From positions 122,588 through 186,587 of the forward strand of contig JAMCSY010000004.1 of NCBI GenBank assembly GCA_023379125.1: a DNA stretch of 64,000 nucleotides. The letters run 5' to 3'. Position numbers and translations under genes: made by a program. This DNA comes from Patescibacteria group bacterium. Its GTDB lineage: Bacteria > Patescibacteriota > Microgenomatia > Daviesbacterales > UBA10151. The notes beneath the pieces were generated by a model. That model saw nothing but the letters and a program-made list of their open reading frames with translations, searched no databases and was not told the DNA's origin. This document shows, in pieces, positions 1 through 64,000 of the stretch (within the stretch, counting starts at the first letter, position 1; the number at the start of each line of letters is the position of its first letter).

Positions 1-1378
1 CGCCGGTTTTAGTATACTACTAGGTCAAAATTGTGTTGGTTATGAGATTAATCCTGACAATACCGTAACACCAAAGCTCTTCTCACAACTACCTAGCGGA
101 GGTGCGCTAGGTGGAGTCAACTCAGCTATGGTAGCCATGTATACCAATCCAGCTGCTTCAACGGGCTATTACTTAGCCTACGTAGGTAATAATCTTGGTT
201 TGGTCAAACCAGCTTATGCAGCAAATGCTAGTGGTATCCCTGGGCAAGGCAGCGATGTTTTATTCCCAGTGCTAAAGCTCTGGGTTTTATCACGAAATAT
301 TGCTTATGCAGCTTTCATCTTAATCTTTGTAATAGTTGGTTTTATGATTATGTTTAGACAAAAAATCAATCCCCAAACAGTTATCACTGCACAACAGGCC
401 CTACCAGGACTAGCGATTGGTTTAGTTTTAGTTACTTTTAGCTACCTAATTGCTTCTGTCTTAGTAGATTTGTCTTTTGTGGTCATGCAAGTCATTGCAG
501 CACTCTTTGACGCTGCTTCAGTAGGAATTACCAATGCTAGTGATCTGGCTCAGAATGGTAACGCGATTGCTATTTTTTGGTCATTTCTATGGTCTGGTGT
601 ACTTGGTAATATATTCACTGGTTTTGCCCAATTATTAACACCCTCACCCCAAGCAGCCCAATTCATTGGCAGCAACGCACTGGGATTTGGGCTTGGACCA
701 GTATTAAACACATTGCTACCAAACTTCACAGAATGGATTGGTACTGTAATTTCTCAAGGAACTGGTTATGTGATTGGTGGCATAGTCACAGTTATAGTAA
801 TAATCGCATTTCTAATACAGATGTTAAGACTTATTTGGGGATTAATTTCCGCCTATATTACTATTCTCGTAATGACTATTCTAGGTCCTGTTATAATTAT
901 GTTTTCTTCAATCCCTGGTAGAAGTGGTGTAATTTCTTTCTGGTGGAAAACAATCTTAGCTAATGTAATGATCTTTCCAGCAGTTTTTGCTGCCTTCCTT
1001 TTTGCTTCATCTATTGTTAGTCAGACGACTACTATCACCACAGCTTTACCGCTCATGGGTGGTTTACCTGCTGTTGGCTCAGTTGACCTACTTAAAGCTG
1101 TTTTAGGATTAGGTATTATGATGGGAACTCCTGCTATTCCTAACATGGTCAAGCAAGCCTTTGGGATTAAAGATGTTCAAGGATTGCCACAAGCAGCAGT
1201 TGCAGGATTCATGGGAGGAATTGCTGCTGGTAGAACAGGTTACGGAGGAATGATGCGTTCAACAGGCTTAGCTGAAGCTCAGGAAGGACTTTCCCGGCAA
1301 AGAATGAGCGATATAGGGACATCATTATCCGGATCTAGAAGAGAAACCATTCTACGCTGGCTGCCCAGGTCCCGCTAA
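1..1378 (+). CDS. Polytopic membrane protein, VirB6/TrbL-like (PrgH/TcpH-type) candidate. It is 5'-partial because the reading frame is open to the window start.
   Basis: Frame 2 has no stop from nt 2 to the listed ATG at 128. There are at least 6 hydrophobic Gly/Ala-rich TM segments and a hydrophilic C-terminal tail. It lies 3 kb upstream of a VirB4 operon. Assignment rests on topology and context only. Confidence 0.4.
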   Translation, partial: AGFSILLGQNCVGYEINPDNTVTPKLFSQLPSGGALGGVNSAMVAMYTNPAASTGYYLAYVGNNLGLVKPAYAANASGIPGQGSDVLFPVLKLWVLSRNIAYAAFILIFVIVGFMIMFRQKINPQTVITAQQALPGLAIGLVLVTFSYLIASVLVDLSFVVMQVIAALFDAASVGITNASDLAQNGNAIAIFWSFLWSGVLGNIFTGFAQLLTPSPQAAQFIGSNALGFGLGPVLNTLLPNFTEWIGTVISQGTGYVIGGIVTVIVIIAFLIQMLRLIWGLISAYITILVMTILGPVIIMFSSIPGRSGVISFWWKTILANVMIFPAVFAAFLFASSIVSQTTTITTALPLMGGLPAVGSVDLLKAVLGLGIMMGTPAIPNMVKQAFGIKDVQGLPQAAVAGFMGGIAAGRTGYGGMMRSTGLAEAQEGLSRQRMSDIGTSLSGSRRETILRWLPRSR

Positions 1379-1441
1379 GTAAAAAATCAGAGAAGTCTTC
1401 TTTAGGATTTAATGCAGTCAGATAAATCTTAGTTGCTTGCC

Positions 1442-3163
1442 TTATTTTAACTTAAGACTTTCTTGCATAATACCTTTAATGAGATTAAGAATAAACGAGA
1501 TAGCTCCTCCGATTGTGCGCCTAGTGTTTATATAAAAATCTGGGCTGATTGATCCTGGAAATCCCAGAACTTTCTTTAGTACATTTTCACGATCACTCGG
1601 GTTGATAAAGGGAGCTCTTTTTTCATCGGATAAGCCTGTTAAGTTGTTAGCCATCGCTACAATTTCCGTAAAACCATACAGACGCTTACCTGTTTCCGTT
1701 TTTCTAGCTGACTTAGCATATTCAATAAAATTAACAAATAACTGTCTTTTTGTTTCCCACTGTTTTTCACTTAAGTAAGAAAAGGTATCTATCAAAGCAT
1801 ATAAGGAATCTGGAGTTGGGTTTCTTAAAAAAGCATCACTTTTACCATACATCGCATCCCTGGCAGCATCAGGTTGAGCCAGTTTTCTGTAGGCCCAAAG
1901 TCCTGCCGGAGGCTCATTACCGATATTAGCAAAATTTTTATTTGCCCAAAAAGAAGCATCTTTGGGAGCAGTTCCATCATGCAAAAACTCTAATTCAGTA
2001 CTACCATTATCTAAAGTTCTTAGTTTGATGAGACCATCTGGATGATCTTTTTTATCATATCCAAACTCGCTGGATCCTGCCAGATCTGTAAGCCAATCTA
2101 CTGCCCCAAGATTAATACCTTTCATTAACCTAATTATAGGCCTGTTAGACTCTGCTTGGGTCAATAAGAAATCGTTAAATTTCAGAATCCTCCTCATCGT
2201 CCAATCTCCTCCACTCATATCACCTGTAAACTCATATTTATTCTTTTTCTCGTTATAGACTGCTTTATCATGAGATGACATTCTTCCACTGAGACGCCAA
2301 AACCGTTCTGCTAGGTTTTGTATCCATGCGTAATCAGTAGCATGATCACTAGCCCAAGCTTTTCTATCTTCTTTTTCATGATGTCCACCGAAAGCATCAG
2401 CTAATTCGTACTGTATCCTTGCTCGGACGGCATTTTTTGCGGTCCCCCCAGTTTGAATGTATTCTTCGGCGTGTTGCTCATAAAGGTTTAGGGCCTTAAT
2501 AAAACCTGGTAATTGGAAAAGAGTATCCAAATATTCTGAATTAAGCCTGCCAAAGGCTGTTTGGATAGTTTTTACATCAAGCGCAGTCTCGTATTCTAAA
2601 AACGATTGGTGAAAAGTAAAACGTGCAATATATTCTTCGTATAATTTTCTTCCTATATCGCGATTTGGGTCTTCCTTATCAGAATGTTTGGCAATATAAT
2701 CTGGGCTATATAACCCAGAGATCATTAGGCCAATTCTTTCAAACTCTTGTTGTAAACCAGGACCTCCACCAGCAGTTCTAGTTTGCTCCACTTTTGCCAA
2801 CACACTCCGAAGCATATTTATTTTATCTTGCGCCTCAGCTGGAACCATAATTACTCGTGGTCCAAGTTGTGTTTCAACCACCAGTCTTTCCATTCCCGGT
2901 GGCATTGTCCCCTCATCTCCTCTTCTTGGAGGCTCACCAACTGCCGAACTTGTTTCTCCACCAGCTTTAATCTTTTCTCCACGGGCTATCCTTGCCAATT
3001 CATCAGAAATCCTTGCAATCGTTTCTGCTTCATCGACACGAATGCGATGTGTTTTTTCTGGATAATGGTGTACTCTACCATGAGTCTCAATCACTCTAGC
3101 ACGAGCTGTTGGTGTGGGTATTTCTGGACGTGAACTTCCTTCTGGCATGAATTCTGCACTCAT
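1442..3163 (-). CDS. Hypothetical 573-aa protein with no recognisable family. It is Trp/Arg/Asp-rich, soluble and embedded in the T4SS-like locus.
   Basis: Long uninterrupted ORF. It is convergent with the VirB6-like gene. Its amino-acid composition is atypical compared with neighbouring proteins. Confidence 0.5.
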   Translation of the reverse strand: MSAEFMPEGSSRPEIPTPTARARVIETHGRVHHYPEKTHRIRVDEAETIARISDELARIARGEKIKAGGETSSAVGEPPRRGDEGTMPPGMERLVVETQLGPRVIMVPAEAQDKINMLRSVLAKVEQTRTAGGGPGLQQEFERIGLMISGLYSPDYIAKHSDKEDPNRDIGRKLYEEYIARFTFHQSFLEYETALDVKTIQTAFGRLNSEYLDTLFQLPGFIKALNLYEQHAEEYIQTGGTAKNAVRARIQYELADAFGGHHEKEDRKAWASDHATDYAWIQNLAERFWRLSGRMSSHDKAVYNEKKNKYEFTGDMSGGDWTMRRILKFNDFLLTQAESNRPIIRLMKGINLGAVDWLTDLAGSSEFGYDKKDHPDGLIKLRTLDNGSTELEFLHDGTAPKDASFWANKNFANIGNEPPAGLWAYRKLAQPDAARDAMYGKSDAFLRNPTPDSLYALIDTFSYLSEKQWETKRQLFVNFIEYAKSARKTETGKRLYGFTEIVAMANNLTGLSDEKRAPFINPSDRENVLKKVLGFPGSISPDFYINTRRTIGGAISFILNLIKGIMQESLKLK

Positions 3164-3263
3164 AAGTTCCCTTTCTTTAATTCAAATAACCGAGTATTGT
3201 ACCACTATAGGAAACTTATTGCAACTCTTAGTGTAGCTTGCTACAAGCTTGTCTGTCAAACTT

Positions 3264-4127
3264 TTAGTCACACTTTTGGAAATCCTCTTTTCTAGCCCCA
3301 CAATGTGGACAGATAGTAACTCCTTTTCCTTTAGGAATAGGTTTACCACAAAGCTTATTAGGGCAATTAAAGTATTGTTTTGAGTGCTCACTCATATAAG
3401 CAAAGGCTGTCCAATTAACCGGGCAACTGGGAGCATTCTCACCCACAGCACCTATCATCGCTAAATGATCGATAAGTAATTCTGTATCCACCTTGCCATA
3501 CATAGTTACTAACTGATCATAATAATCCTGAATTTGTCCCAAAGCTTCTTCTTTAACTTTAATATCCTTACTACTCCTGATCACTGACAAGTCCAAATTA
3601 TCAACTAGTTCCTCAAGTAAATATGTCCAATTTAAGCCTTGGGTTTTTAGTACCAATGGTGTTGCTCTAACTTGATCTAGAGATGATAAAAAGGGTCGAT
3701 CTTCACTAAATTGGGCCAAATCTCGAGCAAACTGCAAACTGTCTTGTTCATCAAGATCAAGCATAATTGCTCGATTATAGAGATACTTAATCCCTGATTG
3801 TTGGTCTAAATTACTAACTATTATTTTGGAAGCTGGGTAAATTCCTGCAGCTGGTGGACTGACCCAAGCAATAACTCCCTGCTGATGATCACTAACCCAA
3901 TCTTCAATTAAATCAAAGACCTGCCCTTCTAATTGACCAACCAAAGAAGTTCTATCAACCTGTTTTTTAATACCAACCCCTGTTTTTGGAGAAAACAGTT
4001 TCCCCTCGGGTGTTGCCACAAAATAATAAAAATCAGGAATTCTTCTTGTTTCAAAGACGTATGAGGAAGCTTCCCAGGCTGCTTGTGTTAGTGAAGGGGT
4101 TTTTTGATCTACTTGAGTTTCTAACAT
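3264..4127 (-). CDS. Hypothetical protein with a C-terminal Cys4 zinc-ribbon (CPNKLCGKP...CPHCG).
   Basis: 287-aa ORF co-oriented with the 1442..3163 gene. A CxxxxC...CxxC cluster sits at the C-terminus. Confidence 0.5.
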   Translation of the reverse strand: MLETQVDQKTPSLTQAAWEASSYVFETRRIPDFYYFVATPEGKLFSPKTGVGIKKQVDRTSLVGQLEGQVFDLIEDWVSDHQQGVIAWVSPPAAGIYPASKIIVSNLDQQSGIKYLYNRAIMLDLDEQDSLQFARDLAQFSEDRPFLSSLDQVRATPLVLKTQGLNWTYLLEELVDNLDLSVIRSSKDIKVKEEALGQIQDYYDQLVTMYGKVDTELLIDHLAMIGAVGENAPSCPVNWTAFAYMSEHSKQYFNCPNKLCGKPIPKGKGVTICPHCGARKEDFQKCD

Positions 4128-4494
4128 ATTGCTCCTGCTACGGGAAAAACCATCCTTGGATGGTGCGGTCGGTCTCCTGGCTTACCTTTTGCAAAAAAAG
4201 GATTACAGTTGCGGCACAGCTTCTGACTTACACAGAATTCCCTTTTGTGCTTTGCTTCAAAAACTGAAGTAGCACACCGCTTAATCCACGCTATCAAAGA
4301 TTAATTCTTGATGTCAAGACTTAAACCATTTGAGCGAGTTAATACCAAAAATACATTGATCAGTTATAAATTGCTGTTGATAAGTTCTCAAATGATCCTT
4401 TTTGAGGCCCTAGACAAGTGTTTTTTCACGCAATAGCATGAAGAATGATTTCCAACCTTTTGACCAAAGAACAAGACCACTCTCTCACCAGAGA

Positions 4495-4527
4495 AGCTTT
4501 GTGTTATCTAAATAATACTGATATAAT
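4495..4527 (+). promoter_or_regulatory. Putative sigma70-type promoter with an extended -10 (TGaTATAAT) for the T4SS-like operon.
   Basis: tgatataat at 4519-4527 with a weak -35-like TTTGTG 17 nt upstream. It is about 70 nt before the ATG at 4599, in a 470-bp divergent intergenic region. Confidence 0.3.
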
Positions 4528-4598
4528 GCTTTGATTTTGCTAACAAATATAAAAATCTAACAAGAAAGGTTAATCAATTTAGGCTATAGTAAAAATAT

Positions 4599-6029
4599 AT
4601 GGAGCCTCATCCAGTACCACAAAACATAACTTCCTTTGAATTTCATTTAGTTGGGGATATGACACTCAAGCAATTTGGCTATCTAGCTACTGGTTTAGGT
4701 ATTGCTTATTTAATTTTTGTCTTACTTTTTAATACAATACCACTTTTAGCAATCACCCTCATTGCTATTTCGGCAGGTTCTGGGTTTGCTTTTGCCTTTC
4801 TGCCTCTTTATGATCGCCCACTATCACACTGGGTCTCAGCTTATTTTCGAGCTATTTATTCTCCCACTAAACGCTATTGGCAAAACCCTTTAAGTCCCAA
4901 CAGCACAGTTTCTGCTGATGATCCAGCTTTTAGAAATAGACTCAAAGACTTTTTAAGTACAATCGTTTCAGCTGAGCCACAGGCACCAACTCCAACCTCT
5001 GCTGAAAACCTAATTATTCAAAATCAACCATCACCAACTCCAGCAAGCCCCAGCACTAATAAGCCTGTAACTCTAGCAGATCAAAACTCAATACCATCTA
5101 ACTCGCAAATAGAGCAACCTCAACCTACGAGCAACTCCTCTCAAGCTTCTTCTATCACAGCTCAAAACAACCAAGAGCCAGTTGTTTCTTTTTCACCTAC
5201 TAACTCCACTCCGAATAACCCAACAGCTGTTAATACTTCCCCATCTCCCCAGCCAATCACCAGCCCCTATTTTGCCTCCACCCAACCCACTCAGCAAACA
5301 ACTTTTAATCAGGTAACCACCACACAGCAGACAATACCTATGATTGGAGTTACTAATCCAGCACCTATAACTCCTCTGCCAGTTGTTCATCCCCCTGCTC
5401 CACCGAGCTCTACTCCCCCATCTCCTCAAGACATGCCCAGGCCAGAAGAGCTAACCGAGCTTGTCAAACTAGCTCAGGAGGCACGTTCTGTACAATCCAA
5501 AGTAGCAGAAACTCAACGGCGGATTAATGAAATCAAAGCTTCAATCTCCACCCAGGGTAGTCAAAGTGCTGATTATACCGAACAGGCTCAGCAAATGTTC
5601 TCTAACCTGCAAAACTTAATCAAAGAAACTGAGGACCTGTCGACTAAAACCTCACAAATTGTTAAAACTAGTCCAAAAGCTAAGGCGCCAAAGGTCGTAG
5701 TTGTTCAACCCACCAAGCGCACACCAACTCAAGTTTTACTAACCTCAACCCCTAATGTGATCAATGGCATCGTAACAGATCCCGAGGGTAACTACTTAGA
5801 TGGCGTCATTGCCATTATCCATAACAAAGATAATTTACCTGTTAGAGCTTTAAAGACTAATAAGTTAGGCCAGTTTGCAGGCGCTACTCCTCTACCTTCC
5901 GGAGTCTATACCTTAACTCTAGAAAAAGACAATTTGGAGTTTGATTCCATTCAAATTACTTTAAACGGTGAGGTTTTGCCACCAATTAATATCTCAGCCA
6001 AGAGAGGAGTGACAGTTTTAAATGATTAA
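4599..6029 (+). CDS. Membrane protein with four parts. They are an N-terminal 2-TM hairpin (VirB3/PrgI-like position and topology), a long P/T/S/Q-rich low-complexity linker, a coiled coil and a C-terminal carboxypeptidase-regulatory-like beta-sandwich domain.
   Basis: Two adjacent hydrophobic helices at residues 25-70. Disordered segment at about 100-270. Coiled-coil heptads at about 275-340. C-terminal motif GIVTDPEGNYLDGVIAII...LPSGVYTLTLEKD is typical of CarboxypepD_reg/Cna-B-like folds. An 8-nt overlap with the next gene suggests an operon. Confidence 0.5.
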   Translation: MEPHPVPQNITSFEFHLVGDMTLKQFGYLATGLGIAYLIFVLLFNTIPLLAITLIAISAGSGFAFAFLPLYDRPLSHWVSAYFRAIYSPTKRYWQNPLSPNSTVSADDPAFRNRLKDFLSTIVSAEPQAPTPTSAENLIIQNQPSPTPASPSTNKPVTLADQNSIPSNSQIEQPQPTSNSSQASSITAQNNQEPVVSFSPTNSTPNNPTAVNTSPSPQPITSPYFASTQPTQQTTFNQVTTTQQTIPMIGVTNPAPITPLPVVHPPAPPSSTPPSPQDMPRPEELTELVKLAQEARSVQSKVAETQRRINEIKASISTQGSQSADYTEQAQQMFSNLQNLIKETEDLSTKTSQIVKTSPKAKAPKVVVVQPTKRTPTQVLLTSTPNVINGIVTDPEGNYLDGVIAIIHNKDNLPVRALKTNKLGQFAGATPLPSGVYTLTLEKDNLEFDSIQITLNGEVLPPINISAKRGVTVLND

Positions 6030-7047
6030 TAGCACTCAAGACCATATCCCTATCGAAGATATCGTTAACAATTTGGTTTTTCTCAAAGATGGTAGTGTTG
6101 CTCTTGTCATTACTACTTCCGCAGTGAACTTTGGTCTACTTTTTGAAACAGAACAAATAGCCATCATAGATGCATTTGCTGGTTTTCTTAATTCTCTATC
6201 CTTTCCTATTCAAGTTACTATTATTTCCCGTCGATTAGATGTTTCCTCGTATCTGGATACCATCGATCGTGCAAGGGCCAGGCAAAAAAATCAAGCTTTG
6301 TTAGCCATGACTGATCATTACCGACAATTTGTGGAAAGTCTAATTAAAGAGAAGAATGTCTTAGAGAAAAAATTTTATGTTACTTTAAATGTTAGCGGTC
6401 CAGAGTTAGGCTTTTTTAAGCGCAGCACCCTCGATCGCTCCCGTAAAGCAATTACTGTACTTAATCCCCGTAAAGACCATGTTCTTCGACAACTCTCGCG
6501 AATCGGCCTTAAAGCTCGACAGTTGTCAACGGAAGAGCTCGTTAAGCTTTATTATGATATTTATAATCCTGAATACAGCGAAAGCGAGATTGCTGTGGCA
6601 GGCTCAGAAGAAGAATCAGCTGAGACTGAACCTACTTCTGAGAACAAACAACCAGGCGCACCAGTTTCACTTTCTGGAATCCTACAATCACTAGTTTCTC
6701 CTCAAAAACAATCAAGCAACCAAGAACTTACTCCTCCCCAGGAAACAGTTGTTCCTAGTCCAGCCACAACAACCCAGGCAAAACCAGAAATATTTACCAC
6801 CCAAAACACAGCTGAGGAAACTCCTCCAACTCAACCCTTGACAGAGCCAATTGCTCCTGCTGAACCTATTACTCCTTCAGTAACCCCACAACCGCAATTA
6901 GCTCAACCTAGTGCCTTACATCCCTTGTTTTTTGATGCCACCCCCCAAACCTCAACTGTGCAACCTACTCAACCTAGCCAAGCCAACCCTAGTAACACTA
7001 ACACACCATTTGTAGTTGAGGAGCTACCAGAAAATGGCCAACAATAA
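6022..7047 (+). CDS. VirB4/TrbE N-terminal domain protein (CagE_TrbE_VirB-like) with a 150-aa P/T/Q-rich disordered tail. It is the N-terminal half of a split VirB4.
   Basis: The motif IPIEDIVNNLVFLKDGSVALVI...EQIAIIDAFAGFLNSLSFPIQVTIISRRLD matches the conserved VirB4 N-terminus (LKDGSL...RR.D). It ends 14 nt after the ATG of the downstream ATPase gene. Confidence 0.6.
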   Translation: MINSTQDHIPIEDIVNNLVFLKDGSVALVITTSAVNFGLLFETEQIAIIDAFAGFLNSLSFPIQVTIISRRLDVSSYLDTIDRARARQKNQALLAMTDHYRQFVESLIKEKNVLEKKFYVTLNVSGPELGFFKRSTLDRSRKAITVLNPRKDHVLRQLSRIGLKARQLSTEELVKLYYDIYNPEYSESEIAVAGSEEESAETEPTSENKQPGAPVSLSGILQSLVSPQKQSSNQELTPPQETVVPSPATTTQAKPEIFTTQNTAEETPPTQPLTEPIAPAEPITPSVTPQPQLAQPSALHPLFFDATPQTSTVQPTQPSQANPSNTNTPFVVEELPENGQQ

Positions 7048-8767
7048 CCAAATCATCAAAATTCAAGATGTCATCGCCCCAAACAGCCTTGAGGTCGATT
7101 TCACTTACGTTCGCATTAATAAATATCTATATCGAACTTTTTTTGTGGCCGGTTACCCCCGTTTTGTTGAGCCAAATTGGTTAGAGCCACTGGTCTCTTT
7201 CGAGCACTCATTGTTAGTTTCTATGTTTATTTATCCCACTGCTTCCTCTGGAACACTCGAGGATCTTAAAAGAAAGATTGCCGAGATGGAGGCTACCATC
7301 CAAACAGATATTGAAAGAGGACGTGTTGTTGATCCATCAGTAGCTGTTGCTTTAGACGATGCTCGCGAACTACAAGAACAACTTGCTAAGGGAGCTGAGA
7401 GATTTTTCCAGTTTGGTTTATATCTTACAGTTCCTTCAATTGATGTCCAAGAACTAGACAATAGCTCTCAAGTCGTGGAATCTACTCTGGGGAGTATTTC
7501 AATCACTGCACATCCCAGTTCTCTGGAAATGGAAGATGGATTCATCACTACCATGCCTTTAGGTAGAGATAATCTCTATCTAACCCATAACATGGATACC
7601 ACTTCACTGGCTACCACTTTTCCCTTTACTTCATCTGAGCTAACTGCTCCTGAGGGAGTAGTATATGGAATCAATGAGCACAATGATTCCCTGATTATCT
7701 TTGACCGTTTCAGTCAAGAAAATGCTAATTCGGTAGTCTTGGCTACTTCTGGTGCTGGAAAATCGTATATGGTTAAACTAGAAACACTTCGGGCTTTAAT
7801 TCTCGGAGCAGAAGTAATCATTATTGACCCCGAAAAAGAATATGAAGAACTGGCTAAGGCAGTTGGTGGTAGCTATATTAACTTTTCCACCTCTTCTCCA
7901 GTTAAACTTAATCCTTTTGATCTACCAGAGGTCAGCGAGGCTGGAGAAAACGAGCTAGGGAGAAAAATCCTTTCCTTAACTGCTTTTTTGAAGCTAGTTT
8001 TAGGTGATTTAACAGCTCAGGAATCAGCTATTTTAGACCGCGCTTTAAATACCACCTACCGCCTGAAAGGAATCACCCAGGATCCCAAAACCCAGACTGA
8101 TCCTAATATTAAACCTCCGCTGATGGAGGATTTATATAAAGTGCTAATTGGCATGGAAGATCAAGTGTCTTCTGAGTTGGCTATTAGACTAGAACGGTTT
8201 ATTAAAGGTTCCTTAACTGGAATTTTCTCTTCTTATTCTAATCTGAAAATTAATAATCAGTTCACTGTCTTTACAGTCAGAGAGCTACCTGATCAACTAA
8301 GACCACTCGCGATGCATCTGATCCTGGATTATATTTGGACCAAAATCAGAGGTGATTTAAAAAAACGATTACTTGTTGTTGATGAAGCTTGGTATATGAT
8401 GCGTTATCCAGATTCTGCTAACTTTTTGGTAGAGATGGTCAAACGGGCGAGAAAATACTATTTAGGCGTAACAACTATTTCCCAAGACGTAGAAGATTTT
8501 ATTGGTCAAGATAGAGGTAAGGAGATTGTTTCTAACTCAGCTATGCAAGTCTTACTAAAACAAGCCCCTGCTTCAATTGAAACCATTGGTAAGGTTTTTA
8601 ATCTGTCTTACGGAGAAAAGAGACTGCTACTTTCAGCTGGAGTTGGTCAAGGGATTTTCTTCGCTGGTAATACTCATGTAGCAATGAGAGTTGTGGCATC
8701 TGAAGAAGAGCACCAACTAATTACTAGTAATCCACAAGAAATCCTCGCCAGAAGAGGTCCTGTTTAG
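7034..8767 (+). CDS. virB4: VirB4-family T4SS ATPase, C-terminal core. This includes the YPRFVEPNWLEPL region and the Walker A and Walker B (DEAW) motifs.
   Basis: Walker A ATSGAGKSY and Walker B LLVVDEAWYMM, the classic VirB4 DEAW. A TISQDVEDF motif is present. GAGGAG SD at 7018-7023 lies 10 nt before the ATG at 7034. The ORF track lists an alternative TTG at 7016. Confidence 0.8.
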   Translation: MANNNQIIKIQDVIAPNSLEVDFTYVRINKYLYRTFFVAGYPRFVEPNWLEPLVSFEHSLLVSMFIYPTASSGTLEDLKRKIAEMEATIQTDIERGRVVDPSVAVALDDARELQEQLAKGAERFFQFGLYLTVPSIDVQELDNSSQVVESTLGSISITAHPSSLEMEDGFITTMPLGRDNLYLTHNMDTTSLATTFPFTSSELTAPEGVVYGINEHNDSLIIFDRFSQENANSVVLATSGAGKSYMVKLETLRALILGAEVIIIDPEKEYEELAKAVGGSYINFSTSSPVKLNPFDLPEVSEAGENELGRKILSLTAFLKLVLGDLTAQESAILDRALNTTYRLKGITQDPKTQTDPNIKPPLMEDLYKVLIGMEDQVSSELAIRLERFIKGSLTGIFSSYSNLKINNQFTVFTVRELPDQLRPLAMHLILDYIWTKIRGDLKKRLLVVDEAWYMMRYPDSANFLVEMVKRARKYYLGVTTISQDVEDFIGQDRGKEIVSNSAMQVLLKQAPASIETIGKVFNLSYGEKRLLLSAGVGQGIFFAGNTHVAMRVVASEEEHQLITSNPQEILARRGPV

Positions 8768-8821
8768 GGTAGCTGGTAACTATTTTAAAATTATGGCAAG
8801 ATGTAAATATAGTGCGCTACC

Positions 8822-10966
8822 ATGGCTGATCAAGATATCAAGCTTTTAAAAGATACTGAGGATTTAATTCGTGCCTACAATACTGATACCTCGTTTCGTC
8901 ATCGTGTTGATGATTTAATTAATTACCCTGGAGCCACTTATAAGAACAGGCCACTGAGACTTTATGTCTTAACAGTGACCCGCTTTGCTCCCCAATATAA
9001 AGAATACGAACGTTCGAGCAAGCAAAATCCACAAAGAATTTCTGATTTGTTTGTAAACTTTTATAGAGATGGTCCTTTTTCTCGCTTTGCCAGAGAAGCT
9101 ACTACTGACAAAATCTATGGCACGAGAGAGAAAGAGGTTTTAAAAAACATCGAGCAAGATACAGCCCATCCTCAAGAGCAATATAGAAGCTACCATCAAT
9201 TCCTCAATGAGCAAGAAAAACAAGATTCCACACCAGATGAATCGGGAACTGTTGCTGCACCCAGTGCCCAACCAGAGCCTCAGCCAACCAAACCTCCAGC
9301 TCCTAACGATACCGAGACTCCAGAAGTCAGTGTGGAAGCTAATCAGGAACCGACAGAGCCTGCACAGACATTCCTTGCAGAAAACACACAATCTCCTGTA
9401 GAGGTTACAACTGCACCATCAGAAATCACAACAGAATCTTCACCGCCGTCTGTTACTGAAGCTACCCCAACTGAGGCAGTGATAGTTGAGCCACTACCCA
9501 CCACTTCAACATCAGCTAAACTTCCCACAACACCCACAATACAAACTCCCAATATTAAAACACCAAATTTCATAAAAAATATTTCTTCAAGAGTACAAAT
9601 TACTATCAAAAAAATCACTGATAAGATCCCAAGTCAGGTAGGAAACCTATTAGCAGAAATTGGTGGAACTATTTTGGGTACTAAAAAACCTGCCACCGCC
9701 ATACCGTCACCCATAGCCTCCAAATTAGGCGAGCAGACAGAACAAACAATTAGTACATTGCAAATTGGAGCCAAAAAAACTGCTAGCAAGCTATTTTCAT
9801 CACAAACCCTCATAAACTTACTAAACGAGGCAAAAAGTTATATTTTAGGTACGAACGCACAACCTAAATCAACCTCACCGACTATTGGACAATCTCCTGC
9901 TGTCAATAAAACTTTCACTGACATCAGGATTTGGACTAAAAAATTCATCACTCGTTATGCCACACCACGAAAAGTCTTTGCCGGAGTAACAGGAACTATC
10001 GGAGCAGCAGTCGGTGGTGGAGCTACTGGAACATGGGAGGGAGCAGTAGTCGGAGCCGGTACCGGCATAGCAATTGGTATGACTGCACCATCAGTACTTA
10101 GAGAAGACAACACTAATTCCATACTAAATACTGGTGGAAGTATCATGGACAAAGGTGCTGGGTTAATAAATCGTGCCTTTACAACTCAGAATAGAGCCAG
10201 AATTCTTCTCCGGACTGGAAAAGCTTTACTTAGCACGCCCCAAGGGCGGATTGCTGTGATTATAGTTACGGTCGTTATTCTTCTGATTATCTGGATGATT
10301 GCTGACTTACCAAGATCTAGCACTCCCTTCACCCCATATCCTTTGAATGAGTCTGGGCCAGAGATCGGCAATGGGACAACCGGACCAGGCGGCGTACCAA
10401 TTACACCCGGCCCTACTCCACCCCCTGGATCAGATTTAAGCAGCGTACTCGCTTGGGCCAGAATGATTAATGATGAATTAGTTTTAGCAGGTAGCAGTTA
10501 TACTGGACTACCCATCGCTATTTCCAATAACGGCTATACTACTGGTGTTTGGGCTTCTGGTTATGTCTGCACTTACCTCGTCATTGATGCCTATAATCTG
10601 GCTGGTTTTACAGGAACTAGTAAAGCTGCTAACGGTGCTGTTGTTAACTTAGAAAGCTTCTGGAAATCTGCTGGTGATCAAGGTTATATCTATGTTGACT
10701 ATCAAGCAAATCATCAAAATCTACAATATGTTAAACCTGGCTATGCTATCTTTGAAGAACAAATACCAGGAGTCTATACTGGTAATGAGCATACGGCCAT
10801 CGTAACTAATGTTTCAATTGATGCTAATGGTAATGGTTCAATTACTACTATTGATGCTAATGGTGGATTTTATAAGGGCTGGACATACACTGTTTCTAAT
10901 TGGAATATAATTAATACATTCACCGGTAAGTATGGTGAAATAATTACTGGTTTTGGAGGACACTAG
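8822..10966 (+). CDS. Membrane-anchored cell-wall hydrolase with a C-terminal CHAP (NlpC/P60-like) domain. It is the functional analogue of PrgK/VirB1. It has an N-terminal cytoplasmic domain of unknown function and a low-complexity linker.
   Basis: Single TM segment (RIAVIIVTVVILLIIWMIADL) followed by a Pro/Gly linker. The C-terminus has WASGYVCTYLV...GNEHTAIVTNV, a Cys...His CHAP-type catalytic pair arrangement. Confidence 0.55.
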   Translation: MADQDIKLLKDTEDLIRAYNTDTSFRHRVDDLINYPGATYKNRPLRLYVLTVTRFAPQYKEYERSSKQNPQRISDLFVNFYRDGPFSRFAREATTDKIYGTREKEVLKNIEQDTAHPQEQYRSYHQFLNEQEKQDSTPDESGTVAAPSAQPEPQPTKPPAPNDTETPEVSVEANQEPTEPAQTFLAENTQSPVEVTTAPSEITTESSPPSVTEATPTEAVIVEPLPTTSTSAKLPTTPTIQTPNIKTPNFIKNISSRVQITIKKITDKIPSQVGNLLAEIGGTILGTKKPATAIPSPIASKLGEQTEQTISTLQIGAKKTASKLFSSQTLINLLNEAKSYILGTNAQPKSTSPTIGQSPAVNKTFTDIRIWTKKFITRYATPRKVFAGVTGTIGAAVGGGATGTWEGAVVGAGTGIAIGMTAPSVLREDNTNSILNTGGSIMDKGAGLINRAFTTQNRARILLRTGKALLSTPQGRIAVIIVTVVILLIIWMIADLPRSSTPFTPYPLNESGPEIGNGTTGPGGVPITPGPTPPPGSDLSSVLAWARMINDELVLAGSSYTGLPIAISNNGYTTGVWASGYVCTYLVIDAYNLAGFTGTSKAANGAVVNLESFWKSAGDQGYIYVDYQANHQNLQYVKPGYAIFEEQIPGVYTGNEHTAIVTNVSIDANGNGSITTIDANGGFYKGWTYTVSNWNIINTFTGKYGEIITGFGGH

Positions 10967-10972
10967 CAGCAA

Positions 10973-11635
10973 ATGAATCGCACAATTGTCAAGTTGGTTG
11001 TCATAATCATAATTTTGGCTATAGCGTTAGTAGGCACAATCCTGTGGTTAAATAGTCACAATCAAATAGCAGCTATCACTCCTACGGATCAATCCACTGA
11101 TGTTAATATACTCTCTCCTATCCAAGTAACTTTTGCCAAACCTTTTGATAGTAATGCTCAAAAGATGGTTACCTTTTGGACATCACCAGATACTAGTGGC
11201 AAAATAACTTGGTCTGATGATGGTAAAACAGTAACCTATACTCCACAACCACCACTTACTAGTAGCCAAAAATATATCGCTAAAGTTACTTATCTTTCTA
11301 ATCAAAATTTTATCTGGAGTTTTTCAACTACTGCTTTTAATCAGCTGACCCCTGAACAACAAACACAAGCTCAACAACAAGCAGATCAAAATGTGGCCAA
11401 CCAAAGAAACGATCTGCTACAAAAATACCCTTGGTTTCTTAAACTGCCAATTCAAAAGCTAAACTACTTTGTCTATTTTGACCCCACCACTGAGGAATTT
11501 ACGGCCAAAATTTATACCAACAATACTCAAGTTTCCAGTGCTGATTTACAAAAACAGGTTCTAATTGAACTACAAACTTTAGGAATTGATACTAATAAAT
11601 ACAAAATTAATTGGGAAATAAACCCTTCATCTTAA
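10973..11635 (+). CDS. N-terminally TM-anchored protein with an Ig-like (SbsA/Big-like) beta domain. Its position corresponds to VirB8/PrgL-type T4SS subunits.
   Basis: Signal-anchor MNRTIVKLVVIIIILAIALVG. The motif ITPTDQSTDVNILSPIQVTFAKPF...TVTYTPQPPL...YIAKVTY fits the P.dg.t.v.....i.v.F...Y.v.v Ig-like pattern. It is tightly packed in the operon. Confidence 0.45.
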   Translation: MNRTIVKLVVIIIILAIALVGTILWLNSHNQIAAITPTDQSTDVNILSPIQVTFAKPFDSNAQKMVTFWTSPDTSGKITWSDDGKTVTYTPQPPLTSSQKYIAKVTYLSNQNFIWSFSTTAFNQLTPEQQTQAQQQADQNVANQRNDLLQKYPWFLKLPIQKLNYFVYFDPTTEEFTAKIYTNNTQVSSADLQKQVLIELQTLGIDTNKYKINWEINPSS

Positions 11636-11644
11636 AGTTAGTTG

Positions 11645-12097
11645 ATGGAAATTTTCAAAAAGAAACTTATTTGGTTAATTTTAGCTTTGGGAGCAGCTTT
11701 GATCGCTCTTTTTAGTCACGGACTTTATACTGCTACACCTGTACAAACCCTACCCTCTCAACAAACACCTACTATTAATTCTGAACCTCAAGTCATAAAG
11801 ACCGATCCAGATCCACTTAATCAGGCCACTATTTTACCCAATCAAACCATCAGTTTAGAATTCAACTACCCTCTGCAAAATAAAGACGAGTTAAAAATTA
11901 AAATTGATCCTAGTACCGAATTTGAAGTAAATTTAAGTTCTGATCGTAAAACGGCACAAATTACCTTTCCTAATCCACTTGATTTGGGTAGGGCCTATTC
12001 TTTAGTCATCGGTCCAGATACAAAATTTGATGGGGCAAAAAATTTAGGTCATGATATCCAATACCAATTTAAAACTATCAACTACCAGGGAGTCTAA
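11645..12097 (+). CDS. Paralog of the 10973 gene. It is TM-anchored with an Ig-like beta domain.
   Basis: Signal-anchor followed by VIKTDPDPLNQATILPNQTISLEFNYPL...AQITFPNPLDLGRAYSLVI, the same motif pattern. The ATG at 11645 lies within the listed 11642 TTG ORF. Its stop is 3 nt from the dnaN stop. Confidence 0.45.
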   Translation: MEIFKKKLIWLILALGAALIALFSHGLYTATPVQTLPSQQTPTINSEPQVIKTDPDPLNQATILPNQTISLEFNYPLQNKDELKIKIDPSTEFEVNLSSDRKTAQITFPNPLDLGRAYSLVIGPDTKFDGAKNLGHDIQYQFKTINYQGV

Positions 12098-12100
12098 TCA

Positions 12101-13201
12101 TTAGCTTAAGTTTACAGGCATAATAATATATTCTAATCCTTCCTCACCCATTGGTTTTATAATTGCTGCAGAAAGATTTCCTGATAACTCCAAGATTACT
12201 TGGGAAGCTGAGGTAGTAGATAAAGCATCTTGTAAAAACTTAGTATTAAAAGCAATTTCAATCTCCTCTCCTTCTGTCTGGGAAGTTACCTCTCTTTGTT
12301 GATGGCCTAATTGTTTAGCCTCAGAATTAAGAGTTAACTTGGAAGCAGAATTAAGTAGCTTGACTATGTTTGTTTCATTTCGAGCAAAGATCGAAGCCAG
12401 TTTAACTGCTTTTAGTAAATCTTCTCTGCCAGTAATAACTCTTGCTTTGCAAGCAGTCGGAATAATTCTCTCCCAAGCCGGAAATTGACCTTCAATCAAA
12501 CGAGAAGAAACCATCGTAGTCCCAAATTTAAAGATAATTTGATTTTGGTTTTCCGAAGTGGAAATCTCTACTAAATCGGCTTCATCTTCATTAATTAGCC
12601 TTAAAACCTCCTCAAAAGTTCTTCTTGGTACCAAAACCCGCAAATTCTCTTCTTCTGCAATGGGAACGATTTTATGAGCCAAGCGGTATCCGTCAGTAGC
12701 CACTAGTTGCAATTTTTTATCCTTAATTTCTGTCAGAATACCAGTTAGAATAGGCCTCCCATCGTCAGCTGCTGAAGCAAAAGCTACTTGAGGCAAAGAA
12801 CTAATTAATATTTGTGGTGAAATTTTTACTGCTGCTTTACCAGATAATGGAATTGTGGGAAATTCCGTAGCAGCAATACCGTTAATTTGGGAGGAAAAAG
12901 AAGGACTGCTAATTTTCAGCTGGTCAGCAGTGCTTTCAAATTCCAACTGCTCTCCTGATAAATTAGCCACAATCTCGACCAGAGTTTTGGCTGGAACAGT
13001 CACTTCCCCTACTTCACTGTTTTCTGCTTTTAATGTTTTAACTACCCCAATCTCTAGATTTGTCGCGGAAAGCTTTAATTTATCTTGATCCGTGGAAATT
13101 AGGATATTACCTAAAACAGGTAGTTGTGCCCTCACTCCTGCTGAACGAGCTACAGATTGTAAACTTGGCCAAAGATCTTGTTGTAAAATTTTAAACCTCA
13201 T
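12101..13201 (-). CDS. dnaN: DNA polymerase III beta sliding clamp.
   Basis: 366 aa. The N-terminus MRFKILQQDL...ATNLEIGV is typical of DnaN. The gene is located downstream of dnaA. Confidence 0.9.
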   Translation of the reverse strand: MRFKILQQDLWPSLQSVARSAGVRAQLPVLGNILISTDQDKLKLSATNLEIGVVKTLKAENSEVGEVTVPAKTLVEIVANLSGEQLEFESTADQLKISSPSFSSQINGIAATEFPTIPLSGKAAVKISPQILISSLPQVAFASAADDGRPILTGILTEIKDKKLQLVATDGYRLAHKIVPIAEEENLRVLVPRRTFEEVLRLINEDEADLVEISTSENQNQIIFKFGTTMVSSRLIEGQFPAWERIIPTACKARVITGREDLLKAVKLASIFARNETNIVKLLNSASKLTLNSEAKQLGHQQREVTSQTEGEEIEIAFNTKFLQDALSTTSASQVILELSGNLSAAIIKPMGEEGLEYIIMPVNLS

Positions 13202-13209
13202 TTGCTGCC

Positions 13210-13668
13210 TTAAGATTCTACCCTTCTTTGAGCAGTGACAAAATGATGAATTTCTTCTTCACTAACTTTAATCAAGCGAAAATTAACTCGGCCATTAGCA
13301 ATTAGGTTTTTAATGTGTTTTTCTTCATCTGTCAAGACTGCTGATTGTCCAGATTTAACTTCAATAAAATCGATTCTGTTGTTATTCTTGATACCAATAA
13401 AGTCAATTGGCCACCCTAAAGGGACAATTCGGTCATAATCATATCTTAGTTCAGCATAGGTCAAAAGTTCAGCCATCTTGCCTTTTTGAGGGTTTATGGA
13501 GCCTTGTATGGTCTGTAAAACTTTAACTGGTAAATCTTGTACACCTTTGTATAGATCAATTAAATCTGTAGGGATTTCTTGTTGTGGTTTGCTATGTAGT
13601 CTACCAATAAGATAAGCAACTATTATGCCTAAAATAATTATTACGATATAGGTAAAATTTATCTCCAT
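13210..13668 (-). CDS. Small membrane-anchored PD-(D/E)xK nuclease-like protein, NERD-like. It sits between dnaA and dnaN.
   Basis: N-terminal TM segment. Motif WPIDFIGIKNNNRIDFIEVKSGQ gives PD ... ExK spacing of about 14 residues. It ends 8 nt before the dnaN start. Confidence 0.4.
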   Translation of the reverse strand: MEINFTYIVIIILGIIVAYLIGRLHSKPQQEIPTDLIDLYKGVQDLPVKVLQTIQGSINPQKGKMAELLTYAELRYDYDRIVPLGWPIDFIGIKNNNRIDFIEVKSGQSAVLTDEEKHIKNLIANGRVNFRLIKVSEEEIHHFVTAQRRVES

Positions 13669-13689
13669 AAATGTTTGTTGATAGTTATC

Positions 13690-13953
13690 CTCAAGTTATC
13701 CACCAACTAGATTGTTAAAACTTTGATATAAATACTCAGTCATAATATTAGTAGTGTCAGTTGATATGTGTATAAAACGTTTAAAATAAGCATATTTAAA
13801 CGGTGGATAACTATAAAAAGTAATTTTTAAGTTGAGAATTTAGTTGCAAGCTAAGAGCTTTGGGCATAAGTTTTCGGATCTTCTTAGTGTGTAAAAAGTA
13901 TAACATAGTTGTGGATATCTTAGTGGATAACTTGCCTGTTATTGTGGATATCT
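13690..13953. promoter_or_regulatory. oriC-type DnaA-box cluster with an AT-rich unwinding stretch in the dnaA-dnaN intergenic region.
   Basis: TTATCCACC at 13696-13704. TGTGGATAA-type boxes at 13802-13810, 13910-13918, 13922-13930 and 13943-13951 (TGTGGATAT, GTGGATAA). AT-rich stretch taaaacgtttaaaataagcatatttaaa at about 13770-13800. Confidence 0.6.
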
Positions 13954-15282
13954 TCATGCTTGTAAAGATTGTTTAATCTCGATTAACATTCGTTGAATTT
14001 CCCGGTCACGATTAACTGATTCACGAATCTTCTCTACCCCATGTAAAACTGTTGTATGATCTCGTCCACCTAAAATATCCCCAATTCGTTCATAAGGCAA
14101 TTTACACTCCTCATATAGTAAATACATTGCTAACTGTCTTGGTAAGACAAGTTCCTTCTTTCTTCTGGGGCCAACTATTTCTGCCATTTTTATATTGAAA
14201 TATTGATTAATCTCGCTAATAACTTTCTTATAATCAATTTTCTGCTCACTAATTCCAGGTTTTCCTAGAATTTTTCTGGCAAAATCTATAGTTAATTCCT
14301 CGCCAGAAAGCTTAGCTGTTTGAATAACTTGTAGTAGTTTGCCTTCTAGCTCACGGGCGTTGGTTGGAAAAACTTCCGCAATTAGGGTCAAGATCTCTTC
14401 AGGAACAATTTCTCCCCTTTCTTCACCCTTAGCTCTTAAGATGGCTACCCTAGTATCAAAATCAGGTTGTTGAATATCAACCATTAAGCCTCCCTGAAAA
14501 CGCGATAATAATCTTGATTCAAGTTTCTGCATCTCTTGGGGTGGACGATCAGAAGTTAAAATAATTTGTGACCCATTGGTATGTAATTCATTGAACGTAT
14601 GGAAAAATTCCTCTTGAGTAGAATCTCGACCAGAAATGAATTGAATATCATCAACTAAGAGCAGATCACACATGCGATACTTACCTCTAAACTCACCGGT
14701 TCGTTTGTTTTGAATACTCTGAATAAAATCATTAGTAAACTTTTCTGAGGAGCAATAAACAATTTTAATTCGGGGGTTTTTTTGAAGCAAAGCATTTCCA
14801 ATACCATGCATGAGATGGGTTTTGCCAACCCCTGTTCCACCGTAGATAAATAAAGGATTATAGCTTAACCCAGGATTTTGAATTACAGCTTGGGCAGCTG
14901 CATAGGCTAGATTATTAGAAAGTCCAACAACAAAGTTTTTCATTGTATGCTTGGTGTTTAAACCATGCTCGTGAGTATTAACAGGTAAATTATTTAATAG
15001 GTCAAGTTCAATTAGGCTATCAGGTGGGTTAATATTTTCCTGAGAAGAATCAATCGTGATTTCAAAGTTGATATTTTGTCCAAAAACTTGGCTAATAGAA
15101 CTTTGTAATAGCTCTTGGTACTTACTACTTAGCTGTTGTTTAATAAAAGCAGAAGGGACACTAATTAATAATTTTTTGGCTGTTTGTTCTTGCAAAAGAC
15201 TTTGGGCAAACCAGGTTCGATAATTAGCAGCTGAGACCTGCTCTTTAATTAGTGTTAGCACTTTGGCCCACTGCTTCTCCAT
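13954..15282 (-). CDS. dnaA: Chromosomal replication initiator DnaA.
   Basis: AAA+ Walker A GGTGVGKTHL and a C-terminal DNA-binding domain. The likely true start MEKQWAKVLTL at 15282 matches the conserved DnaA N-terminus. The ORF track's 15348 start adds 22 non-conserved residues. Confidence 0.9.
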   Translation of the reverse strand: MEKQWAKVLTLIKEQVSAANYRTWFAQSLLQEQTAKKLLISVPSAFIKQQLSSKYQELLQSSISQVFGQNINFEITIDSSQENINPPDSLIELDLLNNLPVNTHEHGLNTKHTMKNFVVGLSNNLAYAAAQAVIQNPGLSYNPLFIYGGTGVGKTHLMHGIGNALLQKNPRIKIVYCSSEKFTNDFIQSIQNKRTGEFRGKYRMCDLLLVDDIQFISGRDSTQEEFFHTFNELHTNGSQIILTSDRPPQEMQKLESRLLSRFQGGLMVDIQQPDFDTRVAILRAKGEERGEIVPEEILTLIAEVFPTNARELEGKLLQVIQTAKLSGEELTIDFARKILGKPGISEQKIDYKKVISEINQYFNIKMAEIVGPRRKKELVLPRQLAMYLLYEECKLPYERIGDILGGRDHTTVLHGVEKIRESVNRDREIQRMLIEIKQSLQA

Positions 15283-15304
15283 GGAAATGATATTAGTGTA
15301 AAAG

Positions 15305-15365
15305 TTATCCACATGACAAGATACAGTAAGTGTTTCGTAATAGATCATCCCCTACCTTGGGATAA
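15305..15365. promoter_or_regulatory. DnaA boxes in the dnaA upstream region. This is an autoregulatory element and the second oriC element.
   Basis: Perfect TTATCCACA at 15305-15313. TTGGGATAA (reverse complement TTATCCCAA) at 15357-15365. Confidence 0.45.
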
Positions 15366-15429
15366 AAAGATTGCAATCTTAACCCAAACTTAGTAAACTA
15401 TTTTCCTGAGAAGTTGAGATGTTTTAATT

Positions 15430-15567
15430 ATGAATATCGGTACATACCAACCAAGCAAAATAAAAAGAAAAAGAAAGCACGGATTTCGTGCCCGACAACA
15501 AACTCATGATGGCCAAAAAGTATTGAAACGAAGAATGGCCAAAGGTCGCAAAAGACTAAGTTTGTAA
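15430..15567 (+). CDS. rpmH: 50S ribosomal protein L34.
   Basis: 45-aa [48 protein letters not shown] not in the ORF track. It is the canonical L34 sequence. Its TAA overlaps the rnpA ATG (TAATG). Confidence 0.88.
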
Positions 15568-15908
15568 TGTTGTCAAAAGATAAACGCCTCAATATTAGTA
15601 GAAGTTTCCAATGGGTTATCAACGGACAAAAGATTGAAGATCAACTACTTAGTCTTTATTTTCGCTTGGGAGATAATGATCAACCAAAAGTAGGAGTGGC
15701 GATCTCCGCTAAAAAAATCAAAACGGCAGTGGCCAGAAATAAAACGAAAAGATTAATTATGCAAAGTTTGTCTGGGCTGTACACTAAATTGTTAAAAAAT
15801 ACTAATATTTTAGTAATGCCCAAAATTGATCTTGCCGGAAAAGATCAAAATAATATTCAAAAAAATATTGAACTACTATTACAAAAAGGCAGGCTGACTA
15901 ATGATTAA
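15567..15908 (+). CDS. rnpA: RNase P protein component.
   Basis: 113-aa basic protein directly after rpmH. RnpA-like KRL...R motifs are present. Confidence 0.8.
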   Translation: MLSKDKRLNISRSFQWVINGQKIEDQLLSLYFRLGDNDQPKVGVAISAKKIKTAVARNKTKRLIMQSLSGLYTKLLKNTNILVMPKIDLAGKDQNNIQKNIELLLQKGRLTND

Positions 15909-16104
15909 AAAAATAGTTATGGAACTAATTAAGTTTTACCAAACATTCTTATCTTTCGATCGAGGTCTATTATCAATTATTGCACCAGGTGGAGCTTGTA
16001 AGTACTCCCCCACTTGCTCAGAATATACCAAACAGCAAGTTGAACGCTTGGGAGTGTTACGCGGGATAATCTTAGGAGGAAGAAGGATTTTGTCATGTCG
16101 ATAG
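15901..16104 (+). CDS. yidD: Membrane protein insertion efficiency factor YidD.
   Basis: 67 aa with the CKYSPTCSEY motif. It sits between rnpA and yidC. Confidence 0.8.
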   Translation: MIKKIVMELIKFYQTFLSFDRGLLSIIAPGGACKYSPTCSEYTKQQVERLGVLRGIILGGRRILSCR

Positions 16105-16952
16105 GAGCAATTTTTAATACGATCTTCTTTGATCCAATTGTTAATTTACTAGTACTGATTTTTCATGGTTTAGAAACAGTGTCTATTCCAGGAGCATTAG
16201 GTTTTTCAATTATTCTCTTAACAATTTTGATTCGAATGTTGGTGTGGCCGTTTATGAATGCTCAACTGCACTCAGCACGCAGAATGGCTGAACTTAAACC
16301 AGAAATAGATAAATTGAAAGAAAAGCATGGTAGTGACAAACAAGCTTTTGCTGCAGCGCAGATGGCTTTATATAAAGAAAGAAATATTAATCCAGCTGGT
16401 GGTTGTTTACCAGCAATTATTCAATTACCAGTAATTTGGGCACTTTACCAAACAATTTATGCATTTTTCTCAGGTAGTGCTGGACTAGAAAGAATTAACA
16501 ACGCTCTTTATGTAGCAAACTGGAAATTAACTCAAACGCCAAACTTGGATTTTTTTGGCTTGAATTTAGCTAATAAACCAGCTGAGTTTGGTCAAATTGG
16601 CATTTTAGTCCTGCTGATTCCCCTACTCACAGCTACACTCACTTTAGTGCAGTCAAAAATGATGACACCTCCTCAGATTAAAGCTTATCCACAGGATACT
16701 AAAAAGGAAAAAGAAGAAAAACAATCAACGGACGAATCGATTGCGGCAATGCAATCTCAAATGACTTATCTGATGCCATTGATGATTGGTTATTTCGCTT
16801 TCCAGTTTCCTATTGGCCTCGCTTTATACTGGAATACTTTTACGATATTAGGTATAATCCAACAATACTTTGTTTCAGGTTGGGGCGGCTTAAAAAGTTG
16901 GCTAAGTTTTTTAAATAGACCTAACTTGAAATTAAATAAAGTTAATAAATAG
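16095..16952 (+). CDS. yidC: Membrane protein insertase YidC (short Gram-positive-type).
   Basis: 285 aa with multiple TM segments and YidC/Oxa1 core motifs. Position in the rnpA-yidC-jag cluster. Confidence 0.85.
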   Translation: MSIGAIFNTIFFDPIVNLLVLIFHGLETVSIPGALGFSIILLTILIRMLVWPFMNAQLHSARRMAELKPEIDKLKEKHGSDKQAFAAAQMALYKERNINPAGGCLPAIIQLPVIWALYQTIYAFFSGSAGLERINNALYVANWKLTQTPNLDFFGLNLANKPAEFGQIGILVLLIPLLTATLTLVQSKMMTPPQIKAYPQDTKKEKEEKQSTDESIAAMQSQMTYLMPLMIGYFAFQFPIGLALYWNTFTILGIIQQYFVSGWGGLKSWLSFLNRPNLKLNKVNK

Positions 16953-17025
16953 TTCAAAGTTATAATAAATAATTTGACACTAAGAACTAATTAAACAACT
17001 ATATAAACTGCCCAATAGATAAATT

Positions 17026-17550
17026 ATGGAAGCTCGAGTATCAGAAATATTAGAAAATATTTTAAGCTTGCTAGGCCTGGAAGGTAGTTTTGAGGTGGTT
17101 GAAGGTCCAGAAGAAGTAGCTGTTTCAATAGAAACAGAAGATCCAGGCAGGTTAATTGGTTTTCGTGGTGAAACTTTAGATGCACTACAGCTAATTGTCA
17201 ACCAAATCCTCGGCAAGCAGCTTTCTTCTCAAGAAGACTCTAAAGAGCAATTTAAAAGAGTGGTAATTGATGTAGCTGATTGGCGGAAAAATAAGGAGGG
17301 AGATTTAGAAAGAAGGGCCAGATCCTGGGCTCAAGAGGTACAGGAAAAAGGCTCACCAATTGAACTTGATCCCATGCCTTCTTGGCAAAGACGCATTATT
17401 CATATGATTATTAGTGAGATAGGTGGAGTTTCCTCAGAAAGTGTTGGTGAAGGTAAAGATAGACATTTAATTATTAGTCCCGCAGATGAAAAAGCAGCTG
17501 GGCAACCTGGAGAATCTACAGAAGACATTCCAACCACAACTGAAGACTAA
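17026..17550 (+). CDS. jag: Jag/SpoIIIJ-associated KH-R3H RNA-binding protein.
   Basis: The C-terminal R3H-like region (RRIIHMIISEI) is recognisable. The position after yidC is canonical. Confidence 0.75.
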   Translation: MEARVSEILENILSLLGLEGSFEVVEGPEEVAVSIETEDPGRLIGFRGETLDALQLIVNQILGKQLSSQEDSKEQFKRVVIDVADWRKNKEGDLERRARSWAQEVQEKGSPIELDPMPSWQRRIIHMIISEIGGVSSESVGEGKDRHLIISPADEKAAGQPGESTEDIPTTTED

Positions 17551-17599
17551 AATCTTTTCTACTTTTCTTTCATCCATCAGATCCTTTACAATTTAAGCT

Positions 17600-18838
17600 G
17601 TGGAAATAATTAAAAAGGTTATTCAACAAACCTCTTGGCAACTAATTGGTAAGCTTGCTACAGCACTCTCCACTTTTGTCATTTTAGGAATCATTGCTCG
17701 TTTCTATGGAGAAACCGGGGTGGGTATCTATACGCTCGCCCTAGCCTATCTAGCCTTTTTTTACTTAGCGACTGATTTAGGTCTTAACTCTTATCTACTT
17801 CCAAAAATAAACTTACAAGACTCGTTGCTAAACTCTTTGTTTAAGTTGAGGATATTTTGGGCAATTATTTTACTAGCCCCTACTCTACTGCTTGTTTTTG
17901 TATTACCTATTGGGGATAGTGACTTTCGCAAAGCAGTTATTGTAGGTTTGCCAACGATAGTGACGAGTGCGATTTTGTTCACCACTAGCTTAATTTTCCA
18001 AAAGGCTTTACATTTTGAAAAAGTAGCAATTGCTTCTTTAATTGGCAGTGTTGCCTCTTTGAGTATTGTTTTTCTACTTGCTGGCCGAGCTCAGGTCTAT
18101 CTGCTGTTGTTGGGTCCGGTATTGGCGGCAATATGCTCGGTAGCAGTGAGCTTAAGTTCGGCACAGAAATATTATCGACTTAACCTCTGGCATCAGATCA
18201 AACTGCCACTCTCCCCTTTTGCTAAGGCCTGGCCTATTTCTTTGGCTTTGGTAGTAAACACAGTTTATTTTCGTGTAGATAGTTTTATCCTTTCCCATTA
18301 TTATTCTTTAGCAGAAGTTGGTGTATATAATATTGCCTATCAAATTTTTCAGACAATCCTGGTTATCCCGACATTTATCATGAACTCTTTTTATCCTTTA
18401 ATTGCTAGTGATTTTTATAGTTCACTGGTATCTTTCCAAAAGAGACTAAACAGGGCTGGATTACTATTACTTCTTATTTCTCTCAGTGGTGTTGTCTTAA
18501 CCTGGTTGCTTAGCCCCTTGATCATTGAGTTAATTAGTGGACAAGGTTTCCAGGGATCCATTGTGGCTCTACGTGTGCTGTCTTTGAGTTTTCCTGCATT
18601 TTTTATTACCTCACTACTAATGGCCGCGCTGATAATTTTAAACAAAAGTAAATCAGTAGCCTTAATTTATAGCTTGGGTCTGATAATGAATTTAGTACTT
18701 AATTTTGTTTTTATCCCTCGTTACTCCTATTTAGCAGCTGCTTGGGTAACTGTTGTTGGCGAGTACTTGATTTTGGTTTGTCAACTAATCATACTAATTT
18801 GGTCACTAAAAAACTTCACAGTTAATGGAAGAAAATAA
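17600..18838 (+). CDS. Polysaccharide biosynthesis/flippase family membrane protein (PST/Wzx/MurJ-like).
   Basis: About 12 TM helices. GTG start at 17600. The N-terminal motif is typical of MOP flippases. Confidence 0.6.
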   Translation: MEIIKKVIQQTSWQLIGKLATALSTFVILGIIARFYGETGVGIYTLALAYLAFFYLATDLGLNSYLLPKINLQDSLLNSLFKLRIFWAIILLAPTLLLVFVLPIGDSDFRKAVIVGLPTIVTSAILFTTSLIFQKALHFEKVAIASLIGSVASLSIVFLLAGRAQVYLLLLGPVLAAICSVAVSLSSAQKYYRLNLWHQIKLPLSPFAKAWPISLALVVNTVYFRVDSFILSHYYSLAEVGVYNIAYQIFQTILVIPTFIMNSFYPLIASDFYSSLVSFQKRLNRAGLLLLLISLSGVVLTWLLSPLIIELISGQGFQGSIVALRVLSLSFPAFFITSLLMAALIILNKSKSVALIYSLGLIMNLVLNFVFIPRYSYLAAAWVTVVGEYLILVCQLIILIWSLKNFTVNGRK

Positions 18839-19256
18839 ATACCACTTTATAATTAACACGGATGGTGCTTCCAGACAGAATCCTGGTTTTGCAGCAGCTG
18901 CCTTTATTGTGAAAGACCCAGCAGGCAAAGTATTACTACAAGAAGGAAAATATTTAGGTATTGCCACTAATAATGAGGCGGAATATCGAGCAGTAATTAA
19001 TGCACTTGCTGCTCTACTACTTTATGAAGATGCTAATCTGCCAACGAAGGTACTTGTTAAAGCGGACTCTCTTTTAGTAATTCAGCAATTAAGAGGTATT
19101 TATAAAATTAAAAGCTTGTCGTTAAAAAATTTATTTGAGCAAGTCAAACAACTTGAGCAACAAATTGGACTCGTTGACTATGTACATATTAAACGCTCAG
19201 AAAATTCGGAAGCAGACTTGCTAGGTAATATTGCTCTTGATCAAACTCTAAACTAA
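18825..19256 (+). CDS. RNase H type-1-like protein.
   Basis: NTDGASRQNPG (Asp), NNEAEYRA (Glu), KADS and SEAD residues match the RNase HI DEDD catalytic arrangement. Confidence 0.7.
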   Translation: MEENKYHFIINTDGASRQNPGFAAAAFIVKDPAGKVLLQEGKYLGIATNNEAEYRAVINALAALLLYEDANLPTKVLVKADSLLVIQQLRGIYKIKSLSLKNLFEQVKQLEQQIGLVDYVHIKRSENSEADLLGNIALDQTLN

Positions 19257-19498
19257 ACTATTAACACGTTTTAGTCATATCATTCTCCGCATTTGTCGCA
19301 ATATCTGAAAGGTTACGTAGTGCGTACTCAACATTTGTAGTTTTATAATTAGTAACAATTAAAAATCATGTTTAGCAATTATTTAACTAAGAGCATTTTG
19401 CGTGATTTACTAATATACCTTAAAGATATCTTGAAAATTCCTATTATAAAAGGTAGAGTAACGTGAAATAGATTTAACTATCTATCATTTAAATTGCT

Positions 19499-22400
19499 AT
19501 GAAAACACTTTCGCGAAACTCGCCCGTCGCAATAGTTGTTGGGGCTGCCGGATTTATAGGATCAAATTTAGTTGATAATTTATTGCAAAAAGGTGTTCAA
19601 GTAATTGGTGTTGATAATTTATCCAAAGGTCGTGTAATTAACTTAGATGCTGCCAGTAAACATCATAATTTTTCTCTAATTATTGAAAATTTTTCCAGAA
19701 CGACTTTTTATGATTTAGCCAGGCTTGACTATTTATTTATCGCTTTACCGGAGAATTTAGCGGAAAAAGAGCTAAATCAGGGTCTTTTAAATTTTGCTAG
19801 TTATCTACAACAACTAAAAACAAAAGTTCTTTTTATTTCTTCAACCGATATTTACAGTGCACAGTCTAATCAGCAAAATTTAGTTAATTTAGAAAAAGCA
19901 GTAGCCAATATTACCCTGCAGAAGAAACTTAATGCCCGAATTATTAGGACTGGTGTAATATTTGGGCCAAGAATGAGTTTTGTGCACCAAGATCCTCTGA
20001 CTAAGCTACTGTATAAAGCTTTAACCGATCAAACAATTAATCTAAGTTATGATACTCTAGATTTTGCAACTGCGGCTGTTTATATCAATGATTTAGTAAA
20101 TTTATTACTAAAGGCGGTGATTAAAAGCAATACTGCCTCGGAAGTTTATGATTGTGTCAATAATCAGCCAGTGGCTCTGACTGAAATTAAACAAATCTTA
20201 CTTGATCCTATTTGGCATGAAAAAAACAATTTTAAACCTACTCCACAAAAGATTCAGTCTACCCCAAACTTGGAAAAAACTGAAAAATCTCTAACTTGGC
20301 AGCCTCAGACTGATATTGTAGTAGCGCTTAAGCAAACGATGCAGTATTTCCAAAATCACAGAGAGATTTTGGGGGAACAAATTAACCTCAGTAATCAATT
20401 AGAGCAAAAAGTGCAAAATTTTAGCCAAAATATTGAGCAATTAACAACTCCGTTATTACACGAAATAGAAGAAAAATTACCAGCGCCAGTCCTACCAATT
20501 ATGCAGGTTCAAAACAATGCGGAAGAAAATCTAGCTAAAATGAAACCTCAGGTAGAAAAAAGCCTAGGAAAAACAATTCTAGATAAAGATGAGTTTAAAG
20601 ATGATAGCATTACTAACCATCTGAGATTACCCAGGGTAAAATTTTCTATTAATCCTCATCATTGGCCTGATCGAAAGCTTATTAAGCGAAGTAAAAATAT
20701 ATTATTGTTTAGCCTGGGGTTAGCGATTATTCTATGGGCGGTAATTTATCCAATTGGCAATGTTTGTTATCAAGCGGTGACTTATAATCAGCATCTGCAA
20801 AATAGTAGCTTAGCTTTGTCTCAGGGTGATTTTACCAAGGCCCAGTTAGAAAATCAGCAAGCAAAGCAGGGGATTGAGGCAATTAGTAAAATTGAATCTT
20901 CGTTGGTTATTCTACGCAATATTAATGCCTTTAATCAGTATTTTGAATCAGCTGATTTGATGATTCAGTTGGGTCAACAGGTCAACGATGGACTAGCACA
21001 TGCAATCACTGGAAGTCAGGCTTTTTATCAGGCAATGAAGGTGGTGTCTGGTGAAGATGATGGTGATTTATCAGCGCTAATAGCAACTTCTCAGACTCAA
21101 ACTGAAACAGCGGATCAAATTTTTGGCAGCCTGTCAGCCAGAATGTCGGATCCTGTTTTTACTCAAAGCGTTCCTACTCTGATTTATCCACAGATAGAAG
21201 AAATAAAGACGAGCGTTATCGCTTATCATCAGGTAGCTAGTTGGGGTAGGGTAGTCATGCAGGTTTTTCCGCTTGTTATAGACTCACAGAGTAATAAAAA
21301 CTATCTTGTTGTACTGACTAATAACGCTAGCCTAACTCCAGCTGGAGGAAGAGTAGTTGACTATGCTCAGATTAATTTTGATCATGGAAAGGTAAAGTTA
21401 GGTGAAGCTGGTGATGTTTTTCAATTAGACCAAAAACAACAACTTGCTATTAATCCACCAGCAGATCTTAAAAAAGACCTTCATTTAGACAGTTGGAGCT
21501 TGCAGTATGCGGGGACTGATCCGGACTTTGCAGAAAGTGCACGTAATATGGTCAGCTTGTACTCTCAGGAGAGCGGACAACAGGTTGCTGGGGTGTTAGC
21601 TTTGGATATCAATGGTTTGCATAGTTTGGTACAGGCGGTTGGCTCTGTCAATCTACCCAATAATCAAACAGCACTAACTAATGCCAACTTTGACCAAATT
21701 ATTTTGCACTCAGAAGATCGCTCGATACAACAAGAAGCCCTACAAGCATCATTAAATAAGTTGATTTTTTTGAATTCACAAAATTGGTTACGGATTTTTT
21801 CCTTGTTATCAGCCACTACTAGTCAAAAACACATTCAAGCCTTTGTTGCTGATCCTAGCGGAGAAGTGATTTTACAAGATGCTGGTTGGGCAGGGAGTTT
21901 TCCCCAGCAAACTAAAGATCAACCTGGCCAAAGAAATAATATTGTGGGTTTATCAGAAAATAATTTATTAGGTAATCAAGCAAATTTGAAAATCCATCGT
22001 CAGATTAGTTTAAAAAGTGATCTTTCTACAGATGGACAAGTGAGTCATCAATTGGCAATTGCTTTTGCCAATCAAAACCAGGCAGAAGCCACAACAACAG
22101 GAAACTACAATTTTAGGCTCAATTTGTATCTTTCTTCAGCTACTAAATTAATGAGTGCCGCGTGGGGGAGTCAAGATGTTACAAAACAGATGGAAGCATT
22201 AACAGACTATGGTCGGGCAGGTTATTCAGTAGTTTTGTCATTACCTGAAAACTCTAGTCAGACACTGACAGTAACTTATCAGGACTACCAGCCAGTTAGT
22301 TTAAATGGTGGAAATTTAACATATAGTCAGCAGTTTATTAAACAACCTGGAACCAGTGGGGATGAAGTGACTTATCAACTTAGTTTCCCTACAAATTGGC

Positions 22401-22516
22401 GCGTTGTCTCAGCATTTGGTTTTACAGATAATCAAAAATTACAAGACAAAAGTAGCTTTACTACAGATAAAACTTATCAAGTGCTTTTTGGACAACAATC
22501 ACTGACTGGGGTTTAA
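19499..22516 (+). CDS. 1005-aa fusion protein. It joins an N-terminal NAD(P)-binding epimerase/dehydratase-like Rossmann domain, a TM segment and a large extracytoplasmic domain of unknown function (DUF4012-like).
   Basis: VVGAAGFIGSNLV Rossmann motif. TM at about residue 395 (ILLFSLGLAIILWAVIY). About 600-aa C-terminal domain. Confidence 0.55.
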   Translation: MKTLSRNSPVAIVVGAAGFIGSNLVDNLLQKGVQVIGVDNLSKGRVINLDAASKHHNFSLIIENFSRTTFYDLARLDYLFIALPENLAEKELNQGLLNFASYLQQLKTKVLFISSTDIYSAQSNQQNLVNLEKAVANITLQKKLNARIIRTGVIFGPRMSFVHQDPLTKLLYKALTDQTINLSYDTLDFATAAVYINDLVNLLLKAVIKSNTASEVYDCVNNQPVALTEIKQILLDPIWHEKNNFKPTPQKIQSTPNLEKTEKSLTWQPQTDIVVALKQTMQYFQNHREILGEQINLSNQLEQKVQNFSQNIEQLTTPLLHEIEEKLPAPVLPIMQVQNNAEENLAKMKPQVEKSLGKTILDKDEFKDDSITNHLRLPRVKFSINPHHWPDRKLIKRSKNILLFSLGLAIILWAVIYPIGNVCYQAVTYNQHLQNSSLALSQGDFTKAQLENQQAKQGIEAISKIESSLVILRNINAFNQYFESADLMIQLGQQVNDGLAHAITGSQAFYQAMKVVSGEDDGDLSALIATSQTQTETADQIFGSLSARMSDPVFTQSVPTLIYPQIEEIKTSVIAYHQVASWGRVVMQVFPLVIDSQSNKNYLVVLTNNASLTPAGGRVVDYAQINFDHGKVKLGEAGDVFQLDQKQQLAINPPADLKKDLHLDSWSLQYAGTDPDFAESARNMVSLYSQESGQQVAGVLALDINGLHSLVQAVGSVNLPNNQTALTNANFDQIILHSEDRSIQQEALQASLNKLIFLNSQNWLRIFSLLSATTSQKHIQAFVADPSGEVILQDAGWAGSFPQQTKDQPGQRNNIVGLSENNLLGNQANLKIHRQISLKSDLSTDGQVSHQLAIAFANQNQAEATTTGNYNFRLNLYLSSATKLMSAAWGSQDVTKQMEALTDYGRAGYSVVLSLPENSSQTLTVTYQDYQPVSLNGGNLTYSQQFIKQPGTSGDEVTYQLSFPTNWRVVSAFGFTDNQKLQDKSSFTTDKTYQVLFGQQSLTGV

Positions 22517-22835
22517 TAAGCACATTTTCTTCTGTTGAGCTTAAGTTGTATTGCAGCAAACCACGAGATATGGTAAATTACTCACATTGTTTTATTGTTC
22601 GAACAGAAAATCACGATACATCTTGGATATGGATGAAGACTAAAACAGTCGACCTGCGAGAATGAGCTGCTGATGCGTTTCTTTCGTTACAAAGAGAAGA
22701 TACGCATTATACGAAGAGGGATGGGGAAATTTATATTTCTGGCTGATTGTAGAATAGGCAAGTGAAGAAAAGTATGCTGTCAACAATTATAGTTTTAGGA
22801 TAAGATAATAACAGAGAATAGGAGAATATAAGAAG

Positions 22836-23588
22836 ATGGATAAGATATCTTTAAAAGCAACAGAAAGAACGGTTTTGGGTAAAAAAGTCAAAGCCTTAAG
22901 AAGAGAGGGTTTGGTGCCTGGACATGTTTTTGGCAATAAGGTTGAGAATGAGCAGGTCTCAGTTAAAGAGACTGATTTTTTGAAAGTTTTTCAGCAAGCA
23001 GGGGAGACAGGGGTAATCGATTTAAAAATCGGAGCGGAAAAGATTAGACCTGTAATGATTAAAAATATTCAGGTTGATGCTGTTAAAGGCACGCCCTTGC
23101 ATGTTGATTTTTTACAAGTTGACCTCACCAAAACTGTTACAGTACCTGTTCCTTTGGAATTAATTGGTGAAGAGCCGGAGTTAGTGCATACTGGTGAAGC
23201 GGTAGTTATTCAGCCAGTTAATGAGGTTGAGGTTGAAGCTTTGCCGGCGGATTTGCCAGAAAAAATTGAAGTTGATATCTCTTCTTTGCAACAGATTGAT
23301 GATGCCATTACTGTGGCTGATTTGAAAATAGGGGAAGGTATTACTATATTGGCTGAACAAGAAACAGTCGTGGCTAAGTTAGATAATGCTATTACAGAAG
23401 AAATGCAAAAATTAATGGAGGAACAGGCAGCAGAGACTGCTGAAGCAGCAGCCGCTGAAGCAGAAGCAGAGGCTGAAGAGGGTGAAAAAGCTGAAGGTGA
23501 GCAGGAGAACGAAGCTGAAGAGTCTAAAAAAGAAGCTAGTAGTGAAGAAGCTGAAGAGACTAATCAATCAGAAAAGCTTACAGAGTAA
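22836..23588 (+). CDS. rplY: 50S ribosomal protein L25/general stress protein Ctc, with an acidic C-terminal tail.
   Basis: The N-terminus LKATERTVLGKKVKALRREGLVPGHVFG matches the L25 family. The C-terminus is Glu/Ala-rich. Confidence 0.8.
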   Translation: MDKISLKATERTVLGKKVKALRREGLVPGHVFGNKVENEQVSVKETDFLKVFQQAGETGVIDLKIGAEKIRPVMIKNIQVDAVKGTPLHVDFLQVDLTKTVTVPVPLELIGEEPELVHTGEAVVIQPVNEVEVEALPADLPEKIEVDISSLQQIDDAITVADLKIGEGITILAEQETVVAKLDNAITEEMQKLMEEQAAETAEAAAAEAEAEAEEGEKAEGEQENEAEESKKEASSEEAEETNQSEKLTE

Positions 23589-23695
23589 CTTCGTACTATC
23601 AAACACTGCGGTGAATCTGCGCTTTTTTTGCGGTAAATAATTCCTATTTTGAGGCTAAGAGTGTTGTACGACTAAAGATACTAGCTTTTGTTTTG

Positions 23696-25852
23696 CTATA
23701 TTTTGTGTGTAAAGGGTAGATTTTCCTGTTTTAAAGATTCTGGCCAGTCCTCTTGGATGATCGATTTGGCTTGAGGATAAACTTGGTGCCAAAGATCTTC
23801 ACTAGTAAAAGGCATAAACGGATGAAGCAGTTTTAAGCAAGTTGTAAAGATATACTCTAGGCAAGGCTGGGCATCAGTCCTTCTTTTTTTAGACAATTCC
23901 AAGTAGCTATCAGCCAACTTGTGCCAAATAAAATCATAAAGTGATTCGGTAGCTAAATGTAGCTGATAATTTTCCAGATGATTTGTAACTTGGTCAATTA
24001 AACCGTTCAGGTGTTGGATAATTTCAATATCTTCATCATGAGAAAAATCACTTTCAAACAAAGCCTCAGCTGGTTTTAGTTCATAAATAAAACGGTAGAT
24101 ATTTTTTAATTTGGTAGCAAAATTACGATAGTTTTTACATCTTTCGTCCATTAACTGCTGTGAAGTGCGAGCATCTCGGCCGGGAGCAGAGTAGCTGAAA
24201 AGCGCCATTCGAGTAGGATCAACATCCCATTTCTGAACCAAATTATAAGGACTAATACCATTACCCAAAGATTTAGAAAACTTCTGGCCATGAATATCTC
24301 TTAACGTGCCATGAAAGAACATGTTTTTAAAAGGAATTTGCTCAGTAAACCAAATAGCAATCATAATTTGTCGAGCAATCCAGAGATATTTGATTTCCGG
24401 AGCTGTTAGCTCAAAATCCCAGGGAAAATACTTGCTCAACTGTTGTGTTTTTTCCGGCCAGCCCAATGTGGCCAGTGGCCAAAGTCCTGACGAAAACCAG
24501 GTATCCAAAACAGCTTCCTCTTGGACCCAAACTGTTTGTCCACAAGTTTGGCATGTTTGTTCTGGTGTAGATAAAGCAACAACCATATCTTTATCCTTGC
24601 CTACTTGATGAGTAGGATTACAAGTTTGGCAATACCAAACTGGGATACGGTGTCCCCACCAAAGATTGCGCGAGATAGACCAATCGTGAATTTCCTTCAT
24701 CCAAGTAGCTAAGATTTTCTGGTAGTTTTTAGGTAGAAAGTTAATCTGTGATAGCTTGGATAAGGCCTTTTGGGCAATTGGTTGCATTTTGACAAACCAC
24801 TCTTCAGAAATAAGTGGTTCAATCACAGTTTTGCAGCGTTCGCAAACTGGCACGGCATGTGTGTAGTCTTCAACTTTTTCCACAGCTGGACCTAATTTTT
24901 GGATAGTTAGTTGACGTGCCTCTTCGATTTTTAAACCGGATAAGTCCTCTGTTAACTCAGTCATTCGGCCAGTTTTATCAACAGCATGCAGAATTGGTAA
25001 GTTGTTATCTTGTCCAATGGCAAAATCTAATGGATCATGGCCGGGGGTAATTTTTAAAGCTCCTGTACCAAAATCTTCCTGGACACGCTTGTCCTCAATG
25101 ATGGGTATTTCATTACCAGTTAGGGGATTGATTGCTTTCTGACCAAGATATTTTTTATATTGAGGATGATTAGGGTAAACAGCAATTGCCACATCAGCAA
25201 AAATTGTTTCAGGACGCGCAGTGGCCACGGTAATAAACTCAGTTGGCTGATCAGAGATTTGGTATTTAACAAAGTAGAGTTTTTCTTTCTTTTGCTCATA
25301 TTCCATCTCCACATCTTCAATGGCTGTACCATCTTTAGGGCACCATTGGACAATGTAGGCTCCTTTATAAAGTAAATCTTGTTCCCAAAAGCTTTTAAAT
25401 TCCTCAAAAACAGCTTTTTGGACAGGTGGGTCTAGGGTAAATACTTCCTTGTCCCAATCTGCAGAGATGCCCAAAAAGTCCCAGGTTTGATGAAAAGAGT
25501 GATAAACCTCTTCTTTAAATTGCCATGCTTGTTTTAGCCACTCCTCGTGGCCTAGCTTTTGTTTAGATAAACCCTTTTTAGCCAGTTCCTTATTAAAAGT
25601 TGATTCAAAAATAATCCCAGCATGATCAACTCCTGGCAAAAGTAAGACGTCAAACCCCTGCATCCTTTTAAAACGGGCGAGAGCGTCCATGATTGATTGC
25701 TGCATGGCATGGCCTAGATGTAGCTCACCATTAACATTGGGAGGGGGCATTAAAATAGAGTATGGTTTTTTAGCAGAGTTTGGGTCAGCTGCAAAAAGCT
25801 TATGTCTGAGCCAATAATTATACCAATCTTTTTCTGCTGTTGGTTTGTCCAT
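23696..25852 (-). CDS. valS: Valyl-tRNA synthetase (short form).
   Basis: HIGH motif PPPNVNGELHLGHA and KMSKS motif KFSKSLGN. ValS-like PGVDHAGI. Confidence 0.85.
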   Translation of the reverse strand: MDKPTAEKDWYNYWLRHKLFAADPNSAKKPYSILMPPPNVNGELHLGHAMQQSIMDALARFKRMQGFDVLLLPGVDHAGIIFESTFNKELAKKGLSKQKLGHEEWLKQAWQFKEEVYHSFHQTWDFLGISADWDKEVFTLDPPVQKAVFEEFKSFWEQDLLYKGAYIVQWCPKDGTAIEDVEMEYEQKKEKLYFVKYQISDQPTEFITVATARPETIFADVAIAVYPNHPQYKKYLGQKAINPLTGNEIPIIEDKRVQEDFGTGALKITPGHDPLDFAIGQDNNLPILHAVDKTGRMTELTEDLSGLKIEEARQLTIQKLGPAVEKVEDYTHAVPVCERCKTVIEPLISEEWFVKMQPIAQKALSKLSQINFLPKNYQKILATWMKEIHDWSISRNLWWGHRIPVWYCQTCNPTHQVGKDKDMVVALSTPEQTCQTCGQTVWVQEEAVLDTWFSSGLWPLATLGWPEKTQQLSKYFPWDFELTAPEIKYLWIARQIMIAIWFTEQIPFKNMFFHGTLRDIHGQKFSKSLGNGISPYNLVQKWDVDPTRMALFSYSAPGRDARTSQQLMDERCKNYRNFATKLKNIYRFIYELKPAEALFESDFSHDEDIEIIQHLNGLIDQVTNHLENYQLHLATESLYDFIWHKLADSYLELSKKRRTDAQPCLEYIFTTCLKLLHPFMPFTSEDLWHQVYPQAKSIIQEDWPESLKQENLPFTHKI

Positions 25853-25932
25853 ATAGGCTCAAGTATAGCTGGATTGAAAGTGAGGGTCAATCGAAAAGAT
25901 TACTGGTGGATTATACAAAAGGGTTAACAGGA

Positions 25933-26217
25933 TTAGCAGTTTTCCTCGGGTGTTAAGAGAGCGACTAGCTCTTTGCTGGGGGAAAAACTACTATCTAAAA
26001 TGGTGAAACCTATCGCTGCTGCCAGAGAATTTTCTAGTTCTGTTGGGGAATCAATTACTGGATCTTGTCCTCTCCAATCCTGTTCCCATATATGGCACGC
26101 CGATTCAAAAACAGTATCAATGTCACATCCAGCAGATAACGAAAGAGCAATATGCACTGAAACCCGAGAGTGTATTTCTGCTAATGCTTTTGATGATAGT
26201 TCTGACTCAGTGATCAT
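25933..26217 (-). CDS. Hypothetical acidic 94-aa protein. The call is uncertain because an alternative + strand ORF overlaps it.
   Basis: It is co-oriented with the flanking tsaD and valS genes. No motif is recognised. Confidence 0.3.
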   Translation of the reverse strand: MITESELSSKALAEIHSRVSVHIALSLSAGCDIDTVFESACHIWEQDWRGQDPVIDSPTELENSLAAAIGFTILDSSFSPSKELVALLTPEENC

Positions 26218-26261
26218 CTTTTAGCTCGACAATTAACTATTAAATAGTATAACTCTTTTGT

Positions 26262-27338
26262 CTAGATTAAATTAAGTCCGGGGTTTGCCTGCAAGCTGAT
26301 TGATTCAACTACAATTGGATTAAAGTAGGCGGCCGCTGCAATCATAGCGGCGTTATCGGTACAAAATTGCAGTTTTGGGAAATGTATGGCCACACGTGGT
26401 AATTGCTGCCGGAAAGTCTCCGAAAGTTTTGTTTTTAAGTGGTGATTGGCTGCCACTCCACCAGCAATCATAACTTGTTCAGCACCAAGACTTTGGGAGG
26501 CAGCAACAAGCTTAGCGATTAGTACCTGACTAATGGTTTCCTGAATAGAAGCAGCCAAATCTGCTTGTTGTTGTGATGTTAAAGTCTTGTTTCCACCCTT
26601 TATTTTATTAGTGAGATTGAGGATGGCTGTCTTAAGTCCAGAAAAAGAAAAATCAAAATCAGTACTATTTAACATCGGTTTGGGTAAAGAATAAACTTGA
26701 GGATTGCCATTTTGGGCTGCTTGGGCAATCGCTGGGCCACCAGGATAAGGTAAATCAATTAAGCGAGCCCCTTTGTCAAAACACTCTCCAGCAGCATCAT
26801 CTCTTGTCCCACTAATATATTCAAACTGATGATGATCTTTCATTAAGACTAAATCAGTATGCCCACCAGAAATTAGTAAACCCAAACAGGGAAATTTTGG
26901 TGGGGTAGGATTATCCAGCCAATGGGCATAAAAATGACCAACTAAGTGATTAACTGGAATTAATGGTTTTTGCCAGACTAAACTTAATGTTTTGGCTGTT
27001 TCTACTCCAACCAACAAAGAACCAATTAAACCAGGTCCAACTGTGACTGCGATTGCTTCGATTTGTTCAGGTTTTAGCTTGGCCAGAAAGAGGGATTCTT
27101 TGATAACCGGAATGATAGCTTTAAGTTGTTCACGAGCTGCAAATTCTGGAATAACTCCACCGTATTTAGATTGCAATGATGCTGAAGAACTGACAATATT
27201 GGATAACAAAGTTACCCTTTTGTGATCACCTCGGATAATTGCGGCCGAAGTCTCGTCGCAGCTAGTTTCGATCGCTAGGATGGTTTTAAAAGTTTGTTGC
27301 ATAGTTGGTATTGTACATTCTTGAATTAAAAACTCCAA
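26262..27338 (-). CDS. tsaD: tRNA N6-adenosine threonylcarbamoyltransferase (Kae1/Gcp family).
   Basis: ILAIETSCDETSAAI motif and metal-binding His residues. The start may be the internal Met at MQQTFKT. Confidence 0.88.
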   Translation of the reverse strand: MEFLIQECTIPTMQQTFKTILAIETSCDETSAAIIRGDHKRVTLLSNIVSSSASLQSKYGGVIPEFAAREQLKAIIPVIKESLFLAKLKPEQIEAIAVTVGPGLIGSLLVGVETAKTLSLVWQKPLIPVNHLVGHFYAHWLDNPTPPKFPCLGLLISGGHTDLVLMKDHHQFEYISGTRDDAAGECFDKGARLIDLPYPGGPAIAQAAQNGNPQVYSLPKPMLNSTDFDFSFSGLKTAILNLTNKIKGGNKTLTSQQQADLAASIQETISQVLIAKLVAASQSLGAEQVMIAGGVAANHHLKTKLSETFRQQLPRVAIHFPKLQFCTDNAAMIAAAAYFNPIVVESISLQANPGLNLI

Positions 27339-27369
27339 TTATTGCTGTATAATTAGGACACTTTTTAAG

Positions 27370-28332
27370 ATGATGTCAGCTAGCAAACAATCCCTACCTT
27401 TTATTGCCCCAACTCCTGGTAAGCCAGCTTATCAATATCGAGACGACATTCCGCGAGTTCGTAGTTTCTCTTTAGGTGATTTTCATGATTTTGACCGTTG
27501 TGTCTTTCGATTTTTTGTTAACCACCACTTAGAAAAGAAGTATGAATTGGCAGAGGGTAATGTTAACCAAGCAATCGGTAGCTTGCTTGATTTGGCAATC
27601 AAAAAAGTTCACCAGACCAAAGCCTATGATCAACCAATTGAATATTTAGAAAACCTAGTTAAGGCTGCTGAAACAGAGATGAGAACTGATGTTTTGCAGC
27701 GCGGTAGAAATTCCTTTTATGGAGCGCAAATTGATTTTTTAACTGAAGAAACATCTCAAAAAGCCAAGGAAGTTTTTAAAAAGTATTATCAAGGCCTCAT
27801 AGGTAAATACCAACCTTTGGTTTTAACCCCCACTACCAAAAAACTTAGACCTTTTTGGAAAGTGGTGATAAAGGAAGAAAAGCCAGTCCAGCTATGGGGT
27901 GGTCCAGATGCTATTGAACGTGGGGGAGATGGCATACCAGAAGTGGTGGATTATAAATATATGGAAGATTTACAAAAAGGAGTGGGAAATTTAGATATGG
28001 ATTTAATGCCCAAAATCTACATTTTACTGACAGCTCAGGAGTTGCTTGAGGTAGGTTTTGCTAAAGCCCGTTTTGTAGTTCGATTGTGGCAAGACCCGGG
28101 TAACAATTCTTACTATGAAGAATTTAATTTAAATAATAAGCAATTTTTAGAAGACTTTTTTCAGGAAAAAATCGATAAAATTTTACGCACAACCTCTTTG
28201 ACCTTTTGTGATAAAGATTTTTGTCCAGCCTGTAAATCACCACATCGTCAACAATGGATTGCCCAGTTAAAATTAAAGGGTTGGATTACAGATAGTGGTG
28301 AGGAAGAAGCTAGCGAAGATCTGCCTTTTTAG
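27370..28332 (+). CDS. Cas4/RecB-family (DUF83-like) PD-(D/E)xK exonuclease with a 4-Cys Fe-S cluster. It is stand-alone, with no cas genes nearby.
   Basis: Motifs GGPDAIE ... EVVDYKY (motifs II and III). There is an N-terminal Cys (DRCVF) plus C-terminal CDKDFCPAC (Cx4Cx2C). Confidence 0.55.
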   Translation: MMSASKQSLPFIAPTPGKPAYQYRDDIPRVRSFSLGDFHDFDRCVFRFFVNHHLEKKYELAEGNVNQAIGSLLDLAIKKVHQTKAYDQPIEYLENLVKAAETEMRTDVLQRGRNSFYGAQIDFLTEETSQKAKEVFKKYYQGLIGKYQPLVLTPTTKKLRPFWKVVIKEEKPVQLWGGPDAIERGGDGIPEVVDYKYMEDLQKGVGNLDMDLMPKIYILLTAQELLEVGFAKARFVVRLWQDPGNNSYYEEFNLNNKQFLEDFFQEKIDKILRTTSLTFCDKDFCPACKSPHRQQWIAQLKLKGWITDSGEEEASEDLPF

Positions 28333-28900
28333 ACTCACTATGAACAAGAGGTACTTCAGCTAGGGTATTATGACGATGGAAACCTTCTTCTGGGATTGAT
28401 TCAAACAATTTAATGGCATCAATTTGAATTGGCTCAAATTCTTCCATCATCATTTTTTGAAATTCACCTTCCTGCACCTCGTTAAGATGATAGTTACTAT
28501 TTAGTTTGGCGACAGCAATATGTGGAATATAACGCCTTTCATCAACCTCCAATCCTAAATCAACTAACCCATCTTTGACTCTTTCTCTGACTACAAACAG
28601 TTTATCGATGTCACCTTTAACTCCTACCCAAATAGTGTGAGGGTGATGCAAGTTAGGAAAACCATCTAGATAAGCTGGAGTTACTTCGAAGGGAGGGATA
28701 TCTTGGACTGACTTTTTGATTACTTCTACCAAACTAGATTGCATCTTATCAGCTTGTTCTCCGACAAAAGCAATGGTGAGGTGTAATTTTTCTGGGTCAG
28801 TCAAACGGGCCTCAGGTGCTAACTTTTTGATTTCTGATTGCACCACTTGGAGTTGCTTTTGGGAATACTCGGGAATTTCTAAGGCAATGAAGAAACGCAT
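28310..28900 (-). CDS. 2H phosphoesterase (LigT/ThpR-like 2'-5' RNA ligase family).
   Basis: Two HxT/SxH-type motifs, LHLTIAF and PHIAVAKL, in a protein of about 190 aa. Confidence 0.55.
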   Translation of the reverse strand: MRFFIALEIPEYSQKQLQVVQSEIKKLAPEARLTDPEKLHLTIAFVGEQADKMQSSLVEVIKKSVQDIPPFEVTPAYLDGFPNLHHPHTIWVGVKGDIDKLFVVRERVKDGLVDLGLEVDERRYIPHIAVAKLNSNYHLNEVQEGEFQKMMMEEFEPIQIDAIKLFESIPEEGFHRHNTLAEVPLVHSESKKADLR

Positions 28901-28923
28901 CTAGGTTAAATTATACAACGTCA

Positions 28924-30786
28924 CTATTTTGTGCCAACTAGATAAACAGCTTGCCAGGGACGATAGTTGGATTTCCAGGTTTCTGAAATAAGTGTATCGC
29001 CATTTCTGGTGACTGTACGCGAGAAAGAAACATTGGCTCCCCAAGCAGCCCAATCAACCTGTTTAACCTCTCCTACAGGCAATGTTGGGTCATCTTGTCG
29101 CAGATCTGGAGGAGGAGGGGTTTGATTGGTGATTTTGGGTTTAGTCATGCTTACTTGGCGTCCATCGGCAGTCCCATACAAATCAAAATAGAGTGTATGG
29201 CCAACAACACGAGATTGGATGAGAATATAAGCAGCAGTATCGTTTTTAAATTTTAAATCAACAGTGGGGGCAAAGACAGTAGCGTCTAATCCGGGAGGAA
29301 AACCTTGTTCGTAATAACCGACTCGGTAAGCATGAGCAGTGCGGTCTGTAATGGGTAATCCAGCATTAAGTAAAGCGCGGAAAAGTGTGGTAGAAACCTG
29401 ACAAACTCCACCACCATCATCTAAAACAGTTCGCCCTGACTTGATGACATAAGCAGGTTTATAGCCCGTGCTGCCATCGATTTCACCAACTGTTTGGTTA
29501 AAAGAAAAAGTGTCACCTGGAGCAACTAAAACTCCATTAACCCGACTAGCTGCTAGAGTTAAGTTATAAATACGATTAGTAATTGATCCAGCAAAATTAG
29601 AAACGCCTTCTCCTAGGAGATCTTTAATACCTAAATCATTCACACTGGCAGTGGTAACTTTTGGTGGGCTGACTTTAACTGGTAAGTTGATGTTGCTATT
29701 CTCACCAGTGGTTAAAGCTTGCATGATTAAATTGGCAGTTTGGTCAATATCTAGCTGATGCCCTTCTTGAGCTGCTTGAAATTCAGTAGCTCTGCCAGTT
29801 GCTGGATCATAAGTAAATTTAGCATCTTTGGCAGGTTGGTTAATCTGAGTAGAGACTTTTTGTAGGTAGGTAGCAAGTTTGCTTTTATCTAGACTAGTGG
29901 TTTGGTTGTTTAAAGTGTTATTGCCAGTATTAGCTTGTTCAATAGTAAAAATTTGTGAGCCAATGGTGATAGTAGCTAGAACTGGAGGTTTGCCTGATAA
30001 ATCAAGTAAAGAATAGAGGGTTGGTTGATCAATAGTCCAAGTACTATTTTGGTAATGGAGTTTGATGGGTTTATCCTTAACCTCAGTTAAGATTTGGCGA
30101 TAACTTTCAGCTTTGGCAGTAGAAATGTTTGGTTGGGCTATTTTAGTAGGTAAAGTTTCTGGGGTAGTCTGTTGTAGGGTTAAATAATTACTAATTTGCC
30201 GCAGCAGCAGAGGCTGGTCTAATTCTGAGCCTGTCTGAGAGGGAATAATCTGCATTTGGTCTTGATCAAACTTGATAATAGCATCAACGGGATCAGTTTT
30301 AATCGCTTGATTAATAGTTGTTAGCTGGTCAATTAATTTTTGCTGATTAGCAAAAATTATGTTTGGTTGGAAATTATATTGTCCTTCTAGAGCCTTGAAA
30401 GTTTCGATTAAATCAAGAAAATAGTTGCCTGTTCGGCCAATCTGAAAAGCCTGGTCTACTTGTGATGATAAATCCCAGGATGGAGAGGCTTCGTAGGTGT
30501 TAATCTTGATGCTAAAAGAGTCACTGCTTGTATGGTAATTAAGCTCTAATGGTTGATTAACTCGATTAGTAAACTGTTGATCTAAAAGGCTAATTGCTTG
30601 GTTAGGAGTTTGTCCACCTAGGTTTTGGCCAGCTACTTTCACACCAGGATAGATTTGGCCATGGTAATAGGCTAAACCAAGAGTATATAAAAAGATTAAC
30701 AAGATTAAAAAAAGCAGGCTAGAAATAAGTAAAATTCGCGCAAGCAACCAAGATTGATGTTTGTGGTGGGTTTTTGCTTTAGCCAT
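28924..30786 (-). CDS. VanW-domain membrane-anchored protein.
   Basis: N-terminal TM segment. C-terminal VanW signature DGGGVCQVSTTLFRALLNAGL. Confidence 0.7.
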   Translation of the reverse strand: MAKAKTHHKHQSWLLARILLISSLLFLILLIFLYTLGLAYYHGQIYPGVKVAGQNLGGQTPNQAISLLDQQFTNRVNQPLELNYHTSSDSFSIKINTYEASPSWDLSSQVDQAFQIGRTGNYFLDLIETFKALEGQYNFQPNIIFANQQKLIDQLTTINQAIKTDPVDAIIKFDQDQMQIIPSQTGSELDQPLLLRQISNYLTLQQTTPETLPTKIAQPNISTAKAESYRQILTEVKDKPIKLHYQNSTWTIDQPTLYSLLDLSGKPPVLATITIGSQIFTIEQANTGNNTLNNQTTSLDKSKLATYLQKVSTQINQPAKDAKFTYDPATGRATEFQAAQEGHQLDIDQTANLIMQALTTGENSNINLPVKVSPPKVTTASVNDLGIKDLLGEGVSNFAGSITNRIYNLTLAASRVNGVLVAPGDTFSFNQTVGEIDGSTGYKPAYVIKSGRTVLDDGGGVCQVSTTLFRALLNAGLPITDRTAHAYRVGYYEQGFPPGLDATVFAPTVDLKFKNDTAAYILIQSRVVGHTLYFDLYGTADGRQVSMTKPKITNQTPPPPDLRQDDPTLPVGEVKQVDWAAWGANVSFSRTVTRNGDTLISETWKSNYRPWQAVYLVGTK

Positions 30787-30877
30787 AATAATTGATTGAG
30801 CTAATTGTAAACAGTTTGTCTTATGCTAGCAAGGTTTCTTGCTGGTTTATGATGTTGAAAACTAAACGGCAATCTGT

Positions 30878-32164
30878 TTATCGATTAACCAGCGGTAGTC
30901 TAGTTTTGTAACTTGGGCTACATATCCATGTTTGGTTTGACCATTGAGCGGTATGGTTTTGATCATAATAGCTTCCTCCAAACCTCATTACCTCGCCGGT
31001 GAGGGAATTCATTGCTGCTGCTGGACGCCCCATCGCTTGTGGGTTAGCAGCTGAAGCTATTTTGAGCCACATTTGGGAATCCTCGTCATACTCAACAGAT
31101 TCGTTGTAGGGAGGATAGAGGATGAATGTAGGCTCTCCTGAGTGTAACACTAACTGTCTTCTCTTAATGTCGTAACCACCTCTAACTGCCCCCGCATAAT
31201 CGACTCTGGGGTTACTGGATAGCGTGCTTATAATATTGGTTTCATCAAGATGGATTTGCCATAACTCATTTGAGTAAATACCGCTACCATCTCCCCGATC
31301 GTAACCTTCACCCCCATAGAGGTAAATATTTTGATCTTCCGGTTTCACATAAGCCAGAGGTTCAAAAACAGCGCGATAGGTTTCACCATTACTATAGCCT
31401 CGGCCAAGAATGTACCAATTTTTGCTGTAGTAATTATTAGGAAGTAACAGACAGTAAGTATTATTCCCTAAAGTCACATCTTTGCCAAATGCCCCGCCGA
31501 ATATCCAAACTGATTTTGTTTCCGGATGGTAAGTCATACCTATACCCTGCAAAGCTGGTTTGTCCTGAGGATAGTAACAGTCGGGTATAATTTCCTGCCA
31601 ATGGTTTGTTTTGTTATCAAAGAGATAAAACTTATCTGAAATATCAAAGTCACCCTTAGGTTGTAGGATCACTCCGCCGTAGATTAATAACCCCAAAGGA
31701 GTTTCGACCATTTTATGGCCATGTAAACTCAAAGTCGATCCTTCTTCAAGTTGCTGCCAATGATTTTCTTTAAATTCCCAAGTTTGGCTGTGGTTTGCTC
31801 CATATGCATAACCTCCATGTAAAATAAAGCTCCCTCTTTCCTGGCTGAAACAACAAGCTGAGCGATAGGCGGGAGGAGGTGCGCAGGGGGTTTCTACCTG
31901 ACGCCAAAAACGGCTATCGGTAGTTTTTTCTGGTAAGTGACCAAACTCGGTAACACTTTCCGTCTGAGGATTAGTAGCATCTTTTTTAATTATCAAATCT
32001 CCAGGAAAAACAATTGGCGAAGCAGTTGACTCTGGAGAGTGAATAGAAAATGGCTGTGGCATAAATATACTGCCAGCAGCAAGACCAGCTGTTTTGACAA
32101 AACTTCTTCGGCTAATTTTTGGAATCTCTTTGTCAACGCGGTCTTCGCTCATTAAGTTTATCAA
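30878..32164 (-). CDS. Secreted Kelch-repeat beta-propeller protein with a Tat-like signal.
   Basis: The N-terminus ISRRSFVKTAGLAAG resembles the S/T-RRxFLK Tat motif. Repeated GG/Y..GG Kelch-like blades. Confidence 0.55.
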   Translation of the reverse strand: MINLMSEDRVDKEIPKISRRSFVKTAGLAAGSIFMPQPFSIHSPESTASPIVFPGDLIIKKDATNPQTESVTEFGHLPEKTTDSRFWRQVETPCAPPPAYRSACCFSQERGSFILHGGYAYGANHSQTWEFKENHWQQLEEGSTLSLHGHKMVETPLGLLIYGGVILQPKGDFDISDKFYLFDNKTNHWQEIIPDCYYPQDKPALQGIGMTYHPETKSVWIFGGAFGKDVTLGNNTYCLLLPNNYYSKNWYILGRGYSNGETYRAVFEPLAYVKPEDQNIYLYGGEGYDRGDGSGIYSNELWQIHLDETNIISTLSSNPRVDYAGAVRGGYDIKRRQLVLHSGEPTFILYPPYNESVEYDEDSQMWLKIASAANPQAMGRPAAAMNSLTGEVMRFGGSYYDQNHTAQWSNQTWICSPSYKTRLPLVNR

Positions 32165-33123
32165 TAAGGAACGCAGTTGTAGTAATTTTCATTAGGAATA
32201 AGGGGTAAATTCATGTTAACTGAGGATTGTACGTTGTTTAGAGTAATAGTATGAGTATTGTAGCTTTCGTGAATTTTATAACCAGACAAAGCAGTATAAC
32301 TTGGTGTAATGGTTAAACCTACTTGGGGGTCAATAACTTTAGTCAAACTATAGTGACCGTTGCTGTCAGTAGTGACTGTGGCATAGTTATAAATGTTTCC
32401 GGGGTCCTTTTCAAAACTAACAGGTACACCGGCGATACCTTGCTCATTTGGTTCTTGCACATCATTACAATTATAATCTTTAAAAACCTGCCCGCTGATT
32501 GTTACCACTGTCCCCATTGGTACAGTAACTGTTTTGGAGCATGTTGGGGTAAGGGTTCCGTCGGACAATTTTAGTTGGAGCTTAGTGCTGAAGTTGCCGT
32601 TACTGGGATAGGTGTGAGCAATGTTGGTATTGGAAAGGGACATCTCGGTATCCCAGGTGCCGTTGCCGTCAAAATCCCATTGTGCGCCAGTCACATATTG
32701 GTTGTTATGAGTAGCGGCAGAATAGACTAACTCGATAGTCAAAGGGTTGTCAAAATTGGAATTGGTGTCCATTGGCGTAGCTAATGTGTTGATGGTACAG
32801 GTGGCGCTGGGAGTTGGAGTGGGAGTCAAAGTCGGAGTGGCTTTGGGTGTAGGTGTGGCAGTGGGCTTTTTAATTGTGGTAGGAGTAGGCTGTTGGGTAG
32901 GTAAAAGGGTTTTTGGCAAAGTAGGGCTTGGTGACAAGATTGCTAAATTTAGGCTCTCCTGAGTAGCATCTGAAACAGCCTCCAAATTATTGCTCAGAGT
33001 TGATTGGTGATAAAAATAATACCCTAATCCTCCTCCGACAAAAATAACCACAGTGCTAACTAATAGCAGTAATAGTGGTGCAAAACCAAGTTGTCTCATC
33101 GAATTTCTTAATTTATCTAGCAA
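32161..33123 (-). CDS. Secreted protein with a PT-rich linker and Cna-B/SdrD-B-like beta domains.
   Basis: Signal anchor, (PT)n linker, and motif GQVFKDYNCNDVQEPNEQGIAGVPVSF...TDSNGHYSL. A 4-nt overlap with the Kelch gene suggests an operon. Confidence 0.5.
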   Translation of the reverse strand: MLDKLRNSMRQLGFAPLLLLLVSTVVIFVGGGLGYYFYHQSTLSNNLEAVSDATQESLNLAILSPSPTLPKTLLPTQQPTPTTIKKPTATPTPKATPTLTPTPTPSATCTINTLATPMDTNSNFDNPLTIELVYSAATHNNQYVTGAQWDFDGNGTWDTEMSLSNTNIAHTYPSNGNFSTKLQLKLSDGTLTPTCSKTVTVPMGTVVTISGQVFKDYNCNDVQEPNEQGIAGVPVSFEKDPGNIYNYATVTTDSNGHYSLTKVIDPQVGLTITPSYTALSGYKIHESYNTHTITLNNVQSSVNMNLPLIPNENYYNCVPY

Positions 33124-33137
33124 TAATAGTGTAGCAA

Positions 33138-34499
33138 TTGTCCTGCATTACCTCAAGTTGGTATATAATTAAAATTGTGGGAAAGATTGTGGCCATTGTT
33201 ATAATAGTAGCTGTTGCCTTAGGGGTGGTTTTTTGGAAGTTTGGCTGGCCCTATTTAACAGGCGCAAGTCAGCCCAAGGAAGTAACTTTAACTTATTGGG
33301 GTTTGTATGACGATGAGGCAATCGTCAAACCGCTACTTGATGATTATCATCTGTCCCATCCTAATGTGCGAGTCAATTATGTTAAACAATCACTGACTAA
33401 CTATCGCTCCAGGTTACAAACTCAATTACAGGCAGGAACTGGGCCAGATTTATTTTGGACCAATAATGCTTGGTTACCAATGATGATTTATGATAGTGCG
33501 CCTCTTCCCAGTAGTGTGATGTCTCTGGGGGATTTTAGTAAAACTTTCTATCCTGCAGCTAAAGCGAGCTTAACTAATCAAAATCAAATTTATGGTTTAC
33601 CTTTAGAGATTGATGGGTTGGCACTATACTACAATGAGGATTTGCTAAAAGGGGTGAATGTATCTCCTCCCACTTCTTGGACAGATTTTGTTAATGATGC
33701 TAAAAAGATGACAGTGCCAGATCAATATGGTCAAATTCAAACTTCTGGGGCAGCGATGGGAACAGCCACTAATGTTGCTCATTGGTCAGAAATTGTGGCG
33801 ATGCTTTTTATGCAGCAACCCTCGGCTGATTTAAGCAAACCAGATAATAGTTATGGTGGAGATGTGCTGAGGTTTTATACTAATTTTGTGACTAATCCTC
33901 AAGATAAGACTTGGGATGTCACACTTCCTTCATCCTTACAGATGTTTGAGCAAGGCAGGTTAGCTTTTTATTTTGGAACTGCCAGGGAAGCAACAATGAT
34001 CAAACAAGCCAATCCTAATCTACATTTTAAGGTGGCTACTGTACCTGTTCTACCTCAGAGTAAACAAGTCTCATATGCTGACTTTTGGGCAGTTGCTGTT
34101 TCTAACCGCTCAGCCAACCAGGCAGCTGCTTGGGATTTTGCCAATTATTTAACCTCACCGCGTGCTCAACAGTTACTAGCTCAAGAAAAAACTCAAGCTG
34201 GTGGATTTGGACAACCCTATCCACGAGTAGACATGGCAGGTTTACTAGCAAGTGACCCATTTTTGAACCCCTTTGTTGTGCAGGGACCAAACTATCAAAG
34301 TTGGTATTTAAATTCAGATACCCAAGACGCTGCGATTAATGATGAGATTGTGGCACTTTATGCCAAAGCTGTGCAAAGTGTTTTAGGTGGTGGTAATCCA
34401 CAAGATAGTCTGCACAATATTAGCGGAGATTTAACTAAAACAATCGATAAATATTTCCATCTTGGAGTGACTCCTGTGGAAAGTAATACTATATTCTAA
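33138..34499 (+). CDS. ABC transporter substrate-binding protein (family 1, sugar-type). No permease or ATPase gene is adjacent.
   Basis: Signal anchor, then TLTYWGLYDDEAI and SBP_bac_1-like motifs. The start is uncertain: TTG at 33138 or GTG at 33177. Confidence 0.65.
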   Translation: MSCITSSWYIIKIVGKIVAIVIIVAVALGVVFWKFGWPYLTGASQPKEVTLTYWGLYDDEAIVKPLLDDYHLSHPNVRVNYVKQSLTNYRSRLQTQLQAGTGPDLFWTNNAWLPMMIYDSAPLPSSVMSLGDFSKTFYPAAKASLTNQNQIYGLPLEIDGLALYYNEDLLKGVNVSPPTSWTDFVNDAKKMTVPDQYGQIQTSGAAMGTATNVAHWSEIVAMLFMQQPSADLSKPDNSYGGDVLRFYTNFVTNPQDKTWDVTLPSSLQMFEQGRLAFYFGTAREATMIKQANPNLHFKVATVPVLPQSKQVSYADFWAVAVSNRSANQAAAWDFANYLTSPRAQQLLAQEKTQAGGFGQPYPRVDMAGLLASDPFLNPFVVQGPNYQSWYLNSDTQDAAINDEIVALYAKAVQSVLGGGNPQDSLHNISGDLTKTIDKYFHLGVTPVESNTIF

Positions 34500-35427
34500 G
34501 CGCTGGTAAGTTTACCAGTTGCACTTCTGGCTCAAGTTTAATACCAAATTTGTCCCATACTTTTTGCTGAGCAAGTTGGGCTAATTGATAAAAATCAAAG
34601 GCACTCCCGTTTCCTAAATTGATAAATAAATTAGCGTGGTTAGGAGAGACCTGGATTTGGCCAACTTGAGCTTCTTTTAAACCAGCTGTTTCTAGTAGAA
34701 AACCGGCAGGAATTTTGCCAAAAGTTATTTTTTCTGAAGGGATTTTTCTAAGAATAGTTGGATCTAAATCCTGAGCGATAACATTTTTGAAAAAACTGCC
34801 AGGGCATTTAAGGGTTGGCGGATATTTTGCGAGTCTTAAAGCCAATGTTTCTGCAGCCTCTTTTTTAAGAATTGAGGCATCAGCAGTGGGAAGTTGGAAA
34901 ACTGCTTCTAAGATAATTAAAGATTGATGTTTAAAAGCACTATCACGATAACCAAACTTACATCTTTTTGTATCCCAGGTCTCTTGCTTATTCGTTTTGC
35001 TATTAAAAAAGGTCACTTCTACTAAGTAATCTGAGATGGTTTGCCCATATGCACCAGCATTACCATAAATGGCTCCGCCAACAGTGCCAGGGATACCTGT
35101 CATTTTCTGTAAACCAGCAACCCCCTGTTTGATAGTAAAATCAATTAGCTCTTGTAAAGCAGTGCCGCTTTGGACAAGTATCTTTTTTTGCTGATTTTTG
35201 ATGCCAGATAAGGCATTTTTAATAATTAGTCCGGGATAACCCTCATCGGCAATTAGCAGGTTACTTCCGCCGCCAACTACTAAAAATGAAATTTTTTGAT
35301 CCTTAGTTGATCTGATGGCGTTGGTTAACTCCTGAGCAGTCTTGGCCACGAAGAAATATTGAGCAGATCCACCAATCTGTAAGGTGGTAAAGTTTTTTAA
35401 AGGAATATTCTTTTGCCAGTTACTCAT
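34489..35427 (-). CDS. murB: UDP-N-acetylenolpyruvoylglucosamine reductase.
   Basis: FAD-binding N-terminus FTTLQIGGSAQYF...VVGGGSNLL and a MurB C-terminal domain. Confidence 0.85.
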   Translation of the reverse strand: MSNWQKNIPLKNFTTLQIGGSAQYFFVAKTAQELTNAIRSTKDQKISFLVVGGGSNLLIADEGYPGLIIKNALSGIKNQQKKILVQSGTALQELIDFTIKQGVAGLQKMTGIPGTVGGAIYGNAGAYGQTISDYLVEVTFFNSKTNKQETWDTKRCKFGYRDSAFKHQSLIILEAVFQLPTADASILKKEAAETLALRLAKYPPTLKCPGSFFKNVIAQDLDPTILRKIPSEKITFGKIPAGFLLETAGLKEAQVGQIQVSPNHANLFINLGNGSAFDFYQLAQLAQQKVWDKFGIKLEPEVQLVNLPALRI

Positions 35428-35445
35428 TGAGAAAATTATACGCTC

Positions 35446-35475
35446 TTGACAAGAAGCTAGAAATATTCTTAAAAT
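35446..35475 (+). promoter_or_regulatory. Putative sigma70 promoter for the groES operon.
   Basis: TTGACA at 35446-35451, an 18-nt spacer, then TAAAAT at 35470-35475. No CIRCE element is present here. Confidence 0.35.
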
Positions 35476-35520
35476 AGCAAACGTTAAAGCTTACTGCCAG
35501 AAACTGCTTCAGAAAAAAAT

Positions 35521-35859
35521 ATGCCAAGACCGAAAAAAATTGCTACCAATAAACCAACTGCTACTTCCAAGCTTTCTATTAGACCATTAATGGGCTATTG
35601 CTTAATTGATCCTGCGAGTGCTGAAGAGACAACAGCTTCTGGGATTATCTTGCCAGAGTCTGCTCAGGAAAAACCAGCAATGGGGACTGTTATCTCGGTG
35701 GGTGATGACCAAGTGCTGGAAAATGGCAAAGTAGTCAAAGCTCCGGTTAAAATTGGTGATAAAGTTTATTTTAAAAAATGGGGCGGAGATGAGATAAAAG
35801 TAGCAGGCAGGGAATTAAAATTAGTCAAATTTGATGATTTAATGGCAATTGTGGAGTAA
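35521..35859 (+). CDS. groES: Co-chaperonin GroES.
   Basis: IRPLMGYCLIDPASAEETTASGIILPESA matches the GroES core. An N-terminal basic extension is possible, or the start is internal. Confidence 0.85.
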   Translation: MPRPKKIATNKPTATSKLSIRPLMGYCLIDPASAEETTASGIILPESAQEKPAMGTVISVGDDQVLENGKVVKAPVKIGDKVYFKKWGGDEIKVAGRELKLVKFDDLMAIVE

Positions 35860-35861
35860 AA

Positions 35862-36170
35862 ATGAAATTGGATTGGGTACCAGTGGTAGGATCGCTGCTG
35901 GCCGGAACGAATAACATTGAAGGAAAATTAGCTGTTTTATATGATGAGCGGGAACTACTATGGGATGAGATTTATGATGCAGCTAGAAGGCAAGTGGCTG
36001 GTAGGCGTGTGGGAAAAAGTTTTGCCAGACGTTTGAATGTTGAGTATCTAGGAGTCTTGAAACTAATTGCAGATTTGGAAGGCAATGATGGAGAAATATT
36101 TTATCTAAGAGGGTTGGAAAGAGTTCTTAATGAAGGGGTAACGAAAGCTCCTTTCCGAGAAAGAGAATAA
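35862..36170 (+). CDS. Hypothetical 102-aa protein inserted between groES and groEL.
   Basis: It starts 2 nt after the groES stop, which suggests translational coupling. No family is recognised. It is Arg/Glu/Gly-rich. Confidence 0.5.
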   Translation: MKLDWVPVVGSLLAGTNNIEGKLAVLYDERELLWDEIYDAARRQVAGRRVGKSFARRLNVEYLGVLKLIADLEGNDGEIFYLRGLERVLNEGVTKAPFRERE

Positions 36171-36222
36171 TCTGCTTGATTTTTAAGAAAAATTAGGATA
36201 TATAGTTAAAACTAAAAAATAT

Positions 36223-36567
36223 ATGTCAAAAGAACAAGAGCAATTTCGACCAAGAGAAGAAACCGATAGAGTGGTGAGAGCTGCTCAGAATTATTTAGCA
36301 TTCTCAGAAATTTTTAGTGGTGGACGATTACGTGTTAATCGTATTCGACAGGCACAGGATCCGACCACGATGATTGGAGAGCTGATGAGCGGAGATGGAA
36401 GTGATCGAGCTGATTTGGTAGTAGCAGCTGGTTTTGCTTTCAGCTTAGGTGTGCTTGAAGCAATAAAGTATACTCAGGGTAAAGATAGCTCAATTGTGGA
36501 AGGATATTTGGAAAGAGGAAGAGAAATAGTCAGAATAGCAGAAGAAATTATGAGGAGGGATATCTAA
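36223..36567 (+). CDS. Hypothetical 114-aa protein inserted between groES and groEL.
   Basis: Second orphan ORF in the groES-groEL gap. No family is recognised. Confidence 0.5.
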   Translation: MSKEQEQFRPREETDRVVRAAQNYLAFSEIFSGGRLRVNRIRQAQDPTTMIGELMSGDGSDRADLVVAAGFAFSLGVLEAIKYTQGKDSSIVEGYLERGREIVRIAEEIMRRDI

Positions 36568-36631
36568 AGTGTCAAAAATTTTAAGCAAAGCTTGAAATTT
36601 TTATCAAAAAAGTTGATATAAGGAAAATTGT

Positions 36632-38257
36632 ATGTCAAAAATTTTAGAATTTGATGGTAAAGCCAGAGAAAAATTATTAAAAGGAATTAATACCTTAACA
36701 GAGGCTGTGGCTTCCACTTTGGGCCCTAAAGGGAGAAATGTGGCTTTAGATAAAAAATGGGGGGCTCCAAGTGTAGTTCATGATGGGGTAACTGTAGCTA
36801 AAGAAATTGAATTAGAAGATCCTTTTGAGAATATGGGAGCACAGCTAATCAAGGAAGCAGCTTCTAAAACTAATGATGTAGCTGGAGATGGAACAACCAC
36901 AGCTACTATTTTGGCTCAAGCAATTGTTTCAGAGGGACTAAAAAACATCCAGGCTGGAGCTAATCCAATGATTTTAAGACAAGGTATTGAAGCAGCTGTA
37001 GAAAAATTAGTAGACACTCTGCAAAAGATGAGCAAGAAAATCACCACCAAAGAAGAAATTACTCAGGTAGCCACTATTTCTGCTCAAGATCCAGTTATTG
37101 GTGAGAAAATTTCTGAAGCGATTAGCAGAGTGGGCAAAGATGGAGTGGTGACTGTAGAAGAGGGTAAAACCATGGAAATGTCTGTTGATTATAAAGAAGG
37201 CATGGAGTTTGATAAGGGTTTTGCCTCACCTTATTTTGTAACAGATACTGACCGCATGGAAGCTTCTTTAGAAGATGCTTATATTTTGATTACAGATAAA
37301 AAAATCTCCAGTATGCAGGAACTATTACCCTTCCTAGAAAAGTTTATTCAAGTTTCCAAAAATTTGGTAATCATTGCTGATGATATTGAAGGTGAAGCTT
37401 TAGCTACTTTGATTGTGAACAAACTAAAAAATATCTTTAATGTTTTGCCAGTGCAAGCACCTGGCTTTGGTGATCGTCGTAAAGCGATGTTGGAAGATAT
37501 CGCTATTTTGACTGGGGGAATGGTTATTTCTGATGAAACTGGACGAAAGTTTGAGTCAGTGGAGATTACTGATTTAGGCAGAGCTGGACGGGTGACCTCC
37601 ACCAAGGACACAACTTTAATTGTTGATGGCAAAGGTTCAAAGTCTGCCATTGATGGCAGAATTGCCCAAATTAGAAAAGAATTAGCTAAAACTGATTCTG
37701 ATTTTGATAAGGAAAAATTAAATGAAAGATTAGCCAAACTAACTGGTGGGGTAGCAGTGATCAACGTTGGAGCAGCCACGGAAGTGGAAATGAAGGAGAA
37801 AAAGGAACGGGTGATTGATGCGGTGGCCGCGACTCAAGCAGCTATTGAGGAAGGCATTGTCCCAGGTGGAGAGATTGCTTTAATCAGAGCTGCCAAATCT
37901 TTAAGCCAGGTTAAACTAAATAACACTGAGGCACAATTAGGAGTAGAAATTGTTAAGAAAGCTTTAGATATTCCTTTTAGAAAGTTAGTGCAAAATGCTG
38001 GTATGGATGATGGAGTGGCTTTGGCTAAAGTGCTAGATTCAGATGGTGATAAAGGAGTAGATGTACTTGATGGTCAGGTTAAGGATATGGTGAAGGCAGG
38101 TGTTATTGATCCTGTTAAGGTGACTAGATCAGCATTGCAAAATGGGGCTTCTATTGCTGTCATGGTAATGACTACTCAAGTTTTGATCACTGACAAACCT
38201 GAACCGACTCCACCTCCGCCACCAATGCCTGCTGGTGCAGGTATGGGAGAATATTAA
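36632..38257 (+). CDS. groEL: Chaperonin GroEL.
   Basis: 541 aa. ATP-site motifs AGDGTTTAT and GGVAVI, and a C-terminal GGM-like tail. AAGGAAA SD upstream. Confidence 0.95.
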
Positions 38258-38408
38258 GCCTGAGCAAGGCTGAATACCTCTAAATATCCTAGAAGCAAAG
38301 GTTTACGTGCTGGATTGTCATGTAATAAAGTATTGGGAAGTTTATGCTGGCAGAAAACCGTAGACTCTTAGTGCACGGAAGCTTATACTAGAGTTAAACA
38401 GTTTCTTT

Positions 38409-39005
38409 ATGGCTAAACTTCATTATCATGAGGCGATTTCCGAAAAAGACAAACAGGTTTTTGCCAGATTTCTAGCAGAAGATGAAGAGCTGATTTTGGC
38501 TACTGGTTTTGGTAAAACTTACTTACGCTCTCGTTTTATAGTAGCTTTGGGCTGGCCTGGATTTGTCTTTATTGCTTTTGGGTTGGGCTTGAGCTATTTA
38601 TTACAGTTTAATCCGGCTTATGGTTTACTTGGAGGTTTAATAATAGCTGCAGTAGCTGCTTTGCTGCGCACAATTCATCTTTACCATGCTAATCGTTATC
38701 TGCTAACTACCAGAAGAGTGATTATTAAAAAAGGTGTTTTTGCAGTTCAGGTTACCTCAGCTTTGTATGACAAAATTACTCACATTGAAGTTGATCAATC
38801 ATTTGTAGATAAGGTTTTTTATCACCATGGGACAATTATTGTGAACACTGCTGGAATGAATAAAGGTGAGATCACGATTACTTTTATTGATTATCCCATC
38901 GAGTTTAAAAATTTACTAGAAAGATTAATTAATCGCGAACGTGAACAATATGGTTTTCACTCAGGCCCAGTTTTAACTGTTGAGGGAGAAGTGGTAGAGG
39001 ATTAG
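38409..39005 (+). CDS. Bacterial PH-domain (bPH_2, YdbS/YdbT-like) membrane protein.
   Basis: Two TM helices followed by the LLTTRRVIIKKGVFAVQVTSALYDKITHIEVDQS bPH_2 pattern. Confidence 0.65.
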   Translation: MAKLHYHEAISEKDKQVFARFLAEDEELILATGFGKTYLRSRFIVALGWPGFVFIAFGLGLSYLLQFNPAYGLLGGLIIAAVAALLRTIHLYHANRYLLTTRRVIIKKGVFAVQVTSALYDKITHIEVDQSFVDKVFYHHGTIIVNTAGMNKGEITITFIDYPIEFKNLLERLINREREQYGFHSGPVLTVEGEVVED

Positions 39006-39106
39006 TTTACGGCACACTTCGATTGAGTCGTGGATTTTAGTCTATGGATGAATTGTAGCTAAGGATATCTTCTTTTGGCAGGACACAGGGGATTTATCTT
39101 TGTGTT

Positions 39107-39799
39107 TTACTTACCACCAACTGCAGCACTTGAGGAAGCAACTGCATAATAAGGCAGAGGCAAAATTGCAGGTAAGAGAGTTTGTGGATCAATATACTTT
39201 TCGTTATGGGTAATTTCCAAATGTGTGTGCGGGCCTGTGGTGTGTCCAGTTAGACCAACTTCACCAATAATGGAATCAGGAGTCACTTCGTCACCAACTT
39301 TGACAAAAACTCGGCCCATGTGCCCATAAGTTGATTGAAAACCTTGGTCATGCTCAATGACAACATGGTGACCTAGACCGAATAGGTCATAATAAACAGC
39401 TGACACAGTTCCTTTAGCTATTGGATGAATAGGCATGCCTAGACCAGTGGCAATATCGATACCCGGATGCCAAGCAGAAAATTTAGTGGTTAAATAGCCT
39501 GGATGTGGTAATAAAAAAGGTTCAGATAGAGAAGCAGCAGAGATGTTCTGTTCTTGCACAAAACTTGCTTGGACAACTGATTTCTGAATTGGAGGAAAAG
39601 CCAGGCTTGGTTGATAACCCATAAAATAAAGGGCCAAAGAGACCCCCAAAGCTGTTTTGGTTACAAGTGGGATGTTTGGTATAGTTAGCTTTCGTAAACC
39701 CCTCGACCTTGAAAGCTGATGTTGGGTAGCTAGTGTTTTTAGGGCAACCCTGTCCACTAACCCCTTAGGCAGCAGGTTTTTCGATATGTTAAAAACCAT
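39107..39799 (-). CDS. M23 family metallopeptidase (LytM-like).
   Basis: HxxxD ... HxH motifs: GIDIATGLGMPIHP and GHTTGPHTHLEI. Confidence 0.8.
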   Translation of the reverse strand: MVFNISKNLLPKGLVDRVALKTLATQHQLSRSRGLRKLTIPNIPLVTKTALGVSLALYFMGYQPSLAFPPIQKSVVQASFVQEQNISAASLSEPFLLPHPGYLTTKFSAWHPGIDIATGLGMPIHPIAKGTVSAVYYDLFGLGHHVVIEHDQGFQSTYGHMGRVFVKVGDEVTPDSIIGEVGLTGHTTGPHTHLEITHNEKYIDPQTLLPAILPLPYYAVASSSAAVGGK

Positions 39800-39875
39800 A
39801 TTTTTGTCGGCTCTTTAGCTCTAGAGCAAACAAAAAACACCTTTTAAAGTTCTTAGCCTTAATTGGCTAGAAAAA

Positions 39876-39894
39876 GCCCGCTTTTTGGGCGGGG
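39876..39894 (-). terminator. Second, weaker terminator-like GC hairpin.
   Basis: cccgc/gcggg stem with a T-rich loop. On the minus strand it is followed by CTTTTTCT. Confidence 0.2.
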
Positions 39895-39920
39895 CAAGTA
39901 AAAAGTATAACAGGAAGATA

Positions 39921-39957
39921 GTAAAAAAGCAAAACCCTCCCTAGATACTAGGGAGGG
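39921..39957 (-). terminator. Rho-independent terminator of hsp20.
   Basis: Perfect 10-bp stem ccctccctag/ctagggaggg at 39935-39957. It is followed on the minus strand by TTTTGCTTTTTT. It lies 23 nt after the hsp20 stop. Confidence 0.55.
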
Positions 39958-39979
39958 TGGCTTGTTTTAAAAATACCAA

Positions 39980-40408
39980 TTATTTTTTATTGGTTACCTT
40001 GACTGTGATTTTTTTGGGTGGTCTTTGCTCTGCTTTGGCAAACTTTAATCTTAAGACCCCATTATCAAAAACTGCTTCAGGTTCTTTGTCAGAAACTACC
40101 CCATCTGGTAATCGGAAAGAGTAGTTAAAGTTTTGAGACATTGAACTCATAAAATAGCGTCTTTTATTCTTTTCTTCCTCGTCTTGCTTGCTAGCTCCGG
40201 AGATTCTGACCACTCCGTCATCTCCAACGGTTACATCAATTTGATCTTCACTCAGACCAGGTAAAGCTGCTTCAGCGGTAATAGCATCCTCTGTTTCGTA
40301 GATGTTTAAGCCCTGACCTAAACGATTAAAAATTGGTAAAGTTGGAACATCAAAATCATCATCCAGTAAAGAAGATAGATTCCAAGGATTCCATCTGACT
40401 ATTGCCAT
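39980..40408 (-). CDS. Hsp20/alpha-crystallin small heat-shock protein.
   Basis: ACD-domain motifs. C-terminal GVLRLKFAKA, similar to the IXI-type tail. Strong SD AAGGAGGTG upstream. Confidence 0.85.
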   Translation of the reverse strand: MAIVRWNPWNLSSLLDDDFDVPTLPIFNRLGQGLNIYETEDAITAEAALPGLSEDQIDVTVGDDGVVRISGASKQDEEEKNKRRYFMSSMSQNFNYSFRLPDGVVSDKEPEAVFDNGVLRLKFAKAEQRPPKKITVKVTNKK

Positions 40409-40685
40409 TTATCTCACCTCCTTTTTGAGTTGGACAGATTTGGACTTATCTTGTTACTGCCTAATTAGTCTGCAAAGCCAAATCGTCCAGTTCTTACGAG
40501 TACTGTTTTAAAAGTAGTGTTATTCATCTAATCTTAAAAACTTTTGACAAGATATAGCTGCTATCAAATTGCCTCCTGTTTACCCCTGCTGTTATTGGAA
40601 TAACAAGCGAAATTTAGTACAGGACTCTTCCGTGTTTTCAGTAAATACCAGTAGAGGACATGGCCGGAAAAGTTTTTAACTTCCA

Positions 40686-40712
40686 TTAGCAGTAATATAG
40701 CGAGAGTGCTAA
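40686..40712. promoter_or_regulatory. CIRCE-like inverted repeat, a possible HrcA operator.
   Basis: TTAGCAGTA-N9-GAGTGCTAA compared with the CIRCE consensus TTAGCACTC-N9-GAGTGCTAA. The right arm is perfect and the left arm matches 7 of 9. It lies about 275-280 nt from both flanking divergent starts. Confidence 0.3.
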
Positions 40713-40930
40713 TTATTGTCAAGTGGGTACTTCGCTTAGGTAGGTAGTTTGGTTTTGTCTAGCTTAATAACAGGCTTGTACCTTCCATCATGGATAGGTA
40801 TATAATAGAAAATCAATGAACTAAAGTTCTTATCAGCTAAAGCAAAAAACCATATTCGTTAGAACATGGATGAATGCTTGTAGACAGCACAACTTTTAGT
40901 TGTGAAGCTGAGGAGATGCCACAGTTGTGG

Positions 40931-41002
40931 TATCTTCATTTCACAATGAGCGAAGGCTCTTATTTCATAATGAATTAAAGTTCTTGTTTCACAATGAAGC
41001 GC
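40931..41002 (+). repeat. Three tandem 24-nt-phased repeats (TCTTnnTTTCAyAATGA) ending on the start codon of the downstream gene.
   Basis: Core tttcacaatga at 40939-40949, tttcataatga at 40963-40973 and tttcacaatga at 40987-40997. The spacing is exactly 24 nt. The third ATG is the start at 40994. Confidence 0.6.
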
Positions 41003-41806
41003 AACTTCTTTCTGTTTTTAGTGCTATTAAGTTTGATTATTTTACTGGTTCGTTTTTCTTCTGAGAATTTCATGGATATGCTAGGTAAGGAACAGAAAGC
41101 GGGGATCAAGGTGACCTCTCTACCAAGTGGAGCAAAAGTTTTACTTGATGGGCTGGAAGTAGGGCAAACTCCCTATCAAAACGAAAGCTTAGAACCAGGT
41201 GAACATAATTTACAACTGGTGGCGACAAGTGGCGCTTGGCTTAATAGAGTTAATTTGAACGGGGGGACTCTGACTGTAGTCAATCGAGAGTTGGGAGGTG
41301 GTGAAGCCTCTTCCTCAGGTGAAGTCTTAACTTTAGTCAAAGGCTCAGGTGTGGTAATAACTTCTCAACCAAGTGGAGCTGATGTGCAAATTGATGGGAA
41401 ATTATCTGGTCAGACTCCTTTATCCGTTGCTTCTCTGATTCCGGGTGAACACATTTTCTTGCTAAGCCATGACAACTACTTAAAAAGAAGTATTAGAGCT
41501 CTCATACCTAATAAGATGACATTAAATATTGATGTAGATTTGGCTATGAGCGAACTAACGCTGGCACAAACTGCTGCTAAAATTGCTCCCACGACTGTAG
41601 TATCTGCCAAATTAGTAGTAGGTCCTACACCAAATGGTTTTTTGCGGGTTAGAGATCAGCCCTCAACTTCGGGTAAAGAGATTGCTCGGGCTAAAACTGG
41701 TGATAGTTTGGTCATGTTGGCTGAAGATCAGGGTTGGTATAAAGTGCGTTTGGCTGATGGGACTGAAGGGTATGTTTCAGCGGATTATGTGCAGAAAAGT
41801 TCTTAG
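40994..41806 (+). CDS. Secreted or membrane-anchored protein with two PEGA domains and a C-terminal bacterial SH3 (SH3b) domain.
   Basis: SLPSGAKVLLDGLEVGQTP and SQPSGADVQIDGKLSGQTP PEGA motifs. C-terminal SH3_3-like GYVSADYV. Confidence 0.6.
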   Translation: MKRNFFLFLVLLSLIILLVRFSSENFMDMLGKEQKAGIKVTSLPSGAKVLLDGLEVGQTPYQNESLEPGEHNLQLVATSGAWLNRVNLNGGTLTVVNRELGGGEASSSGEVLTLVKGSGVVITSQPSGADVQIDGKLSGQTPLSVASLIPGEHIFLLSHDNYLKRSIRALIPNKMTLNIDVDLAMSELTLAQTAAKIAPTTVVSAKLVVGPTPNGFLRVRDQPSTSGKEIARAKTGDSLVMLAEDQGWYKVRLADGTEGYVSADYVQKSS

Positions 41807-41845
41807 CCACCTAGATAATGAATCTACCGAGTAGCTTCTTTCTCT

Positions 41846-42781
41846 TTAACCACCTAGATAATAAACGATGAAGATCACCATGGTGAGCCATAAAACTGCT
41901 GAAATTAACAGTGGTAGGTCTGTTAATATGACCTTTTCTGGAGATTCACCCTCTCTTTTCTCATAAATAATATAGAGGTATCTCATCACTCCATAGATAG
42001 CTACTGGAACTGTGGCCATCAGGTACTTTACTCCAGGATCATAAGGGCTTGGTGTTCTAAAAAATAAATCAAGTATGGTGCTTCTTAATAGAATAGGGGG
42101 TTGTTGAAAAGCAAAGAGTGCATAAGTTAGCCAAGTCGAATTAGCAAACATCGCCGTTAAGATATCTAGTAAATTTTCTGGGTAATGCAACAGGGTTTCT
42201 CGGTGTTTACCAGCGGCTTGGTTAGTTAGTAAAGTTAGCTCTGATCTTCTTTTACCAATGGCCAAAAAGAGAGAGAAAGTAATGATTGTGAGCAAAAACC
42301 AAACATTAAGATGGGCATCAATAGCCCAAATTCCAGCATACACCCTGAGCACAAATCCTGCTGCGATGACCATTACATCCAGTAGAATAACTGACTTTAG
42401 GTAAGCGGAATAGAAAATTTGCAAGACTAAATAAGCCAAGGTAGCATAAAATAGAGCGGGCGAGAGGATGTAAGCCAGTGGTAAAGCAGCTAAAATTAAC
42501 AAAAAGGCGAGCCCGACTGCTAACTTGGGGGAAACGATCCCGGCCGCAATCGGACGCAGGCTTTTAAAAGGGTGCTGTTTATCACGGTCGATATCAAAGA
42601 CATCGTTAAGTAGATAGATGGCAGAAGCTACTCCGGAAAAAATAATAAAAGCTCCACAAACTATGAGAAAGGCGCTAATACTATCTAGCTTGCCAGAGAA
42701 AATTAATCCTGCAAAAAGCGCGAAATTTTTAATCCATTGTCGGGGTCTGAGTGCACGAATGATGCCCCATAAAAGTTTCAT
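41846..42781 (-). CDS. UbiA-family prenyltransferase (decaprenyl-phosphate phosphoribosyltransferase-like).
   Basis: NDVFDIDRDKQHP...KSLRPIAAG Asp-rich motif. 8-9 TM helices. Confidence 0.65.
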   Translation of the reverse strand: MKLLWGIIRALRPRQWIKNFALFAGLIFSGKLDSISAFLIVCGAFIIFSGVASAIYLLNDVFDIDRDKQHPFKSLRPIAAGIVSPKLAVGLAFLLILAALPLAYILSPALFYATLAYLVLQIFYSAYLKSVILLDVMVIAAGFVLRVYAGIWAIDAHLNVWFLLTIITFSLFLAIGKRRSELTLLTNQAAGKHRETLLHYPENLLDILTAMFANSTWLTYALFAFQQPPILLRSTILDLFFRTPSPYDPGVKYLMATVPVAIYGVMRYLYIIYEKREGESPEKVILTDLPLLISAVLWLTMVIFIVYYLGG

Positions 42782-42782
42782 C

Positions 42783-43883
42783 CTAATTAGTTTTCCTTTG
42801 CGAAAAAGAATTTAACCACAATATAAATAAACAAAAAACTACAGCTAAGCCAAGAATAATAAATATTTTGCTGCTAGTATCCACAAAGAGCGCGATTGAT
42901 CCTAAAATAGCAGATCCTAAGATATAAAACAAGCTAATTTGTTGATGGGACCAGCCCAGATCGAGTAAGCGATGATGAAAATGGCCTCTATCTCCCCAAA
43001 CAGGTGAGCGTCCATTTAATACTCTTCTGAAGAATGTATAAGCAAAATCGATAATTGGGATTGCTAAAACTAACATAGCTGTAGCTAGTTTTGCTCCAGC
43101 TAAAATAGACAAAACTGCCAAAAGATATGCCAAAATTGTTGATCCAGAAAAACCAGGTAGAATCTTAGAAGGATGCCAATTAAAAACCAAGAGCCCCAAA
43201 GAGGCCCCCGCTGTAATAAAGGAAAGCTTGGCGATATTTAGTTGATTAGGGTCTCCCTCATAAAATAATTTCAGAGAGAATAAGCCTAGGGTAATTGCTG
43301 CCACTAAAGTAATACCTGGCATTTGACCATCAACACCCTTAGCCCAATTAATTACCTGAGTTAGGGTCATAATCCAAAGCAGGGCAAGTAAATCAGCAAT
43401 CAAAATAATTTTATGTGCCCCTAATAGATTAAAGGGGATAATAAGTGAATCTAAGTGAATAATCGACTGAGTTGGATCAAGTAAAGGATTGGTGATTTGA
43501 TAGAGTGGATTACTAATAAAAGAAATACCGATGCCTGCAGCCACAGCACACAAAGCGGCAATTAATAATAGTCCCAGACGCCAATAAGGGCTAAACTCGC
43601 GGATCTTATCGTCAATTAATCCAACGGCTAATAAAACGCTCATCCCAAGAAAGATTCCCACCAAGTGTTTTTCAATTGGTAAAAAAAGCAAAGCTGAGAT
43701 TAAAACCCCAACAAAGATTGGCAATCCACCGGCTCGGGGAATAATTCTGCCCTGGACATGAGCTGGATGATCACGTTTTTGTGGATTGTCTACTAACCCA
43801 TAATGTTTGGCTAGTTTGATGGTAAGAGGAATGCTGCCGGCAGTGATCAAAAAAGCAACCAGAGCGACAACTACTTCTTGCAT
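42783..43883 (-). CDS. Polyprenyl-phosphate sugar-1-phosphate transferase (MraY/WecA GT4 family).
   Basis: LIDDKIRE (DDxxD), GVDGQ and HHRLLDLG motifs. About 10 TM helices. Confidence 0.65.
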   Translation of the reverse strand: MQEVVVALVAFLITAGSIPLTIKLAKHYGLVDNPQKRDHPAHVQGRIIPRAGGLPIFVGVLISALLFLPIEKHLVGIFLGMSVLLAVGLIDDKIREFSPYWRLGLLLIAALCAVAAGIGISFISNPLYQITNPLLDPTQSIIHLDSLIIPFNLLGAHKIILIADLLALLWIMTLTQVINWAKGVDGQMPGITLVAAITLGLFSLKLFYEGDPNQLNIAKLSFITAGASLGLLVFNWHPSKILPGFSGSTILAYLLAVLSILAGAKLATAMLVLAIPIIDFAYTFFRRVLNGRSPVWGDRGHFHHRLLDLGWSHQQISLFYILGSAILGSIALFVDTSSKIFIILGLAVVFCLFILWLNSFSQRKTN

Positions 43884-43887
43884 AATT

Positions 43888-44244
43888 TTAATAATAAATA
43901 GTCATAATTTTAATCGCGGTGACTAAGATGATAATGTTAACAAAGACAGAAGAAGTAATCAGGATCCTCTTTAAAACTAGTTGGTTTTGAGGTAACTGAG
44001 AGGCCACAAAGAAATTTACTAGCGAAATTAGACTCACCACCGTTGGCAAAATTAAAAATTGTAATTTGGAAACTAGTTGAGACTCTCCCCAGGAAGTAGA
44101 GTAAAAAAGAGGAATTTGCTCTGGTAAATGTTTAAAGGATAAGGTAAAAATTGTGCCTATAAAAAAAACGGTTAACACAGCAAAAGCAAAAGGCAAAGAA
44201 TAAAAACTATCTAAAGCTAAAAAATAGTTTAAAAATTTTCTCAT
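43888..44244 (-). CDS. Small hydrophobic membrane protein (3-4 TM) within the glycan operon.
   Basis: It is co-oriented with the flanking glycosyltransferase genes, with 4-10 nt gaps. Confidence 0.4.
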   Translation of the reverse strand: MRKFLNYFLALDSFYSLPFAFAVLTVFFIGTIFTLSFKHLPEQIPLFYSTSWGESQLVSKLQFLILPTVVSLISLVNFFVASQLPQNQLVLKRILITSSVFVNIIILVTAIKIMTIYY

Positions 44245-44254
44245 TGATTAGTCT

Positions 44255-46072
44255 TTAAGCTGCGACTGCCTCTGTTTCAGACTGTCTACTTTTGTTAGTT
44301 ACTCTAAATTCTAAATAATGGCCAAGCATTAAGGAAGTCTGAGCATCAACAGCAGGAATAGTGGAAATAGTTACTAGGACCAGTGGTACCAAAAGCCACT
44401 GGATATAGGACCAGAATTTTTTAAAAATGGACCAAGAGACAGGTCTTGGTGGAGCAGTTTTTTCATGCACAAAAATGGTGGAAAACATACCGATAAAAGC
44501 CAGAGTTAAGACCCAAGAAGAAACGACAGGTAAATTATAAGCGACTACAGATTCAGTGTAGTGTGGGTTAACTAAAGGGATAATTTGACTGGCAAAAGTG
44601 ATAAATAAAGCCAGTGTGCCCCATTTTAAATAACCCCAAAGAGCAAAAAATAGACGATCTGTTTTATCCCAAAAACTCATATCGCGATTTTTAAAGTACT
44701 GCCTAACAATGTAGGGTACATGCTCGACTCCATAAGCCCAGCGCTTTTGTTGTAAGTATTGATTCTGGAAAGTTTTAATTAAATTAACATCCTGCACCGC
44801 ATCTCCTGTAATTGGTAGATAGTGAGGGATCACCTTGTAATCACCCTTAAAATGGAAATAGGCTTTCCAGAAAAAGCCAGAGTCGTCGTTTACTTTGTTG
44901 GGTATCCATAAACCAATATCAAGCAAAGATCTCATGTTAATAGAAAGAGAGGAGAAGTTCATATATTTGTCTGAACCATACATTTCAGCCAGTTGCCAAA
45001 GAGCAGTTCCCACGGCAATTAAGCGCATAGGAGTGGGGGTTTGCCAGTAGTTATTGTAGTACAAAAATGAACCGGTAAAGCTTCGTTTATCACGAATATT
45101 AGCAGGAGTATCTAGATATTTATGTAATGCTCCGGCTAAGAATTGGGGATGAATGATAAAATCAGCATCCAAGGTTGTTACGAGCACTTCTTGTGGCTTG
45201 ATATGTTTTTGCTGAAACTCTTTGACGGTATGGGTAATCATCCAGTTGCGATTAGTGCCTGGTCCAGGTACCTCTCCAGGCAGACCGAAAGGATGGATAG
45301 TACAAAAAACTCCCCCAATTTTTTTGTCTAGTTTTTTCAAGTAGGCAATTGTTTGATCAATTTTCTCCGGGTCTTTTTGATACTCTCTTTCTTCAAAACC
45401 CACGGCCAAAAAGATTTTTTCTTTGGGATAATCTGAATTGGCTACCCCTTCAAAGGCAGGAACCAAGACATCCAAGCCCTCTTTGTAGGTTGGCAAAACT
45501 AATAGGTGATAATAGTTATCCCACTGATCAGGAAAGTCTATTTTGAGCTTTTGTAACCAGTTTTGTTTTTTTGCCTCTTCTAACTTTTTCCAACCCAAAA
45601 AAGTAAAAGCAGCAATGCGCAGTGAGTTAATTAACCAATATACATCAGCAATAATTATTAAGTAAGCGACGGCAAAAGGTAGAGTGAAGGACAACCAGAT
45701 AGGGGATGTCAAAGCAATCCAAGTCAGTGCTCCGGGTAAAATTTCCAAAAACCTTTCAAAGGCATTTTCATGTCTTCTGACAAAGTTATGTTCAATCCTC
45801 TCGGAAAAAAAGTAGGTTTCTGAAAGTAAATGATGAACCACTAGTCCAGCTCCCAAACCCATCATAAAGTAGGCTAGGATTAGCTGAGTAGCATTAGAGC
45901 TACTAGTTAAACCAGAGACTAAACCTAGTAGTAAAATTAAAATTCCTGGTAGGCTGTGATGAATTGGAATGATTTTTTTCAAGAAGGGGAATTTCTGGCC
46001 TAAATAATACAGAAACTGCCCCAAGAAAAATCCAGAAAAAAGTCCAATTAATAATGATGCTAGTATCCTCAT
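44255..46072 (-). CDS. Integral-membrane processive family-2 glycosyltransferase-like synthase (CesA/PgaC-like).
   Basis: TLDADF (DxD) and QQKRWAYG (QxxRW) motifs between N- and C-terminal TM bundles. Confidence 0.5.
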   Translation of the reverse strand: MRILASLLIGLFSGFFLGQFLYYLGQKFPFLKKIIPIHHSLPGILILLLGLVSGLTSSSNATQLILAYFMMGLGAGLVVHHLLSETYFFSERIEHNFVRRHENAFERFLEILPGALTWIALTSPIWLSFTLPFAVAYLIIIADVYWLINSLRIAAFTFLGWKKLEEAKKQNWLQKLKIDFPDQWDNYYHLLVLPTYKEGLDVLVPAFEGVANSDYPKEKIFLAVGFEEREYQKDPEKIDQTIAYLKKLDKKIGGVFCTIHPFGLPGEVPGPGTNRNWMITHTVKEFQQKHIKPQEVLVTTLDADFIIHPQFLAGALHKYLDTPANIRDKRSFTGSFLYYNNYWQTPTPMRLIAVGTALWQLAEMYGSDKYMNFSSLSINMRSLLDIGLWIPNKVNDDSGFFWKAYFHFKGDYKVIPHYLPITGDAVQDVNLIKTFQNQYLQQKRWAYGVEHVPYIVRQYFKNRDMSFWDKTDRLFFALWGYLKWGTLALFITFASQIIPLVNPHYTESVVAYNLPVVSSWVLTLAFIGMFSTIFVHEKTAPPRPVSWSIFKKFWSYIQWLLVPLVLVTISTIPAVDAQTSLMLGHYLEFRVTNKSRQSETEAVAA

Positions 46073-46245
46073 AATTTCTTAATGAGTCTTCGCAGACTCG
46101 CTTCTTGTTTATGACAATTAGAAGCACAATAGTGATTCATAGTTCAAAAGGGGATTGTATCATAATTATATAACTTAAACACTAAAAATGTTGGGAAGTT
46201 TATAACAGATAAACCTAATGAAAACTGAGAGTATATGATTGAAGA

Positions 46246-46743
46246 TTAAAGGTGGGGGTCAAAGAGATTCATCAGTCTTTCTCGATAGTACCTAATAGCA
46301 TCTTTGTGAAGATTTTCTAATACTAGCTGCTGTGTCTGTGTTTCTTGTAAGAACCAGATTTCTAAGTGTTGAGTTAACCGAGTCAAGACTGGCTCACTGT
46401 TTTCACCCAAAACTGCCTGAGCCCAAACTTCAGCCTCTGGTGTGGCTATTAGCTCGTGTTGAGGGACTTTAGCCAACAGCCCAGCTTCAACTAGTTCTTC
46501 AAGGTGCTGAGCTAATTCCTCACTGTATATAAATCCTCTTTGCGGGTTAATCACTTCGAAAGTATAGCGACTAGTAATAAGCTTCTCAGTACTTGCTTTA
46601 TAAATGGTCTGGTGGATTAGGTAGTGAGGCAAAAAGCCCTCCTGGGTGCGATTGGCAGCTGTCAGAATTAAAAGCGCACGTCCGCGATCAGCAAACTGTT
46701 TTTGATTTAAGACTTTGGCAATCTCAAGTTCTCGCTGGCCCAT
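46246..46743 (-). CDS. Hypothetical 165-aa protein.
   Basis: ORF is co-oriented with tatD. No family is recognised. Confidence 0.45.
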   Translation of the reverse strand: MGQRELEIAKVLNQKQFADRGRALLILTAANRTQEGFLPHYLIHQTIYKASTEKLITSRYTFEVINPQRGFIYSEELAQHLEELVEAGLLAKVPQHELIATPEAEVWAQAVLGENSEPVLTRLTQHLEIWFLQETQTQQLVLENLHKDAIRYYRERLMNLFDPHL

Positions 46744-46790
46744 AAATTAAAATTTAACGAGCTCATGCTAATATAGCCACTTACTGGCTG

Positions 46791-47609
46791 TCAACTATTG
46801 CCTAAGCTAAATAACCTTTGCGCATTTTGATAGGTGATTTGGGCAATCTCTTGAATAGACTGATTTTTGATTTGTGAGATTGTTTTAACAACCTCAACAA
46901 CATTAGCTGGTTCATTTCTTTGGCCTCTTTTACCCTGGGGTGGCAAGAAAGGACAATCAGTTTCTGCTAATATTTTATCTGCTGGCATATATTTGATTAC
47001 TTCTAATAATCGCTCATTTTTAGGATAAGTAACAATACAAGAAAAACCTAAATCAAAGCCTAAGTTGAGTGCCTTTCTCGCTATTTCTAAATCAGCAGTA
47101 AAGCTATGGAAGACACCTGTTACACCTTGATAATTAAAGTCAAAAATATCTTGCCAGGCATCACGGCAATGGATAACTAGGGGTAGTTTTAACTTTTTAG
47201 CAAAGTCTATTTGAGCCTGGAAAAGCTCTTTTTGCAGTTTGGTGATTTGGGTTTCAGATAGGGCAAGGGGAGTAAAACCCGGGTTTTGCTGGAAGAAATA
47301 ATCCAAACCACACTCACCGATACCAATAATTTTCCCTGTATTATTTTGATATAGTTGCGCTAGCTTCCCTATGCTTTGATGTATGGATACACTTGAGGAG
47401 AAATTGTTAGCTTCATGAGGATGTAAACCAATAGTGGCAAAAAACGTAATATGATCGGATTGTAGCTCAACTGCTTTTTGACTAGTTTTTAAGTCTGAGC
47501 CGATATTTATCACAGCAGTTAAGCCATTATTACAAGCATTGTTAATAACCTGAGGTAGATCTTCCCGGAATTGTGCAAAATGAAGATGCGCGTGAGTATC
47601 AATTATCAT
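46791..47609 (-). CDS. tatD: TatD-family metal-dependent DNase/hydrolase.
   Basis: The N-terminus MIIDTHAHLHF and conserved His/Glu/Asp metal ligands. Confidence 0.85.
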   Translation of the reverse strand: MIIDTHAHLHFAQFREDLPQVINNACNNGLTAVINIGSDLKTSQKAVELQSDHITFFATIGLHPHEANNFSSSVSIHQSIGKLAQLYQNNTGKIIGIGECGLDYFFQQNPGFTPLALSETQITKLQKELFQAQIDFAKKLKLPLVIHCRDAWQDIFDFNYQGVTGVFHSFTADLEIARKALNLGFDLGFSCIVTYPKNERLLEVIKYMPADKILAETDCPFLPPQGKRGQRNEPANVVEVVKTISQIKNQSIQEIAQITYQNAQRLFSLGNS

Positions 47610-48161
47610 TTAAATTAATTTCACAATCTCTCCATTTTGAATGACTGGTGTTTGCAGGGCTTGTTCCCAAGTTTGTTGATTAACAACTGCCTGGAGCATT
47701 TTGCCAATATCATTATGAGCAACTAACAATACATTATTCTGGGCATACTGAGTTTGTGCGAGTTGAATTACGTTTTTGGCTCGTTGATAGACAGAAAGAA
47801 AACTCTCTACTCCAGGTCCATCAAGCATATAAATGTTTTCCGAAGTGATTATTACATTATTAGTAAATTGTGCAATATCACTTTCTGGATGCCCGGCCAA
47901 CCCCCCAAAATCTCTTTCGATTAAATCATTGTTGATCAATAACTGATTAGCTTTAAGTTGTTGGTTAATAATTTGGGCTGTCTGAACAGTCCGTTTGAGC
48001 GGTGAAGTCAAGATAACACTGATTTGCTTATCTTGGAGTTGCTTGGTAGCTTGCTTGATTTGCTCAACCCCAAGTTTGGTCAAATCGTTATCCCTTCTAC
48101 CATTAAGTAGTCCTAGGGCATTATCAGTATCTTGTCCGTGTCTAATTAAATAGATATGCAT
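47610..48161 (-). CDS. Histidine phosphatase family protein (phosphoglycerate-mutase-like).
   Basis: LIRHGQ catalytic RHG motif at the N-terminus. Confidence 0.75.
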   Translation of the reverse strand: MHIYLIRHGQDTDNALGLLNGRRDNDLTKLGVEQIKQATKQLQDKQISVILTSPLKRTVQTAQIINQQLKANQLLINNDLIERDFGGLAGHPESDIAQFTNNVIITSENIYMLDGPGVESFLSVYQRAKNVIQLAQTQYAQNNVLLVAHNDIGKMLQAVVNQQTWEQALQTPVIQNGEIVKLI

Positions 48162-48164
48162 AAA

Positions 48165-49586
48165 CTAAATTCTGGGAAAAAGGGCTTGACCAGATTTAAC
48201 AGAACCATGAAACTGGTCTAAAATTTTCTGAGCAGTTTGAGGTAAAAAAGGCTGCAAGTTATAAGCAATAGCTAGGATTTCTGAAATCAGCTCGGTAAGA
48301 ATGTGAGCAAGTTGCTGCTCATCTTCTACTTGCCAGGGCTTTTCTTCATTAATTCTTTTATCAACTGCAGAAATTTTCCCCCAAACAAAAGCTAAAGCCT
48401 CGTTAAATTTAAATTGTTCTAAATCTTGAGTTGCTTCTGGATAAAAAGATAACTGGTGTAAGCTAGTCTCAAAATGAATTTTCTCACCAAGCTTTGCGAC
48501 TCTGGCTACTAGATTACCCAAACCATTAGCCAAATCAGCGTTATAAACCTCCACAAACTTCTCTTCAGCAAAATCACCATCAGCAAAAGGTGAAACTTTA
48601 GCTAATAAGTAATAACGGAGAGCATCAGCTCCAAATTTATCAATTAGCGGTAATGGATCGAGAACATTACCCGTACTTTTAGACATTTTTTGTCCCTCAA
48701 CCGTGATATAGTCATGAACAAATAATTTTTTTGGTAGTTTTAGACCGGCTGATAATAAAAAAGCTGGCCAGTAGACAGCATGAAAGCGAATAATGCCTTT
48801 GCCGATTACATGAATATCAGCAGGCCACCATTGTTGGTATTTTTGTTCATCCCACCCAAAACCCACACCAGATTGATAGATGTTTAAAGCATCAAACCAC
48901 ACATAAATGCGTTGAGTAGGATCATCAGGAACAGGCACTCCCCAGTTTTTAGCTCTTTCATTTGTGCGTGAAATGCTCAAATCAGTTAGCCCTGATTTCA
49001 GGAATTGAATCATCTCATTTTTGCGTGATTGGGGCACAATTTGATATTGATCAGATTCTATTAACTCGATAATTTGCTTTTGGTATTTTGATAATTTGAA
49101 AAAATAATTAGTTTCTTCAATTTCCTCTAATTTTTTTCCAGGATGTTCAAAACACTCGCCATTTTCATCTAGCTCGTCAGGAGTGTAAAAGGCCTCACAC
49201 CCCACGCAATAAAGACCTCTATATGATTTTTTATAGATATCACCATTGTCTTGGCAAAGCTGCCAAAGTTTTTGACTAGCTGGGAAATGATGTTTTTGGT
49301 CACTCCCCTTTTGAAAAACATCAAACGATACATTTAGTTTTTTGGCTAAATCTTGAAAATTTTGTGTGTTTTTATCGACAAATGCCTGGACCTCTTCGCC
49401 AGCAGCCTGAGCAGCCTGTACATTTTTCAGGGCATTTTCGTCCCCTCCGGAAAGTAGTAACACATCTTCCCCTAGCATTTTATGATATCTGGCTAGCACA
49501 TCCCCTTGAATAAACTCTAAGGCATGACCGATATGTGGTTTAGCATTTACATAAGGGATAGCAGTTGTGATGTAGTATTTTTTCAT
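48165..49586 (-). CDS. metG: Methionyl-tRNA synthetase (minimal form).
   Basis: HIGH motif PYVNAKPHIGHA and KMSKS motif KMSKSTGN. CxxC zinc knuckle. Confidence 0.88.
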   Translation of the reverse strand: MKKYYITTAIPYVNAKPHIGHALEFIQGDVLARYHKMLGEDVLLLSGGDENALKNVQAAQAAGEEVQAFVDKNTQNFQDLAKKLNVSFDVFQKGSDQKHHFPASQKLWQLCQDNGDIYKKSYRGLYCVGCEAFYTPDELDENGECFEHPGKKLEEIEETNYFFKLSKYQKQIIELIESDQYQIVPQSRKNEMIQFLKSGLTDLSISRTNERAKNWGVPVPDDPTQRIYVWFDALNIYQSGVGFGWDEQKYQQWWPADIHVIGKGIIRFHAVYWPAFLLSAGLKLPKKLFVHDYITVEGQKMSKSTGNVLDPLPLIDKFGADALRYYLLAKVSPFADGDFAEEKFVEVYNADLANGLGNLVARVAKLGEKIHFETSLHQLSFYPEATQDLEQFKFNEALAFVWGKISAVDKRINEEKPWQVEDEQQLAHILTELISEILAIAYNLQPFLPQTAQKILDQFHGSVKSGQALFPRI

Positions 49587-49679
49587 TACCGTATAAGAGT
49601 TTCAGCTCATTGTAAGACAAGAGCTTCAGCATATCTTCGCTTGCTGATGGACAGATTTTAGTCTGTTCCTAAAAAGCTG

Positions 49680-50048
49680 TCAATTAAACTTGTGAGCAAG
49701 TTTATGAATTGGCTTTACTTTTCTTTTGGGAACTAGATGCTTGGAATGATTAATGATCCTTAGAGCAAATAGCAAACACAGAATAGTTAAGATAGCCAGC
49801 AGTGGATTAAATAAATTTAAGCCAAGTAGTACTAAGTTGATAATTACAGCAAAACTGATTAATACTCCAGTTACAAAAGAAGCTAGTAATAAGTTAATCA
49901 ACAGGGTGATTGTGCCTGCAATTAAAATTAAAAAGAAGGTAATTTTGCTCCAGGAATTAAGTGAAAAACTATCAGGTGGTTGGATAAAAAATATTACCAA
50001 AATCAGCAAAATACCACAAATAATGGTGGGCAGGATCCTTTTAACCAT
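49680..50048 (-). CDS. Small membrane protein (3-4 TM).
   Basis: Highly hydrophobic 122-aa ORF. I chose it over the overlapping + strand ORF because of its TM periodicity. Confidence 0.4.
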   Translation of the reverse strand: MVKRILPTIICGILLILVIFFIQPPDSFSLNSWSKITFFLILIAGTITLLINLLLASFVTGVLISFAVIINLVLLGLNLFNPLLAILTILCLLFALRIINHSKHLVPKRKVKPIHKLAHKFN

Positions 50049-50161
50049 CTTGATAGATATTTTAAACTGCCCAAGGGTAAAATACCATCTTCTCTAAACC
50101 CCTTTACATTCCATAAGAATCTCGATTAAATAATATATAGGAATCAATTCTTGTCAGAAAG

Positions 50162-50413
50162 GTGGTGAATCAAATGAAATCTAAAAAGCGCCGTGTGGCT
50201 CGTTCGTCACGCAAACAATCCAGCTTTCTGTCCTTAGATTTCTTAAAACACCATAAAACTCCTTTCCATGGGGCAACGTTAGGTTTGGGACTAATTGTCC
50301 TTGGATCGTTGGTGGCCATTGGCATTGTCACCATCATTGGGATTATTGTATTTGTGCCTTCCATGGGAGCAATGATTATTAAATTTGTCAGGACAAGATT
50401 AGTCAAAATTTAA
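50162..50413 (+). CDS. Small single-TM protein with a basic N-terminus.
   Basis: 83-aa ORF with one clear TM helix. Confidence 0.35.
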   Translation: MVNQMKSKKRRVARSSRKQSSFLSLDFLKHHKTPFHGATLGLGLIVLGSLVAIGIVTIIGIIVFVPSMGAMIIKFVRTRLVKI

Positions 50414-50486
50414 TACCTCTTGTACGGTAAGTTTTCTATTATTAAAGTAAGTGAATACTTTCCATTTGTGGAATTTTCTAACTTAG

Positions 50487-51095
50487 TTGCAAAGATCACT
50501 ATTAGGCGCTAGACTACTGGCCAAGATGGGTTTGTCTAAGCTAGAAAGATTTGTGTCAATTAATATCACCACAGAACAAATGAATTGCTTATCTGTGGCT
50601 ATGGCAGAGTTAGAGCAGATGAGACAGGTGGTTACTGCTGAGAGAACAGCTATTGAAGATAAGCGGATTTTGGCTGAACAGCCGCTAAGCGGATCAGAAA
50701 TTACCTTTGGGCTAATGATGACTGACTTATGTGGGCATCTTGGGCTACTACAAAAATTTTTCCAGGCAATGCAAAGAATAGGTTATGTCGATGTTATAGC
50801 TCATTTGGAAAGATCTGAGTCTGGCGACTATAAATATATTACGGGCTATCATTTCAGATTTTCTGGCTATCAGTCAGATTATGAAAATATTATCGATCGT
50901 CCATGGTGCCTGAGTTTATTTGATAGCCTATTTGCGAGTGAAAATGCCACAGGTGATAGAGTCAAGGCAGACAAAAGCTCCGACTTTCCCTTCCTAATGC
51001 AAAATGGCCGAAAAGTTAGATTTAAATATTTACCTACCTTGATTCGACGTCAACGAGACTTAGTAACCGGTGAGATAATAGATTATCAAATTTAA
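50487..51095 (+). CDS. Hypothetical 202-aa soluble protein.
   Basis: ORF convergent with sbcC, overlapping its stop by 4 nt. No family is recognised. Confidence 0.45.
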   Translation: MQRSLLGARLLAKMGLSKLERFVSINITTEQMNCLSVAMAELEQMRQVVTAERTAIEDKRILAEQPLSGSEITFGLMMTDLCGHLGLLQKFFQAMQRIGYVDVIAHLERSESGDYKYITGYHFRFSGYQSDYENIIDRPWCLSLFDSLFASENATGDRVKADKSSDFPFLMQNGRKVRFKYLPTLIRRQRDLVTGEIIDYQI

Positions 51096-53251
51096 ACTCC
51101 CACCACTTCAAAAGTTGAACCACTTGGGCCTTTGCTAACCTCAATTCTGACTGGGAACTCTTCTTTGAGCTCTTCCAAATGAGTTATCACCAAAATTTTG
51201 GCAAAATCATTTTTAATCACATCGAGGGCTTCCACAATTCTTGATCTACCTTGAGCATCTTGGGTACCAAACCCTTCATCAATCACCAAAAACTGTAATT
51301 TAGAACCAGCCCGATGGGTAAGTAGTTTTGATAAAGCTAATCTGATAGCTAAGTTAACTCGGAATTGCTCACCCCCAGAATAAGCCTCATAAGATCTTTC
51401 ACCCATCTCATCAGAGATAACGATATCTAGAGTTTCCACTAAGCCTTTTTCTCCACCTGCTGTTTTTGTTTTAGTTTCTCGCTGAGTTTCCAGATGGATT
51501 TTCATTCTTCCCTCAGTTAACCGATCCAAAAGACTATTAGCTTCTTCTTCAATTTCTGGAATGGCATTTTCAATAATCATGGCTTGAATACCTTTTTTAC
51601 CAAAAGCTTGAGCTAATTCCTCATAGGCTTCCTTATCTTGTTGCAGTTTAACTTTATCTTCATTTTTTTGTGCCTGCACTTTTTCCATTTGCGCGGTGCG
51701 AGAGATTAATTCTGTAACTTGACCCAAGACTGCCCTGGCGTCTTTTTCTTCGCTACGTAAGCTTTCTAGTTGCTTTTCCTGATTGTGTAATTGTTGATTG
51801 GCTTCAATGAGCTTTGCTGACTGATTGGGCAACTTAACAAGTTCCTGCTGTAGTTTTTCTACCTGATTATTCTTATTCTGGAACAAACTCCTCATCTCCA
51901 GTACCACTTTTTTTTCTGATTCCAAAGTAGCCTGTTTTTCAATTTTGGCCTCTTTTTGTTGTTGAAATTTCTCTAGTTGCTTGAGAGCATCAAGTACTTC
52001 AAGATATTCAGTGGCATTAAAACTCAACTTAGCCAGCTCTTTTTCTAGCTGGGATACTTCTTTTTCCTCGGTGGTTAGATCAATCTCTTTTAACTGTTTG
52101 TTTAGATTGGTTTGGTCGAAAGTTAGTGTTTGCTGAGCATGGGCTTTTTCATTGTGGCCCATTTCTTGTCCACAGGTGGGACACTTGGCGCCTGTTTTTT
52201 GGGAGTTGCTTAATTTTGCTTCAACCTCTGCTAAACGTTGTTGCAATTGCTGTTGACGTTCTTTTTTTGAGGAAATCTGCGAGTTGATTTGCGCCAGCTG
52301 TTTTTCTAGTTCTAATTTTTGTTGCCTAACCTGATCGAGTTTTTCCTTACGGATTTGCAAGTCCTTTAATTGAGCAATTTTTTCATCAACTGTTGCCAAT
52401 TGCGCTAACTCTTCCTCGAGTTTAGCAATATTGACTCGTCTTCTCTTGCCTTGTTCAATAATTTCGGTAAGCTCTTGTTTATTTTGTTGATAATTCTGCT
52501 CAAGTTTTTGTCTTTGTTCTACGATTAAACTTAAGCTTTCCCTTTCTTCACGTAATATTTTCAGTAAAGCTTCACTTTCTCTAATCGCAGCTTCTAATCG
52601 CACTACCTTTTCTTCGGCAATTTTTTTCTTTTCTGTCCGTTCTTCTTTTTGCGACAATTCAGCTTCAATCTCAAGCAATTGATAGCCTAAGAGTTGTAGA
52701 CTAGTTTGAATTTCTTTTACCTTCTCTTTAGCCTTTTCTTCTAATTGATCATAATGACCGAGGCTAAGAATGTCGGCTAAGATCCTTTTTCGCTCAGTTG
52801 GACCCTTGGTAGTAAATTCATCAGCATGACCTTGTCTAATAAAAGCAGAGTTAACAAAAGTTTCAAAACTCAGGTGCAGAAGATCAATAATCTTTTGTTG
52901 AGTAGCTTTAATTGTTCCTTCAGTTAGGTTATGAGTACCAGACCAAAGTTCCAAGGTTGTAGTGCCACCAGATTTGATAATACGCTGGCGTTTGACTGTA
53001 TATAAGTGTTTGTCTAATTCAAAACTAACCTCTACAGACATTTCAGTTTGCCCAAGTCTAATTAGCTGGTCAGCGGAGTCTCCCACACGAGAAGTTCCCC
53101 ATAAACACCAAGTAATTGAATCAAGCAAAGAAGATTTACCGGCACCATTTTGGCCAGAAATTGCTGCCATATTAAAATCTGTCAGATTTAATTCTGGTAC
53201 GCTGGTGCCATAAGAAGTGAAATTACTTAATTTAAGTTTGGTTGGTATCAT
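51092..53251 (-). CDS. sbcC: SbcC/Rad50-like DNA repair ATPase.
   Basis: Walker A GQNGAGKSS, long coiled coils, zinc-hook CPTCGQ and C-terminal signature/Walker B. The start is revised to MIPTKLKLSNFTSYG at 53251, an ATGA overlap with the NUDIX stop. The ORF track starts at 53341. Confidence 0.85.
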   Translation of the reverse strand: MIPTKLKLSNFTSYGTSVPELNLTDFNMAAISGQNGAGKSSLLDSITWCLWGTSRVGDSADQLIRLGQTEMSVEVSFELDKHLYTVKRQRIIKSGGTTTLELWSGTHNLTEGTIKATQQKIIDLLHLSFETFVNSAFIRQGHADEFTTKGPTERKRILADILSLGHYDQLEEKAKEKVKEIQTSLQLLGYQLLEIEAELSQKEERTEKKKIAEEKVVRLEAAIRESEALLKILREERESLSLIVEQRQKLEQNYQQNKQELTEIIEQGKRRRVNIAKLEEELAQLATVDEKIAQLKDLQIRKEKLDQVRQQKLELEKQLAQINSQISSKKERQQQLQQRLAEVEAKLSNSQKTGAKCPTCGQEMGHNEKAHAQQTLTFDQTNLNKQLKEIDLTTEEKEVSQLEKELAKLSFNATEYLEVLDALKQLEKFQQQKEAKIEKQATLESEKKVVLEMRSLFQNKNNQVEKLQQELVKLPNQSAKLIEANQQLHNQEKQLESLRSEEKDARAVLGQVTELISRTAQMEKVQAQKNEDKVKLQQDKEAYEELAQAFGKKGIQAMIIENAIPEIEEEANSLLDRLTEGRMKIHLETQRETKTKTAGGEKGLVETLDIVISDEMGERSYEAYSGGEQFRVNLAIRLALSKLLTHRAGSKLQFLVIDEGFGTQDAQGRSRIVEALDVIKNDFAKILVITHLEELKEEFPVRIEVSKGPSGSTFEVVGV

Positions 53252-53673
53252 AGATTTTGCAAATGGCGAGCTAACTCCTGAGCAATTTTCTTCATTGATA
53301 GCACAGAAGATTTTTCTTTTAACTGCTGAATACTTGTCCAATAAACAGGATTACCTTGGTCTAAAATTTGAGAAGGAATTTCTCCTTGCCACTGCGAAAT
53401 TACAAATAGTTGTAATAAGCGCCCACCTTCACCATATATAACAGTATTTAAATGCTTTGCTTGCTCAACCCTCAGCCCTAACTCTTCTAAAACTTCGCGC
53501 TGCAGAGCTAAAAAAGGTCTAGCTATTTCTGTTGCTTCGATCTTTCCTCCGGGAAAAATCTCTTCCCCAGGCATAAAGCTACTACTTTCAGCTCTTTTTT
53601 CCACTAAAACATTTTCCCTTGTGTGGTCAACAATTAAGGCAATCACTGTTTGATTAGTATCAACTTTTTCCAT
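53248..53673 (-). CDS. NUDIX hydrolase.
   Basis: Nudix box GGKIEATEIARPFLALQREVLEELGL. Confidence 0.75.
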   Translation of the reverse strand: MEKVDTNQTVIALIVDHTRENVLVEKRAESSSFMPGEEIFPGGKIEATEIARPFLALQREVLEELGLRVEQAKHLNTVIYGEGGRLLQLFVISQWQGEIPSQILDQGNPVYWTSIQQLKEKSSVLSMKKIAQELARHLQNL

Positions 53674-53676
53674 TAA

Positions 53677-54834
53677 TTAACTAAGTATTTCCGCAGCAAA
53701 CTTTTCTAGTTTTTTGATTTTTTCTGGAGAGTATTTTTTACTAAGAAAATATTTTTGCAGAGCTTCAACTGGAGTAAGTCTTTCTACACCAGTTTGGTCA
53801 GTCAAGAGCTCTCTTTCTACTCGTTCAACATTGCGTGAGATGCCAGCAATATAAAAAACAGGCGAGAGCGTTTTTTTAATTTGGTCCATCGCTAGCTCTT
53901 TGTTGACAGAGGCGGGAATATCAATACTAAGTCTCACAACTGCATCTTTAATTTGCTCTTCCTTAATTGCTTGCAGTACTGTTTGTGTAGGATTAGGGTC
54001 ATTTTCTTGCAGTTTGACTCTAATTGTTAAAAACTTTCTCACGGGAGTAGGTATAAAAATGAAACTGGCTTGAGCAGGTCTTAAATCAGCCAAGATAAAA
54101 CCTTTCTCTTCTTTTTCCTCACCAAAATCGATGCGATCAGGTGAGCCAGGATAAATAACTAAGGGCTCCTTATTTAAAACTTGGTGTTTGTGGATATGGC
54201 CTAGAGCAACATAGGACAATCTACGGTCAGTTAATAAAGATAAAGGAATAGTGACATCATTAATAATTGCTAGCCCCTTTTCACTACCAAAAGCTGCGCC
54301 TTCAACTTCGAGGTGTCCAACCAAAATTGCTGGAGTGTCAGGATTAATTTGTTGATACATCGCTGGTAGTAAATCACCTAGAGACTTGAAATCATGACGA
54401 TGTAACCAAGGGGCAGTAATCACCTGTAAAATCCCAGCTTTAGTCGGAATTTGTAAGAACTCTGGTCTGCGGGAAACATAAACCTTCTCCATTTCCAAAG
54501 CAGAATAAATATCTAAAGTATTGGCTTTGCCTTCTGCATTAGGGGTATCATGATTGCCAACTACCATCACTACGGGAATACCTGCTTTAACTATTTTTCT
54601 GATCCTCTCACCAAAACCTCTTTGCTGAGTAGGAGAAGGATCTCTGGTTTTATAGGCATCACCAGCAAAAATAAAGGCGTCTACCTGCTCCTTGATAGCT
54701 TGCTCAATAATAAAATCAAAGGTTTGGAAAAAATCTAGGAGCCTACTTTCTAGACCTGTTTCCGGATCAAGTTTAGAATAATTAGTCATCCCAATGTGAA
54801 TATCAGCAGTGTGGACAATCTTCATCTTGGGCAT
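53677..54834 (-). CDS. sbcD: SbcD/Mre11-like nuclease.
   Basis: Calcineurin-like phosphoesterase motifs: HTADIHIG, GDAYK and GNHD. Confidence 0.85.
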   Translation of the reverse strand: MPKMKIVHTADIHIGMTNYSKLDPETGLESRLLDFFQTFDFIIEQAIKEQVDAFIFAGDAYKTRDPSPTQQRGFGERIRKIVKAGIPVVMVVGNHDTPNAEGKANTLDIYSALEMEKVYVSRRPEFLQIPTKAGILQVITAPWLHRHDFKSLGDLLPAMYQQINPDTPAILVGHLEVEGAAFGSEKGLAIINDVTIPLSLLTDRRLSYVALGHIHKHQVLNKEPLVIYPGSPDRIDFGEEKEEKGFILADLRPAQASFIFIPTPVRKFLTIRVKLQENDPNPTQTVLQAIKEEQIKDAVVRLSIDIPASVNKELAMDQIKKTLSPVFYIAGISRNVERVERELLTDQTGVERLTPVEALQKYFLSKKYSPEKIKKLEKFAAEILS

Positions 54835-55130
54835 TATACCGAAATTAAGCTAAGCTTGAAAATATCTTTGGTTGACAAAGTAGGTGATTGACGGAACTAG
54901 TTTGATCTTCTTAATATGAAGATATGTCCAAACAGTGTGGGTTTACTCCACTATATATTTTAATTGGAGTAATCATGCTACTCTCGCTGCTTTTTACAGC
55001 CTTTTCTGTTAAAGTTTATGCTGGATCAGATAAATATAGTTTAATTGAACAAAACAACTCCCCAATTAAATACTCAGCGCCAACTAATCTACAATCCTTG
55101 CTTCTGCAATAACTACTTTTTTATTATAAT

Positions 55131-55571
55131 TTGCAGGTGATGGACAAAATGTTTACTTGTTGCTTTTGTGGGCAAAGGGTTTTGGCTAAAACAAGATTGC
55201 ATCAGCATCAGCGGAATCATTGCCCAAACTGCCTGTGGTCTAAGCATCTGGATCAATCAGTGGGAGATCGTCAAGCAAAATGTGGAGGCTGTATGGAACC
55301 CATTGGTTTAACCTTTAAAAATGAGGGTTTGGATAAATATGGCAAAGCTCGGGCTGGAGAGCTAATGATTATTCATTACTGCAGTAAATGTGGCAAGATT
55401 TCCCTTAACCGAATTGCCTCTGATGATGATGAACAAGAAATATTGGATATCTTGGCAAAATCTGCTTCTTTGGATCAGACAATGATAGATCAACTGGAAC
55501 AATCTCAGATAGCAGTTATTAAAAATTCTCAGCTTGAAGAAGTAAAAACATTGCTTTTTGGTAAAACTTAA
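55131..55571 (+). CDS. RNHCP-domain zinc-binding protein.
   Basis: Eponymous RNHCPNC motif plus further Cys pairs: CCFCG, CGGC and CSKCG. Confidence 0.55.
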   Translation: MQVMDKMFTCCFCGQRVLAKTRLHQHQRNHCPNCLWSKHLDQSVGDRQAKCGGCMEPIGLTFKNEGLDKYGKARAGELMIIHYCSKCGKISLNRIASDDDEQEILDILAKSASLDQTMIDQLEQSQIAVIKNSQLEEVKTLLFGKT

Positions 55572-56332
55572 TTTTTTCTTCTTTTTTGTTGAGCTGTGAT
55601 AACAAAATTACGAAAACCGCGAGGATCGATGATGTCCACAACCGCAGTTTTTTTAAACAGTATTTTAAGGGATTTTTCTAATTGGTAACCATCCTGGCGG
55701 ACACTTTCTAAGTGTGCAGGGCGGTTAAAAATAATCATGCCATCATCTCTTAGCCAAGCACAAACTTGTTCAATAAAATTTGGTTGATTACTTTGCAAGG
55801 AAACATAAGGAGGTTTGCCAGTAAAAACATCAACGATAATTACAGCAAATTTATGGGAAAAGTAGTGTTTGTCCTTAGCTATTTTGTAAACATCTGCCGG
55901 CACAACTGCTAGATTAGGAGTTTGTTGTAAATTAAAAAATTGTTGACAAGCTCGAATAATAGTTGGATCAAATTCCACCACAGTTTGCTGAAGAGAGGAA
56001 TTTTTCTGAGCAATCAAAGCAGAGATAGTATTTGCACCTAAGCCAAGCATTAAAATTTGCTTTTTATTGATGTCTTGACAATGATCAAGAGCAAGTTGAG
56101 CAATCTTATACCAGTAACTTTGGATAATACTTTTATTTTGTATGGATACACCTTGCACATAATTATTAATAGTCAACATTTTCTCATGATTATATTTTTC
56201 CCACACCTCTACTCTACCCAATAGCGATGATTGGTATTTGGCTAAGCGTTTTAATCTAAGCCGCCAATAAGTAACCAGTAGTATTGGAATTAGCAATAAA
56301 CTAACTAATATTTGGTAAAAATCGTGTTGCAT
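55568..56332 (-). CDS. Class I SAM-dependent methyltransferase-fold protein, spermidine-synthase-like.
   Basis: ILMLGLGANT glycine-rich loop and an acidic VVEFD. N-terminal TM segment. Confidence 0.5.
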   Translation of the reverse strand: MQHDFYQILVSLLLIPILLVTYWRLRLKRLAKYQSSLLGRVEVWEKYNHEKMLTINNYVQGVSIQNKSIIQSYWYKIAQLALDHCQDINKKQILMLGLGANTISALIAQKNSSLQQTVVEFDPTIIRACQQFFNLQQTPNLAVVPADVYKIAKDKHYFSHKFAVIIVDVFTGKPPYVSLQSNQPNFIEQVCAWLRDDGMIIFNRPAHLESVRQDGYQLEKSLKILFKKTAVVDIIDPRGFRNFVITAQQKRRKN

Positions 56333-57216
56333 AAGTAAAAGAGCTTAAACCAAAAGTTATAAAATTTAATCCAGGCAATTGGGTATTGTACGAGTTGACC
56401 ATGAAATTTTTTTTTAAACTGAGTAAAACCCTGCCACCTTTGTCGCAAAGTGGGGAACCTTGGATCATATATCCCTTCAAAATCAAAAACTTCCATACCT
56501 TGCTCCTTTGCTAATTTGAGCGCTTCCCAAACTAGTAGATAATTTGCCAATAATTTATAGCCTTGATCAGAAATACCAATATGCATATACACAGCGGTTT
56601 TATTAAAAAAACCCAGCCATAGTGCAGCAATCGGTAAAACTTGTCCCTTTTGAAAAGCAAAAATTAAAGCTGAAGAGTCTTTAAAGGCCAACATTTTTTT
56701 GAAAAATTCATCATAACCGGGGACATAAAACTTACGAACTTTGGTGACATTTTTAAGTAATTTATAAAACTGCTGGAAGGTTTGATCATCAGGAGTATTT
56801 TTGAGAAAGACCGTTTTGATCTGTAAATCGTGAGTCTGTGCCTTCTTAATATTACGACGGGCGTTTTCAGAAAAATCTTGATAGATTTTATCAATCGGTT
56901 TAGTAAGAGCGATTTCTATTGTGGCAGTATGAGAGAGGGACATATTTAGCGTTTTTTTATAACCATGAGCAACTAATTCTTGCTCATTGTAGTTGTTGGT
57001 TTGGGGTTCAATTACTACCATTAAAGCATGATTTTTCTTAGCTAGCTGATCAATTTCTGTCCAAGGCAGGGGGTTAAAAGGACGTTGAATTTTAATCATT
57101 GAGCAATTTATTAATGGTAATTTTTTTAAATACGCTTGGCTTTTTCCTATTTTTATTACCTGCCAACCAATTTGTGATAGAAAATTTCCCCACTGAGGTG
57201 ATTGTCTTAAGTCCAT
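56305..57216 (-). CDS. FemAB-family peptidoglycan interpeptide-bridge aminoacyltransferase, short paralog.
   Basis: C-terminal FemAB core: YMHIGISDQGY...FDFEGIYDP...GFTQFKKKF. Confidence 0.6.
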   Translation of the reverse strand: MDLRQSPQWGNFLSQIGWQVIKIGKSQAYLKKLPLINCSMIKIQRPFNPLPWTEIDQLAKKNHALMVVIEPQTNNYNEQELVAHGYKKTLNMSLSHTATIEIALTKPIDKIYQDFSENARRNIKKAQTHDLQIKTVFLKNTPDDQTFQQFYKLLKNVTKVRKFYVPGYDEFFKKMLAFKDSSALIFAFQKGQVLPIAALWLGFFNKTAVYMHIGISDQGYKLLANYLLVWEALKLAKEQGMEVFDFEGIYDPRFPTLRQRWQGFTQFKKKFHGQLVQYPIAWIKFYNFWFKLFYLCNTIFTKY

Positions 57217-57219
57217 GAT

Positions 57220-58245
57220 TTATTTCCCAGTTATTTTAAGAAGTAATGATTTTAATTTAGTAGCTCGATCAATAAGTGTAAAAGCTTGATAAACAGGTTG
57301 GTTAAAAACCAGATCAAAACTACCAATATATTCAACTAAATTTGCTCCTAAGTTGGCTTTGAATCTGGTAAAACCAAACCAAGGATCATTAGGTGGAGCA
57401 TCAGGTGGTGCTGCTCCCCACAGATCAAATGTTTTTAACTTCATTTTTTTACCATAACGGATTGCTTCCCAGGCCAACAGAGTGGGGGCCATGACATGTT
57501 TATATTCAGCTGAGGATCCTCCATAGGGATAATACAAAGTGTCTTGAAAGTTAAGCAGCATCCAAGAGGCTAGTGGTATGGGTGGAAGAAGTTTATTAGG
57601 TTGATAAAAGGCAATGAGGATTTTGGCCATACCAGCTTTAGCTAAAGTTTCCCAACAAAGACGATGATAAGTTTCATTATGTCCTAAATAGCCTTGTCTG
57701 TGTGTTGTTTCAAAGTATAATTTTAAGTGGATTTCTAAAGCAGCGGGATCGTCACGTTCTTCCACCCAGACTTTATGCTTTTTAGCTACCTTGATGTTAT
57801 AACGAGTTTTCGCGTGCATCTTTATTAAGAGTTGCTCCTCACTTAGTTTTAAATCAATTAAATAATTATTCTTAGTGAAATATGGTTTGCTCGAAGGATG
57901 AAATGACTTATCAATTTTGCCATGAACCTCGTTTTTTAATGCCATTGGTTCAACTTTAATGGCTGCGCAGCTATATTGCTGGCCAATTTGTCTAAGTGCT
58001 AAAGCGAGTTGTTGATTAGGAAAAGGCCCCTTAGGTAAATAGCCTATATTTTGTTGGAGATAGGGTATTTGATGTAAATCTAACTGAAAAGCAGTTTGTA
58101 ACTTACGATGATCAAATATACCATAACGCAACACCGTTAAACCTAGTCTTTGCCTAAACTCTCCCCATTCCCAAGATTGAATAACATGAGAAACAAGTTG
58201 ATTATATTGCTTTTTATCTTGGCTGGTGATTTGTTTTAAATCCAT
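57220..58245 (-). CDS. FemAB-family peptidoglycan interpeptide-bridge aminoacyltransferase.
   Basis: WEWGEF N-terminal motif and C-terminal YPYGGSS...FDLWGAAP...GFTRFKANLG. Confidence 0.7.
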   Translation of the reverse strand: MDLKQITSQDKKQYNQLVSHVIQSWEWGEFRQRLGLTVLRYGIFDHRKLQTAFQLDLHQIPYLQQNIGYLPKGPFPNQQLALALRQIGQQYSCAAIKVEPMALKNEVHGKIDKSFHPSSKPYFTKNNYLIDLKLSEEQLLIKMHAKTRYNIKVAKKHKVWVEERDDPAALEIHLKLYFETTHRQGYLGHNETYHRLCWETLAKAGMAKILIAFYQPNKLLPPIPLASWMLLNFQDTLYYPYGGSSAEYKHVMAPTLLAWEAIRYGKKMKLKTFDLWGAAPPDAPPNDPWFGFTRFKANLGANLVEYIGSFDLVFNQPVYQAFTLIDRATKLKSLLLKITGK

Positions 58246-58337
58246 CAGCTATAATTTTAGCTTATATTCAGACTTTACTCAAAACCTAGATTTGAAATAT
58301 TGCTTAAATTGTGAGAGAATAGCCGATAGAAAAATAT

Positions 58338-59012
58338 ATGGATCAAAGAACTCGACAAATTATGGTTGGAGCCTTAGCTGTTTTTATTGTGGTGGTGATT
58401 GCTGCGATTATTTACTATTTAACCAAGACAACACTACCTGGTTCGTCTACACAAACTGCCGCAGTGGTAACTCCGCCACCTTTTTATGTCACACCGAGCC
58501 CCTTTGCTAATTTGGGAACAACTTCTAATATTGCCAGTAATGGAGCAACCTTACCAAGTGGTTCAACTAATACTACTGCTCCCCTCCAGGGTACAGGTAG
58601 TTTAGCGGGCACAAAAATATATAATAGAGATAACTTTACTATTTATTATCCTGAGACTTGGGGACTACTAACATGTTCTAATTCCAAAAATATTGAATTT
58701 GATCCCACTTCTAATCAAGATTTACCACAAGTTGTCTGTAACATCGCTGTCAAACCAATCACTGTTTTAGTGTCTTCGCAATTATCTTGTTCCGGCACTA
58801 CGACAAAAATAGGTGGTTATACAGTAGTAAAATCCTCAGTCACAAAAGATGATGGTATCACCACTAACCGTTGGTGTGTTGATTTAGGGGTGACCAAATT
58901 GGATATTACCGATCGAGTAGCTGCGACTGGTGCCCGGGCAACTGCAACTCAAGATTATAGTAGTCAAATTGAACAGCTGATTCAGAACATTAAAGTTGCT
59001 GGTGCTTCTTAA
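58338..59012 (+). CDS. Secreted or membrane-anchored hypothetical protein with a Ser/Thr-rich region.
   Basis: N-terminal signal anchor then low complexity. 224 aa. Confidence 0.45.
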   Translation: MDQRTRQIMVGALAVFIVVVIAAIIYYLTKTTLPGSSTQTAAVVTPPPFYVTPSPFANLGTTSNIASNGATLPSGSTNTTAPLQGTGSLAGTKIYNRDNFTIYYPETWGLLTCSNSKNIEFDPTSNQDLPQVVCNIAVKPITVLVSSQLSCSGTTTKIGGYTVVKSSVTKDDGITTNRWCVDLGVTKLDITDRVAATGARATATQDYSSQIEQLIQNIKVAGAS

Positions 59013-59070
59013 TTGCTCCTTTTAAATTCGACAATTGTGCTTAGATCTTCTCTGTGCATAAAATTAGCTG

Positions 59071-60309
59071 GTGGCCAAATTATTACCAATACACAGACCA
59101 AAAAGCATCTTAAAGGAAAAATTTTTATTAGCAGGAATTTTACTGTTTTGTCTAGTCTTTAGTTTTTTAATTTGGCAAAAACTATTTTTTATTCAGCAGA
59201 GTCATTTTACTGATTTAGCTGCTGCCTTACTGCAAGGCAAACTAGCCTTGGTGCCTCCTGTTAAATATAGTGCTTGGCAAGATACTGCCTTTTTTCAGGG
59301 TAAATACTATGTTTATTTTGGTCCCATTCCAGCTTTGTTATTACTACCATGTGTTGCCTTGTTTGGTTCAGGCTTTAATCAGCAAGTTTTGAGCATTCTA
59401 TTAGTAGCAGTTAATTTTTATTTGTTATTTAGATTGGCTAAAAAACTTGGCTTGTCTACTTTAGATGCTTGCTGGCTTAGCATTGCTTTGGTTTTTGGCT
59501 CAGTCTTAACCTTTGTAAGTTTGGTTAATATTTCTGCCTATTTAGTACAAGTAGTTGGCTTTACTTTATTACTTCTGGCTGTATATGAGTTTTTGAACCA
59601 AAAACGGTATTGGCTAGTTGGGATTTTGTTAGCTCTTGCTGGCATGACGAGACCCAGTTTGTATTTTGGGGCTAGTTTTTTTATTTTGACAATTGCATTT
59701 TCTCAACAATCAGGTAAAACACTGAAATTAATGAGCTTTTTGTTACCAGTTATATTTAGTTTAGGAATCTTAGGTGGTTATAATTTTGCCCGCTTTGGCG
59801 ATATTTTAAATGGTGGTTACTCTTATAACACCACTTGGCCTCCAGGAATGAAAGAGGCTGTAGAATTTGGGCTATTCTCACCCAGACATATTCTAGGTAA
59901 TCTTTATTTCCTCTTCTTTAAAGGTCCGGATCCAGTCAGAATTTCTGACTTAAGTTATGTTTTAAAAGCTCCGTTTTTGAAAGCTAGTGAATGGGGCATG
60001 GGAATTTTTTACACCTCACCTATTTTTTTGTACCTGGCTCAGCTAAAAATCAAAGATCGACTTGTGCAGTACTTGCTTGCTGGTGTAGTTATTGGACTGC
60101 TACCAGCCTTAACTTATGCTGGAATTGGTTTGTGGCAGTATGGTTACCGTTACGCAGTTGATATCTACCCATTTCTTTTGGTGTTATTGTGTTTGGTGTT
60201 TAAGGAACGAGGGGTGCCAAATTTAGCCAAAGTGCTGATTGTTTATTCCTTAATTTTCAATTTCTATTTAATGGGGAGTCCTTGGGGAGTATATCCAGTT
60301 AACTTCTGA
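59071..60309 (+). CDS. Polytopic membrane protein, putative GT-C-fold glycosyltransferase (ArnT/PMT-like).
   Basis: About 11 TM helices. The N-terminal loop has GKYYVYFGPIPALLLLP. Confidence 0.4.
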   Translation: MAKLLPIHRPKSILKEKFLLAGILLFCLVFSFLIWQKLFFIQQSHFTDLAAALLQGKLALVPPVKYSAWQDTAFFQGKYYVYFGPIPALLLLPCVALFGSGFNQQVLSILLVAVNFYLLFRLAKKLGLSTLDACWLSIALVFGSVLTFVSLVNISAYLVQVVGFTLLLLAVYEFLNQKRYWLVGILLALAGMTRPSLYFGASFFILTIAFSQQSGKTLKLMSFLLPVIFSLGILGGYNFARFGDILNGGYSYNTTWPPGMKEAVEFGLFSPRHILGNLYFLFFKGPDPVRISDLSYVLKAPFLKASEWGMGIFYTSPIFLYLAQLKIKDRLVQYLLAGVVIGLLPALTYAGIGLWQYGYRYAVDIYPFLLVLLCLVFKERGVPNLAKVLIVYSLIFNFYLMGSPWGVYPVNF

Positions 60310-60999
60310 TTAGAAAATCTTCACGTTAGCTTGTTGTTTGAGGGTTTGGAATTTGTCTGAAAAAACTTGCTGCAACTTTTGTTGTTGCAAAGCATCTTTT
60401 GCTTCTTGCTGTTGTTGAGCTGAATCAGAGGAGCTAAATTGTCCTTGGTTATTTTTTATGTATTGATTAATTTCATCTGCGGAAACTGTTGCCTCATTAG
60501 AGTAAAGTTTTTCAATAATTAGGTTAATTTTTACTTGGTCTCTGAGAGATTGTCTGTCTTGCCCTTGTTGAGAGAGTAGCGAATCCAAAGTGGATGCTCC
60601 ACCAACACTTTGTTCGATTTGTGTAATTCTGTTATCAATATCAGCATTTGTTACAACCACGCCTTGTTTTTGGGCCTCGTCTGTTAGGATCTTCTCATTG
60701 ATTAATTGGTTAAGTACTTGTGATCGATATTGTTGATTTAAAGCATTTTGTAGCTCTAGGTTGGTAATTGGGGCTCCGTCAACGGTAGCTGCAATAAACC
60801 AACTTTTCTTGTAATAGGCTAGGGCTAATAAAACAACAAAAATTAAGACGATAATCAATCCTTTGGAAAAACGAAAACCTCGTAGAGGGTTTGATGGTAA
60901 AACTAAAGTTCGCTGAGCCTTGCGCGGACTAGTAATAGATGACTGCTCCGCCTCCTCAGATTGTGTGGTTGCTTTATGTGCCTTGCTAGATCTGGGCAT
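60310..60999 (-). CDS. Membrane-anchored SurA-N/PrsA-like chaperone domain protein.
   Basis: TM anchor, then AATVDGAPITNLELQNAL...LINEKILTDEAQKQG, a SurA N-terminal domain pattern. No PPIase domain. Confidence 0.5.
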   Translation of the reverse strand: MPRSSKAHKATTQSEEAEQSSITSPRKAQRTLVLPSNPLRGFRFSKGLIIVLIFVVLLALAYYKKSWFIAATVDGAPITNLELQNALNQQYRSQVLNQLINEKILTDEAQKQGVVVTNADIDNRITQIEQSVGGASTLDSLLSQQGQDRQSLRDQVKINLIIEKLYSNEATVSADEINQYIKNNQGQFSSSDSAQQQQEAKDALQQQKLQQVFSDKFQTLKQQANVKIF

Positions 61000-61066
61000 G
61001 AGGTGATGTTAGCAGATGAGTTTATTTTTGACAATAGGCCAATCTTAGAGGACAATCAAAGAAGAA

Positions 61067-61756
61067 ATGAAAAAAAGTGGGCAAGAGCGAGGTTTAGCAG
61101 GTTTAATGGTGGTTTTGGGGATGATTCTCCTGGCTGGCATGCTGACTGGTGCCTATGTGATGACTCATTATGGGTTATATAACTCGGATGGATCACGCAT
61201 GTCAGCTGGTGATGCTTTCGACTATACTTTTTTAGACAAACCACCTACCCCAACACCGGATTTAACTCGCGACTGGATGACCTATCCTAGCAAAATCAAT
61301 CACTATGTCATTCGGGTGCCACAAGGTTGGCGGGTTGATGATTCGGTAGGGAGTTTTATTAATTCTTCTGGTGAGGTTGTGTTTACTCCACCTGCTGGTT
61401 TAAGTCTTGATAGAACGACAGCCAAAGTAACAGTGGTAGCCTTAACTTCTCCTAACACCCGATACCCGCTAAACAGCCGAGATCAATTTACTCAGTGGTT
61501 AAATGAACCAGCTTCGCCTAGTGCCAGCGAAAGAATATTTAAGTTAGCCAATGCTCAATTGGATGGGCTAGAGGCAGTGGAATATGTCAGTCGTAGCTTA
61601 CCCACAGATAATGGCGCGCAGTATTACAATATTGTAACTTGGCTGCAAAAGGATTCAATTAATTATTATATTGAACTTAGTGGAACACTAGATCAAGTTA
61701 ATCAGATTCGTGATACTTATGAGCAAATTTTAACTACCTTCCGTTTTGCTAATTAA
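61067..61756 (+). CDS. Membrane-anchored hypothetical protein.
   Basis: 229-aa ORF with a signal anchor. Confidence 0.45.
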   Translation: MKKSGQERGLAGLMVVLGMILLAGMLTGAYVMTHYGLYNSDGSRMSAGDAFDYTFLDKPPTPTPDLTRDWMTYPSKINHYVIRVPQGWRVDDSVGSFINSSGEVVFTPPAGLSLDRTTAKVTVVALTSPNTRYPLNSRDQFTQWLNEPASPSASERIFKLANAQLDGLEAVEYVSRSLPTDNGAQYYNIVTWLQKDSINYYIELSGTLDQVNQIRDTYEQILTTFRFAN

Positions 61757-62474
61757 GTATATAAATATCCACAAAGTGAGCATACCAACCTGCGGTGTGG
61801 GCATCAGGAAAACCTAGATCGATAATGTTACCTTTTATTGCTCCTCCAGTATCCCCAGCAATAGCGGGGCCATATCCCGGTACATAAACTTTCGAACCCA
61901 ATTTTATGATAGTTGGATCAACAGCGATTACTCCCTTGCCTTGTGGCAGACCTGTTGCTGTCCAGGCACTACAGCCTAGACAGTGTGAATCATAGTGAGT
62001 GGCCCAAACATGAAGTTTTTTCCAGTAACGAATTTGGCCATCTGGTGTATCTAGGGTTCGCCAAACAATCTTAGTGCCGCGTGAGATAATTTTATCCTGG
62101 GGTGGAATAATCTCTGTCCCCACAATTTCGCGGCTATATTCACGCCCTTCGTAATAAGTAATTTTAGTAATTATAGTTTTGCTTCCGTCCTTACCCTCAT
62201 TTAATGTAGTGTCTATACCTGCCTCGGTATTAGGATCGTCTTTATAAACAGTTTGCCGAGGGATGGCGATAGTATTATCGATTAAGCTGTCAGAGAATAA
62301 GGAATTGGTTTTGATTGGTTGTAGGTTAGCAGGTGTGGGTGAGATTGGCGGTGGATCAGCAGGTGGCTGGAAAACGCTAGCTCCTAAAATCACAGGCTGT
62401 TTGGCAAAAAATAGTGCTGCTATCAAGATGATCAGGCCACCAATTAGTGCTTGCATCTTAAAAGATAATATCAA
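61749..62474 (-). CDS. 3D-domain (MltA/RlpA-like) cell-wall-binding protein with a G5-like segment.
   Basis: C-terminal DPTIIKLGSKVYVPGYGPAIAGDTGGAIKGNIIDLGF 3D signature. Signal anchor. Confidence 0.7.
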   Translation of the reverse strand: MILSFKMQALIGGLIILIAALFFAKQPVILGASVFQPPADPPPISPTPANLQPIKTNSLFSDSLIDNTIAIPRQTVYKDDPNTEAGIDTTLNEGKDGSKTIITKITYYEGREYSREIVGTEIIPPQDKIISRGTKIVWRTLDTPDGQIRYWKKLHVWATHYDSHCLGCSAWTATGLPQGKGVIAVDPTIIKLGSKVYVPGYGPAIAGDTGGAIKGNIIDLGFPDAHTAGWYAHFVDIYILN

Positions 62475-62494
62475 ATTCCCAAAAAGCTGTTAAA

Positions 62495-64000
62495 CTAGTC
62501 GTTGAGCCAATCGTCCTGATCTCGAGATTGAAAAACATCCTCATTAGTGTCTTCAAGATCTTGATAATTAATATTACTCTGAGTGAGCTCTTCTGGAATA
62601 TCCATGATAAAGCGTGAAACTAGATTATTTGATCTAGTCCCAAAAAATAACCGTTGCCTAGTGTAGGTGAGAAACAAAAACTGTTTAGCACGGGTGATTC
62701 CTACATAACACAACCTTCTTTCTTCTTCCATTTCTTGAGGGTCAAGTAAGCAGCGTGAGTGAGGGAATAATCCTTCTTCCATACCCACCATAAACACTAC
62801 TGGCCATTCTAAACCTTTGGCTTGATGCAAGGTTGTAAGAGTTACCCGTTCTGATTTATTGTTTTTTTGTTTCTCATCTGATGAATACTCGCTTTCTACC
62901 AGAGCTACATTTTCTAAAAAATCAGTGAGGTTGGGGAACTGTTCTGCTACTGAACCGAGTTCTTTAACATTTTCCACCCGAGCCTTACCAGTTTCTGTTT
63001 GATCGTCAATGTAGTCTAGGTAGCCAGTGTGGGTGAGAATCAGATCCATAATTTCTAAAGTGGAATAGTTAACTAAATTGGTGTAGATTTCTTGGTATAA
63101 ATTATCAAACTTGGCTAGTCGGCCTTTGCCAATTTTTTCTGCTCTGGAACGGCTGACAGAATCAGTAGGATTAATCATCAATTTTAAATAAGCCAAGATG
63201 TCTTTAATCTCTTTGCGCTCATAGAATCTTGTTCCGCCGACTAAAATATAAGGCAGTCCGCTTTTTAGAAACACTTCTTCTAGGCTTCGTGATTGGGCAT
63301 TAGTGCGATAAAGTACGGCATAGCTAGATAGTGGTAAATGCAGCTCGTTGATCTGTTTGGCTAAAAACATCGCTTCTTCTGTCTCATTGCGCAATTGCAC
63401 TATTTGTATTTTTGAACCAGCTTCGTTTCTGGTCCAGAGTTTCAGAATTGGATGGGAACGATTTTTAGAAATAACTGCATAAGCAGTATCTAAAATGTTT
63501 TGAGTTGAACGATAATTTTGTTCTAAATTAAAGATTTTGGCCTGAGGGTAATCTCTTTCGAAATTAACAATGTTACGAAAGTCTGCCCCTCTGAACATAT
63601 AAATTGATTGCGAGGCATCACCTACCACACAAATATTTTTATGACGCCTGGCTAGTAATTTAGAGAGTAAATATTGGACAGGGTTTGTATCTTGATATTC
63701 ATCAATTAAGATATATTGGAATTGGATTTGATATCTTTGTAGAACTTCTGGATAGTTTTGAAAGAGTTTAACTGTTAGCAACATTAAATCATCAAAATCT
63801 ACTGCCTGATTTTTGTCCAAAATTTCTTGATACTTTAAGTAAACTTTAGCCACAGTTTCCTGAAAAAAGCCTCGAGCATATTGAGGATATTCCGTGGCAG
63901 AAAGCATCTCATTTTTAGCTTGAGAAATCGTGTTCTTGATAGATGTGGGTGAGTTCTTTTGAGAAGATAAATCAAGGGTGACCATTGCCTGCTTGACAGC
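62495..64000 (-). CDS. UvrD/PcrA-family DNA helicase. It is partial, with the N-terminus beyond the window end.
   Basis: Motifs ILIDEYQDTN, VGDASQSIYMFRGA, NYRS and GTRFYERKEIKD. The ORF is open to nt 64000. Confidence 0.8.
   Translation of the reverse strand, partial: AVKQAMVTLDLSSQKNSPTSIKNTISQAKNEMLSATEYPQYARGFFQETVAKVYLKYQEILDKNQAVDFDDLMLLTVKLFQNYPEVLQRYQIQFQYILIDEYQDTNPVQYLLSKLLARRHKNICVVGDASQSIYMFRGADFRNIVNFERDYPQAKIFNLEQNYRSTQNILDTAYAVISKNRSHPILKLWTRNEAGSKIQIVQLRNETEEAMFLAKQINELHLPLSSYAVLYRTNAQSRSLEEVFLKSGLPYILVGGTRFYERKEIKDILAYLKLMINPTDSVSRSRAEKIGKGRLAKFDNLYQEIYTNLVNYSTLEIMDLILTHTGYLDYIDDQTETGKARVENVKELGSVAEQFPNLTDFLENVALVESEYSSDEKQKNNKSERVTLTTLHQAKGLEWPVVFMVGMEEGLFPHSRCLLDPQEMEEERRLCYVGITRAKQFLFLTYTRQRLFFGTRSNNLVSRFIMDIPEELTQSNINYQDLEDTNEDVFQSRDQDDWLND

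Follow-up and report, generated by a model that had tools for sequence, protein, structure and literature searches.

A chromosomal, relaxase-less type IV secretion cluster next to the replication origin of an ultra-small member of the Patescibacteria related to Daviesbacteria

The Patescibacteria type IV secretion system (T4SS) belongs to the small number of envelope machines that have been shown to be essential to epibiotic life. In Southlakia epibionticum, a cluster homologous to the one described here, with its pilin array, is essential for epibiotic growth (SEML1_0006-0019; Wang et al. 2023, PMC10633639). Quinonero-Coronel et al. (2025, PMC12102498) nested the Patescibacteria VirB4 clade in MPF-FATA and reported TrsD beside VirB4 (1,664 Patescibacteria genes), pilin arrays, a missing relaxase, and proximity of the T4SS to dnaA/dnaN in Microgenomatia, with VirD4-like genes occurring elsewhere in most Patescibacteria genomes. 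The system has also been reviewed (PMC12857230).

The locus studied here lies at the edge of a 64,000-nucleotide stretch of DNA (the window) and is a chromosomal, relaxase-less T4SS cluster next to the replication origin in ultra-small Patescibacteria, from a relative of Daviesbacteria. It is very probably an MPF-FATA-derived T4SS, a descendant of monoderm conjugation machinery, that lacks a relaxase and a coupling protein. A sequence-only reading had proposed a VirB4-centered, Gram-positive-type (PrgI/PrgH/PrgK-like) T4SS, and the identities of VirB4, PrgI, the TrsD-type protein, and the VirB6 fold support that proposal. Like the Patescibacteria-clade T4SSs, the locus combines VirB4, a TrsD-like protein, and PrgI/VirB3 with a VirB2-like pilin array, VirB6, and a hydrolase-type gene 3' of virB4, has no relaxase or coupling protein nearby, and sits on the chromosome beside dnaA/dnaN. 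Publications on Patescibacteria already describe this architecture, with its missing relaxase and its closeness to dnaA/dnaN (PMC12102498, PMC10633639, PMC12857230); the locus is no new kind of system and serves as a clean Microgenomates example. Four details are absent from PMC12102498: a PrgI protein with a conserved coiled coil and CarboxypepD_reg-like domain, two anchored Big_5 proteins closing the operon, a Microgenomatia VirB6 (scarce there by HMM) that is recognizable here by fold, and a cobalamin riboswitch unit divergent upstream of prgI.

Table 1. Features of the T4SS locus and its origin-proximal flank (window positions)
Feature	Position	Strand	Basis or remark
VirB6-like polytopic membrane protein	1..1378	+	Fold
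573-aa soluble protein	1442..3163	-	Convergent with VirB6-like gene; NCBI name "hypothetical protein"
287-aa protein, Cys-rich zinc-ribbon-like C terminus	3264..4127	-	Divergent from prgI
Cobalamin (B12) riboswitch aptamer	4150..4296	-	RF00174; 5' leader of 287-aa gene
PrgI/VirB3-like 2-TM hairpin, P/T/S/Q-rich linker, coiled coil, CarboxypepD_reg-like beta-sandwich	4599..6029	+	
TrsD-like protein, disordered P/T/Q-rich tail of ~150 aa	6022..7047	+	NCBIfam VirB4 models, TrsD
VirB4 ATPase	7016..8767	+	NF045971, 4AG5, P-loop_TraG matches
714-aa bitopic protein	8822..10966	+	N-terminal cytoplasmic domain, low-complexity region, TM aa 477-495, extracytoplasmic C-terminal domain
TM-anchored Big_5 Ig-like protein, 220 aa	10973..11635	+	Big_5 35.1 bits (gathering score 23.6); TM aa 8-26
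TM-anchored Big_5 Ig-like protein, 151 aa	11642..12097	+	Big_5 33.9 bits (gathering score 23.6); TM aa 10-28; last operon gene, convergent with dnaN
dnaN	12101..13201	-	TIGR00663, 269.9 bits
DnaA-box cluster, probable oriC	13685..13951		Between dnaA and resolvase-like gene next to dnaN
dnaA	13954..15348	-	

The six plus-strand genes from prgI to the second Big_5 gene had been read as a single operon spanning 4599-12097, and ORF coordinates and spacing agree with this. Successive ORFs overlap by 8 nt and then by 32 nt, the latter shrinking to 14 nt if the ATG at 7034 is taken for VirB4, which is probably its true start and gives the 577-aa form annotated at NCBI; the remaining gaps are 54, 6, and 6 nt. 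Scans for sigma-70 promoters and terminators returned background levels only.

At the center of the operon, the claimed VirB4 ATPase was confirmed. Walker A (GAGKS) and Walker B (DEAW) motifs are readable in the translation, and the protein scored 364.7 bits against NF045971 (NCBIfam CD1110 VirB4; cut-off, 325) and matched the VirB4 C-terminal domain of PDB 4AG5 with an E value of 2e-48. When VirB4 was weighed against FtsK/HerA, the VirB4 score and that of P-loop_TraG (87.3 bits; E value, 1e-24) exceeded the 35.9 bits obtained with DUF87/HerA. The ATPase was 100% identical to P0001, and among the best 120 relatives listed (70-78% identity), every one with a named source came from Patescibacteria (Daviesbacteria, Woesebacteria, and Microgenomates). 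These best hits suggest placement in the Patescibacteria clade.

The gene preceding virB4 had been called a VirB4 N-domain gene. Its VirB4 homology holds, with the 341-aa product matching NCBIfam VirB4 models at model positions 1-171, but the arrangement is the known TrsD-type split, in which the separate gene accounts for no more of the VirB4 N-terminal region than its first ~175 residues. The match to TrsD itself (NF041427; E value, 2e-6) fell below the cut-off, a precomputed Pfam match names TraC-like PF26593, and in relatives the gene is always immediately 5' of virB4. Upstream of it, the proposed PrgI fusion protein scored 29.7 bits against PrgI (PF12666; gathering score, 27), whereas its CarboxypepD_reg domain remained subthreshold in the window (22.7 against 32.3) yet was detected in 36 of 39 orthologues, all 39 of which contain PrgI. 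The coiled coil is kept in 42 and the C-terminal domain in 47 of 50 orthologues, while the linker is not conserved. Such fusions, which had been described as unusual, are the norm in the clade, and prgI/virB3 and trsD adjoin virB4 in the same order in 50 related loci. The coiled coil and beta-sandwich may lie in the cytoplasm and could stand in for a substrate receptor.

The VirB6-like assignment was upheld by fold, not by sequence profile. The window covers the C-terminal 458 codons of a 517- to 518-aa protein, whose N terminus with a signal/TM segment falls upstream. No Pfam or NCBIfam match to TrbL/VirB6 or PrgH profiles was found, and the family profile had no match in the PDB. The best 150 matches listed from a profile search of 1.84 billion representatives did not serve to connect the family with TrbL via distant members. 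The protein nevertheless adopts a polytopic helical fold like that of solved VirB6 and is encoded inside the T4SS cluster. An HMM search for a VirB8-like component (PrgL/TraM, NTF2-like) gave no match.

Downstream of virB4, the 714-aa protein had been taken for a CHAP peptidoglycan hydrolase, an assignment that did not hold up at the sequence level: no Pfam or NCBIfam match to CHAP (PF05257) or NlpC_P60 appeared, even at an E value of ≤10 on the isolated domain, and the PDB sequence search was likewise negative for such enzymes. A match of the C terminus to actinohivin in that search was rejected as a single short motif matching three repeats. The C-terminal domain may be a papain-like (NlpC/P60/CHAP-type) hydrolase, a plausible fold to which Foldseek points, with best matches mostly to NlpC/P60 and CHAP (E values of 0.2-3) from an AF2 model of poor confidence (pLDDT, 54). 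It has only 4 homologues in 5.8 billion clusters; of the putative catalytic residues, the His is invariant, and the second position is Cys in 3 of 5 sequences and Ser in 2. Proteins at this position in relatives have the N-terminal domain and the TM segment in common and vary at the C terminus, which in one related locus (L015) is an Amidase_2 domain (E value, 1e-17). The two Ig-like anchored proteins that follow were correctly described as to domain and TM anchor (Table 1), but their supposed paralogy was not borne out (pairwise BLASTP E value, 0.15).

Since the locus lies at the 5' edge of the window, only its downstream side is visible there, and upstream context was taken from a 99.7% identical sister contig, extending the survey to ~74 kb around the locus. 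In that contig the full locus measures ~17 kb and runs from six VirB2-like pilin genes (PF18895, above the gathering score), located just upstream of the window, through a gene for a Cys-rich secreted protein, the VirB6-like gene, and the B12-riboswitch unit on the opposite strand to prgI(virB3)-trsD-virB4, the gene for the membrane-anchored protein with a variable hydrolase-type C terminus, the two genes for Ig-like anchored proteins, and dnaN. Relatives carry arrays of 5-7 pilin genes, and the same gene order recurs in dozens of Daviesbacteria/Microgenomates genomes. In a GTDB genome scan, the species itself was absent and the best match was 42% identical.

Compared with the MPF-FATA T4SSs (pCF10 Prg/Pcf, pIP501 Tra, pGO1 Trs, and C. 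difficile CTn2 CD1110), the locus shares the VirB4 and PrgI families, a TrsD-type protein as in pGO1, an anchored wall hydrolase (putative here) occupying the place of PrgK, and a lack of the outer-membrane core proteins VirB7/9/10. It differs from them in having no relaxase, T4CP, PrgB-type adhesin, or detected PrgL/VirB8-like protein, in possessing VirB2-like pilins, which Gram-positive systems lack, and in being fixed at oriC on the chromosome instead of residing on a plasmid or ICE. Relative to R388 Trw and Agrobacterium VirB (PDB 7O3V/8RT9), the system is monoderm and lacks VirB5, VirB7-VirB11, and VirD4; sequence identity to TrwI reaches only 8-14%.

The same component set (pilins, VirB6, VirB3, and VirB4 with no T4CP or relaxase) would be compatible with a DNA-uptake machine like Helicobacter ComB or archaeal Ced. 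Those machines bring in DNA with VirB4-type ATPases, VirB6-like channels, and pilins but have neither a relaxase nor a coupling protein; in the present case the DNA would feed a nucleotide-auxotrophic cell. We regard such a machine here as improbable. The VirB4 protein does match CedB and CedD models weakly, and in the ABY1 class T4SS genes are found alongside competence genes (PMC12102498); however, the CedB score was 43.9 bits against a cut-off of 700, and the window holds no com genes. Furthermore, competence in S. epibionticum proceeds via ComEC and type IV pili, and a comEC deletion leaves the cells viable though no longer transformable, in contrast to the essential T4SS (PMC12857230).

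Very much less probable still is that the cluster belongs to an integrated element (ICE) as its ordinary conjugative T4SS, with the genes for relaxase, coupling protein, and integrase located beyond the window. Membership of VirB4 in the CD1110 conjugative-transposon family by HMM and the position of the locus at the window edge, with its upstream side outside, would fit such an element. As the sequence-only reading had stated, no VirD4, relaxase, or VirB11 was found among those window ORFs of 220 aa or more that were scanned; screening 80 relatives for Walker-A motifs over 10 kb to each side likewise revealed no coupling protein, relaxase, or VirB11. The ~10 kb upstream in the sister contig contains the six pilin genes followed by SpoIID, DUF5657, and NHL genes and no relaxase, T4CP, or integrase, and a tmRNA gene lies 9-10 kb upstream in relatives. 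The GC content of the locus is like that of the rest of the window, and no tRNA or repeat boundaries were seen.

The downstream side also argues against a mobile element, as had been claimed from the closeness of the operon stop to the dnaN stop. The remainder of the window is housekeeping in content (LeuRS, TsaD, GroEL, MetRS, SbcCD, FemAB, and a UvrD-like helicase). The dnaN stop, belonging to a gene whose product has all three beta-clamp domains, sits 3 nt from the operon stop, and in L004, L015, L025, L029, and L076 orthologues of the 151-aa Big_5 gene either touch the dnaN stop or overlap it. Seven one-mismatch TTATCCACA DnaA boxes fall within the 267-bp cluster, against 42 in the whole 64 kb, and the cumulative GC-skew minimum lies at 14-16 kb. 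The synteny check further showed that the convergent dnaN and the locus gene order are kept across Daviesbacteria species, with the order up to dnaN/dnaA preserved even between species that share no more than 30-45% identity in their VirB6-like proteins. The claimed hard-wired adjacency to oriC is sustained.

Pseudogenization in a reduced genome, with the separately encoded VirB4 N-terminal region, the P/T/S/Q-rich stretches of 100-175 aa in three consecutive operon proteins, and the missing parts as marks of a decaying relic, is scarcely credible, given that all reading frames are intact by ORF analysis, VirB4 is 70-78% identical across many species with its Walker motifs kept, the TrsD/VirB4 split is itself conserved, both in relatives and in the published Patescibacteria cases (PMC12102498), and orthologues are essential in S. 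epibionticum (PMC10633639).

For the relaxase-less T4SS that we favor, we infer an assembly mechanism and substrate by combining the gene identities, order, conservation, and chromosomal context observed here with the solved R388 T4SS and Gram-positive systems. A VirB4 hexamer would dock on the membrane via PrgI/VirB3 and TrsD and would provide the power to pull VirB2-like pilins out of the membrane and assemble them on the VirB6 platform. The anchored hydrolase-like protein would open the peptidoglycan locally, and the Ig-like proteins would line the wall passage. The pilus or channel would contact the host cell and move proteins or other macromolecules, not conjugative DNA.

The minus-strand unit embedded between the VirB6-like gene and prgI carries a full-length cobalamin riboswitch match with a canonical B12 box (RF00174; 58.9 bits; gathering score, 31.5; E value, 4.9e-12). 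Of 29 related loci scanned, 20 have a riboswitch at this position and on this strand, and all 26 hits of a B12-box regex were on the minus strand, 25 of them just upstream of prgI. The aptamer is followed 3' by a hairpin (CCAUCC-AA-GGAUGG), U5, and then AGGAG-N6-AUG. The 287-aa product, named "zinc ribbon domain-containing protein" at NCBI, gave only subthreshold Pfam zinc-finger matches; S234-C235-P236, C255, and C260 are invariant, and P274 and C276 are nearly so (at least 90%). Of 18 jackhmmer hits, three are the same-species copies; the orthologues in the 15 related loci lie beside prgI. The protein is fast evolving and cytoplasmic, ends in the same Cys-rich module, and is always back-to-back with the prgI-trsD-virB4 promoter region. 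In other loci, ~450-aa proteins 3' of the riboswitch had no Pfam match. The 573-aa neighbor, which has orthologues in the corresponding place in 11-16 related loci, had no Pfam, NCBIfam, or PDB match by single sequence or profile. PDB matches of the two embedded proteins to Csm2 and BRE1 (E value of 0.003 for each) were judged to be chance.

Putative control of a 287-aa factor by the riboswitch raises the speculative and improbable prospect that the Daviesbacteria T4SS may be functionally coupled to cobalamin status. The 287-aa protein could act alongside the T4SS in acquiring or handling cobalamin, or some other cofactor, taken from the host; alternatively, it could serve the machine as a B12-responsive regulator or as its substrate.

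In sum, the additions made here, namely a fold-level VirB6 of the class, a conserved PrgI fusion, and a conserved riboswitch unit, are modest and do not overturn current understanding, and all three are testable leads on T4SS function. If true, the coupling to cobalamin would suggest that epibiotic bacteria use the T4SS for piracy of nutrients or cofactors.

The locus beside dnaN is very probably a pilus-forming, non-conjugative T4SS (type IV secretion system) for host interaction, which is the best-supported explanation; its assembly mechanism and its substrate are what we infer. A sequence-only reading had described a VirB4-centered, T4SS-like locus at oriC and argued for a non-conjugative role; the observation was confirmed and the interpretation supported. 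Six close-set plus-strand open reading frames (ORFs) had been claimed between 4599 and 12097, and the ORF map reproduced them exactly: the first two junctions are overlaps of 8 and 32 nt (14 nt for the latter if counted from the annotated ATG at 7034), and the later gaps measure 54, 6, and 6 nt. The third ORF encodes the VirB4 ATPase, as proposed, matching the CD1110 family at 364.7 bits (cutoff, 325) over model positions 177 to 733, P-loop_TraG at an E value of 1e-24, and 4AG5, the C-terminal domain of Thermoanaerobacter VirB4, at 2e-48, and the expected Walker A (GAGKS) and Walker B (DEAW) motifs are readable in its translation. A check for FtsK/HerA identity favored VirB4, since the HerA/DUF87 match was far weaker (35.9 bits). 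An NCBI protein of "Patescibacteria group bacterium" matches it at 100% identity, and NCBI names for other proteins of the locus include "PrgI family protein" as well as "zinc ribbon domain-containing protein."

Features of the T4SS locus and its surroundings
Feature	Position	Strand	Remark
Cys-rich secreted 470-aa protein	1278-2690 of locus L001		~1.7-0.3 kb upstream of window start, between pilin array and VirB6-like gene
VirB6-like gene	ends 1378	+	open at window start
573-aa gene	1442-3163	-	ORF map
287-aa gene	3264-4127	-	ORF map
Cobalamin riboswitch RF00174	4150-4296	-	58.9 bits vs gathering score 31.5; full length, canonical B12 box
PrgI fusion	4599-6029	+	operon ORF
TrsD	6022-7047	+	operon ORF
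VirB4 ATPase	7016-8767	+	operon ORF
714-aa protein	8822-10966	+	operon ORF
Big_5 protein	10973-11635	+	operon ORF
Big_5 protein	11642-12097	+	operon ORF
Low-complexity stretches	4950-5430, 6620-7040, 9210-9520		
dnaN	12101-13201	-	convergent with operon; stop 3 nt from operon stop
Membrane-anchored small protein	13210-13668	-	endonuclease domain resembling archaeal Holliday-junction resolvases (PF10107, E 3e-10); between dnaN and DnaA-box cluster
DnaA-box cluster	13685-13951		7 of the window's 42 near-consensus boxes
605-aa ORF	44255-46072	-	no Pfam or NCBIfam match

The first operon protein carries PrgI (PF12666; 29.7 bits against a gathering score of 27) and a C-terminal CarboxypepD_reg-like domain below threshold (22.7 versus 32.3), with coiled-coil family matches between them. 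This fusion had been called unusual but is the norm for the clade, with PrgI in 39 of 39 orthologues and CarboxypepD_reg in 36. Because four basic residues follow the PrgI hairpin, the coiled-coil and beta-sandwich extension is probably cytoplasmic. Residues 3 to 191 of the second protein align with positions 1 to 171 of VirB4 models and also with TrsD. The two terminal proteins, described as Ig-like, transmembrane (TM)-anchored paralogs, each have Big_5 above threshold and an N-terminal TM segment, but their paralogy was not borne out, as mutual similarity was undetectable (E value, 0.15). Low-complexity stretches rich in P, T, S, and Q (100 to 175 aa each) occur in the PrgI fusion, TrsD, and the 714-aa protein (three consecutive); those of the orthologues are shorter, and local GC skew is strongly negative (-0.24) where they lie.

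The 714-aa protein had been read as a TM-anchored CHAP hydrolase analogous to PrgK/VirB1. CHAP membership is unproven, with no HMM match even for the isolated C-terminal domain at an E value of ≤10; a membrane-anchored wall hydrolase of modular build that takes the PrgK/VirB1 role is plausible. Among 5.8 billion clusters, just four homologues of the C-terminal domain were found, all keeping an invariant His; three of the five sequences have a Cys at a predicted helix start, and the other two have Ser instead. Its predicted structure is poor (pLDDT 54), and the best Foldseek matches were mostly NlpC/P60 proteins (RipA, RipB, RipD, and MAP P60) together with a CHAP domain, at E values of 0.2 to 3. 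Same-position proteins in related genomes share the ~170-aa N-terminal domain and TM segment and vary at the C terminus, which matches the window's domain in related locus L030 and is an Amidase_2 peptidoglycan amidase (E value, 1e-17) in L015.

Beyond the window start, a sister contig (GCA_023485375.1; 99.7% identity over window positions 3214 to 18767) carries, in order toward the VirB6-like gene, six T4SS_pilin (PF18895) genes and the Cys-rich 470-aa protein. SpoIID-domain, DUF5657, and NHL genes lie beyond the pilins, and no relaxase or coupling protein was found there. The 470-aa protein, which has no family match and occurs in only 4 of 80 related loci, is a candidate for a VirB5-like component (pilus tip or adhesin).

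Species-representative genomes were scanned with the VirB6-like family, and gene order was strikingly constant across the 80 loci taken from more than 488 matches: a large pilin-domain protein, five to seven pilins, sometimes a Cys-rich protein, the VirB6-like gene, a variable insert of 0.9 to 8 kb, PrgI-TrsD-VirB4, a large bitopic protein, a Big_5 protein, convergent dnaN, and dnaA. When every unassigned ORF of 350 aa or more in these loci was screened for Walker A, no T4CP-like protein emerged, only small ATPases of ~380 aa with an N-terminal "GPRRVGKT"-type P-loop (outside the Pfam scan). Such ATPases, sometimes in several copies, often occupy the insert (e.g., in related loci L031, L041, and L042); their recurrence and the size range suggest that the gap between the VirB6-like gene and prgI is a hotspot, within the cluster, where accessory or mobile genes settle.

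The other 52 kb of the window holds housekeeping genes of the chromosome (dnaA, rnpA, yidC, LeuRS, TsaD, GroEL, MetRS, SbcCD, FemAB, MurB, TatD, L25, and a UvrD-like helicase) and, as the sequence-only reading maintained, encodes no VirD4, VirB11, or relaxase among the scanned ORFs of at least 220 aa. Adjacency to oriC likewise holds, given the DnaA-box cluster and a cumulative GC skew minimum at 14 to 16 kb; the operon ends ~1.6 kb from the origin. Transcription of the operon runs toward the origin on the lagging strand as marked by GC skew and is thus head-on to replication. This layout, unusual for a cluster thought important or essential, is seen again in related genomes, where the Big_5 gene and dnaN are convergent.

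In a transposon sequencing study, the homologous cluster SEML1_0006-0019 and pilins were essential for epibiotic growth; coupling and relaxase proteins were not found, and protein export or an alternative role was suggested (Wang et al. 2023, PMC10633639). A ComB/Ced-like DNA-uptake machine is an unlikely reading of our locus. tmRNA genes lie 9 to 10 kb upstream in several related loci. The cluster is vertically inherited and chromosomal, and an integrative conjugative element (ICE) is highly improbable. Least credible of all is a decaying relic.

A cobalamin riboswitch lies directly 5' of the embedded Cys-rich 287-aa gene, followed by a hairpin and U-run and then AGGAG-N6-AUG, as read from the sequence. 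Rfam recovered it from 20 of 29 related loci, alike in position and strand and divergently upstream of prgI, and a B12-box regular expression gave 26 minus-strand matches and no others in related loci and the window, 25 of these just upstream of prgI. The gene 3' of the riboswitch belongs to the 287-aa family, a ~450-aa family, or a third family; none of the three has a Pfam match, and all share a similar C-terminal Cys-rich module (G/S-C-(A/P)-G-G followed by CxxC...CPxC and a terminal Cys). No paper that connects cobalamin riboswitches to these lineages was found.

All main points of the locus are already published, so the first interpretation, though supported, is not new. A survey of 3,035 Patescibacteria genomes (Quinonero-Coronel et al. 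2025, PMC12102498) described a VirB4 clade that is monophyletic and lies within MPF-FATA, TrsD adjoining VirB4 in 1,664 cases, PrgI/VirB3, arrays of VirB2-like pilins (which abound in Microgenomatia), sporadic VirB1, near-absent relaxases, T4CP homologues usually distant from virB4, and dnaA/dnaN proximity in Paceibacteria and Microgenomatia; a 2025 review also treats these systems (PMC12857230). In that survey, few VirB6 were detected in Microgenomatia, and divergence was the suspected cause; fold evidence here identifies a conserved VirB6 candidate for this group. Both the PrgI extension and the Big_5 proteins at the operon's end characterize the clade and, like the fold-identified VirB6 and the cobalamin riboswitch, go unmentioned in PMC12102498. 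What the locus adds is modest clade-level detail and a riboswitch lead.

What the first reader, a model, noticed from the sequence alone, without database searches (positions are those of the whole stretch)
6022..8767. VirB4 is split into two translationally coupled genes, and the N-domain gene carries a 150-aa disordered tail
ORF 6022-7047 carries the conserved VirB4 N-terminal block (LKDGSV...FPIQVTIISRRLD). It then runs into a P/T/Q-rich low-complexity tail. ORF 7034-8767 carries the next conserved VirB4 blocks (AGYPRFVEPNWLEPL, Walker A, DEAW). The second ATG at 7034 lies 14 nt inside the first ORF and follows a GAGGAG SD at 7018-7023. That layout looks like genuine translational coupling rather than a random frameshift. 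A naturally two-subunit VirB4 would be unusual. The alternatives are a programmed frameshift, a sequencing indel, or a decaying gene.
Basis: partly seen in the sequence, partly recalled or inferred. Interest (0 to 1): 0.7.

Follow-up and report, generated by a model that had tools for sequence, protein, structure and literature searches.

The report
Two-gene VirB4 ATPase (TrsD + VirB4)
The secretion-system motor VirB4 really is encoded as two adjacent genes here, but this is the normal, already described arrangement in this group of ultra-small bacteria; the only fresh detail is a floppy tail ending in a conserved seven-residue tip.

Summary
ORF1 (6022-7047) is the first ~190 residues of VirB4 plus a 150-aa P/T/Q-rich tail. 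ORF2 (7034-8767) is the rest of VirB4. They overlap by 14 nt, with GAGGAG upstream of the ORF2 ATG.

It is not an indel, a frameshift or a decaying gene:
- The junction is identical in two independent assemblies.
- 79 of 80 species-level relatives have the same two genes, in all three relative frames, from overlaps to gaps of about 190 nt.

It is not unusual either. ORF1 belongs to the TrsD / Pfam "TraC-like" family. The literature reports this family next to virB4 in most Patescibacteria and in staphylococcal pGO1/pSK41 plasmids. pSK41 TrsE starts at the same VirB4 model position as ORF2.

Spliced in silico, the two ORFs give one continuous VirB4 match. An AlphaFold model of the pair superposes on full-length TrwK/VirB4.

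I found no published description of two details:
- The tails vary greatly in length and sequence but mostly end in a conserved tip, PF(V/I)VEEL.
- Fused relatives and minimal (~200-aa) split relatives have neither tail nor tip.

The tip's function is inferred only; AlphaFold did not dock it.

The parts
4599..6029 (+). PrgI (VirB3-like) gene, first gene of the T4SS operon. It has an N-terminal PrgI membrane domain, a long P/T/Q/S-rich linker, and a weak match to a carboxypeptidase-regulatory-like domain at the C-terminus. It overlaps ORF1 by 8 nt.
   Evidence: Pfam PrgI matches aa 5-92 (E 9e-7). CarboxypepD_reg matches aa 388-456 at 22.7 bits, below the family's 32.3 cut-off. The same gene sits in the same position in relatives.
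6022..7047 (+). ORF1: a TrsD / 'TraC-like' (PF26593) protein of 341 aa. It is the stand-alone first part of the VirB4 N-terminal domain plus a tail.
6022..6591 (+). Folded N-domain, aa 1-190, equivalent to positions 1-171 of the full-length VirB4 model.
   Evidence: NCBIfam hits. hhalign against pSK41 TrsD gives probability 86.8%, E 4e-6. AlphaFold pLDDT is about 80-96.
6592..7005 (+). P/T/Q-rich intrinsically disordered tail, aa 191-328.
   Evidence: Composition. pLDDT is below 50. Tail length and sequence are hypervariable in 263 relatives: median 100 aa, maximum 582. No tandem repeats were found.
7006..7026 (+). Conserved C-terminal tip PFVVEEL, aa 329-335, six residues before the stop.
   Evidence: P0001 and 135 of its 261 stand-alone relatives have the tip (136 of 262), as do 57 of 80 junctions (56 of 79 loci plus the window). 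F330, E333, E334 and L335 are invariant in alignment A1. The codons vary synonymously.
7018..7023 (+). GAGGAG: the two Glu codons of the tip, which double as a Shine-Dalgarno-like site 10 nt upstream of the ORF2 ATG.
7034..7047 (+). 14-nt overlap between the ORF2 start (ATG 7034) and the ORF1 stop (TAA 7045-7047).
   Evidence: The sequence is identical in L084 and L085.
7034..8767 (+). ORF2: the remainder of VirB4 (577 aa), comprising the second half of the N-terminal domain and the ATPase domain.
   Evidence: conju_CD1110 positions 185-733 at 363 bits, above the 325 cut-off. Pfam P-loop_TraG, AAA_10 and DUF87. The best Foldseek hits are VirB4 structures.
7748..7765 (+). Walker A motif (SGAGKS).
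   Evidence: G581, G583, K584 and S585 are invariant in A5.
8375..8392 (+). Walker B motif (VVDEAW).
   Evidence: D791, E792, A793 and W794 are invariant in A5.
8822..10966 (+). Downstream operon gene of 714 aa: a low-complexity region, hydrophobic segments, and a C-terminal Cys/His-containing domain. The function is not established.
   Evidence: No Pfam or NCBIfam hit. The syntenic gene in relative L083 carries Peptidase_M23. pSK41 has a membrane protein and a CHAP hydrolase at this position.

Best explanation
This is the chromosomal type IV secretion system of a Patescibacteria (Microgenomatia / Daviesbacteria-like) genome, located next to dnaN and dnaA. Its VirB4 motor ATPase is naturally encoded as two polypeptides.

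ORF1 is a TrsD / 'TraC-like' protein that supplies the first ~190 residues of the VirB4 N-terminal domain. ORF2 supplies the rest of that domain and the Walker A/B ATPase domain.

Shown:
- The two genes are co-oriented in one operon (prgI-like, trsD-like, virB4).
- In this genome the ORF2 start lies inside the end of ORF1, behind a Shine-Dalgarno-like GAGGAG.

Inferred:
- This layout favours coupled, roughly equimolar translation.
- The two polypeptides then reassemble non-covalently into a VirB4-shaped unit that hexamerises on the PrgI/VirB3 membrane platform.

The break lies in a permissive inter-subdomain linker. At this point evolution has switched repeatedly between fused genes, minimal ATGA-coupled splits and splits with a tail.

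In the Daviesbacteria-type lineage the ORF1 side of the break has expanded into a hypervariable, disordered P/T/Q-rich tail ending in the conserved acidic-hydrophobic tip PF(V/I)VEEL. My best guess is that this is a flexible tether carrying a short docking motif for ORF2, a neighbouring subunit or another T4SS component. This step is inferred and was not tested successfully. It would resemble the disordered linker and acidic tip of SSB.
For: **Complementarity of the two ORFs**
- ORF1 matches VirB4 model positions 1-171 and ORF2 matches 185-733.
- Splicing N-domain aa 1-190 onto ORF2 in silico gives one continuous hit over positions 1-733 of 752, at 401 bits against a 325 cut-off.
- An AlphaFold model of ORF1+ORF2 reaches mean pLDDT 81 and pTM 0.73. 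The alignment contained 37 naturally fused homologues.
- The model's best PDB matches are full-length TrwK/VirB4 of R388: 8rtd_O at E 3.6e-27 and TM 0.71 over 799 residues, and 7o43.

**Conservation of the split**
- The top 120 ORF1 homologues are all stand-alone proteins of 195-341 aa.
- The top 120 ORF2 homologues are all 563-618 aa.
- 79 of 80 species-level loci carry both genes side by side, in all three relative frames.
- The window's junction is identical in independent assemblies.

**Precedent**
- pSK41 TrsD (227 aa) is followed by TrsE (672 aa), and TrsE begins at model position 183.
- hhalign of the ORF1 family against TrsD gives 86.8% probability.
- PMC12102498 reports the TrsD-VirB4 association across Patescibacteria and says that PMC10633639 lists the TrsD homologue next to virB4 in Ca. 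Southlakia epibionticum as essential. PMC10633639 itself, as read, reports an essential T4SS gene cluster there and does not name VirB4 or TrsD.

**A labile break point**
- 43 of the top 120 hits to P0349 are genuinely fused proteins of 738-897 aa, with linkers of 0-37 aa (three of 60-92 aa).
- Close relatives of these are split by an ATGA overlap, with 198- and 217-aa N-domain genes.

**The tip**
- It is present in 57 of 80 junctions (56 of 79 loci plus the window), including 9 where the ORF2 start lies more than 60 nt past the ORF1 stop.
- Its codons vary synonymously: 4 Pro, 4 Val and 6 Leu codons.
- It is absent from all fused forms, from the two minimal splits read and from pSK41 TrsD (its N-domain match runs to aa 219 of 227).
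Against: - No experiment shows that the two polypeptides bind each other in any Patescibacterium. The model's N-domain/ORF2 packing rests on an artificial concatenation and on fused homologues in the alignment. Only pLDDT and pTM were available, not PAE.
- AlphaFold left the tip undocked, at pLDDT about 35, so the tether-and-docking idea has no structural support.
- Many split relatives have no tail at all: Amesbacteria-type at 198-217 aa, Gottesmanbacteria-type at about 214 aa, and pSK41. The tail is therefore not required for the split to work.
- Translational coupling is inferred from geometry only, and 17 of 80 relatives have gaps above 25 nt.
Confidence: 0.85

Rival explanations
1. The split is an artefact or a recent lesion: a sequencing or assembly indel, or a frameshift mutation in a decaying gene.
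For: ORF2 is in the +1 frame relative to ORF1 and overlaps it. Taken alone, that is what a 1-nt indel would produce.
Against: - The junction is base-identical in two further assemblies from different samples, which differ from the window by SNPs elsewhere.
- 79 of 80 species have the split, and both genes are under clear purifying selection: 55-78% amino-acid identity with invariant catalytic motifs.
- An indel would not explain a 150-aa tail with a conserved terminal motif.
Confidence: 0.01
2. A programmed +1 ribosomal frameshift in the 14-nt overlap produces a fused full-length VirB4.
For: The overlap and +1 frame relationship. Fused VirB4 proteins exist in related lineages.
Against: - There is no recognisable slippery or stall motif in ATGGCCAACAATAA.
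- Relatives place the genes in frames 0, +1 and +2, with ATGA overlaps or gaps of up to ~190 nt, so no conserved recoding site exists.
- ORF2 has its own ATG and SD-like site.
- Natural fusions have short linkers, not a 150-aa tail.
Confidence: 0.03
3. ORF1 is an independent accessory or regulatory protein that merely descends from a VirB4 N-terminus. It does not complete the VirB4 fold of ORF2. For example, it could act as an assembly factor, an adaptor or an inhibitor.
For: - The literature lists TrsD as having no assigned function.
- In Gracilibacteria TrsD homologues are not next to virB4.
- The tail and tip look like an interaction module.
Against: - ORF2 and pSK41 TrsE lack exactly the segment that ORF1 or TrsD provides, with a breakpoint at model position 183-185.
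- Fused and split forms interconvert among close relatives at the same point.
- The concatenated model superposes on full-length TrwK at TM 0.71.
Confidence: 0.1
4. The tail is functionless linker expansion, of the low-complexity kind common in Patescibacteria proteins. Its conserved end is maintained only because it overlaps the ribosome-binding region of ORF2.
For: - P/T/Q-rich stretches also occur in the two flanking genes.
- The tail's length and sequence are unconstrained.
- The first Glu codon of the tip is GAG in 72% of cases, against 34% in the background. In many loci GAGGA(G) is the only SD-like element.
Against: - The tip is retained where ORF2 starts 69-194 nt downstream of the ORF1 stop: L026, L031, L043, L044, L046, L049, L072, L079.
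- Conservation spans seven residues including P, F, V and L, which lie outside the SD, and these show free synonymous variation.
- A second, unrelated tip, LPP(L/I)(P/A)EI, ends the 350-700-aa tails of a more distant subgroup.
Confidence: 0.15

Closest known systems
TrsD-VirB4 pairs of the Patescibacteria T4SS (Quinonero-Coronel et al. 2025, PMC12102498; Ca. Southlakia epibionticum ML1, Wang et al. 2023, PMC10633639)
   Same: - The same protein families and the same gene order: PrgI/VirB3-like, TrsD-like, VirB4.
- The same chromosomal position near dnaA and dnaN.
- The window is simply one of these loci. NCBI lists its ORF1 as a 'hypothetical protein' of a Patescibacteria group bacterium.
   Different: - The paper calls TrsD a remote homologue of the VirB4 N-terminus with no assigned function.
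- In the passages I read it does not state that the adjacent VirB4 lacks that segment.
- Those passages also do not describe the disordered tail, the terminal tip or the fused clade.
TrsD/TraD + TrsE/TraE of staphylococcal conjugative plasmids pGO1/pSK41 (MPF-FATA, pGO1 subclass)
   Same: - A stand-alone N-domain protein is followed directly by an N-terminally truncated VirB4.
- The breakpoint is the same: TrsE starts at model position 183 and ORF2 at 185.
- A small VirB3-position gene precedes it with a 14-nt overlap.
   Different: - pSK41 TrsD is 227 aa with no tail and no PFVVEEL tip.
- trsD and trsE are separated by a 14-nt gap rather than an overlap.
- The system is plasmid-borne and conjugative, with a relaxase and a coupling protein.
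- ORF1 scores only 27.7 bits on the TrsD model, against a cut-off of 200.
Full-length VirB4 (TrwK of R388, PDB 8RTD/7O43; CD1110-family VirB4 of Gram-positive ICEs; fused Amesbacteria-type VirB4)
   Same: ORF1 N-domain plus ORF2 reproduce the complete domain content and the predicted fold.
   Different: These are one polypeptide. In the fused Patescibacteria proteins the equivalent linker is 0-37 aa (three of 60-92 aa) and lacks the tip.
VirB3-VirB4 fusions (for example on Campylobacter plasmids, cited in PMC12102498)
   Same: They show that gene boundaries around VirB4 are evolutionarily plastic.
   Different: The change goes the opposite way, as a fusion of neighbouring genes rather than a fission inside VirB4. 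PMC12102498 found none in Patescibacteria.
Bacterial SSB C-terminal tail (disordered linker plus conserved acidic tip). This is an analogy from my own general knowledge, not a tool result.
   Same: The architecture matches: a folded domain, then a P/Q-rich linker that varies in length, then a short conserved acidic-hydrophobic tip at the extreme C-terminus.
   Different: There is no homology. No partner of the PFVVEEL tip is known.

Membership tests
VirB4 family T4SS ATPase (ORF1+ORF2 together) | Full-length match to a curated VirB4 model, above its cut-off | tested here: met
   ORF2 alone scores 363 bits on conju_CD1110 over positions 185-733, against a 325 cut-off. The spliced N-domain+ORF2 scores 401 bits over positions 1-733 of 752.
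VirB4 family T4SS ATPase (ORF1+ORF2 together) | Walker A and Walker B nucleotide-binding motifs | tested here: met
   SGAGKS is at ORF2 aa 239-244 and VVDEAW at aa 448-453. Both are invariant in alignment A5.
VirB4 family T4SS ATPase (ORF1+ORF2 together) | Fold: an N-terminal domain plus a RecA-like C-terminal domain, as in solved VirB4 structures | tested here: met
   The AlphaFold model (pLDDT 81) matches TrwK/VirB4 8rtd_O at TM 0.71 (target-normalised, E 3.6e-27). It matches the T. pseudethanolicus VirB4 C-terminal domain 4ag6 at TM 0.83. Caveat: the query chain is an artificial concatenation.
VirB4 family T4SS ATPase (ORF1+ORF2 together) | A single polypeptide | tested here: not met
   There are two ORFs in different frames, conserved as two genes in 79 of 80 relatives.
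VirB4 family T4SS ATPase (ORF1+ORF2 together) | ATPase activity, hexamerisation and a requirement for secretion | not testable with these tools
   This needs biochemistry or genetics. PMC10633639 reports an essential T4SS gene cluster in Ca. S. epibionticum but does not name VirB4 or TrsD; PMC12102498 says that study lists the VirB4-associated TrsD homologue as essential.
TrsD/TraD family (NCBIfam NF041427) / Pfam PF26593 'TraC-like' (ORF1) | Match to the family model | tested here: inconclusive
   On NF041427 the match runs nearly end to end (positions 14-200 of 201) but scores only 27.7 bits against a cut-off of 200. ORF1 is therefore a homologue, not a member of that narrow subfamily. A PF26593 hit is precomputed for this exact protein, but that model is not in the local Pfam copy. 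hhalign against pSK41 TrsD gives 86.8% probability, E 4e-6.
TrsD/TraD family (NCBIfam NF041427) / Pfam PF26593 'TraC-like' (ORF1) | A stand-alone protein encoded immediately upstream of an N-terminally truncated VirB4, downstream of a VirB3-like gene | tested here: met
   The window has this order, as do pSK41 and relatives.
Translationally coupled gene pair | The downstream start lies within or abuts the upstream ORF, with a ribosome-binding site inside the upstream coding sequence | tested here: met
   There is a 14-nt overlap, and GAGGAG lies 10 nt upstream of the ATG. The same class of junction occurs in 44 of 80 junctions.
Translationally coupled gene pair | Translation of the downstream gene depends on translation of the upstream gene | not testable with these tools
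   This needs reporter fusions with premature stops in ORF1, or ribosome profiling.

The most novel reading that the evidence does not exclude
In Daviesbacteria-type Patescibacteria the fission of VirB4 was followed by a new module on the N-fragment. The module is a long, hypervariable disordered tether ending in a conserved acidic-hydrophobic tip, PF(V/I)VEEL. A second lineage has an unrelated tip, LPPLPEI.

On this reading the tip works like the SSB tail. It is a mobile docking peptide that recruits or regulates a partner: the ATPase fragment, a neighbouring protomer, or a substrate or adaptor of this essential, relaxase-less T4SS. That would give the motor a handle that fused VirB4s lack.
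Probability: 0.3. Interest if true: 0.5.

Novelty: new member of a known kind. Interest (0 to 1): 0.3.

Why it matters
The Patescibacteria T4SS is reported to be essential for the epibiotic lifestyle, and its mechanism is unknown (PMC10633639, PMC12857230).

This analysis shows that 'TrsD', listed in the literature as having no function, is exactly the missing N-terminal piece of the adjacent VirB4. It also shows that fused, minimally split and tailed forms interconvert at one linker. Together these give a concrete model for the motor's composition. They also provide natural controls for experiments: fused versus split, and tailed versus tail-less.

The conserved PFVVEEL tip is a small, directly testable handle. 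None of this changes the picture of T4SS biology. As a scan finding, the locus is an ordinary member of a described arrangement.

Tried and rejected
1. **Is the tip the 13 unaccounted VirB4 model positions (172-184)?** Rejected. Adding the tip to the in-silico splice lowered the score from 401 to 394.7 bits, and the fused relatives have no such sequence.
2. **Is the tip a by-product of the ORF2 Shine-Dalgarno site?** Rejected as the sole cause.
3. **AlphaFold on the concatenated pair without an alignment.** Useless, at pLDDT 35.
5. **Block alignments of unpaired ORF1-only and ORF2-only rows.** MAFFT misaligned them or spilled tails into ORF2 columns. I solved this by using naturally fused homologues as bridging rows.
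6. **Final model.** It did not dock the tip, so the tether hypothesis stays untested.
7. **Profile search of the ORF1 family against PDB sequences.** Nothing significant.
8. **Tandem repeats as a source of tail length variation.** None found.
9. **Promoter and terminator scan between the genes.** Nothing above the shuffled expectation.
10. **Pfam on the C-terminal domain of the 8822-10966 product.** No hit.
11. **Guglielmini 2014 main text.** It does not contain the word TrsD. The attribution of the TrsD-VirB4 homology to that paper rests on PMC12102498.

Full report
**1.

The window contains ORF1 at 6022-7047 (341 aa) and ORF2 at 7034-8767 (577 aa), in different frames. ORF2's ATG lies 14 nt inside ORF1, whose TAA stop is at 7045-7047. 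A GAGGAG sits at 7018-7023, 10 nt upstream of that ATG.

NCBIfam scans place the two ORFs on complementary parts of the 752-position VirB4 model conju_CD1110:
- ORF1 aa 5-185 fall on positions 1-171.
- ORF2 aa 8-550 fall on positions 185-733, at 363 bits against a 325 cut-off.

ORF2 has Walker A (SGAGKS, 7748-7765) and Walker B (VVDEAW, 8375-8392). ORF1 residues 190-341 are 81% P/T/Q/S/E/A/N/G/K, and AlphaFold predicts them as disordered.

**2. The split is not an artefact, a frameshift or decay.**

The exact ORF1 protein occurs on four contigs. Two of them were fetched: an NCBI MAG contig (GCA_023485375.1) and a Logan assembly of SRR10252151. They differ from the window by 4 and 2 SNPs, yet they are base-identical across 6951-7100.

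The homologue lengths show the same split:
- The best 120 ORF1 homologues are all stand-alone proteins of 195-341 aa.
- The best 120 ORF2 homologues are all 563-618 aa.

A scan of one genome per species returned 80 loci from Daviesbacteria, Gottesmanbacteria and other Microgenomates. In 79 of them the N-domain gene is followed directly by a separate VirB4 gene.

The figures below cover 80 junctions, the 79 loci plus the window. The relative reading frames are 0, +1 and +2 in 14, 30 and 36 junctions. The junctions vary widely:

| Junction type | Junctions |
|---|---|
| Overlap (16 are ATGA; 8 have the window's geometry) | 41 |
| Abutting | 3 |
| Gap of 25 nt or less | 19 |
| Gap of 26 to ~190 nt | 17 |

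No single indel, recoding site or recent lesion can explain this pattern.

**3. What it is.**

ORF1 also matches the 201-position NCBIfam TrsD/TraD model nearly end to end (27.7 bits, far below that model's 200 cut-off). It carries the precomputed Pfam family PF26593, 'TraC-like'.

The literature already describes the arrangement. Quinonero-Coronel et al. 2025 (PMC12102498) report the following:
- There are 2,272 homologues in 2,221 assemblies, 1,664 of them associated with VirB4.
- 2,425 VirB4 proteins in 2,407 assemblies form the Patescibacteria clade.
- TrsD has no assigned function.
- The paper states that Wang et al. 2023 (PMC10633639) list the TrsD homologue next to virB4 in Ca. Southlakia epibionticum as essential. 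In the passages I read, that paper reports an essential T4SS gene cluster and does not name VirB4 or TrsD.

I checked the plasmid prototype directly. In pSK41, trsD (227 aa) is followed by the VirB4 homologue TrsE (672 aa). TrsE aligns to conju_CD1110 positions 183-730, which is the same breakpoint as ORF2. A profile of the window's family aligns to pSK41 TrsD over the whole N-domain (hhalign probability 86.8%, E 4e-6).

The window's surroundings match the published picture of this chromosomal T4SS near the replication origin:
- a PrgI/VirB3-like gene lies upstream;
- dnaN and dnaA lie just downstream, then yidC;
- cumulative GC skew reaches its minimum near 15 kb.

**4. The two products together make one VirB4.**

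Splicing ORF1 aa 1-190 onto ORF2 in silico gives a single uninterrupted alignment to model positions 1-733, at 401 bits.

AlphaFold on the ORF1+ORF2 concatenation gave mean pLDDT 81 and pTM 0.73. The alignment contained 37 naturally fused homologues and 95 ORF2-type homologues. Both the N-domain (aa 1-189) and ORF2 were modelled at high confidence.

Foldseek's best PDB hits are full-length TrwK/VirB4 chains of the R388 T4SS: 8rtd_O at E 3.6e-27 and target-normalised TM 0.71 over 799 residues, and 7o43. The Thermoanaerobacter VirB4 C-terminal domain follows at TM 0.83.

Two caveats apply. The chain is an artificial concatenation, and no PAE was available.

**5. The break point is evolutionarily labile.**

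One of 263 ORF1-family members, P0349, was fused to the ATPase part. Searching with it uncovered a genuine fused clade:
- 43 of the top 120 hits are 738-897 aa, with both parts present.
- Several of them were seen on more than one contig and in several data sources.
- Some are labelled Candidatus Amesbacteria.
- The linkers between the two parts are 0-37 aa, with three of 60-92 aa.

Split VirB4 proteins up to 88% identical to P0349's C-part also exist. Two such loci have N-domain genes of only 198 and 217 aa, joined to virB4 by an ATGA overlap. Their C-termini end in '...GTRVKAL' and '...GTRVKI', the same GTRVK segment that forms part of the linker ('LLGTRVKFETK') in fused relatives.

VirB4 in this phylum therefore exists in three states: fused, minimally split, and split with a tail. 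The window shows the third state.

**6. The tail and its tip.**

Across 263 family members the segment after the N-domain has a median length of 100 aa and a maximum of 582. Its composition is P 17%, Q 11%, T 10%, A 9% and S 9%. The window's 150-aa tail is long but typical.

The tails cannot be aligned, yet most end in a conserved motif, PF(V/I)VEEL, followed by 1-9 mostly acidic residues:
- 136 of 262 stand-alone family proteins have it, P0001 among them.
- 57 of the 80 junctions (56 loci plus the window) have it.
- F330, E333, E334 and L335 are invariant in a 40-sequence alignment.

A more distant subgroup with 350-700-aa tails ends instead in LPP(L/I)(P/A)EI. Short Gottesmanbacteria-type proteins end in '...GYTKPLVEG...'.

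The tip is not merely a ribosome-binding site:
- It persists in loci where ORF2 starts 69-194 nt beyond the ORF1 stop.
- Its Pro, Val and Leu codons vary freely, with 4, 4 and 6 codons used.
- All four Glu-Glu codon pairs occur, although GAG is enriched at the first Glu (72% against 34% background).

The tip is absent from every fused protein, from the two minimal splits read and from pSK41 TrsD, whose N-domain match ends 8 residues before its C-terminus.

It is not part of the canonical VirB4 sequence. Including it lowers the spliced score from 401 to 394.7 bits. AlphaFold left it undocked at pLDDT about 35.

**7. Mechanism.**

Shown:
- Two conserved, co-oriented genes have complementary VirB4 content.
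- The junction geometry is compatible with translational coupling in this genome and in about half of its relatives.

Inferred:
- Coupled translation delivers both fragments in similar amounts.
- The fragments reassemble non-covalently into a VirB4-like protomer on the PrgI/VirB3 platform.

Speculative (about 0.3):
- The disordered tail is a flexible tether, and its acidic-hydrophobic tip docks on a partner. This would be analogous to the SSB C-terminal tail, a comparison I draw from general knowledge rather than from any tool result.

**8. Verdict.**

The headline, a naturally two-subunit VirB4, is the norm in this lineage and is already in the literature as TrsD plus VirB4.

The analysis adds three incremental points that I did not find in the papers I could read:
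- the exact complementarity and the breakpoint shared with pSK41;
- the fused clade and the minimal splits;
- the conserved tip on the hypervariable tail.

The locus is of moderate to low interest as a discovery. It is useful as a concrete, testable model for a component currently described as having no assigned function.

Noticed in passing
window 4150-4296 (- strand): A cobalamin riboswitch (Rfam RF00174, 58.9 bits, full-length) lies directly upstream of the minus-strand ORF 3264-4127 (287 aa, no Pfam hit). This suggests a B12-regulated gene of unknown function in a Patescibacteria genome.
   Followed up: no
window 4599-6029 (+): The PrgI/VirB3-like protein is unusually long at 476 aa. After the PrgI membrane domain come about 190 aa of P/T/Q/S-rich low complexity, a coiled-coil-like stretch, and a weak match to a carboxypeptidase-regulatory-like domain at the C-terminus (22.7 bits, below the 32.3 cut-off). 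Relatives have 262- and 310-aa versions.
   Followed up: partly
window 8822-10966 (+): The 714-aa product downstream of virB4 has no family hit. It shows a P/T/E-rich region, Gly/Ala-rich hydrophobic segments, and a C-terminal domain with Cys and His spaced as in papain-like (CHAP/NlpC) hydrolases. That spacing is my reading by eye and is not confirmed. The syntenic gene in L083 carries Peptidase_M23, and pSK41 has a CHAP protein at this position.
   Followed up: partly
window 10973-12097 (+): Two consecutive small ORFs, each with a Big_5 bacterial Ig-like domain, close the operon just before dnaN.
   Followed up: no
window 12101-16952: dnaN (12101-13201, -), a Holliday-junction-resolvase-like endonuclease (13210-13668, -), dnaA (13954-15348, -) and yidC (16095-16952, +) are present. 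Cumulative GC skew reaches its minimum at about 14-16 kb. The T4SS operon therefore lies beside the probable replication origin, as PMC12102498 reports for this phylum.
   Followed up: partly
proteins P0421, P0422, P0425, P0431, P0432, P0473, P0475, P0484, P0500: Some Patescibacteria VirB4 homologues are 1158-1215 aa and carry intein and LAGLIDADG homing-endonuclease domains (PF14890, PF14528). These are intein-interrupted VirB4 genes.
   Followed up: no
P0349, P0384-P0406, P0423-P0499; loci L082 and L083: A clade of naturally fused full-length VirB4 proteins (738-897 aa, some labelled Amesbacteria) sits beside very close relatives (up to 88% identity) that are split by a bare ATGA overlap. 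Both share a 'GTRVK' junction segment. This points to repeated gene fission and fusion at one linker.
   Followed up: partly
loci L010, L011, L024, L026, L029, L031, L034, L038, L041, L042, L044, L045 (ORF2 N-termini): In many relatives ORF2 carries a 20-70-aa N-terminal extension that the window lacks. It begins with a hydrophobic-basic motif such as LPFGKKDKPK, IFDKFKKQNK, YLFKKPKAQ or NIFKKGAAQK. Its charge is opposite to that of the acidic PFVVEEL-DD tip of ORF1. I did not test whether the two are related.
   Followed up: no
proteins P0280-P0367: A more distant subgroup of the ORF1 family has tails of 350-700 aa. These end at the extreme C-terminus in a different conserved tip, LPP(L/I)(P/A)EI, often followed by K, T or E.
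   Followed up: partly

What the first reader, a model, noticed from the sequence alone, without database searches (positions are those of the whole stretch)
4599..6029. Novel architecture that fuses a VirB3-like TM hairpin to a coiled coil and a carboxypeptidase-regulatory-like beta-sandwich
A VirB3/PrgI-position gene is normally a protein of about 100 aa with 2 TM helices. Here the hairpin is followed by about 170 aa of P/T/S/Q-rich disorder, then a coiled coil, then a C-terminal beta-sandwich domain (GIVTDPEGNYLDGVIAII...LPSGVYTLTLEKD). That would put an adhesin- or spacer-like module on the extracytoplasmic side of the channel. It may be a surface-exposed tip or a cell-cell contact element.
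Basis: partly seen in the sequence, partly recalled or inferred. Interest (0 to 1): 0.55.

Follow-up and report, generated by a model that had tools for sequence, protein, structure and literature searches.

The report
VirB3/PrgI with long cytoplasmic arm
This gene encodes the small membrane-anchor subunit (VirB3/PrgI) of a type IV secretion machine in an ultra-small Patescibacteria bacterium, carrying an unusual long tail (flexible linker, coiled coil, beta-sandwich) that is common in this lineage and most likely sits inside the cell, not on the surface as first proposed.

Summary
The ORF (4599-6029, +, 476 aa) and its layout are real. It has a PrgI/VirB3 two-helix membrane hairpin, a ~156-aa P/T/S/Q/N-rich disordered linker, a heptad-patterned helical hairpin and a C-terminal prealbumin-like (CarboxypepD_reg/CnaB-type) beta-sandwich.

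It sits directly upstream of TrsD and VirB4, in a chromosomal T4SS cluster next to dnaN/dnaA. This is the known layout of Patescibacteria T4SSs.

The architecture is not unique. More than 1,700 homologues were found, relatives occur in 274 GTDB species (mostly Ca. Daviesbacteria and other Microgenomates-group lineages), and the C-terminal module matches 1,587 clusters at 50% identity.

- There is no third hydrophobic segment.
- The flank after TM2 is strongly K/R-rich.
- VirB3 termini are described as cytoplasmic.
- In Woykebacteria-type genomes the same module is a separate protein with no signal peptide or TM segment, translated from its own SD/ATG right after a shorter PrgI gene.

Best reading: a cytoplasmic accessory arm tethered to the VirB3-TrsD-VirB4 membrane complex, acting as an adaptor or brace. 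The location is inferred and the function is speculative. No paper describing the extension was found. I rate it a new variant of a known kind, of moderate interest.

The parts
4599..6029 (+). Whole gene: PrgI/VirB3-family protein of 476 aa with a C-terminal extension
   Evidence: ORF list and translation. Pfam PrgI 29.7 bits against a gathering score of 27. Identical protein in NCBI annotated 'PrgI family protein [Patescibacteria group bacterium]'.
4599..4664 (+). Conserved acidic N-terminal tail (aa 1-22, MEPHPVPQNITSFEFHLVGDMT). Predicted cytoplasmic.
   Evidence: Invariant H4, P7, F13, F15, G19, M21. K+R count is 0 in this protein and averages 1.4-1.5 in the family.
4665..4799 (+). Transmembrane hairpin: TM1 aa 23-43, 4-residue turn, TM2 aa 48-67
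   Evidence: AF2 helices at pLDDT ~98. Hydropathy segment aa 25-70.
4821..4859 (+). Post-TM2 amphipathic, K/R-rich helix (aa 75-87). This is the C-terminal helix typical of VirB3.
   Evidence: AF2 helix 75-87. It lies within the PrgI Pfam match. Net positive flank. The review describes VirB3 as 2 TM helices plus a C-terminal helix.
4923..4970 (+). Short conserved helix (aa 109-124, PAFRNRLKDFLS..., near-invariant R114). It resembles the end of the longer middle motif seen in fused-long and split relatives; this resemblance was judged by eye, not tested by alignment.
   Evidence: Conservation profile. AF2 helices 109-112 and 114-124 at pLDDT ~86. Sequences compared: P0161, P0164, P0184.
4971..5438 (+). 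Disordered P/T/S/Q/N-rich linker (aa 125-280). Most of it is an expansion specific to this protein.
   Evidence: pLDDT <50. Alignment occupancy is 0.01-0.6. Composition: P 21, T 15, S 14, Q 12, N 9%. Family median length is 352-361 aa.
5442..5666 (+). Helical hairpin / antiparallel coiled coil (aa 282-318 and 324-356)
   Evidence: AF2 at pLDDT 83-93. Heptad a/d hydrophobicity 0.71 and 0.88 against 0.26 and 0.18. Sub-threshold coiled-coil Pfam hits.
5667..5738 (+). Basic K/P/V-rich connector (aa 357-380; aa 358-380 have pI 11.3)
   Evidence: Composition. Low pLDDT at aa 365-370.
5739..6008 (+). Prealbumin-like (CarboxypepD_reg/CnaB-type) beta-sandwich (aa 381-470), with the near-invariant block LPVRALKTNKLGQFxGATPLP
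   Evidence: AF2 seven strands at pLDDT ~95. Foldseek PDB hits 8bdw, 2nsm, 1qmu, 5aq0, 9hfj. PF13620 at 22.7 bits, sub-threshold. Invariant columns.
6022..7047 (+). TrsD-like VirB4 N-terminal-domain protein (341 aa) with a ~150-aa P/T/Q-rich tail and no TM segment. Its ATG overlaps the end of the PrgI gene.
   Evidence: NCBIfam hits: VirB4_plasma 6.9e-10, conju_CD1110 positions 1-171, TrsD 2.1e-6. Junction sequence with an AGAGGAG SD.
7016..8767 (+). VirB4 ATPase body (583 aa, TTG start)
   Evidence: NCBIfam conju_CD1110 at 364.7 bits against a cut-off of 325, positions 177-733. Pfam P-loop_TraG 1.1e-24.
8822..10966 (+). 714-aa cluster protein of unknown function. It has one TM segment near aa 495-515 preceded by a K/R-rich stretch, so the P/T/E-rich N-terminal ~490 aa are probably cytoplasmic.
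   Evidence: Translation. No Pfam, NCBIfam or PHROG hit. The C-terminal region matches the lectin actinohivin at E 9e-8. Topology is my reading of the sequence.
10973..12097 (+). Two small membrane-anchored Big_5 (bacterial Ig-like) proteins that close the cluster before dnaN
   Evidence: Pfam Big_5 2.4e-8 and 5.5e-8. The same genes are present in L001 and L003.
128..1378 (+). 416-aa polytopic membrane protein upstream in the cluster. It is a candidate VirB6-like subunit, but this is unproven.
   Evidence: Translation. No family hit. Homologues are present upstream of the PrgI gene in 27 of 84 related loci.

Best explanation
The gene encodes the VirB3/PrgI subunit of the chromosomal, oriC-proximal, monoderm-type (MPF-FATA-like) type IV secretion system of a Microgenomates-group (Daviesbacteria-like) Patescibacteria bacterium.

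The first ~95 residues do the canonical VirB3 job. A two-helix membrane hairpin has a conserved N-tail and a basic C-terminal helix on the cytoplasmic face, and these anchor the TrsD/VirB4 ATPase to the membrane.

The remaining ~380 residues are a lineage-specific accessory arm that emerges on the cytoplasmic side. It consists of a disordered tether of variable length, a helical hairpin (antiparallel coiled coil) and a prealbumin-like beta-sandwich head.

In some relatives the arm is a separate soluble protein, encoded immediately after a shorter PrgI gene and translationally coupled to it. Fusion and fission of the same two parts imply that they act together at the cytoplasmic face of the machine.

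If the stoichiometry is as in R388 (one VirB3 per inner VirB4, six per machine), there would be about six flexible arms around the VirB4 hexamer. Their most likely role is as an adaptor or brace, either recruiting a partner or cargo to the channel entrance or stabilising the ATPase assembly. This system usually lacks a neighbouring coupling protein, VirB11 and relaxase.

Shown here: identity, architecture, fold, synteny, distribution and the fusion/fission relation. Inferred: cytoplasmic location. Speculative: adaptor or brace function.
For: Identity:
- PrgI HMM above its gathering score.
- Same layout as pCF10 PrgI: short N-tail, a G-x-T-x-K/R-x-F motif, 2 TM helices and a K/R-rich C flank.
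- The gene abuts TrsD and VirB4. This synteny holds in 82 of 84 related loci.
- The cluster lies next to dnaN/dnaA, with 5-6 T4SS_pilin genes upstream in L001 and L003. This matches the published Patescibacteria T4SS survey (PMC12102498).

Cytoplasmic location:
- Only two adjacent TM helices are present. No later hydrophobic segment occurs in 119 of 120 homologues or in 68 of 68 species representatives.
- K+R is 5.3-5.9 in the 30 residues after TM2, against 1.4-1.5 in the N-tail.
[quoted passage not shown] VirB3 is listed as IM/cyto and is sometimes fused to VirB4 (PMC12624023).
- The module occurs as stand-alone proteins of 493-679 aa with no hydrophobic segment and a conserved N-terminus.
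- These stand-alone proteins are encoded directly after a 225-238-aa PrgI, behind a TAA stop with an AAGGAGG-type SD 8-10 nt upstream of their own ATG. TrsD and VirB4 follow.
- Collinearity: fused-long P0164 residues 1-193 match that PrgI (E 2.5e-37) and residues 160-716 match the soluble protein (E 1e-56). The window protein's residues 1-95 and 285-467 match the two parts in the same way.
- P/T/Q-rich low-complexity tails also occur on TrsD, which has no TM segment. Such linkers therefore do not indicate an outside location here.

Functional constraint:
- The beta domain and the helices are strongly conserved, with mean column conservation 0.7-0.9.
- The module matches 1,587 50%-identity clusters, always at the C-terminus.
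Against: - The prealbumin/CarboxypepD_reg/CnaB fold is found mostly in extracytoplasmic proteins, and most Foldseek hits are surface, periplasmic or luminal domains.
- P/T/S-rich linkers are typical of wall-spanning regions in monoderm surface proteins.
- Topology rests on hydropathy, the positive-inside rule, homology and the split-gene argument. No dedicated predictor or experiment was used.
- A soluble protein without a signal peptide could in principle be exported by the T4SS itself.
- No binding partner was identified. Only monomer models could be made, so the adaptor/brace role is conjecture.
- The beta-sandwich is mildly acidic (pI ~5-6) and offers no obvious ligand clue.
Confidence: 0.6

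Rival explanations
1. The hairpin is oriented N-out/C-out, or the tail is otherwise exported. The P/T/S-rich linker would then span the cell wall and display the coiled coil and beta-sandwich as a surface spacer, adhesin or host-contact element. In that case it might stand in for the VirB8-like wall scaffold that surveys rarely find in Patescibacteria.
For: - Fold relatives are mostly extracytoplasmic: CnaB, carboxypeptidase D/N/M, SusC NTE, S-layer, EMC7, NOMO.
- The linker composition resembles wall-spanning regions.
- VirB8 homologues are scarce in Patescibacteria (PMC12102498).
- 'TM + coiled coil + globular domain outside' is the layout of the VirB8-like TraM/PrgL proteins. This last point is from my own knowledge and the review.
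Against: - It would need translocation of a flank carrying 5-6 K/R, with an uncharged 4-residue cytoplasmic loop, against the positive-inside rule.
- It contradicts the described VirB3 topology.
- The stand-alone version has no signal peptide or TM segment.
- Similar low-complexity tails sit on TrsD, which has no TM segment and is homologous to the N-terminal domain of the cytoplasmic VirB4 ATPase.
Confidence: 0.13
2. The coiled-coil/beta-sandwich module is a cargo or a secreted or pilus-associated component of the T4SS. It would be made in the cytoplasm and then passed through the channel. The fused forms would be tethered or later cleaved versions.
For: - The stand-alone form is soluble, lacks a signal peptide and is encoded inside the T4SS operon.
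- T4SS substrates carry C-terminal signals (general knowledge), and the conserved part of the module is C-terminal.
Against: - In 97 of the 150 best representatives the module is covalently joined to a membrane hairpin, which is hard to reconcile with translocation.
- No cleavage motif was seen.
- Tight 1:1 synteny with PrgI-TrsD-VirB4 is typical of structural subunits rather than effectors.
Confidence: 0.05
3. The extension is functionally neutral domain accretion or low-complexity expansion, of the kind common in Patescibacteria proteins, with no specific role in the machine.
For: - The linker is highly variable in length. Total protein length ranges from 318 to 576 aa among species representatives.
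- Neighbouring proteins also carry low-complexity tails.
Against: - The helices and the beta-sandwich are strongly conserved, with many invariant residues.
- They are retained across 1,587 50%-identity clusters.
- They are kept even when split off as a separate, translationally coupled gene.
Confidence: 0.04

Closest known systems
PrgI (pCF10) / VirB3 (Agrobacterium) / TrwM (R388): the small inner-membrane VirB3 subunit of type IV secretion systems
   Same: - Pfam PrgI match above threshold.
- Two adjacent TM helices.
- Conserved short N-tail.
- K/R-rich C-terminal helix.
- Gene directly upstream of, and overlapping, the VirB4-type ATPase gene.
   Different: Canonical VirB3 proteins are 10-15 kDa with only short cytoplasmic extensions; pCF10 PrgI is 117 aa. 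This protein adds about 380 aa (linker, coiled coil, beta-sandwich). Direct profile-to-sequence similarity to pCF10 PrgI is weak (hhalign E 0.063).
VirB3-VirB4 fusion proteins (e.g. Campylobacter plasmids, CagE)
   Same: This is a precedent for a large cytoplasmic domain fused to the C-terminus of the VirB3 hairpin. It supports a C-in topology.
   Different: There the fused partner is the ATPase itself. Here it is a non-enzymatic coiled coil plus beta-sandwich, and VirB4 (split into TrsD and the ATPase body) stays separate. The Patescibacteria survey found no VirB3-VirB4 fusions.
Patescibacteria oriC-proximal T4SS (Quinonero-Coronel et al. 2025, PMC12102498; Wang et al. 2023 for Ca. Southlakia epibionticum, as cited there)
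   Same: - Same gene set and order: PrgI, TrsD, VirB4.
- VirB2-like pilin arrays in relatives.
- Position next to dnaA/dnaN.
- No relaxase and no VirD4-type coupling protein among the ORFs scanned nearby.
   Different: The survey treats PrgI/VirB3 as a component to be counted and does not mention a C-terminal extension or its split form: the terms 'coiled', 'carboxypeptidase' and 'extension' have 0 occurrences. It reports only 22.6% of Microgenomatia VirB3 homologues near virB4, whereas 82 of 84 loci examined here have the PrgI-TrsD-VirB4 order.
CarboxypepD_reg (PF13620) / CnaB / transthyretin-like beta-sandwich domains
   Same: Same fold class by Foldseek (E 1.6e-5 to 1e-3, target-normalised TM 0.6-0.76) and the same signature, T-x-x-x-G-x-F ... 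L-P-x-G-x-Y.
   Different: The Pfam score is below the gathering cut-off, both here (22.7) and in relatives (19-30 bits). The predicted compartment is the cytoplasm, whereas most family members are extracytoplasmic. No LPXTG motif or wall anchor is present. CnaB isopeptide residues were not examined.
VirB8-like TraM/PrgL of Gram-positive T4SSs (TM + coiled coil + globular domain)
   Same: Superficially similar plan: a membrane anchor followed by a coiled coil and a small globular head, within a monoderm T4SS.
   Different: The VirB8-like head is an NTF2-like fold on the outside of a single-pass anchor. Here the head is a prealbumin-like sandwich after a two-pass hairpin, predicted to lie inside. 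No NTF2-like protein appeared among the listed Foldseek matches.

Membership tests
VirB3 / PrgI family (PF12666) | Match to the family profile at or above the curated threshold | tested here: met
   PF12666 at 29.7 bits against a gathering score of 27, aa 5-92, profile positions 1-89 of 91.
VirB3 / PrgI family (PF12666) | Two transmembrane helices followed by a C-terminal helix | tested here: met
   AF2 helices 23-43, 48-67 and 75-87 at pLDDT 84-98. Hydropathy. The defining description is taken from PMC12857230.
VirB3 / PrgI family (PF12666) | Gene immediately adjacent to virB4 | tested here: met
   The stop overlaps the ATG of TrsD (the VirB4 N-domain protein), and the VirB4 body follows. The same order holds in 82 of 84 related loci.
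VirB3 / PrgI family (PF12666) | Small size (10-15 kDa) with only short cytoplasmic extensions | tested here: not met
   476 aa, with ~380 aa beyond the VirB3 core. It is therefore an extended variant, not a canonical member by size.
VirB3 / PrgI family (PF12666) | Both termini cytoplasmic; 1:1 binding to the VirB4 N-terminal domain | not testable with these tools
   Only indirect evidence is available: charge bias and the split soluble homologue. No multimer modelling or experiment was possible.
CarboxypepD_reg (PF13620) | Profile match at or above the gathering score | tested here: not met
   22.7 bits against 32.3. Ten split-type relatives score 19-30 bits, also below the cut-off.
CarboxypepD_reg (PF13620) | Seven-strand prealbumin/transthyretin-like beta-sandwich fold | tested here: met
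   AF2 gives seven strands at pLDDT ~95. Foldseek matches carboxypeptidase N/D/M domains, CnaB2, SusC NTE and transthyretin at E 1.6e-5 to 2e-3.
CnaB-type domain | Intramolecular Lys-Asn/Asp isopeptide bond with a catalytic acidic residue; occurrence in LPXTG-anchored surface proteins | not tested
   The best Foldseek hit is a CnaB2 domain. Isopeptide geometry was not examined. No LPXTG motif is visible in the translation.
Coiled coil | Heptad periodicity of hydrophobic residues in long helices | tested here: met
   Family-wide a/d hydrophobic fractions are 0.71 and 0.88, against 0.26 and 0.18 at other positions. AF2 gives two helices of ~35 residues. The oligomeric state is unknown.
Patescibacteria MPF-FATA-like chromosomal T4SS | VirB4 of the monoderm CD1110 type with TrsD and PrgI neighbours, close to oriC, with no relaxase nearby | tested here: met
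   conju_CD1110 at 364.7 bits against a cut-off of 325, and TrsD 2.1e-6. dnaN is at 12101-13201 and dnaA at 13954-15348. No relaxase or VirD4 was found among the cluster ORFs or the 20 large ORFs scanned. VirB4 phylogeny was not done.

The most novel reading that the evidence does not exclude
The VirB3 arm is the cytoplasmic substrate or partner receptor of a non-conjugative Patescibacteria T4SS. About six flexible coiled-coil/beta-sandwich arms under the membrane would take over the docking role that coupling proteins (VirD4) or VirB11 play elsewhere. The fused and split forms would be two solutions for attaching this receptor to the VirB3-TrsD-VirB4 platform. This would be a previously unrecognised class of T4SS inner-membrane-complex accessory.
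Probability: 0.2. Interest if true: 0.7.

Novelty: new variant of a known kind. Interest (0 to 1): 0.42.

Why it matters
T4SS genes, including PrgI, are reported to be essential for the epibiotic growth of the one genetically tractable Patescibacteria strain, and what the system transports is unknown (PMC12102498; PMC12857230). VirB3 is the least understood core subunit.

A conserved extension of roughly 200-800 aa on VirB3, present across more than 1,500 sequence clusters and existing in both fused and split forms, defines an extra, lineage-specific part of the machine. It gives a concrete handle (the beta-sandwich head) for pull-downs or multimer modelling to find what the machine binds.

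It is also a caution. A 'surface-type' fold and a P/T-rich linker do not by themselves indicate surface exposure in these genomes.

Tried and rejected
- **PDB sequence searches.** The N-terminal profile (A2) and the C-terminal profile (A3) gave no meaningful relatives, only chance matches to membrane proteins and coiled coils.
- **Direct comparison with pCF10 PrgI.** Profile-to-sequence comparison was weak (E 0.063). Membership therefore rests on the Pfam model and on shared layout.
- **Frameshift or artefact.** I considered that the long ORF might be two genes joined by an error. More than 100 collinear homologues rule this out.
- **Recoded stop in the split form.** I considered that the split form might be a read-through stop. 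This is rejected: the stop is TAA, followed by ATG, with a strong SD just upstream.
- **Nucleic-acid binding by the beta-sandwich.** The domain is mildly acidic (pI ~5-6), which does not favour this.
- **Second copy in the window.** A search for another copy of the hairpin or the module found none.
- **Literature.** Searches for a description of the extension found nothing.
- **Paired PrgI-TrsD or sandwich-VirB4 multimer model.** Not attempted.
- **Side follow-up of the riboswitch-controlled 287-aa protein.** Its fold has no significant PDB match.
- **Failed look-ups.** One Rfam call exceeded the size limit. One paper look-up, Mossey et al. 2010, was not held.
Full report
**1. Observation**

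The ORF at 4599-6029 (+) is real. It starts at ATG and encodes 476 aa.

Pfam places a PrgI family match (PF12666) on aa 5-92 at 29.7 bits, above the gathering score of 27. A CarboxypepD_reg match (PF13620) on aa 388-456 scores 22.7 bits, below its cut-off of 32.3. A set of coiled-coil families gives sub-threshold hits on aa 276-363.

An AlphaFold2 model built on 120 homologues has mean pLDDT 72. It shows:
- two TM helices, 23-43 and 48-67, at pLDDT ~98
- an amphipathic helix, 75-87
- a short helix, 109-124
- a disordered stretch, 125-280, at pLDDT <50
- two helices of ~35 residues, 282-318 and 324-356, at pLDDT 83-93
- a seven-strand beta domain, 389-466, at pLDDT ~95

The disordered stretch is 71% P/T/S/Q/N. 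Family-wide, the a/d heptad positions of the two helices are 71% and 88% hydrophobic, against 26% and 18% elsewhere.

Foldseek against the PDB puts the beta domain in the prealbumin/transthyretin-like class. Hits include CnaB2 8bdw (E 1.6e-5, TM 0.69), the C-terminal domains of carboxypeptidases N, D and M, the SusC NTE domain, EMC7 and transthyretin.

The description is therefore correct in all its parts.

**2. Surroundings**

The gene's stop overlaps the ATG of a 341-aa ORF (6022-7047). That ORF matches the N-terminal domain of VirB4 and the TrsD family, and it carries a ~150-aa P/T/Q-rich tail. It is followed by the VirB4 ATPase body (7016-8767; conju_CD1110 at 364.7 bits against a cut-off of 325).

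Downstream lie a 714-aa protein of unknown function, two membrane-anchored Big_5 proteins, then dnaN, a resolvase-like gene, dnaA and yidC. The rest of the window holds housekeeping genes: LeuRS, TsaD, GroEL, MetRS, SbcCD and UvrD. None of the 20 large ORFs I scanned is a relaxase or a VirD4.

In two longer relatives the same cluster begins with five or six T4SS_pilin genes.

This is the chromosomal, oriC-proximal, monoderm-type T4SS of Patescibacteria described by Quinonero-Coronel et al. 2025, with PrgI, TrsD and VirB4 as its common core (PMC12102498).

**3. How common it is**

The identical protein is in NCBI as 'PrgI family protein [Patescibacteria group bacterium]'. A homology search returned 1,754 proteins at E <= 1e-3 among the 8,000 candidates scored. 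The best 120 are 326-476 aa long, and most carry both Pfam domains in the precomputed annotation.

Among one-genome-per-species representatives, 274 species encode a relative. The named ones are mostly Ca. Daviesbacteria, with some Microgenomates and Gottesmanbacteria. The order PrgI-extension, TrsD, VirB4 holds in 82 of 84 loci.

Protein length varies from 318 to 576 aa among the 68 full ORFs recovered. Almost all of the variation is in the linker. The long linker of the window protein is mostly an expansion of its own, with alignment occupancy 0.01-0.6 over aa 131-270.

The N-terminal 95 aa, a short motif around R114, the two helices and the beta domain are strongly conserved.

A profile of the C-terminal 200 aa matched 1,587 clusters at 50% identity (1,400 at E <= 1e-10). 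In every match listed (the best 150) the module lies at or near the C-terminus.

**4. Which side of the membrane**

Four lines of evidence point to the cytoplasm.

(a) There are exactly two adjacent TM helices joined by a 4-residue turn, so both ends lie on the same side. No later hydrophobic segment exists in 119 of 120 homologues or in 68 of 68 species representatives.

(b) The 30 residues after TM2 carry on average 5.3-5.9 K+R, with net charge about +3.6. The N-tail carries 1.4-1.5, with net charge -1.5, and the turn carries essentially none. By the positive-inside rule the termini are cytoplasmic.

[quoted passage not shown] PrgI is modelled 1:1 on VirB4 (PMC12857230). VirB3 is listed as IM/cyto and is sometimes fused to VirB4 (PMC12624023). 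pCF10 PrgI (117 aa) shows the same K/R-rich C flank.

(d) The module also exists as a stand-alone protein. Of the 150 best representatives, 97 are fused to the hairpin, 35 are fragments or unclear, and 18 are full-length proteins of 493-679 aa. These 18 have no hydrophobic segment at all and share a conserved N-terminus, MxQGPxVxKR..GGPPSDLPxxPLxYPGK. Pfam sees in them only coiled-coil families and CarboxypepD_reg, all below their cut-offs.

In Ca. Woykebacteria-type contigs the gene for this stand-alone protein follows a 225-238-aa PrgI gene directly. The junction is TAA|ATG with an AAGGAGG-type Shine-Dalgarno 8-10 nt upstream, and TrsD, VirB4, dnaN and dnaA follow.

A long fused protein (P0164, 717 aa) is collinear with the two split parts. 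Its residues 1-193 match the split PrgI (E 2.5e-37), and residues 160-716 match the soluble protein (E 1e-56). The window protein matches both parts in the same way: residues 1-95 at 45% identity and residues 285-467 at 34% identity.

A protein made without a signal peptide or membrane anchor starts in the cytoplasm. Its fused counterpart leaves the membrane on the K/R-rich side. Both facts agree.

The linker composition is not evidence for an outside location here. TrsD, which has no TM segment, carries a similar tail. The 714-aa neighbour also has a P/T/E-rich region upstream of its single TM segment, whose K/R-rich flank precedes it (my reading).

**5. Most likely mechanism**

The N-terminal ~95 residues act as VirB3 does elsewhere. 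The hairpin sits in the membrane, and the cytoplasmic tail and helix hold the TrsD/VirB4 ATPase. This follows from established knowledge of VirB3 (R388 structure as summarised).

The extension is a cytoplasmic arm: a flexible tether, a helical hairpin and a beta-sandwich head. It occurs both fused to PrgI and as a translationally coupled neighbour, and it is under strong sequence constraint. It is therefore best seen as an additional structural or adaptor subunit of the inner-membrane complex.

With R388-like stoichiometry there would be about six arms per machine. I favour a docking or bracing role at the channel entrance, since coupling protein, VirB11 and relaxase are usually not encoded nearby. 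This last step is conjecture.

**6. Rival explanations**

- *Extracellular spacer or adhesin.* This remains possible, at about 0.13. The fold class and linker type are typical of surface proteins, and VirB8-like wall scaffolds are rarely found in this phylum. It conflicts with lines (a) to (d) above.
- *Secreted cargo or pilus-associated part.* The covalent fusion to a membrane hairpin in most members argues against this.
- *Neutral accretion.* Strong conservation and retention as a separate gene argue against this.

**7. Comparison with what is known, and novelty**

By profile, helices and gene position, the protein is a member of the PrgI/VirB3 family. It fails the family's size criterion, so it is an extended variant.

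The beta domain has the CarboxypepD_reg/CnaB fold but stays below the Pfam threshold.

VirB3-VirB4 fusions are the nearest precedent for a large cytoplasmic domain on the VirB3 C-terminus, and the review mentions extended VirB6 proteins as another case of accretion on inner-membrane-complex subunits.

I found no paper that mentions this extension or its split form, although databases already annotate the two domains automatically.

I therefore rate it a new variant of a known kind and of moderate interest.

**8. Limits**

- No dedicated topology predictor, multimer model or experiment was available.
- Taxon names come from record titles. Many of these are generic or wrong, for example 'uncultured Gammaproteobacteria', and 'Nanoarchaeia' on a contig that carries bacterial dnaA, dnaN and rnpA.
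- Whether other Patescibacteria classes, such as Saccharimonadia, have any form of the arm was not determined.

**9. Seen in passing**

- A full-length cobalamin riboswitch sits in the divergent intergenic region next to the gene. It is conserved in 4 of 10 relatives and precedes two uncharacterised genes.
- VirB4 is split into TrsD and the ATPase body.
- The 714-aa neighbour has a lectin-like (actinohivin) match at its C-terminal end.

Noticed in passing
window 4150-4296 (-): A full-length cobalamin riboswitch (RF00174, 58.9 bits against a gathering score of 31.5, E 4.9e-12) lies in the 470-bp divergent intergenic region, 23 nt upstream of the 287-aa ORF 3264-4127 (-). The 573-aa ORF 1442-3163 (-) follows. 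Both ORFs have no family assignment, and both are embedded in the T4SS cluster of a genome type generally considered unable to make B12. The riboswitch is found at the same place in 4 of 10 related loci (L001, L005, L013, L016).
   Followed up: partly
window 3264-4127 (-): The riboswitch-controlled 287-aa protein (NCBI: 'zinc ribbon domain-containing protein') has only 14 detectable homologues and invariant C-terminal cysteines. Its AF2 model is good (pLDDT 80, pTM 0.71), but it has no significant PDB fold match (best E 0.009; a weak PAS-like resemblance). Function is unresolved.
   Followed up: partly
window 6022-8767 (+): VirB4 is encoded in two overlapping ORFs. The first is a TrsD-like N-terminal domain (341 aa) with a ~150-aa P/T/Q-rich tail. 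The second is the ATPase body (583 aa, TTG start, 32-nt overlap). The split matches the published TrsD + VirB4 pattern in Patescibacteria. Tail length varies widely among relatives: the ORF called immediately downstream of the PrgI gene (the TrsD position) ranges from 101 to 462 aa.
   Followed up: partly
window 8822-10966 (+), C-terminal ~200 aa: The 714-aa cluster protein has no Pfam, NCBIfam or PHROG hit. Its C-terminal part matches the lectin actinohivin (PDB 3a07, 4den) at E 9e-8 in three short stretches. This suggests a carbohydrate-binding repeat on the predicted outside of the membrane.
   Followed up: no
L086-L090 (Ca. Woykebacteria-type contigs), e.g. L088 3844-6222: The PrgI gene and the gene for the coiled-coil/beta-sandwich protein are in the same reading frame. 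They are separated only by TAA followed by ATG, with a strong SD inside the end of the PrgI gene. This is a clean natural fission of the protein that is fused in the window.
   Followed up: yes
84 related loci (L001-L084): The published survey reports that only 22.6% of Microgenomatia VirB3 homologues lie near virB4 (PMC12102498). Here 82 of 84 loci with this PrgI variant have TrsD and VirB4 immediately downstream. The discrepancy was not resolved. It may reflect which profiles detected which proteins in the survey.
   Followed up: no
window 4515-4530 (+): An extended -10-like element (TGATATAAT) lies about 70 nt upstream of the PrgI ATG, and no clear Shine-Dalgarno precedes that ATG. The downstream TrsD start does have one (AGAGGAG). 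This is my own reading of the sequence. The consensus promoter scan did not exceed its shuffled controls.
   Followed up: no
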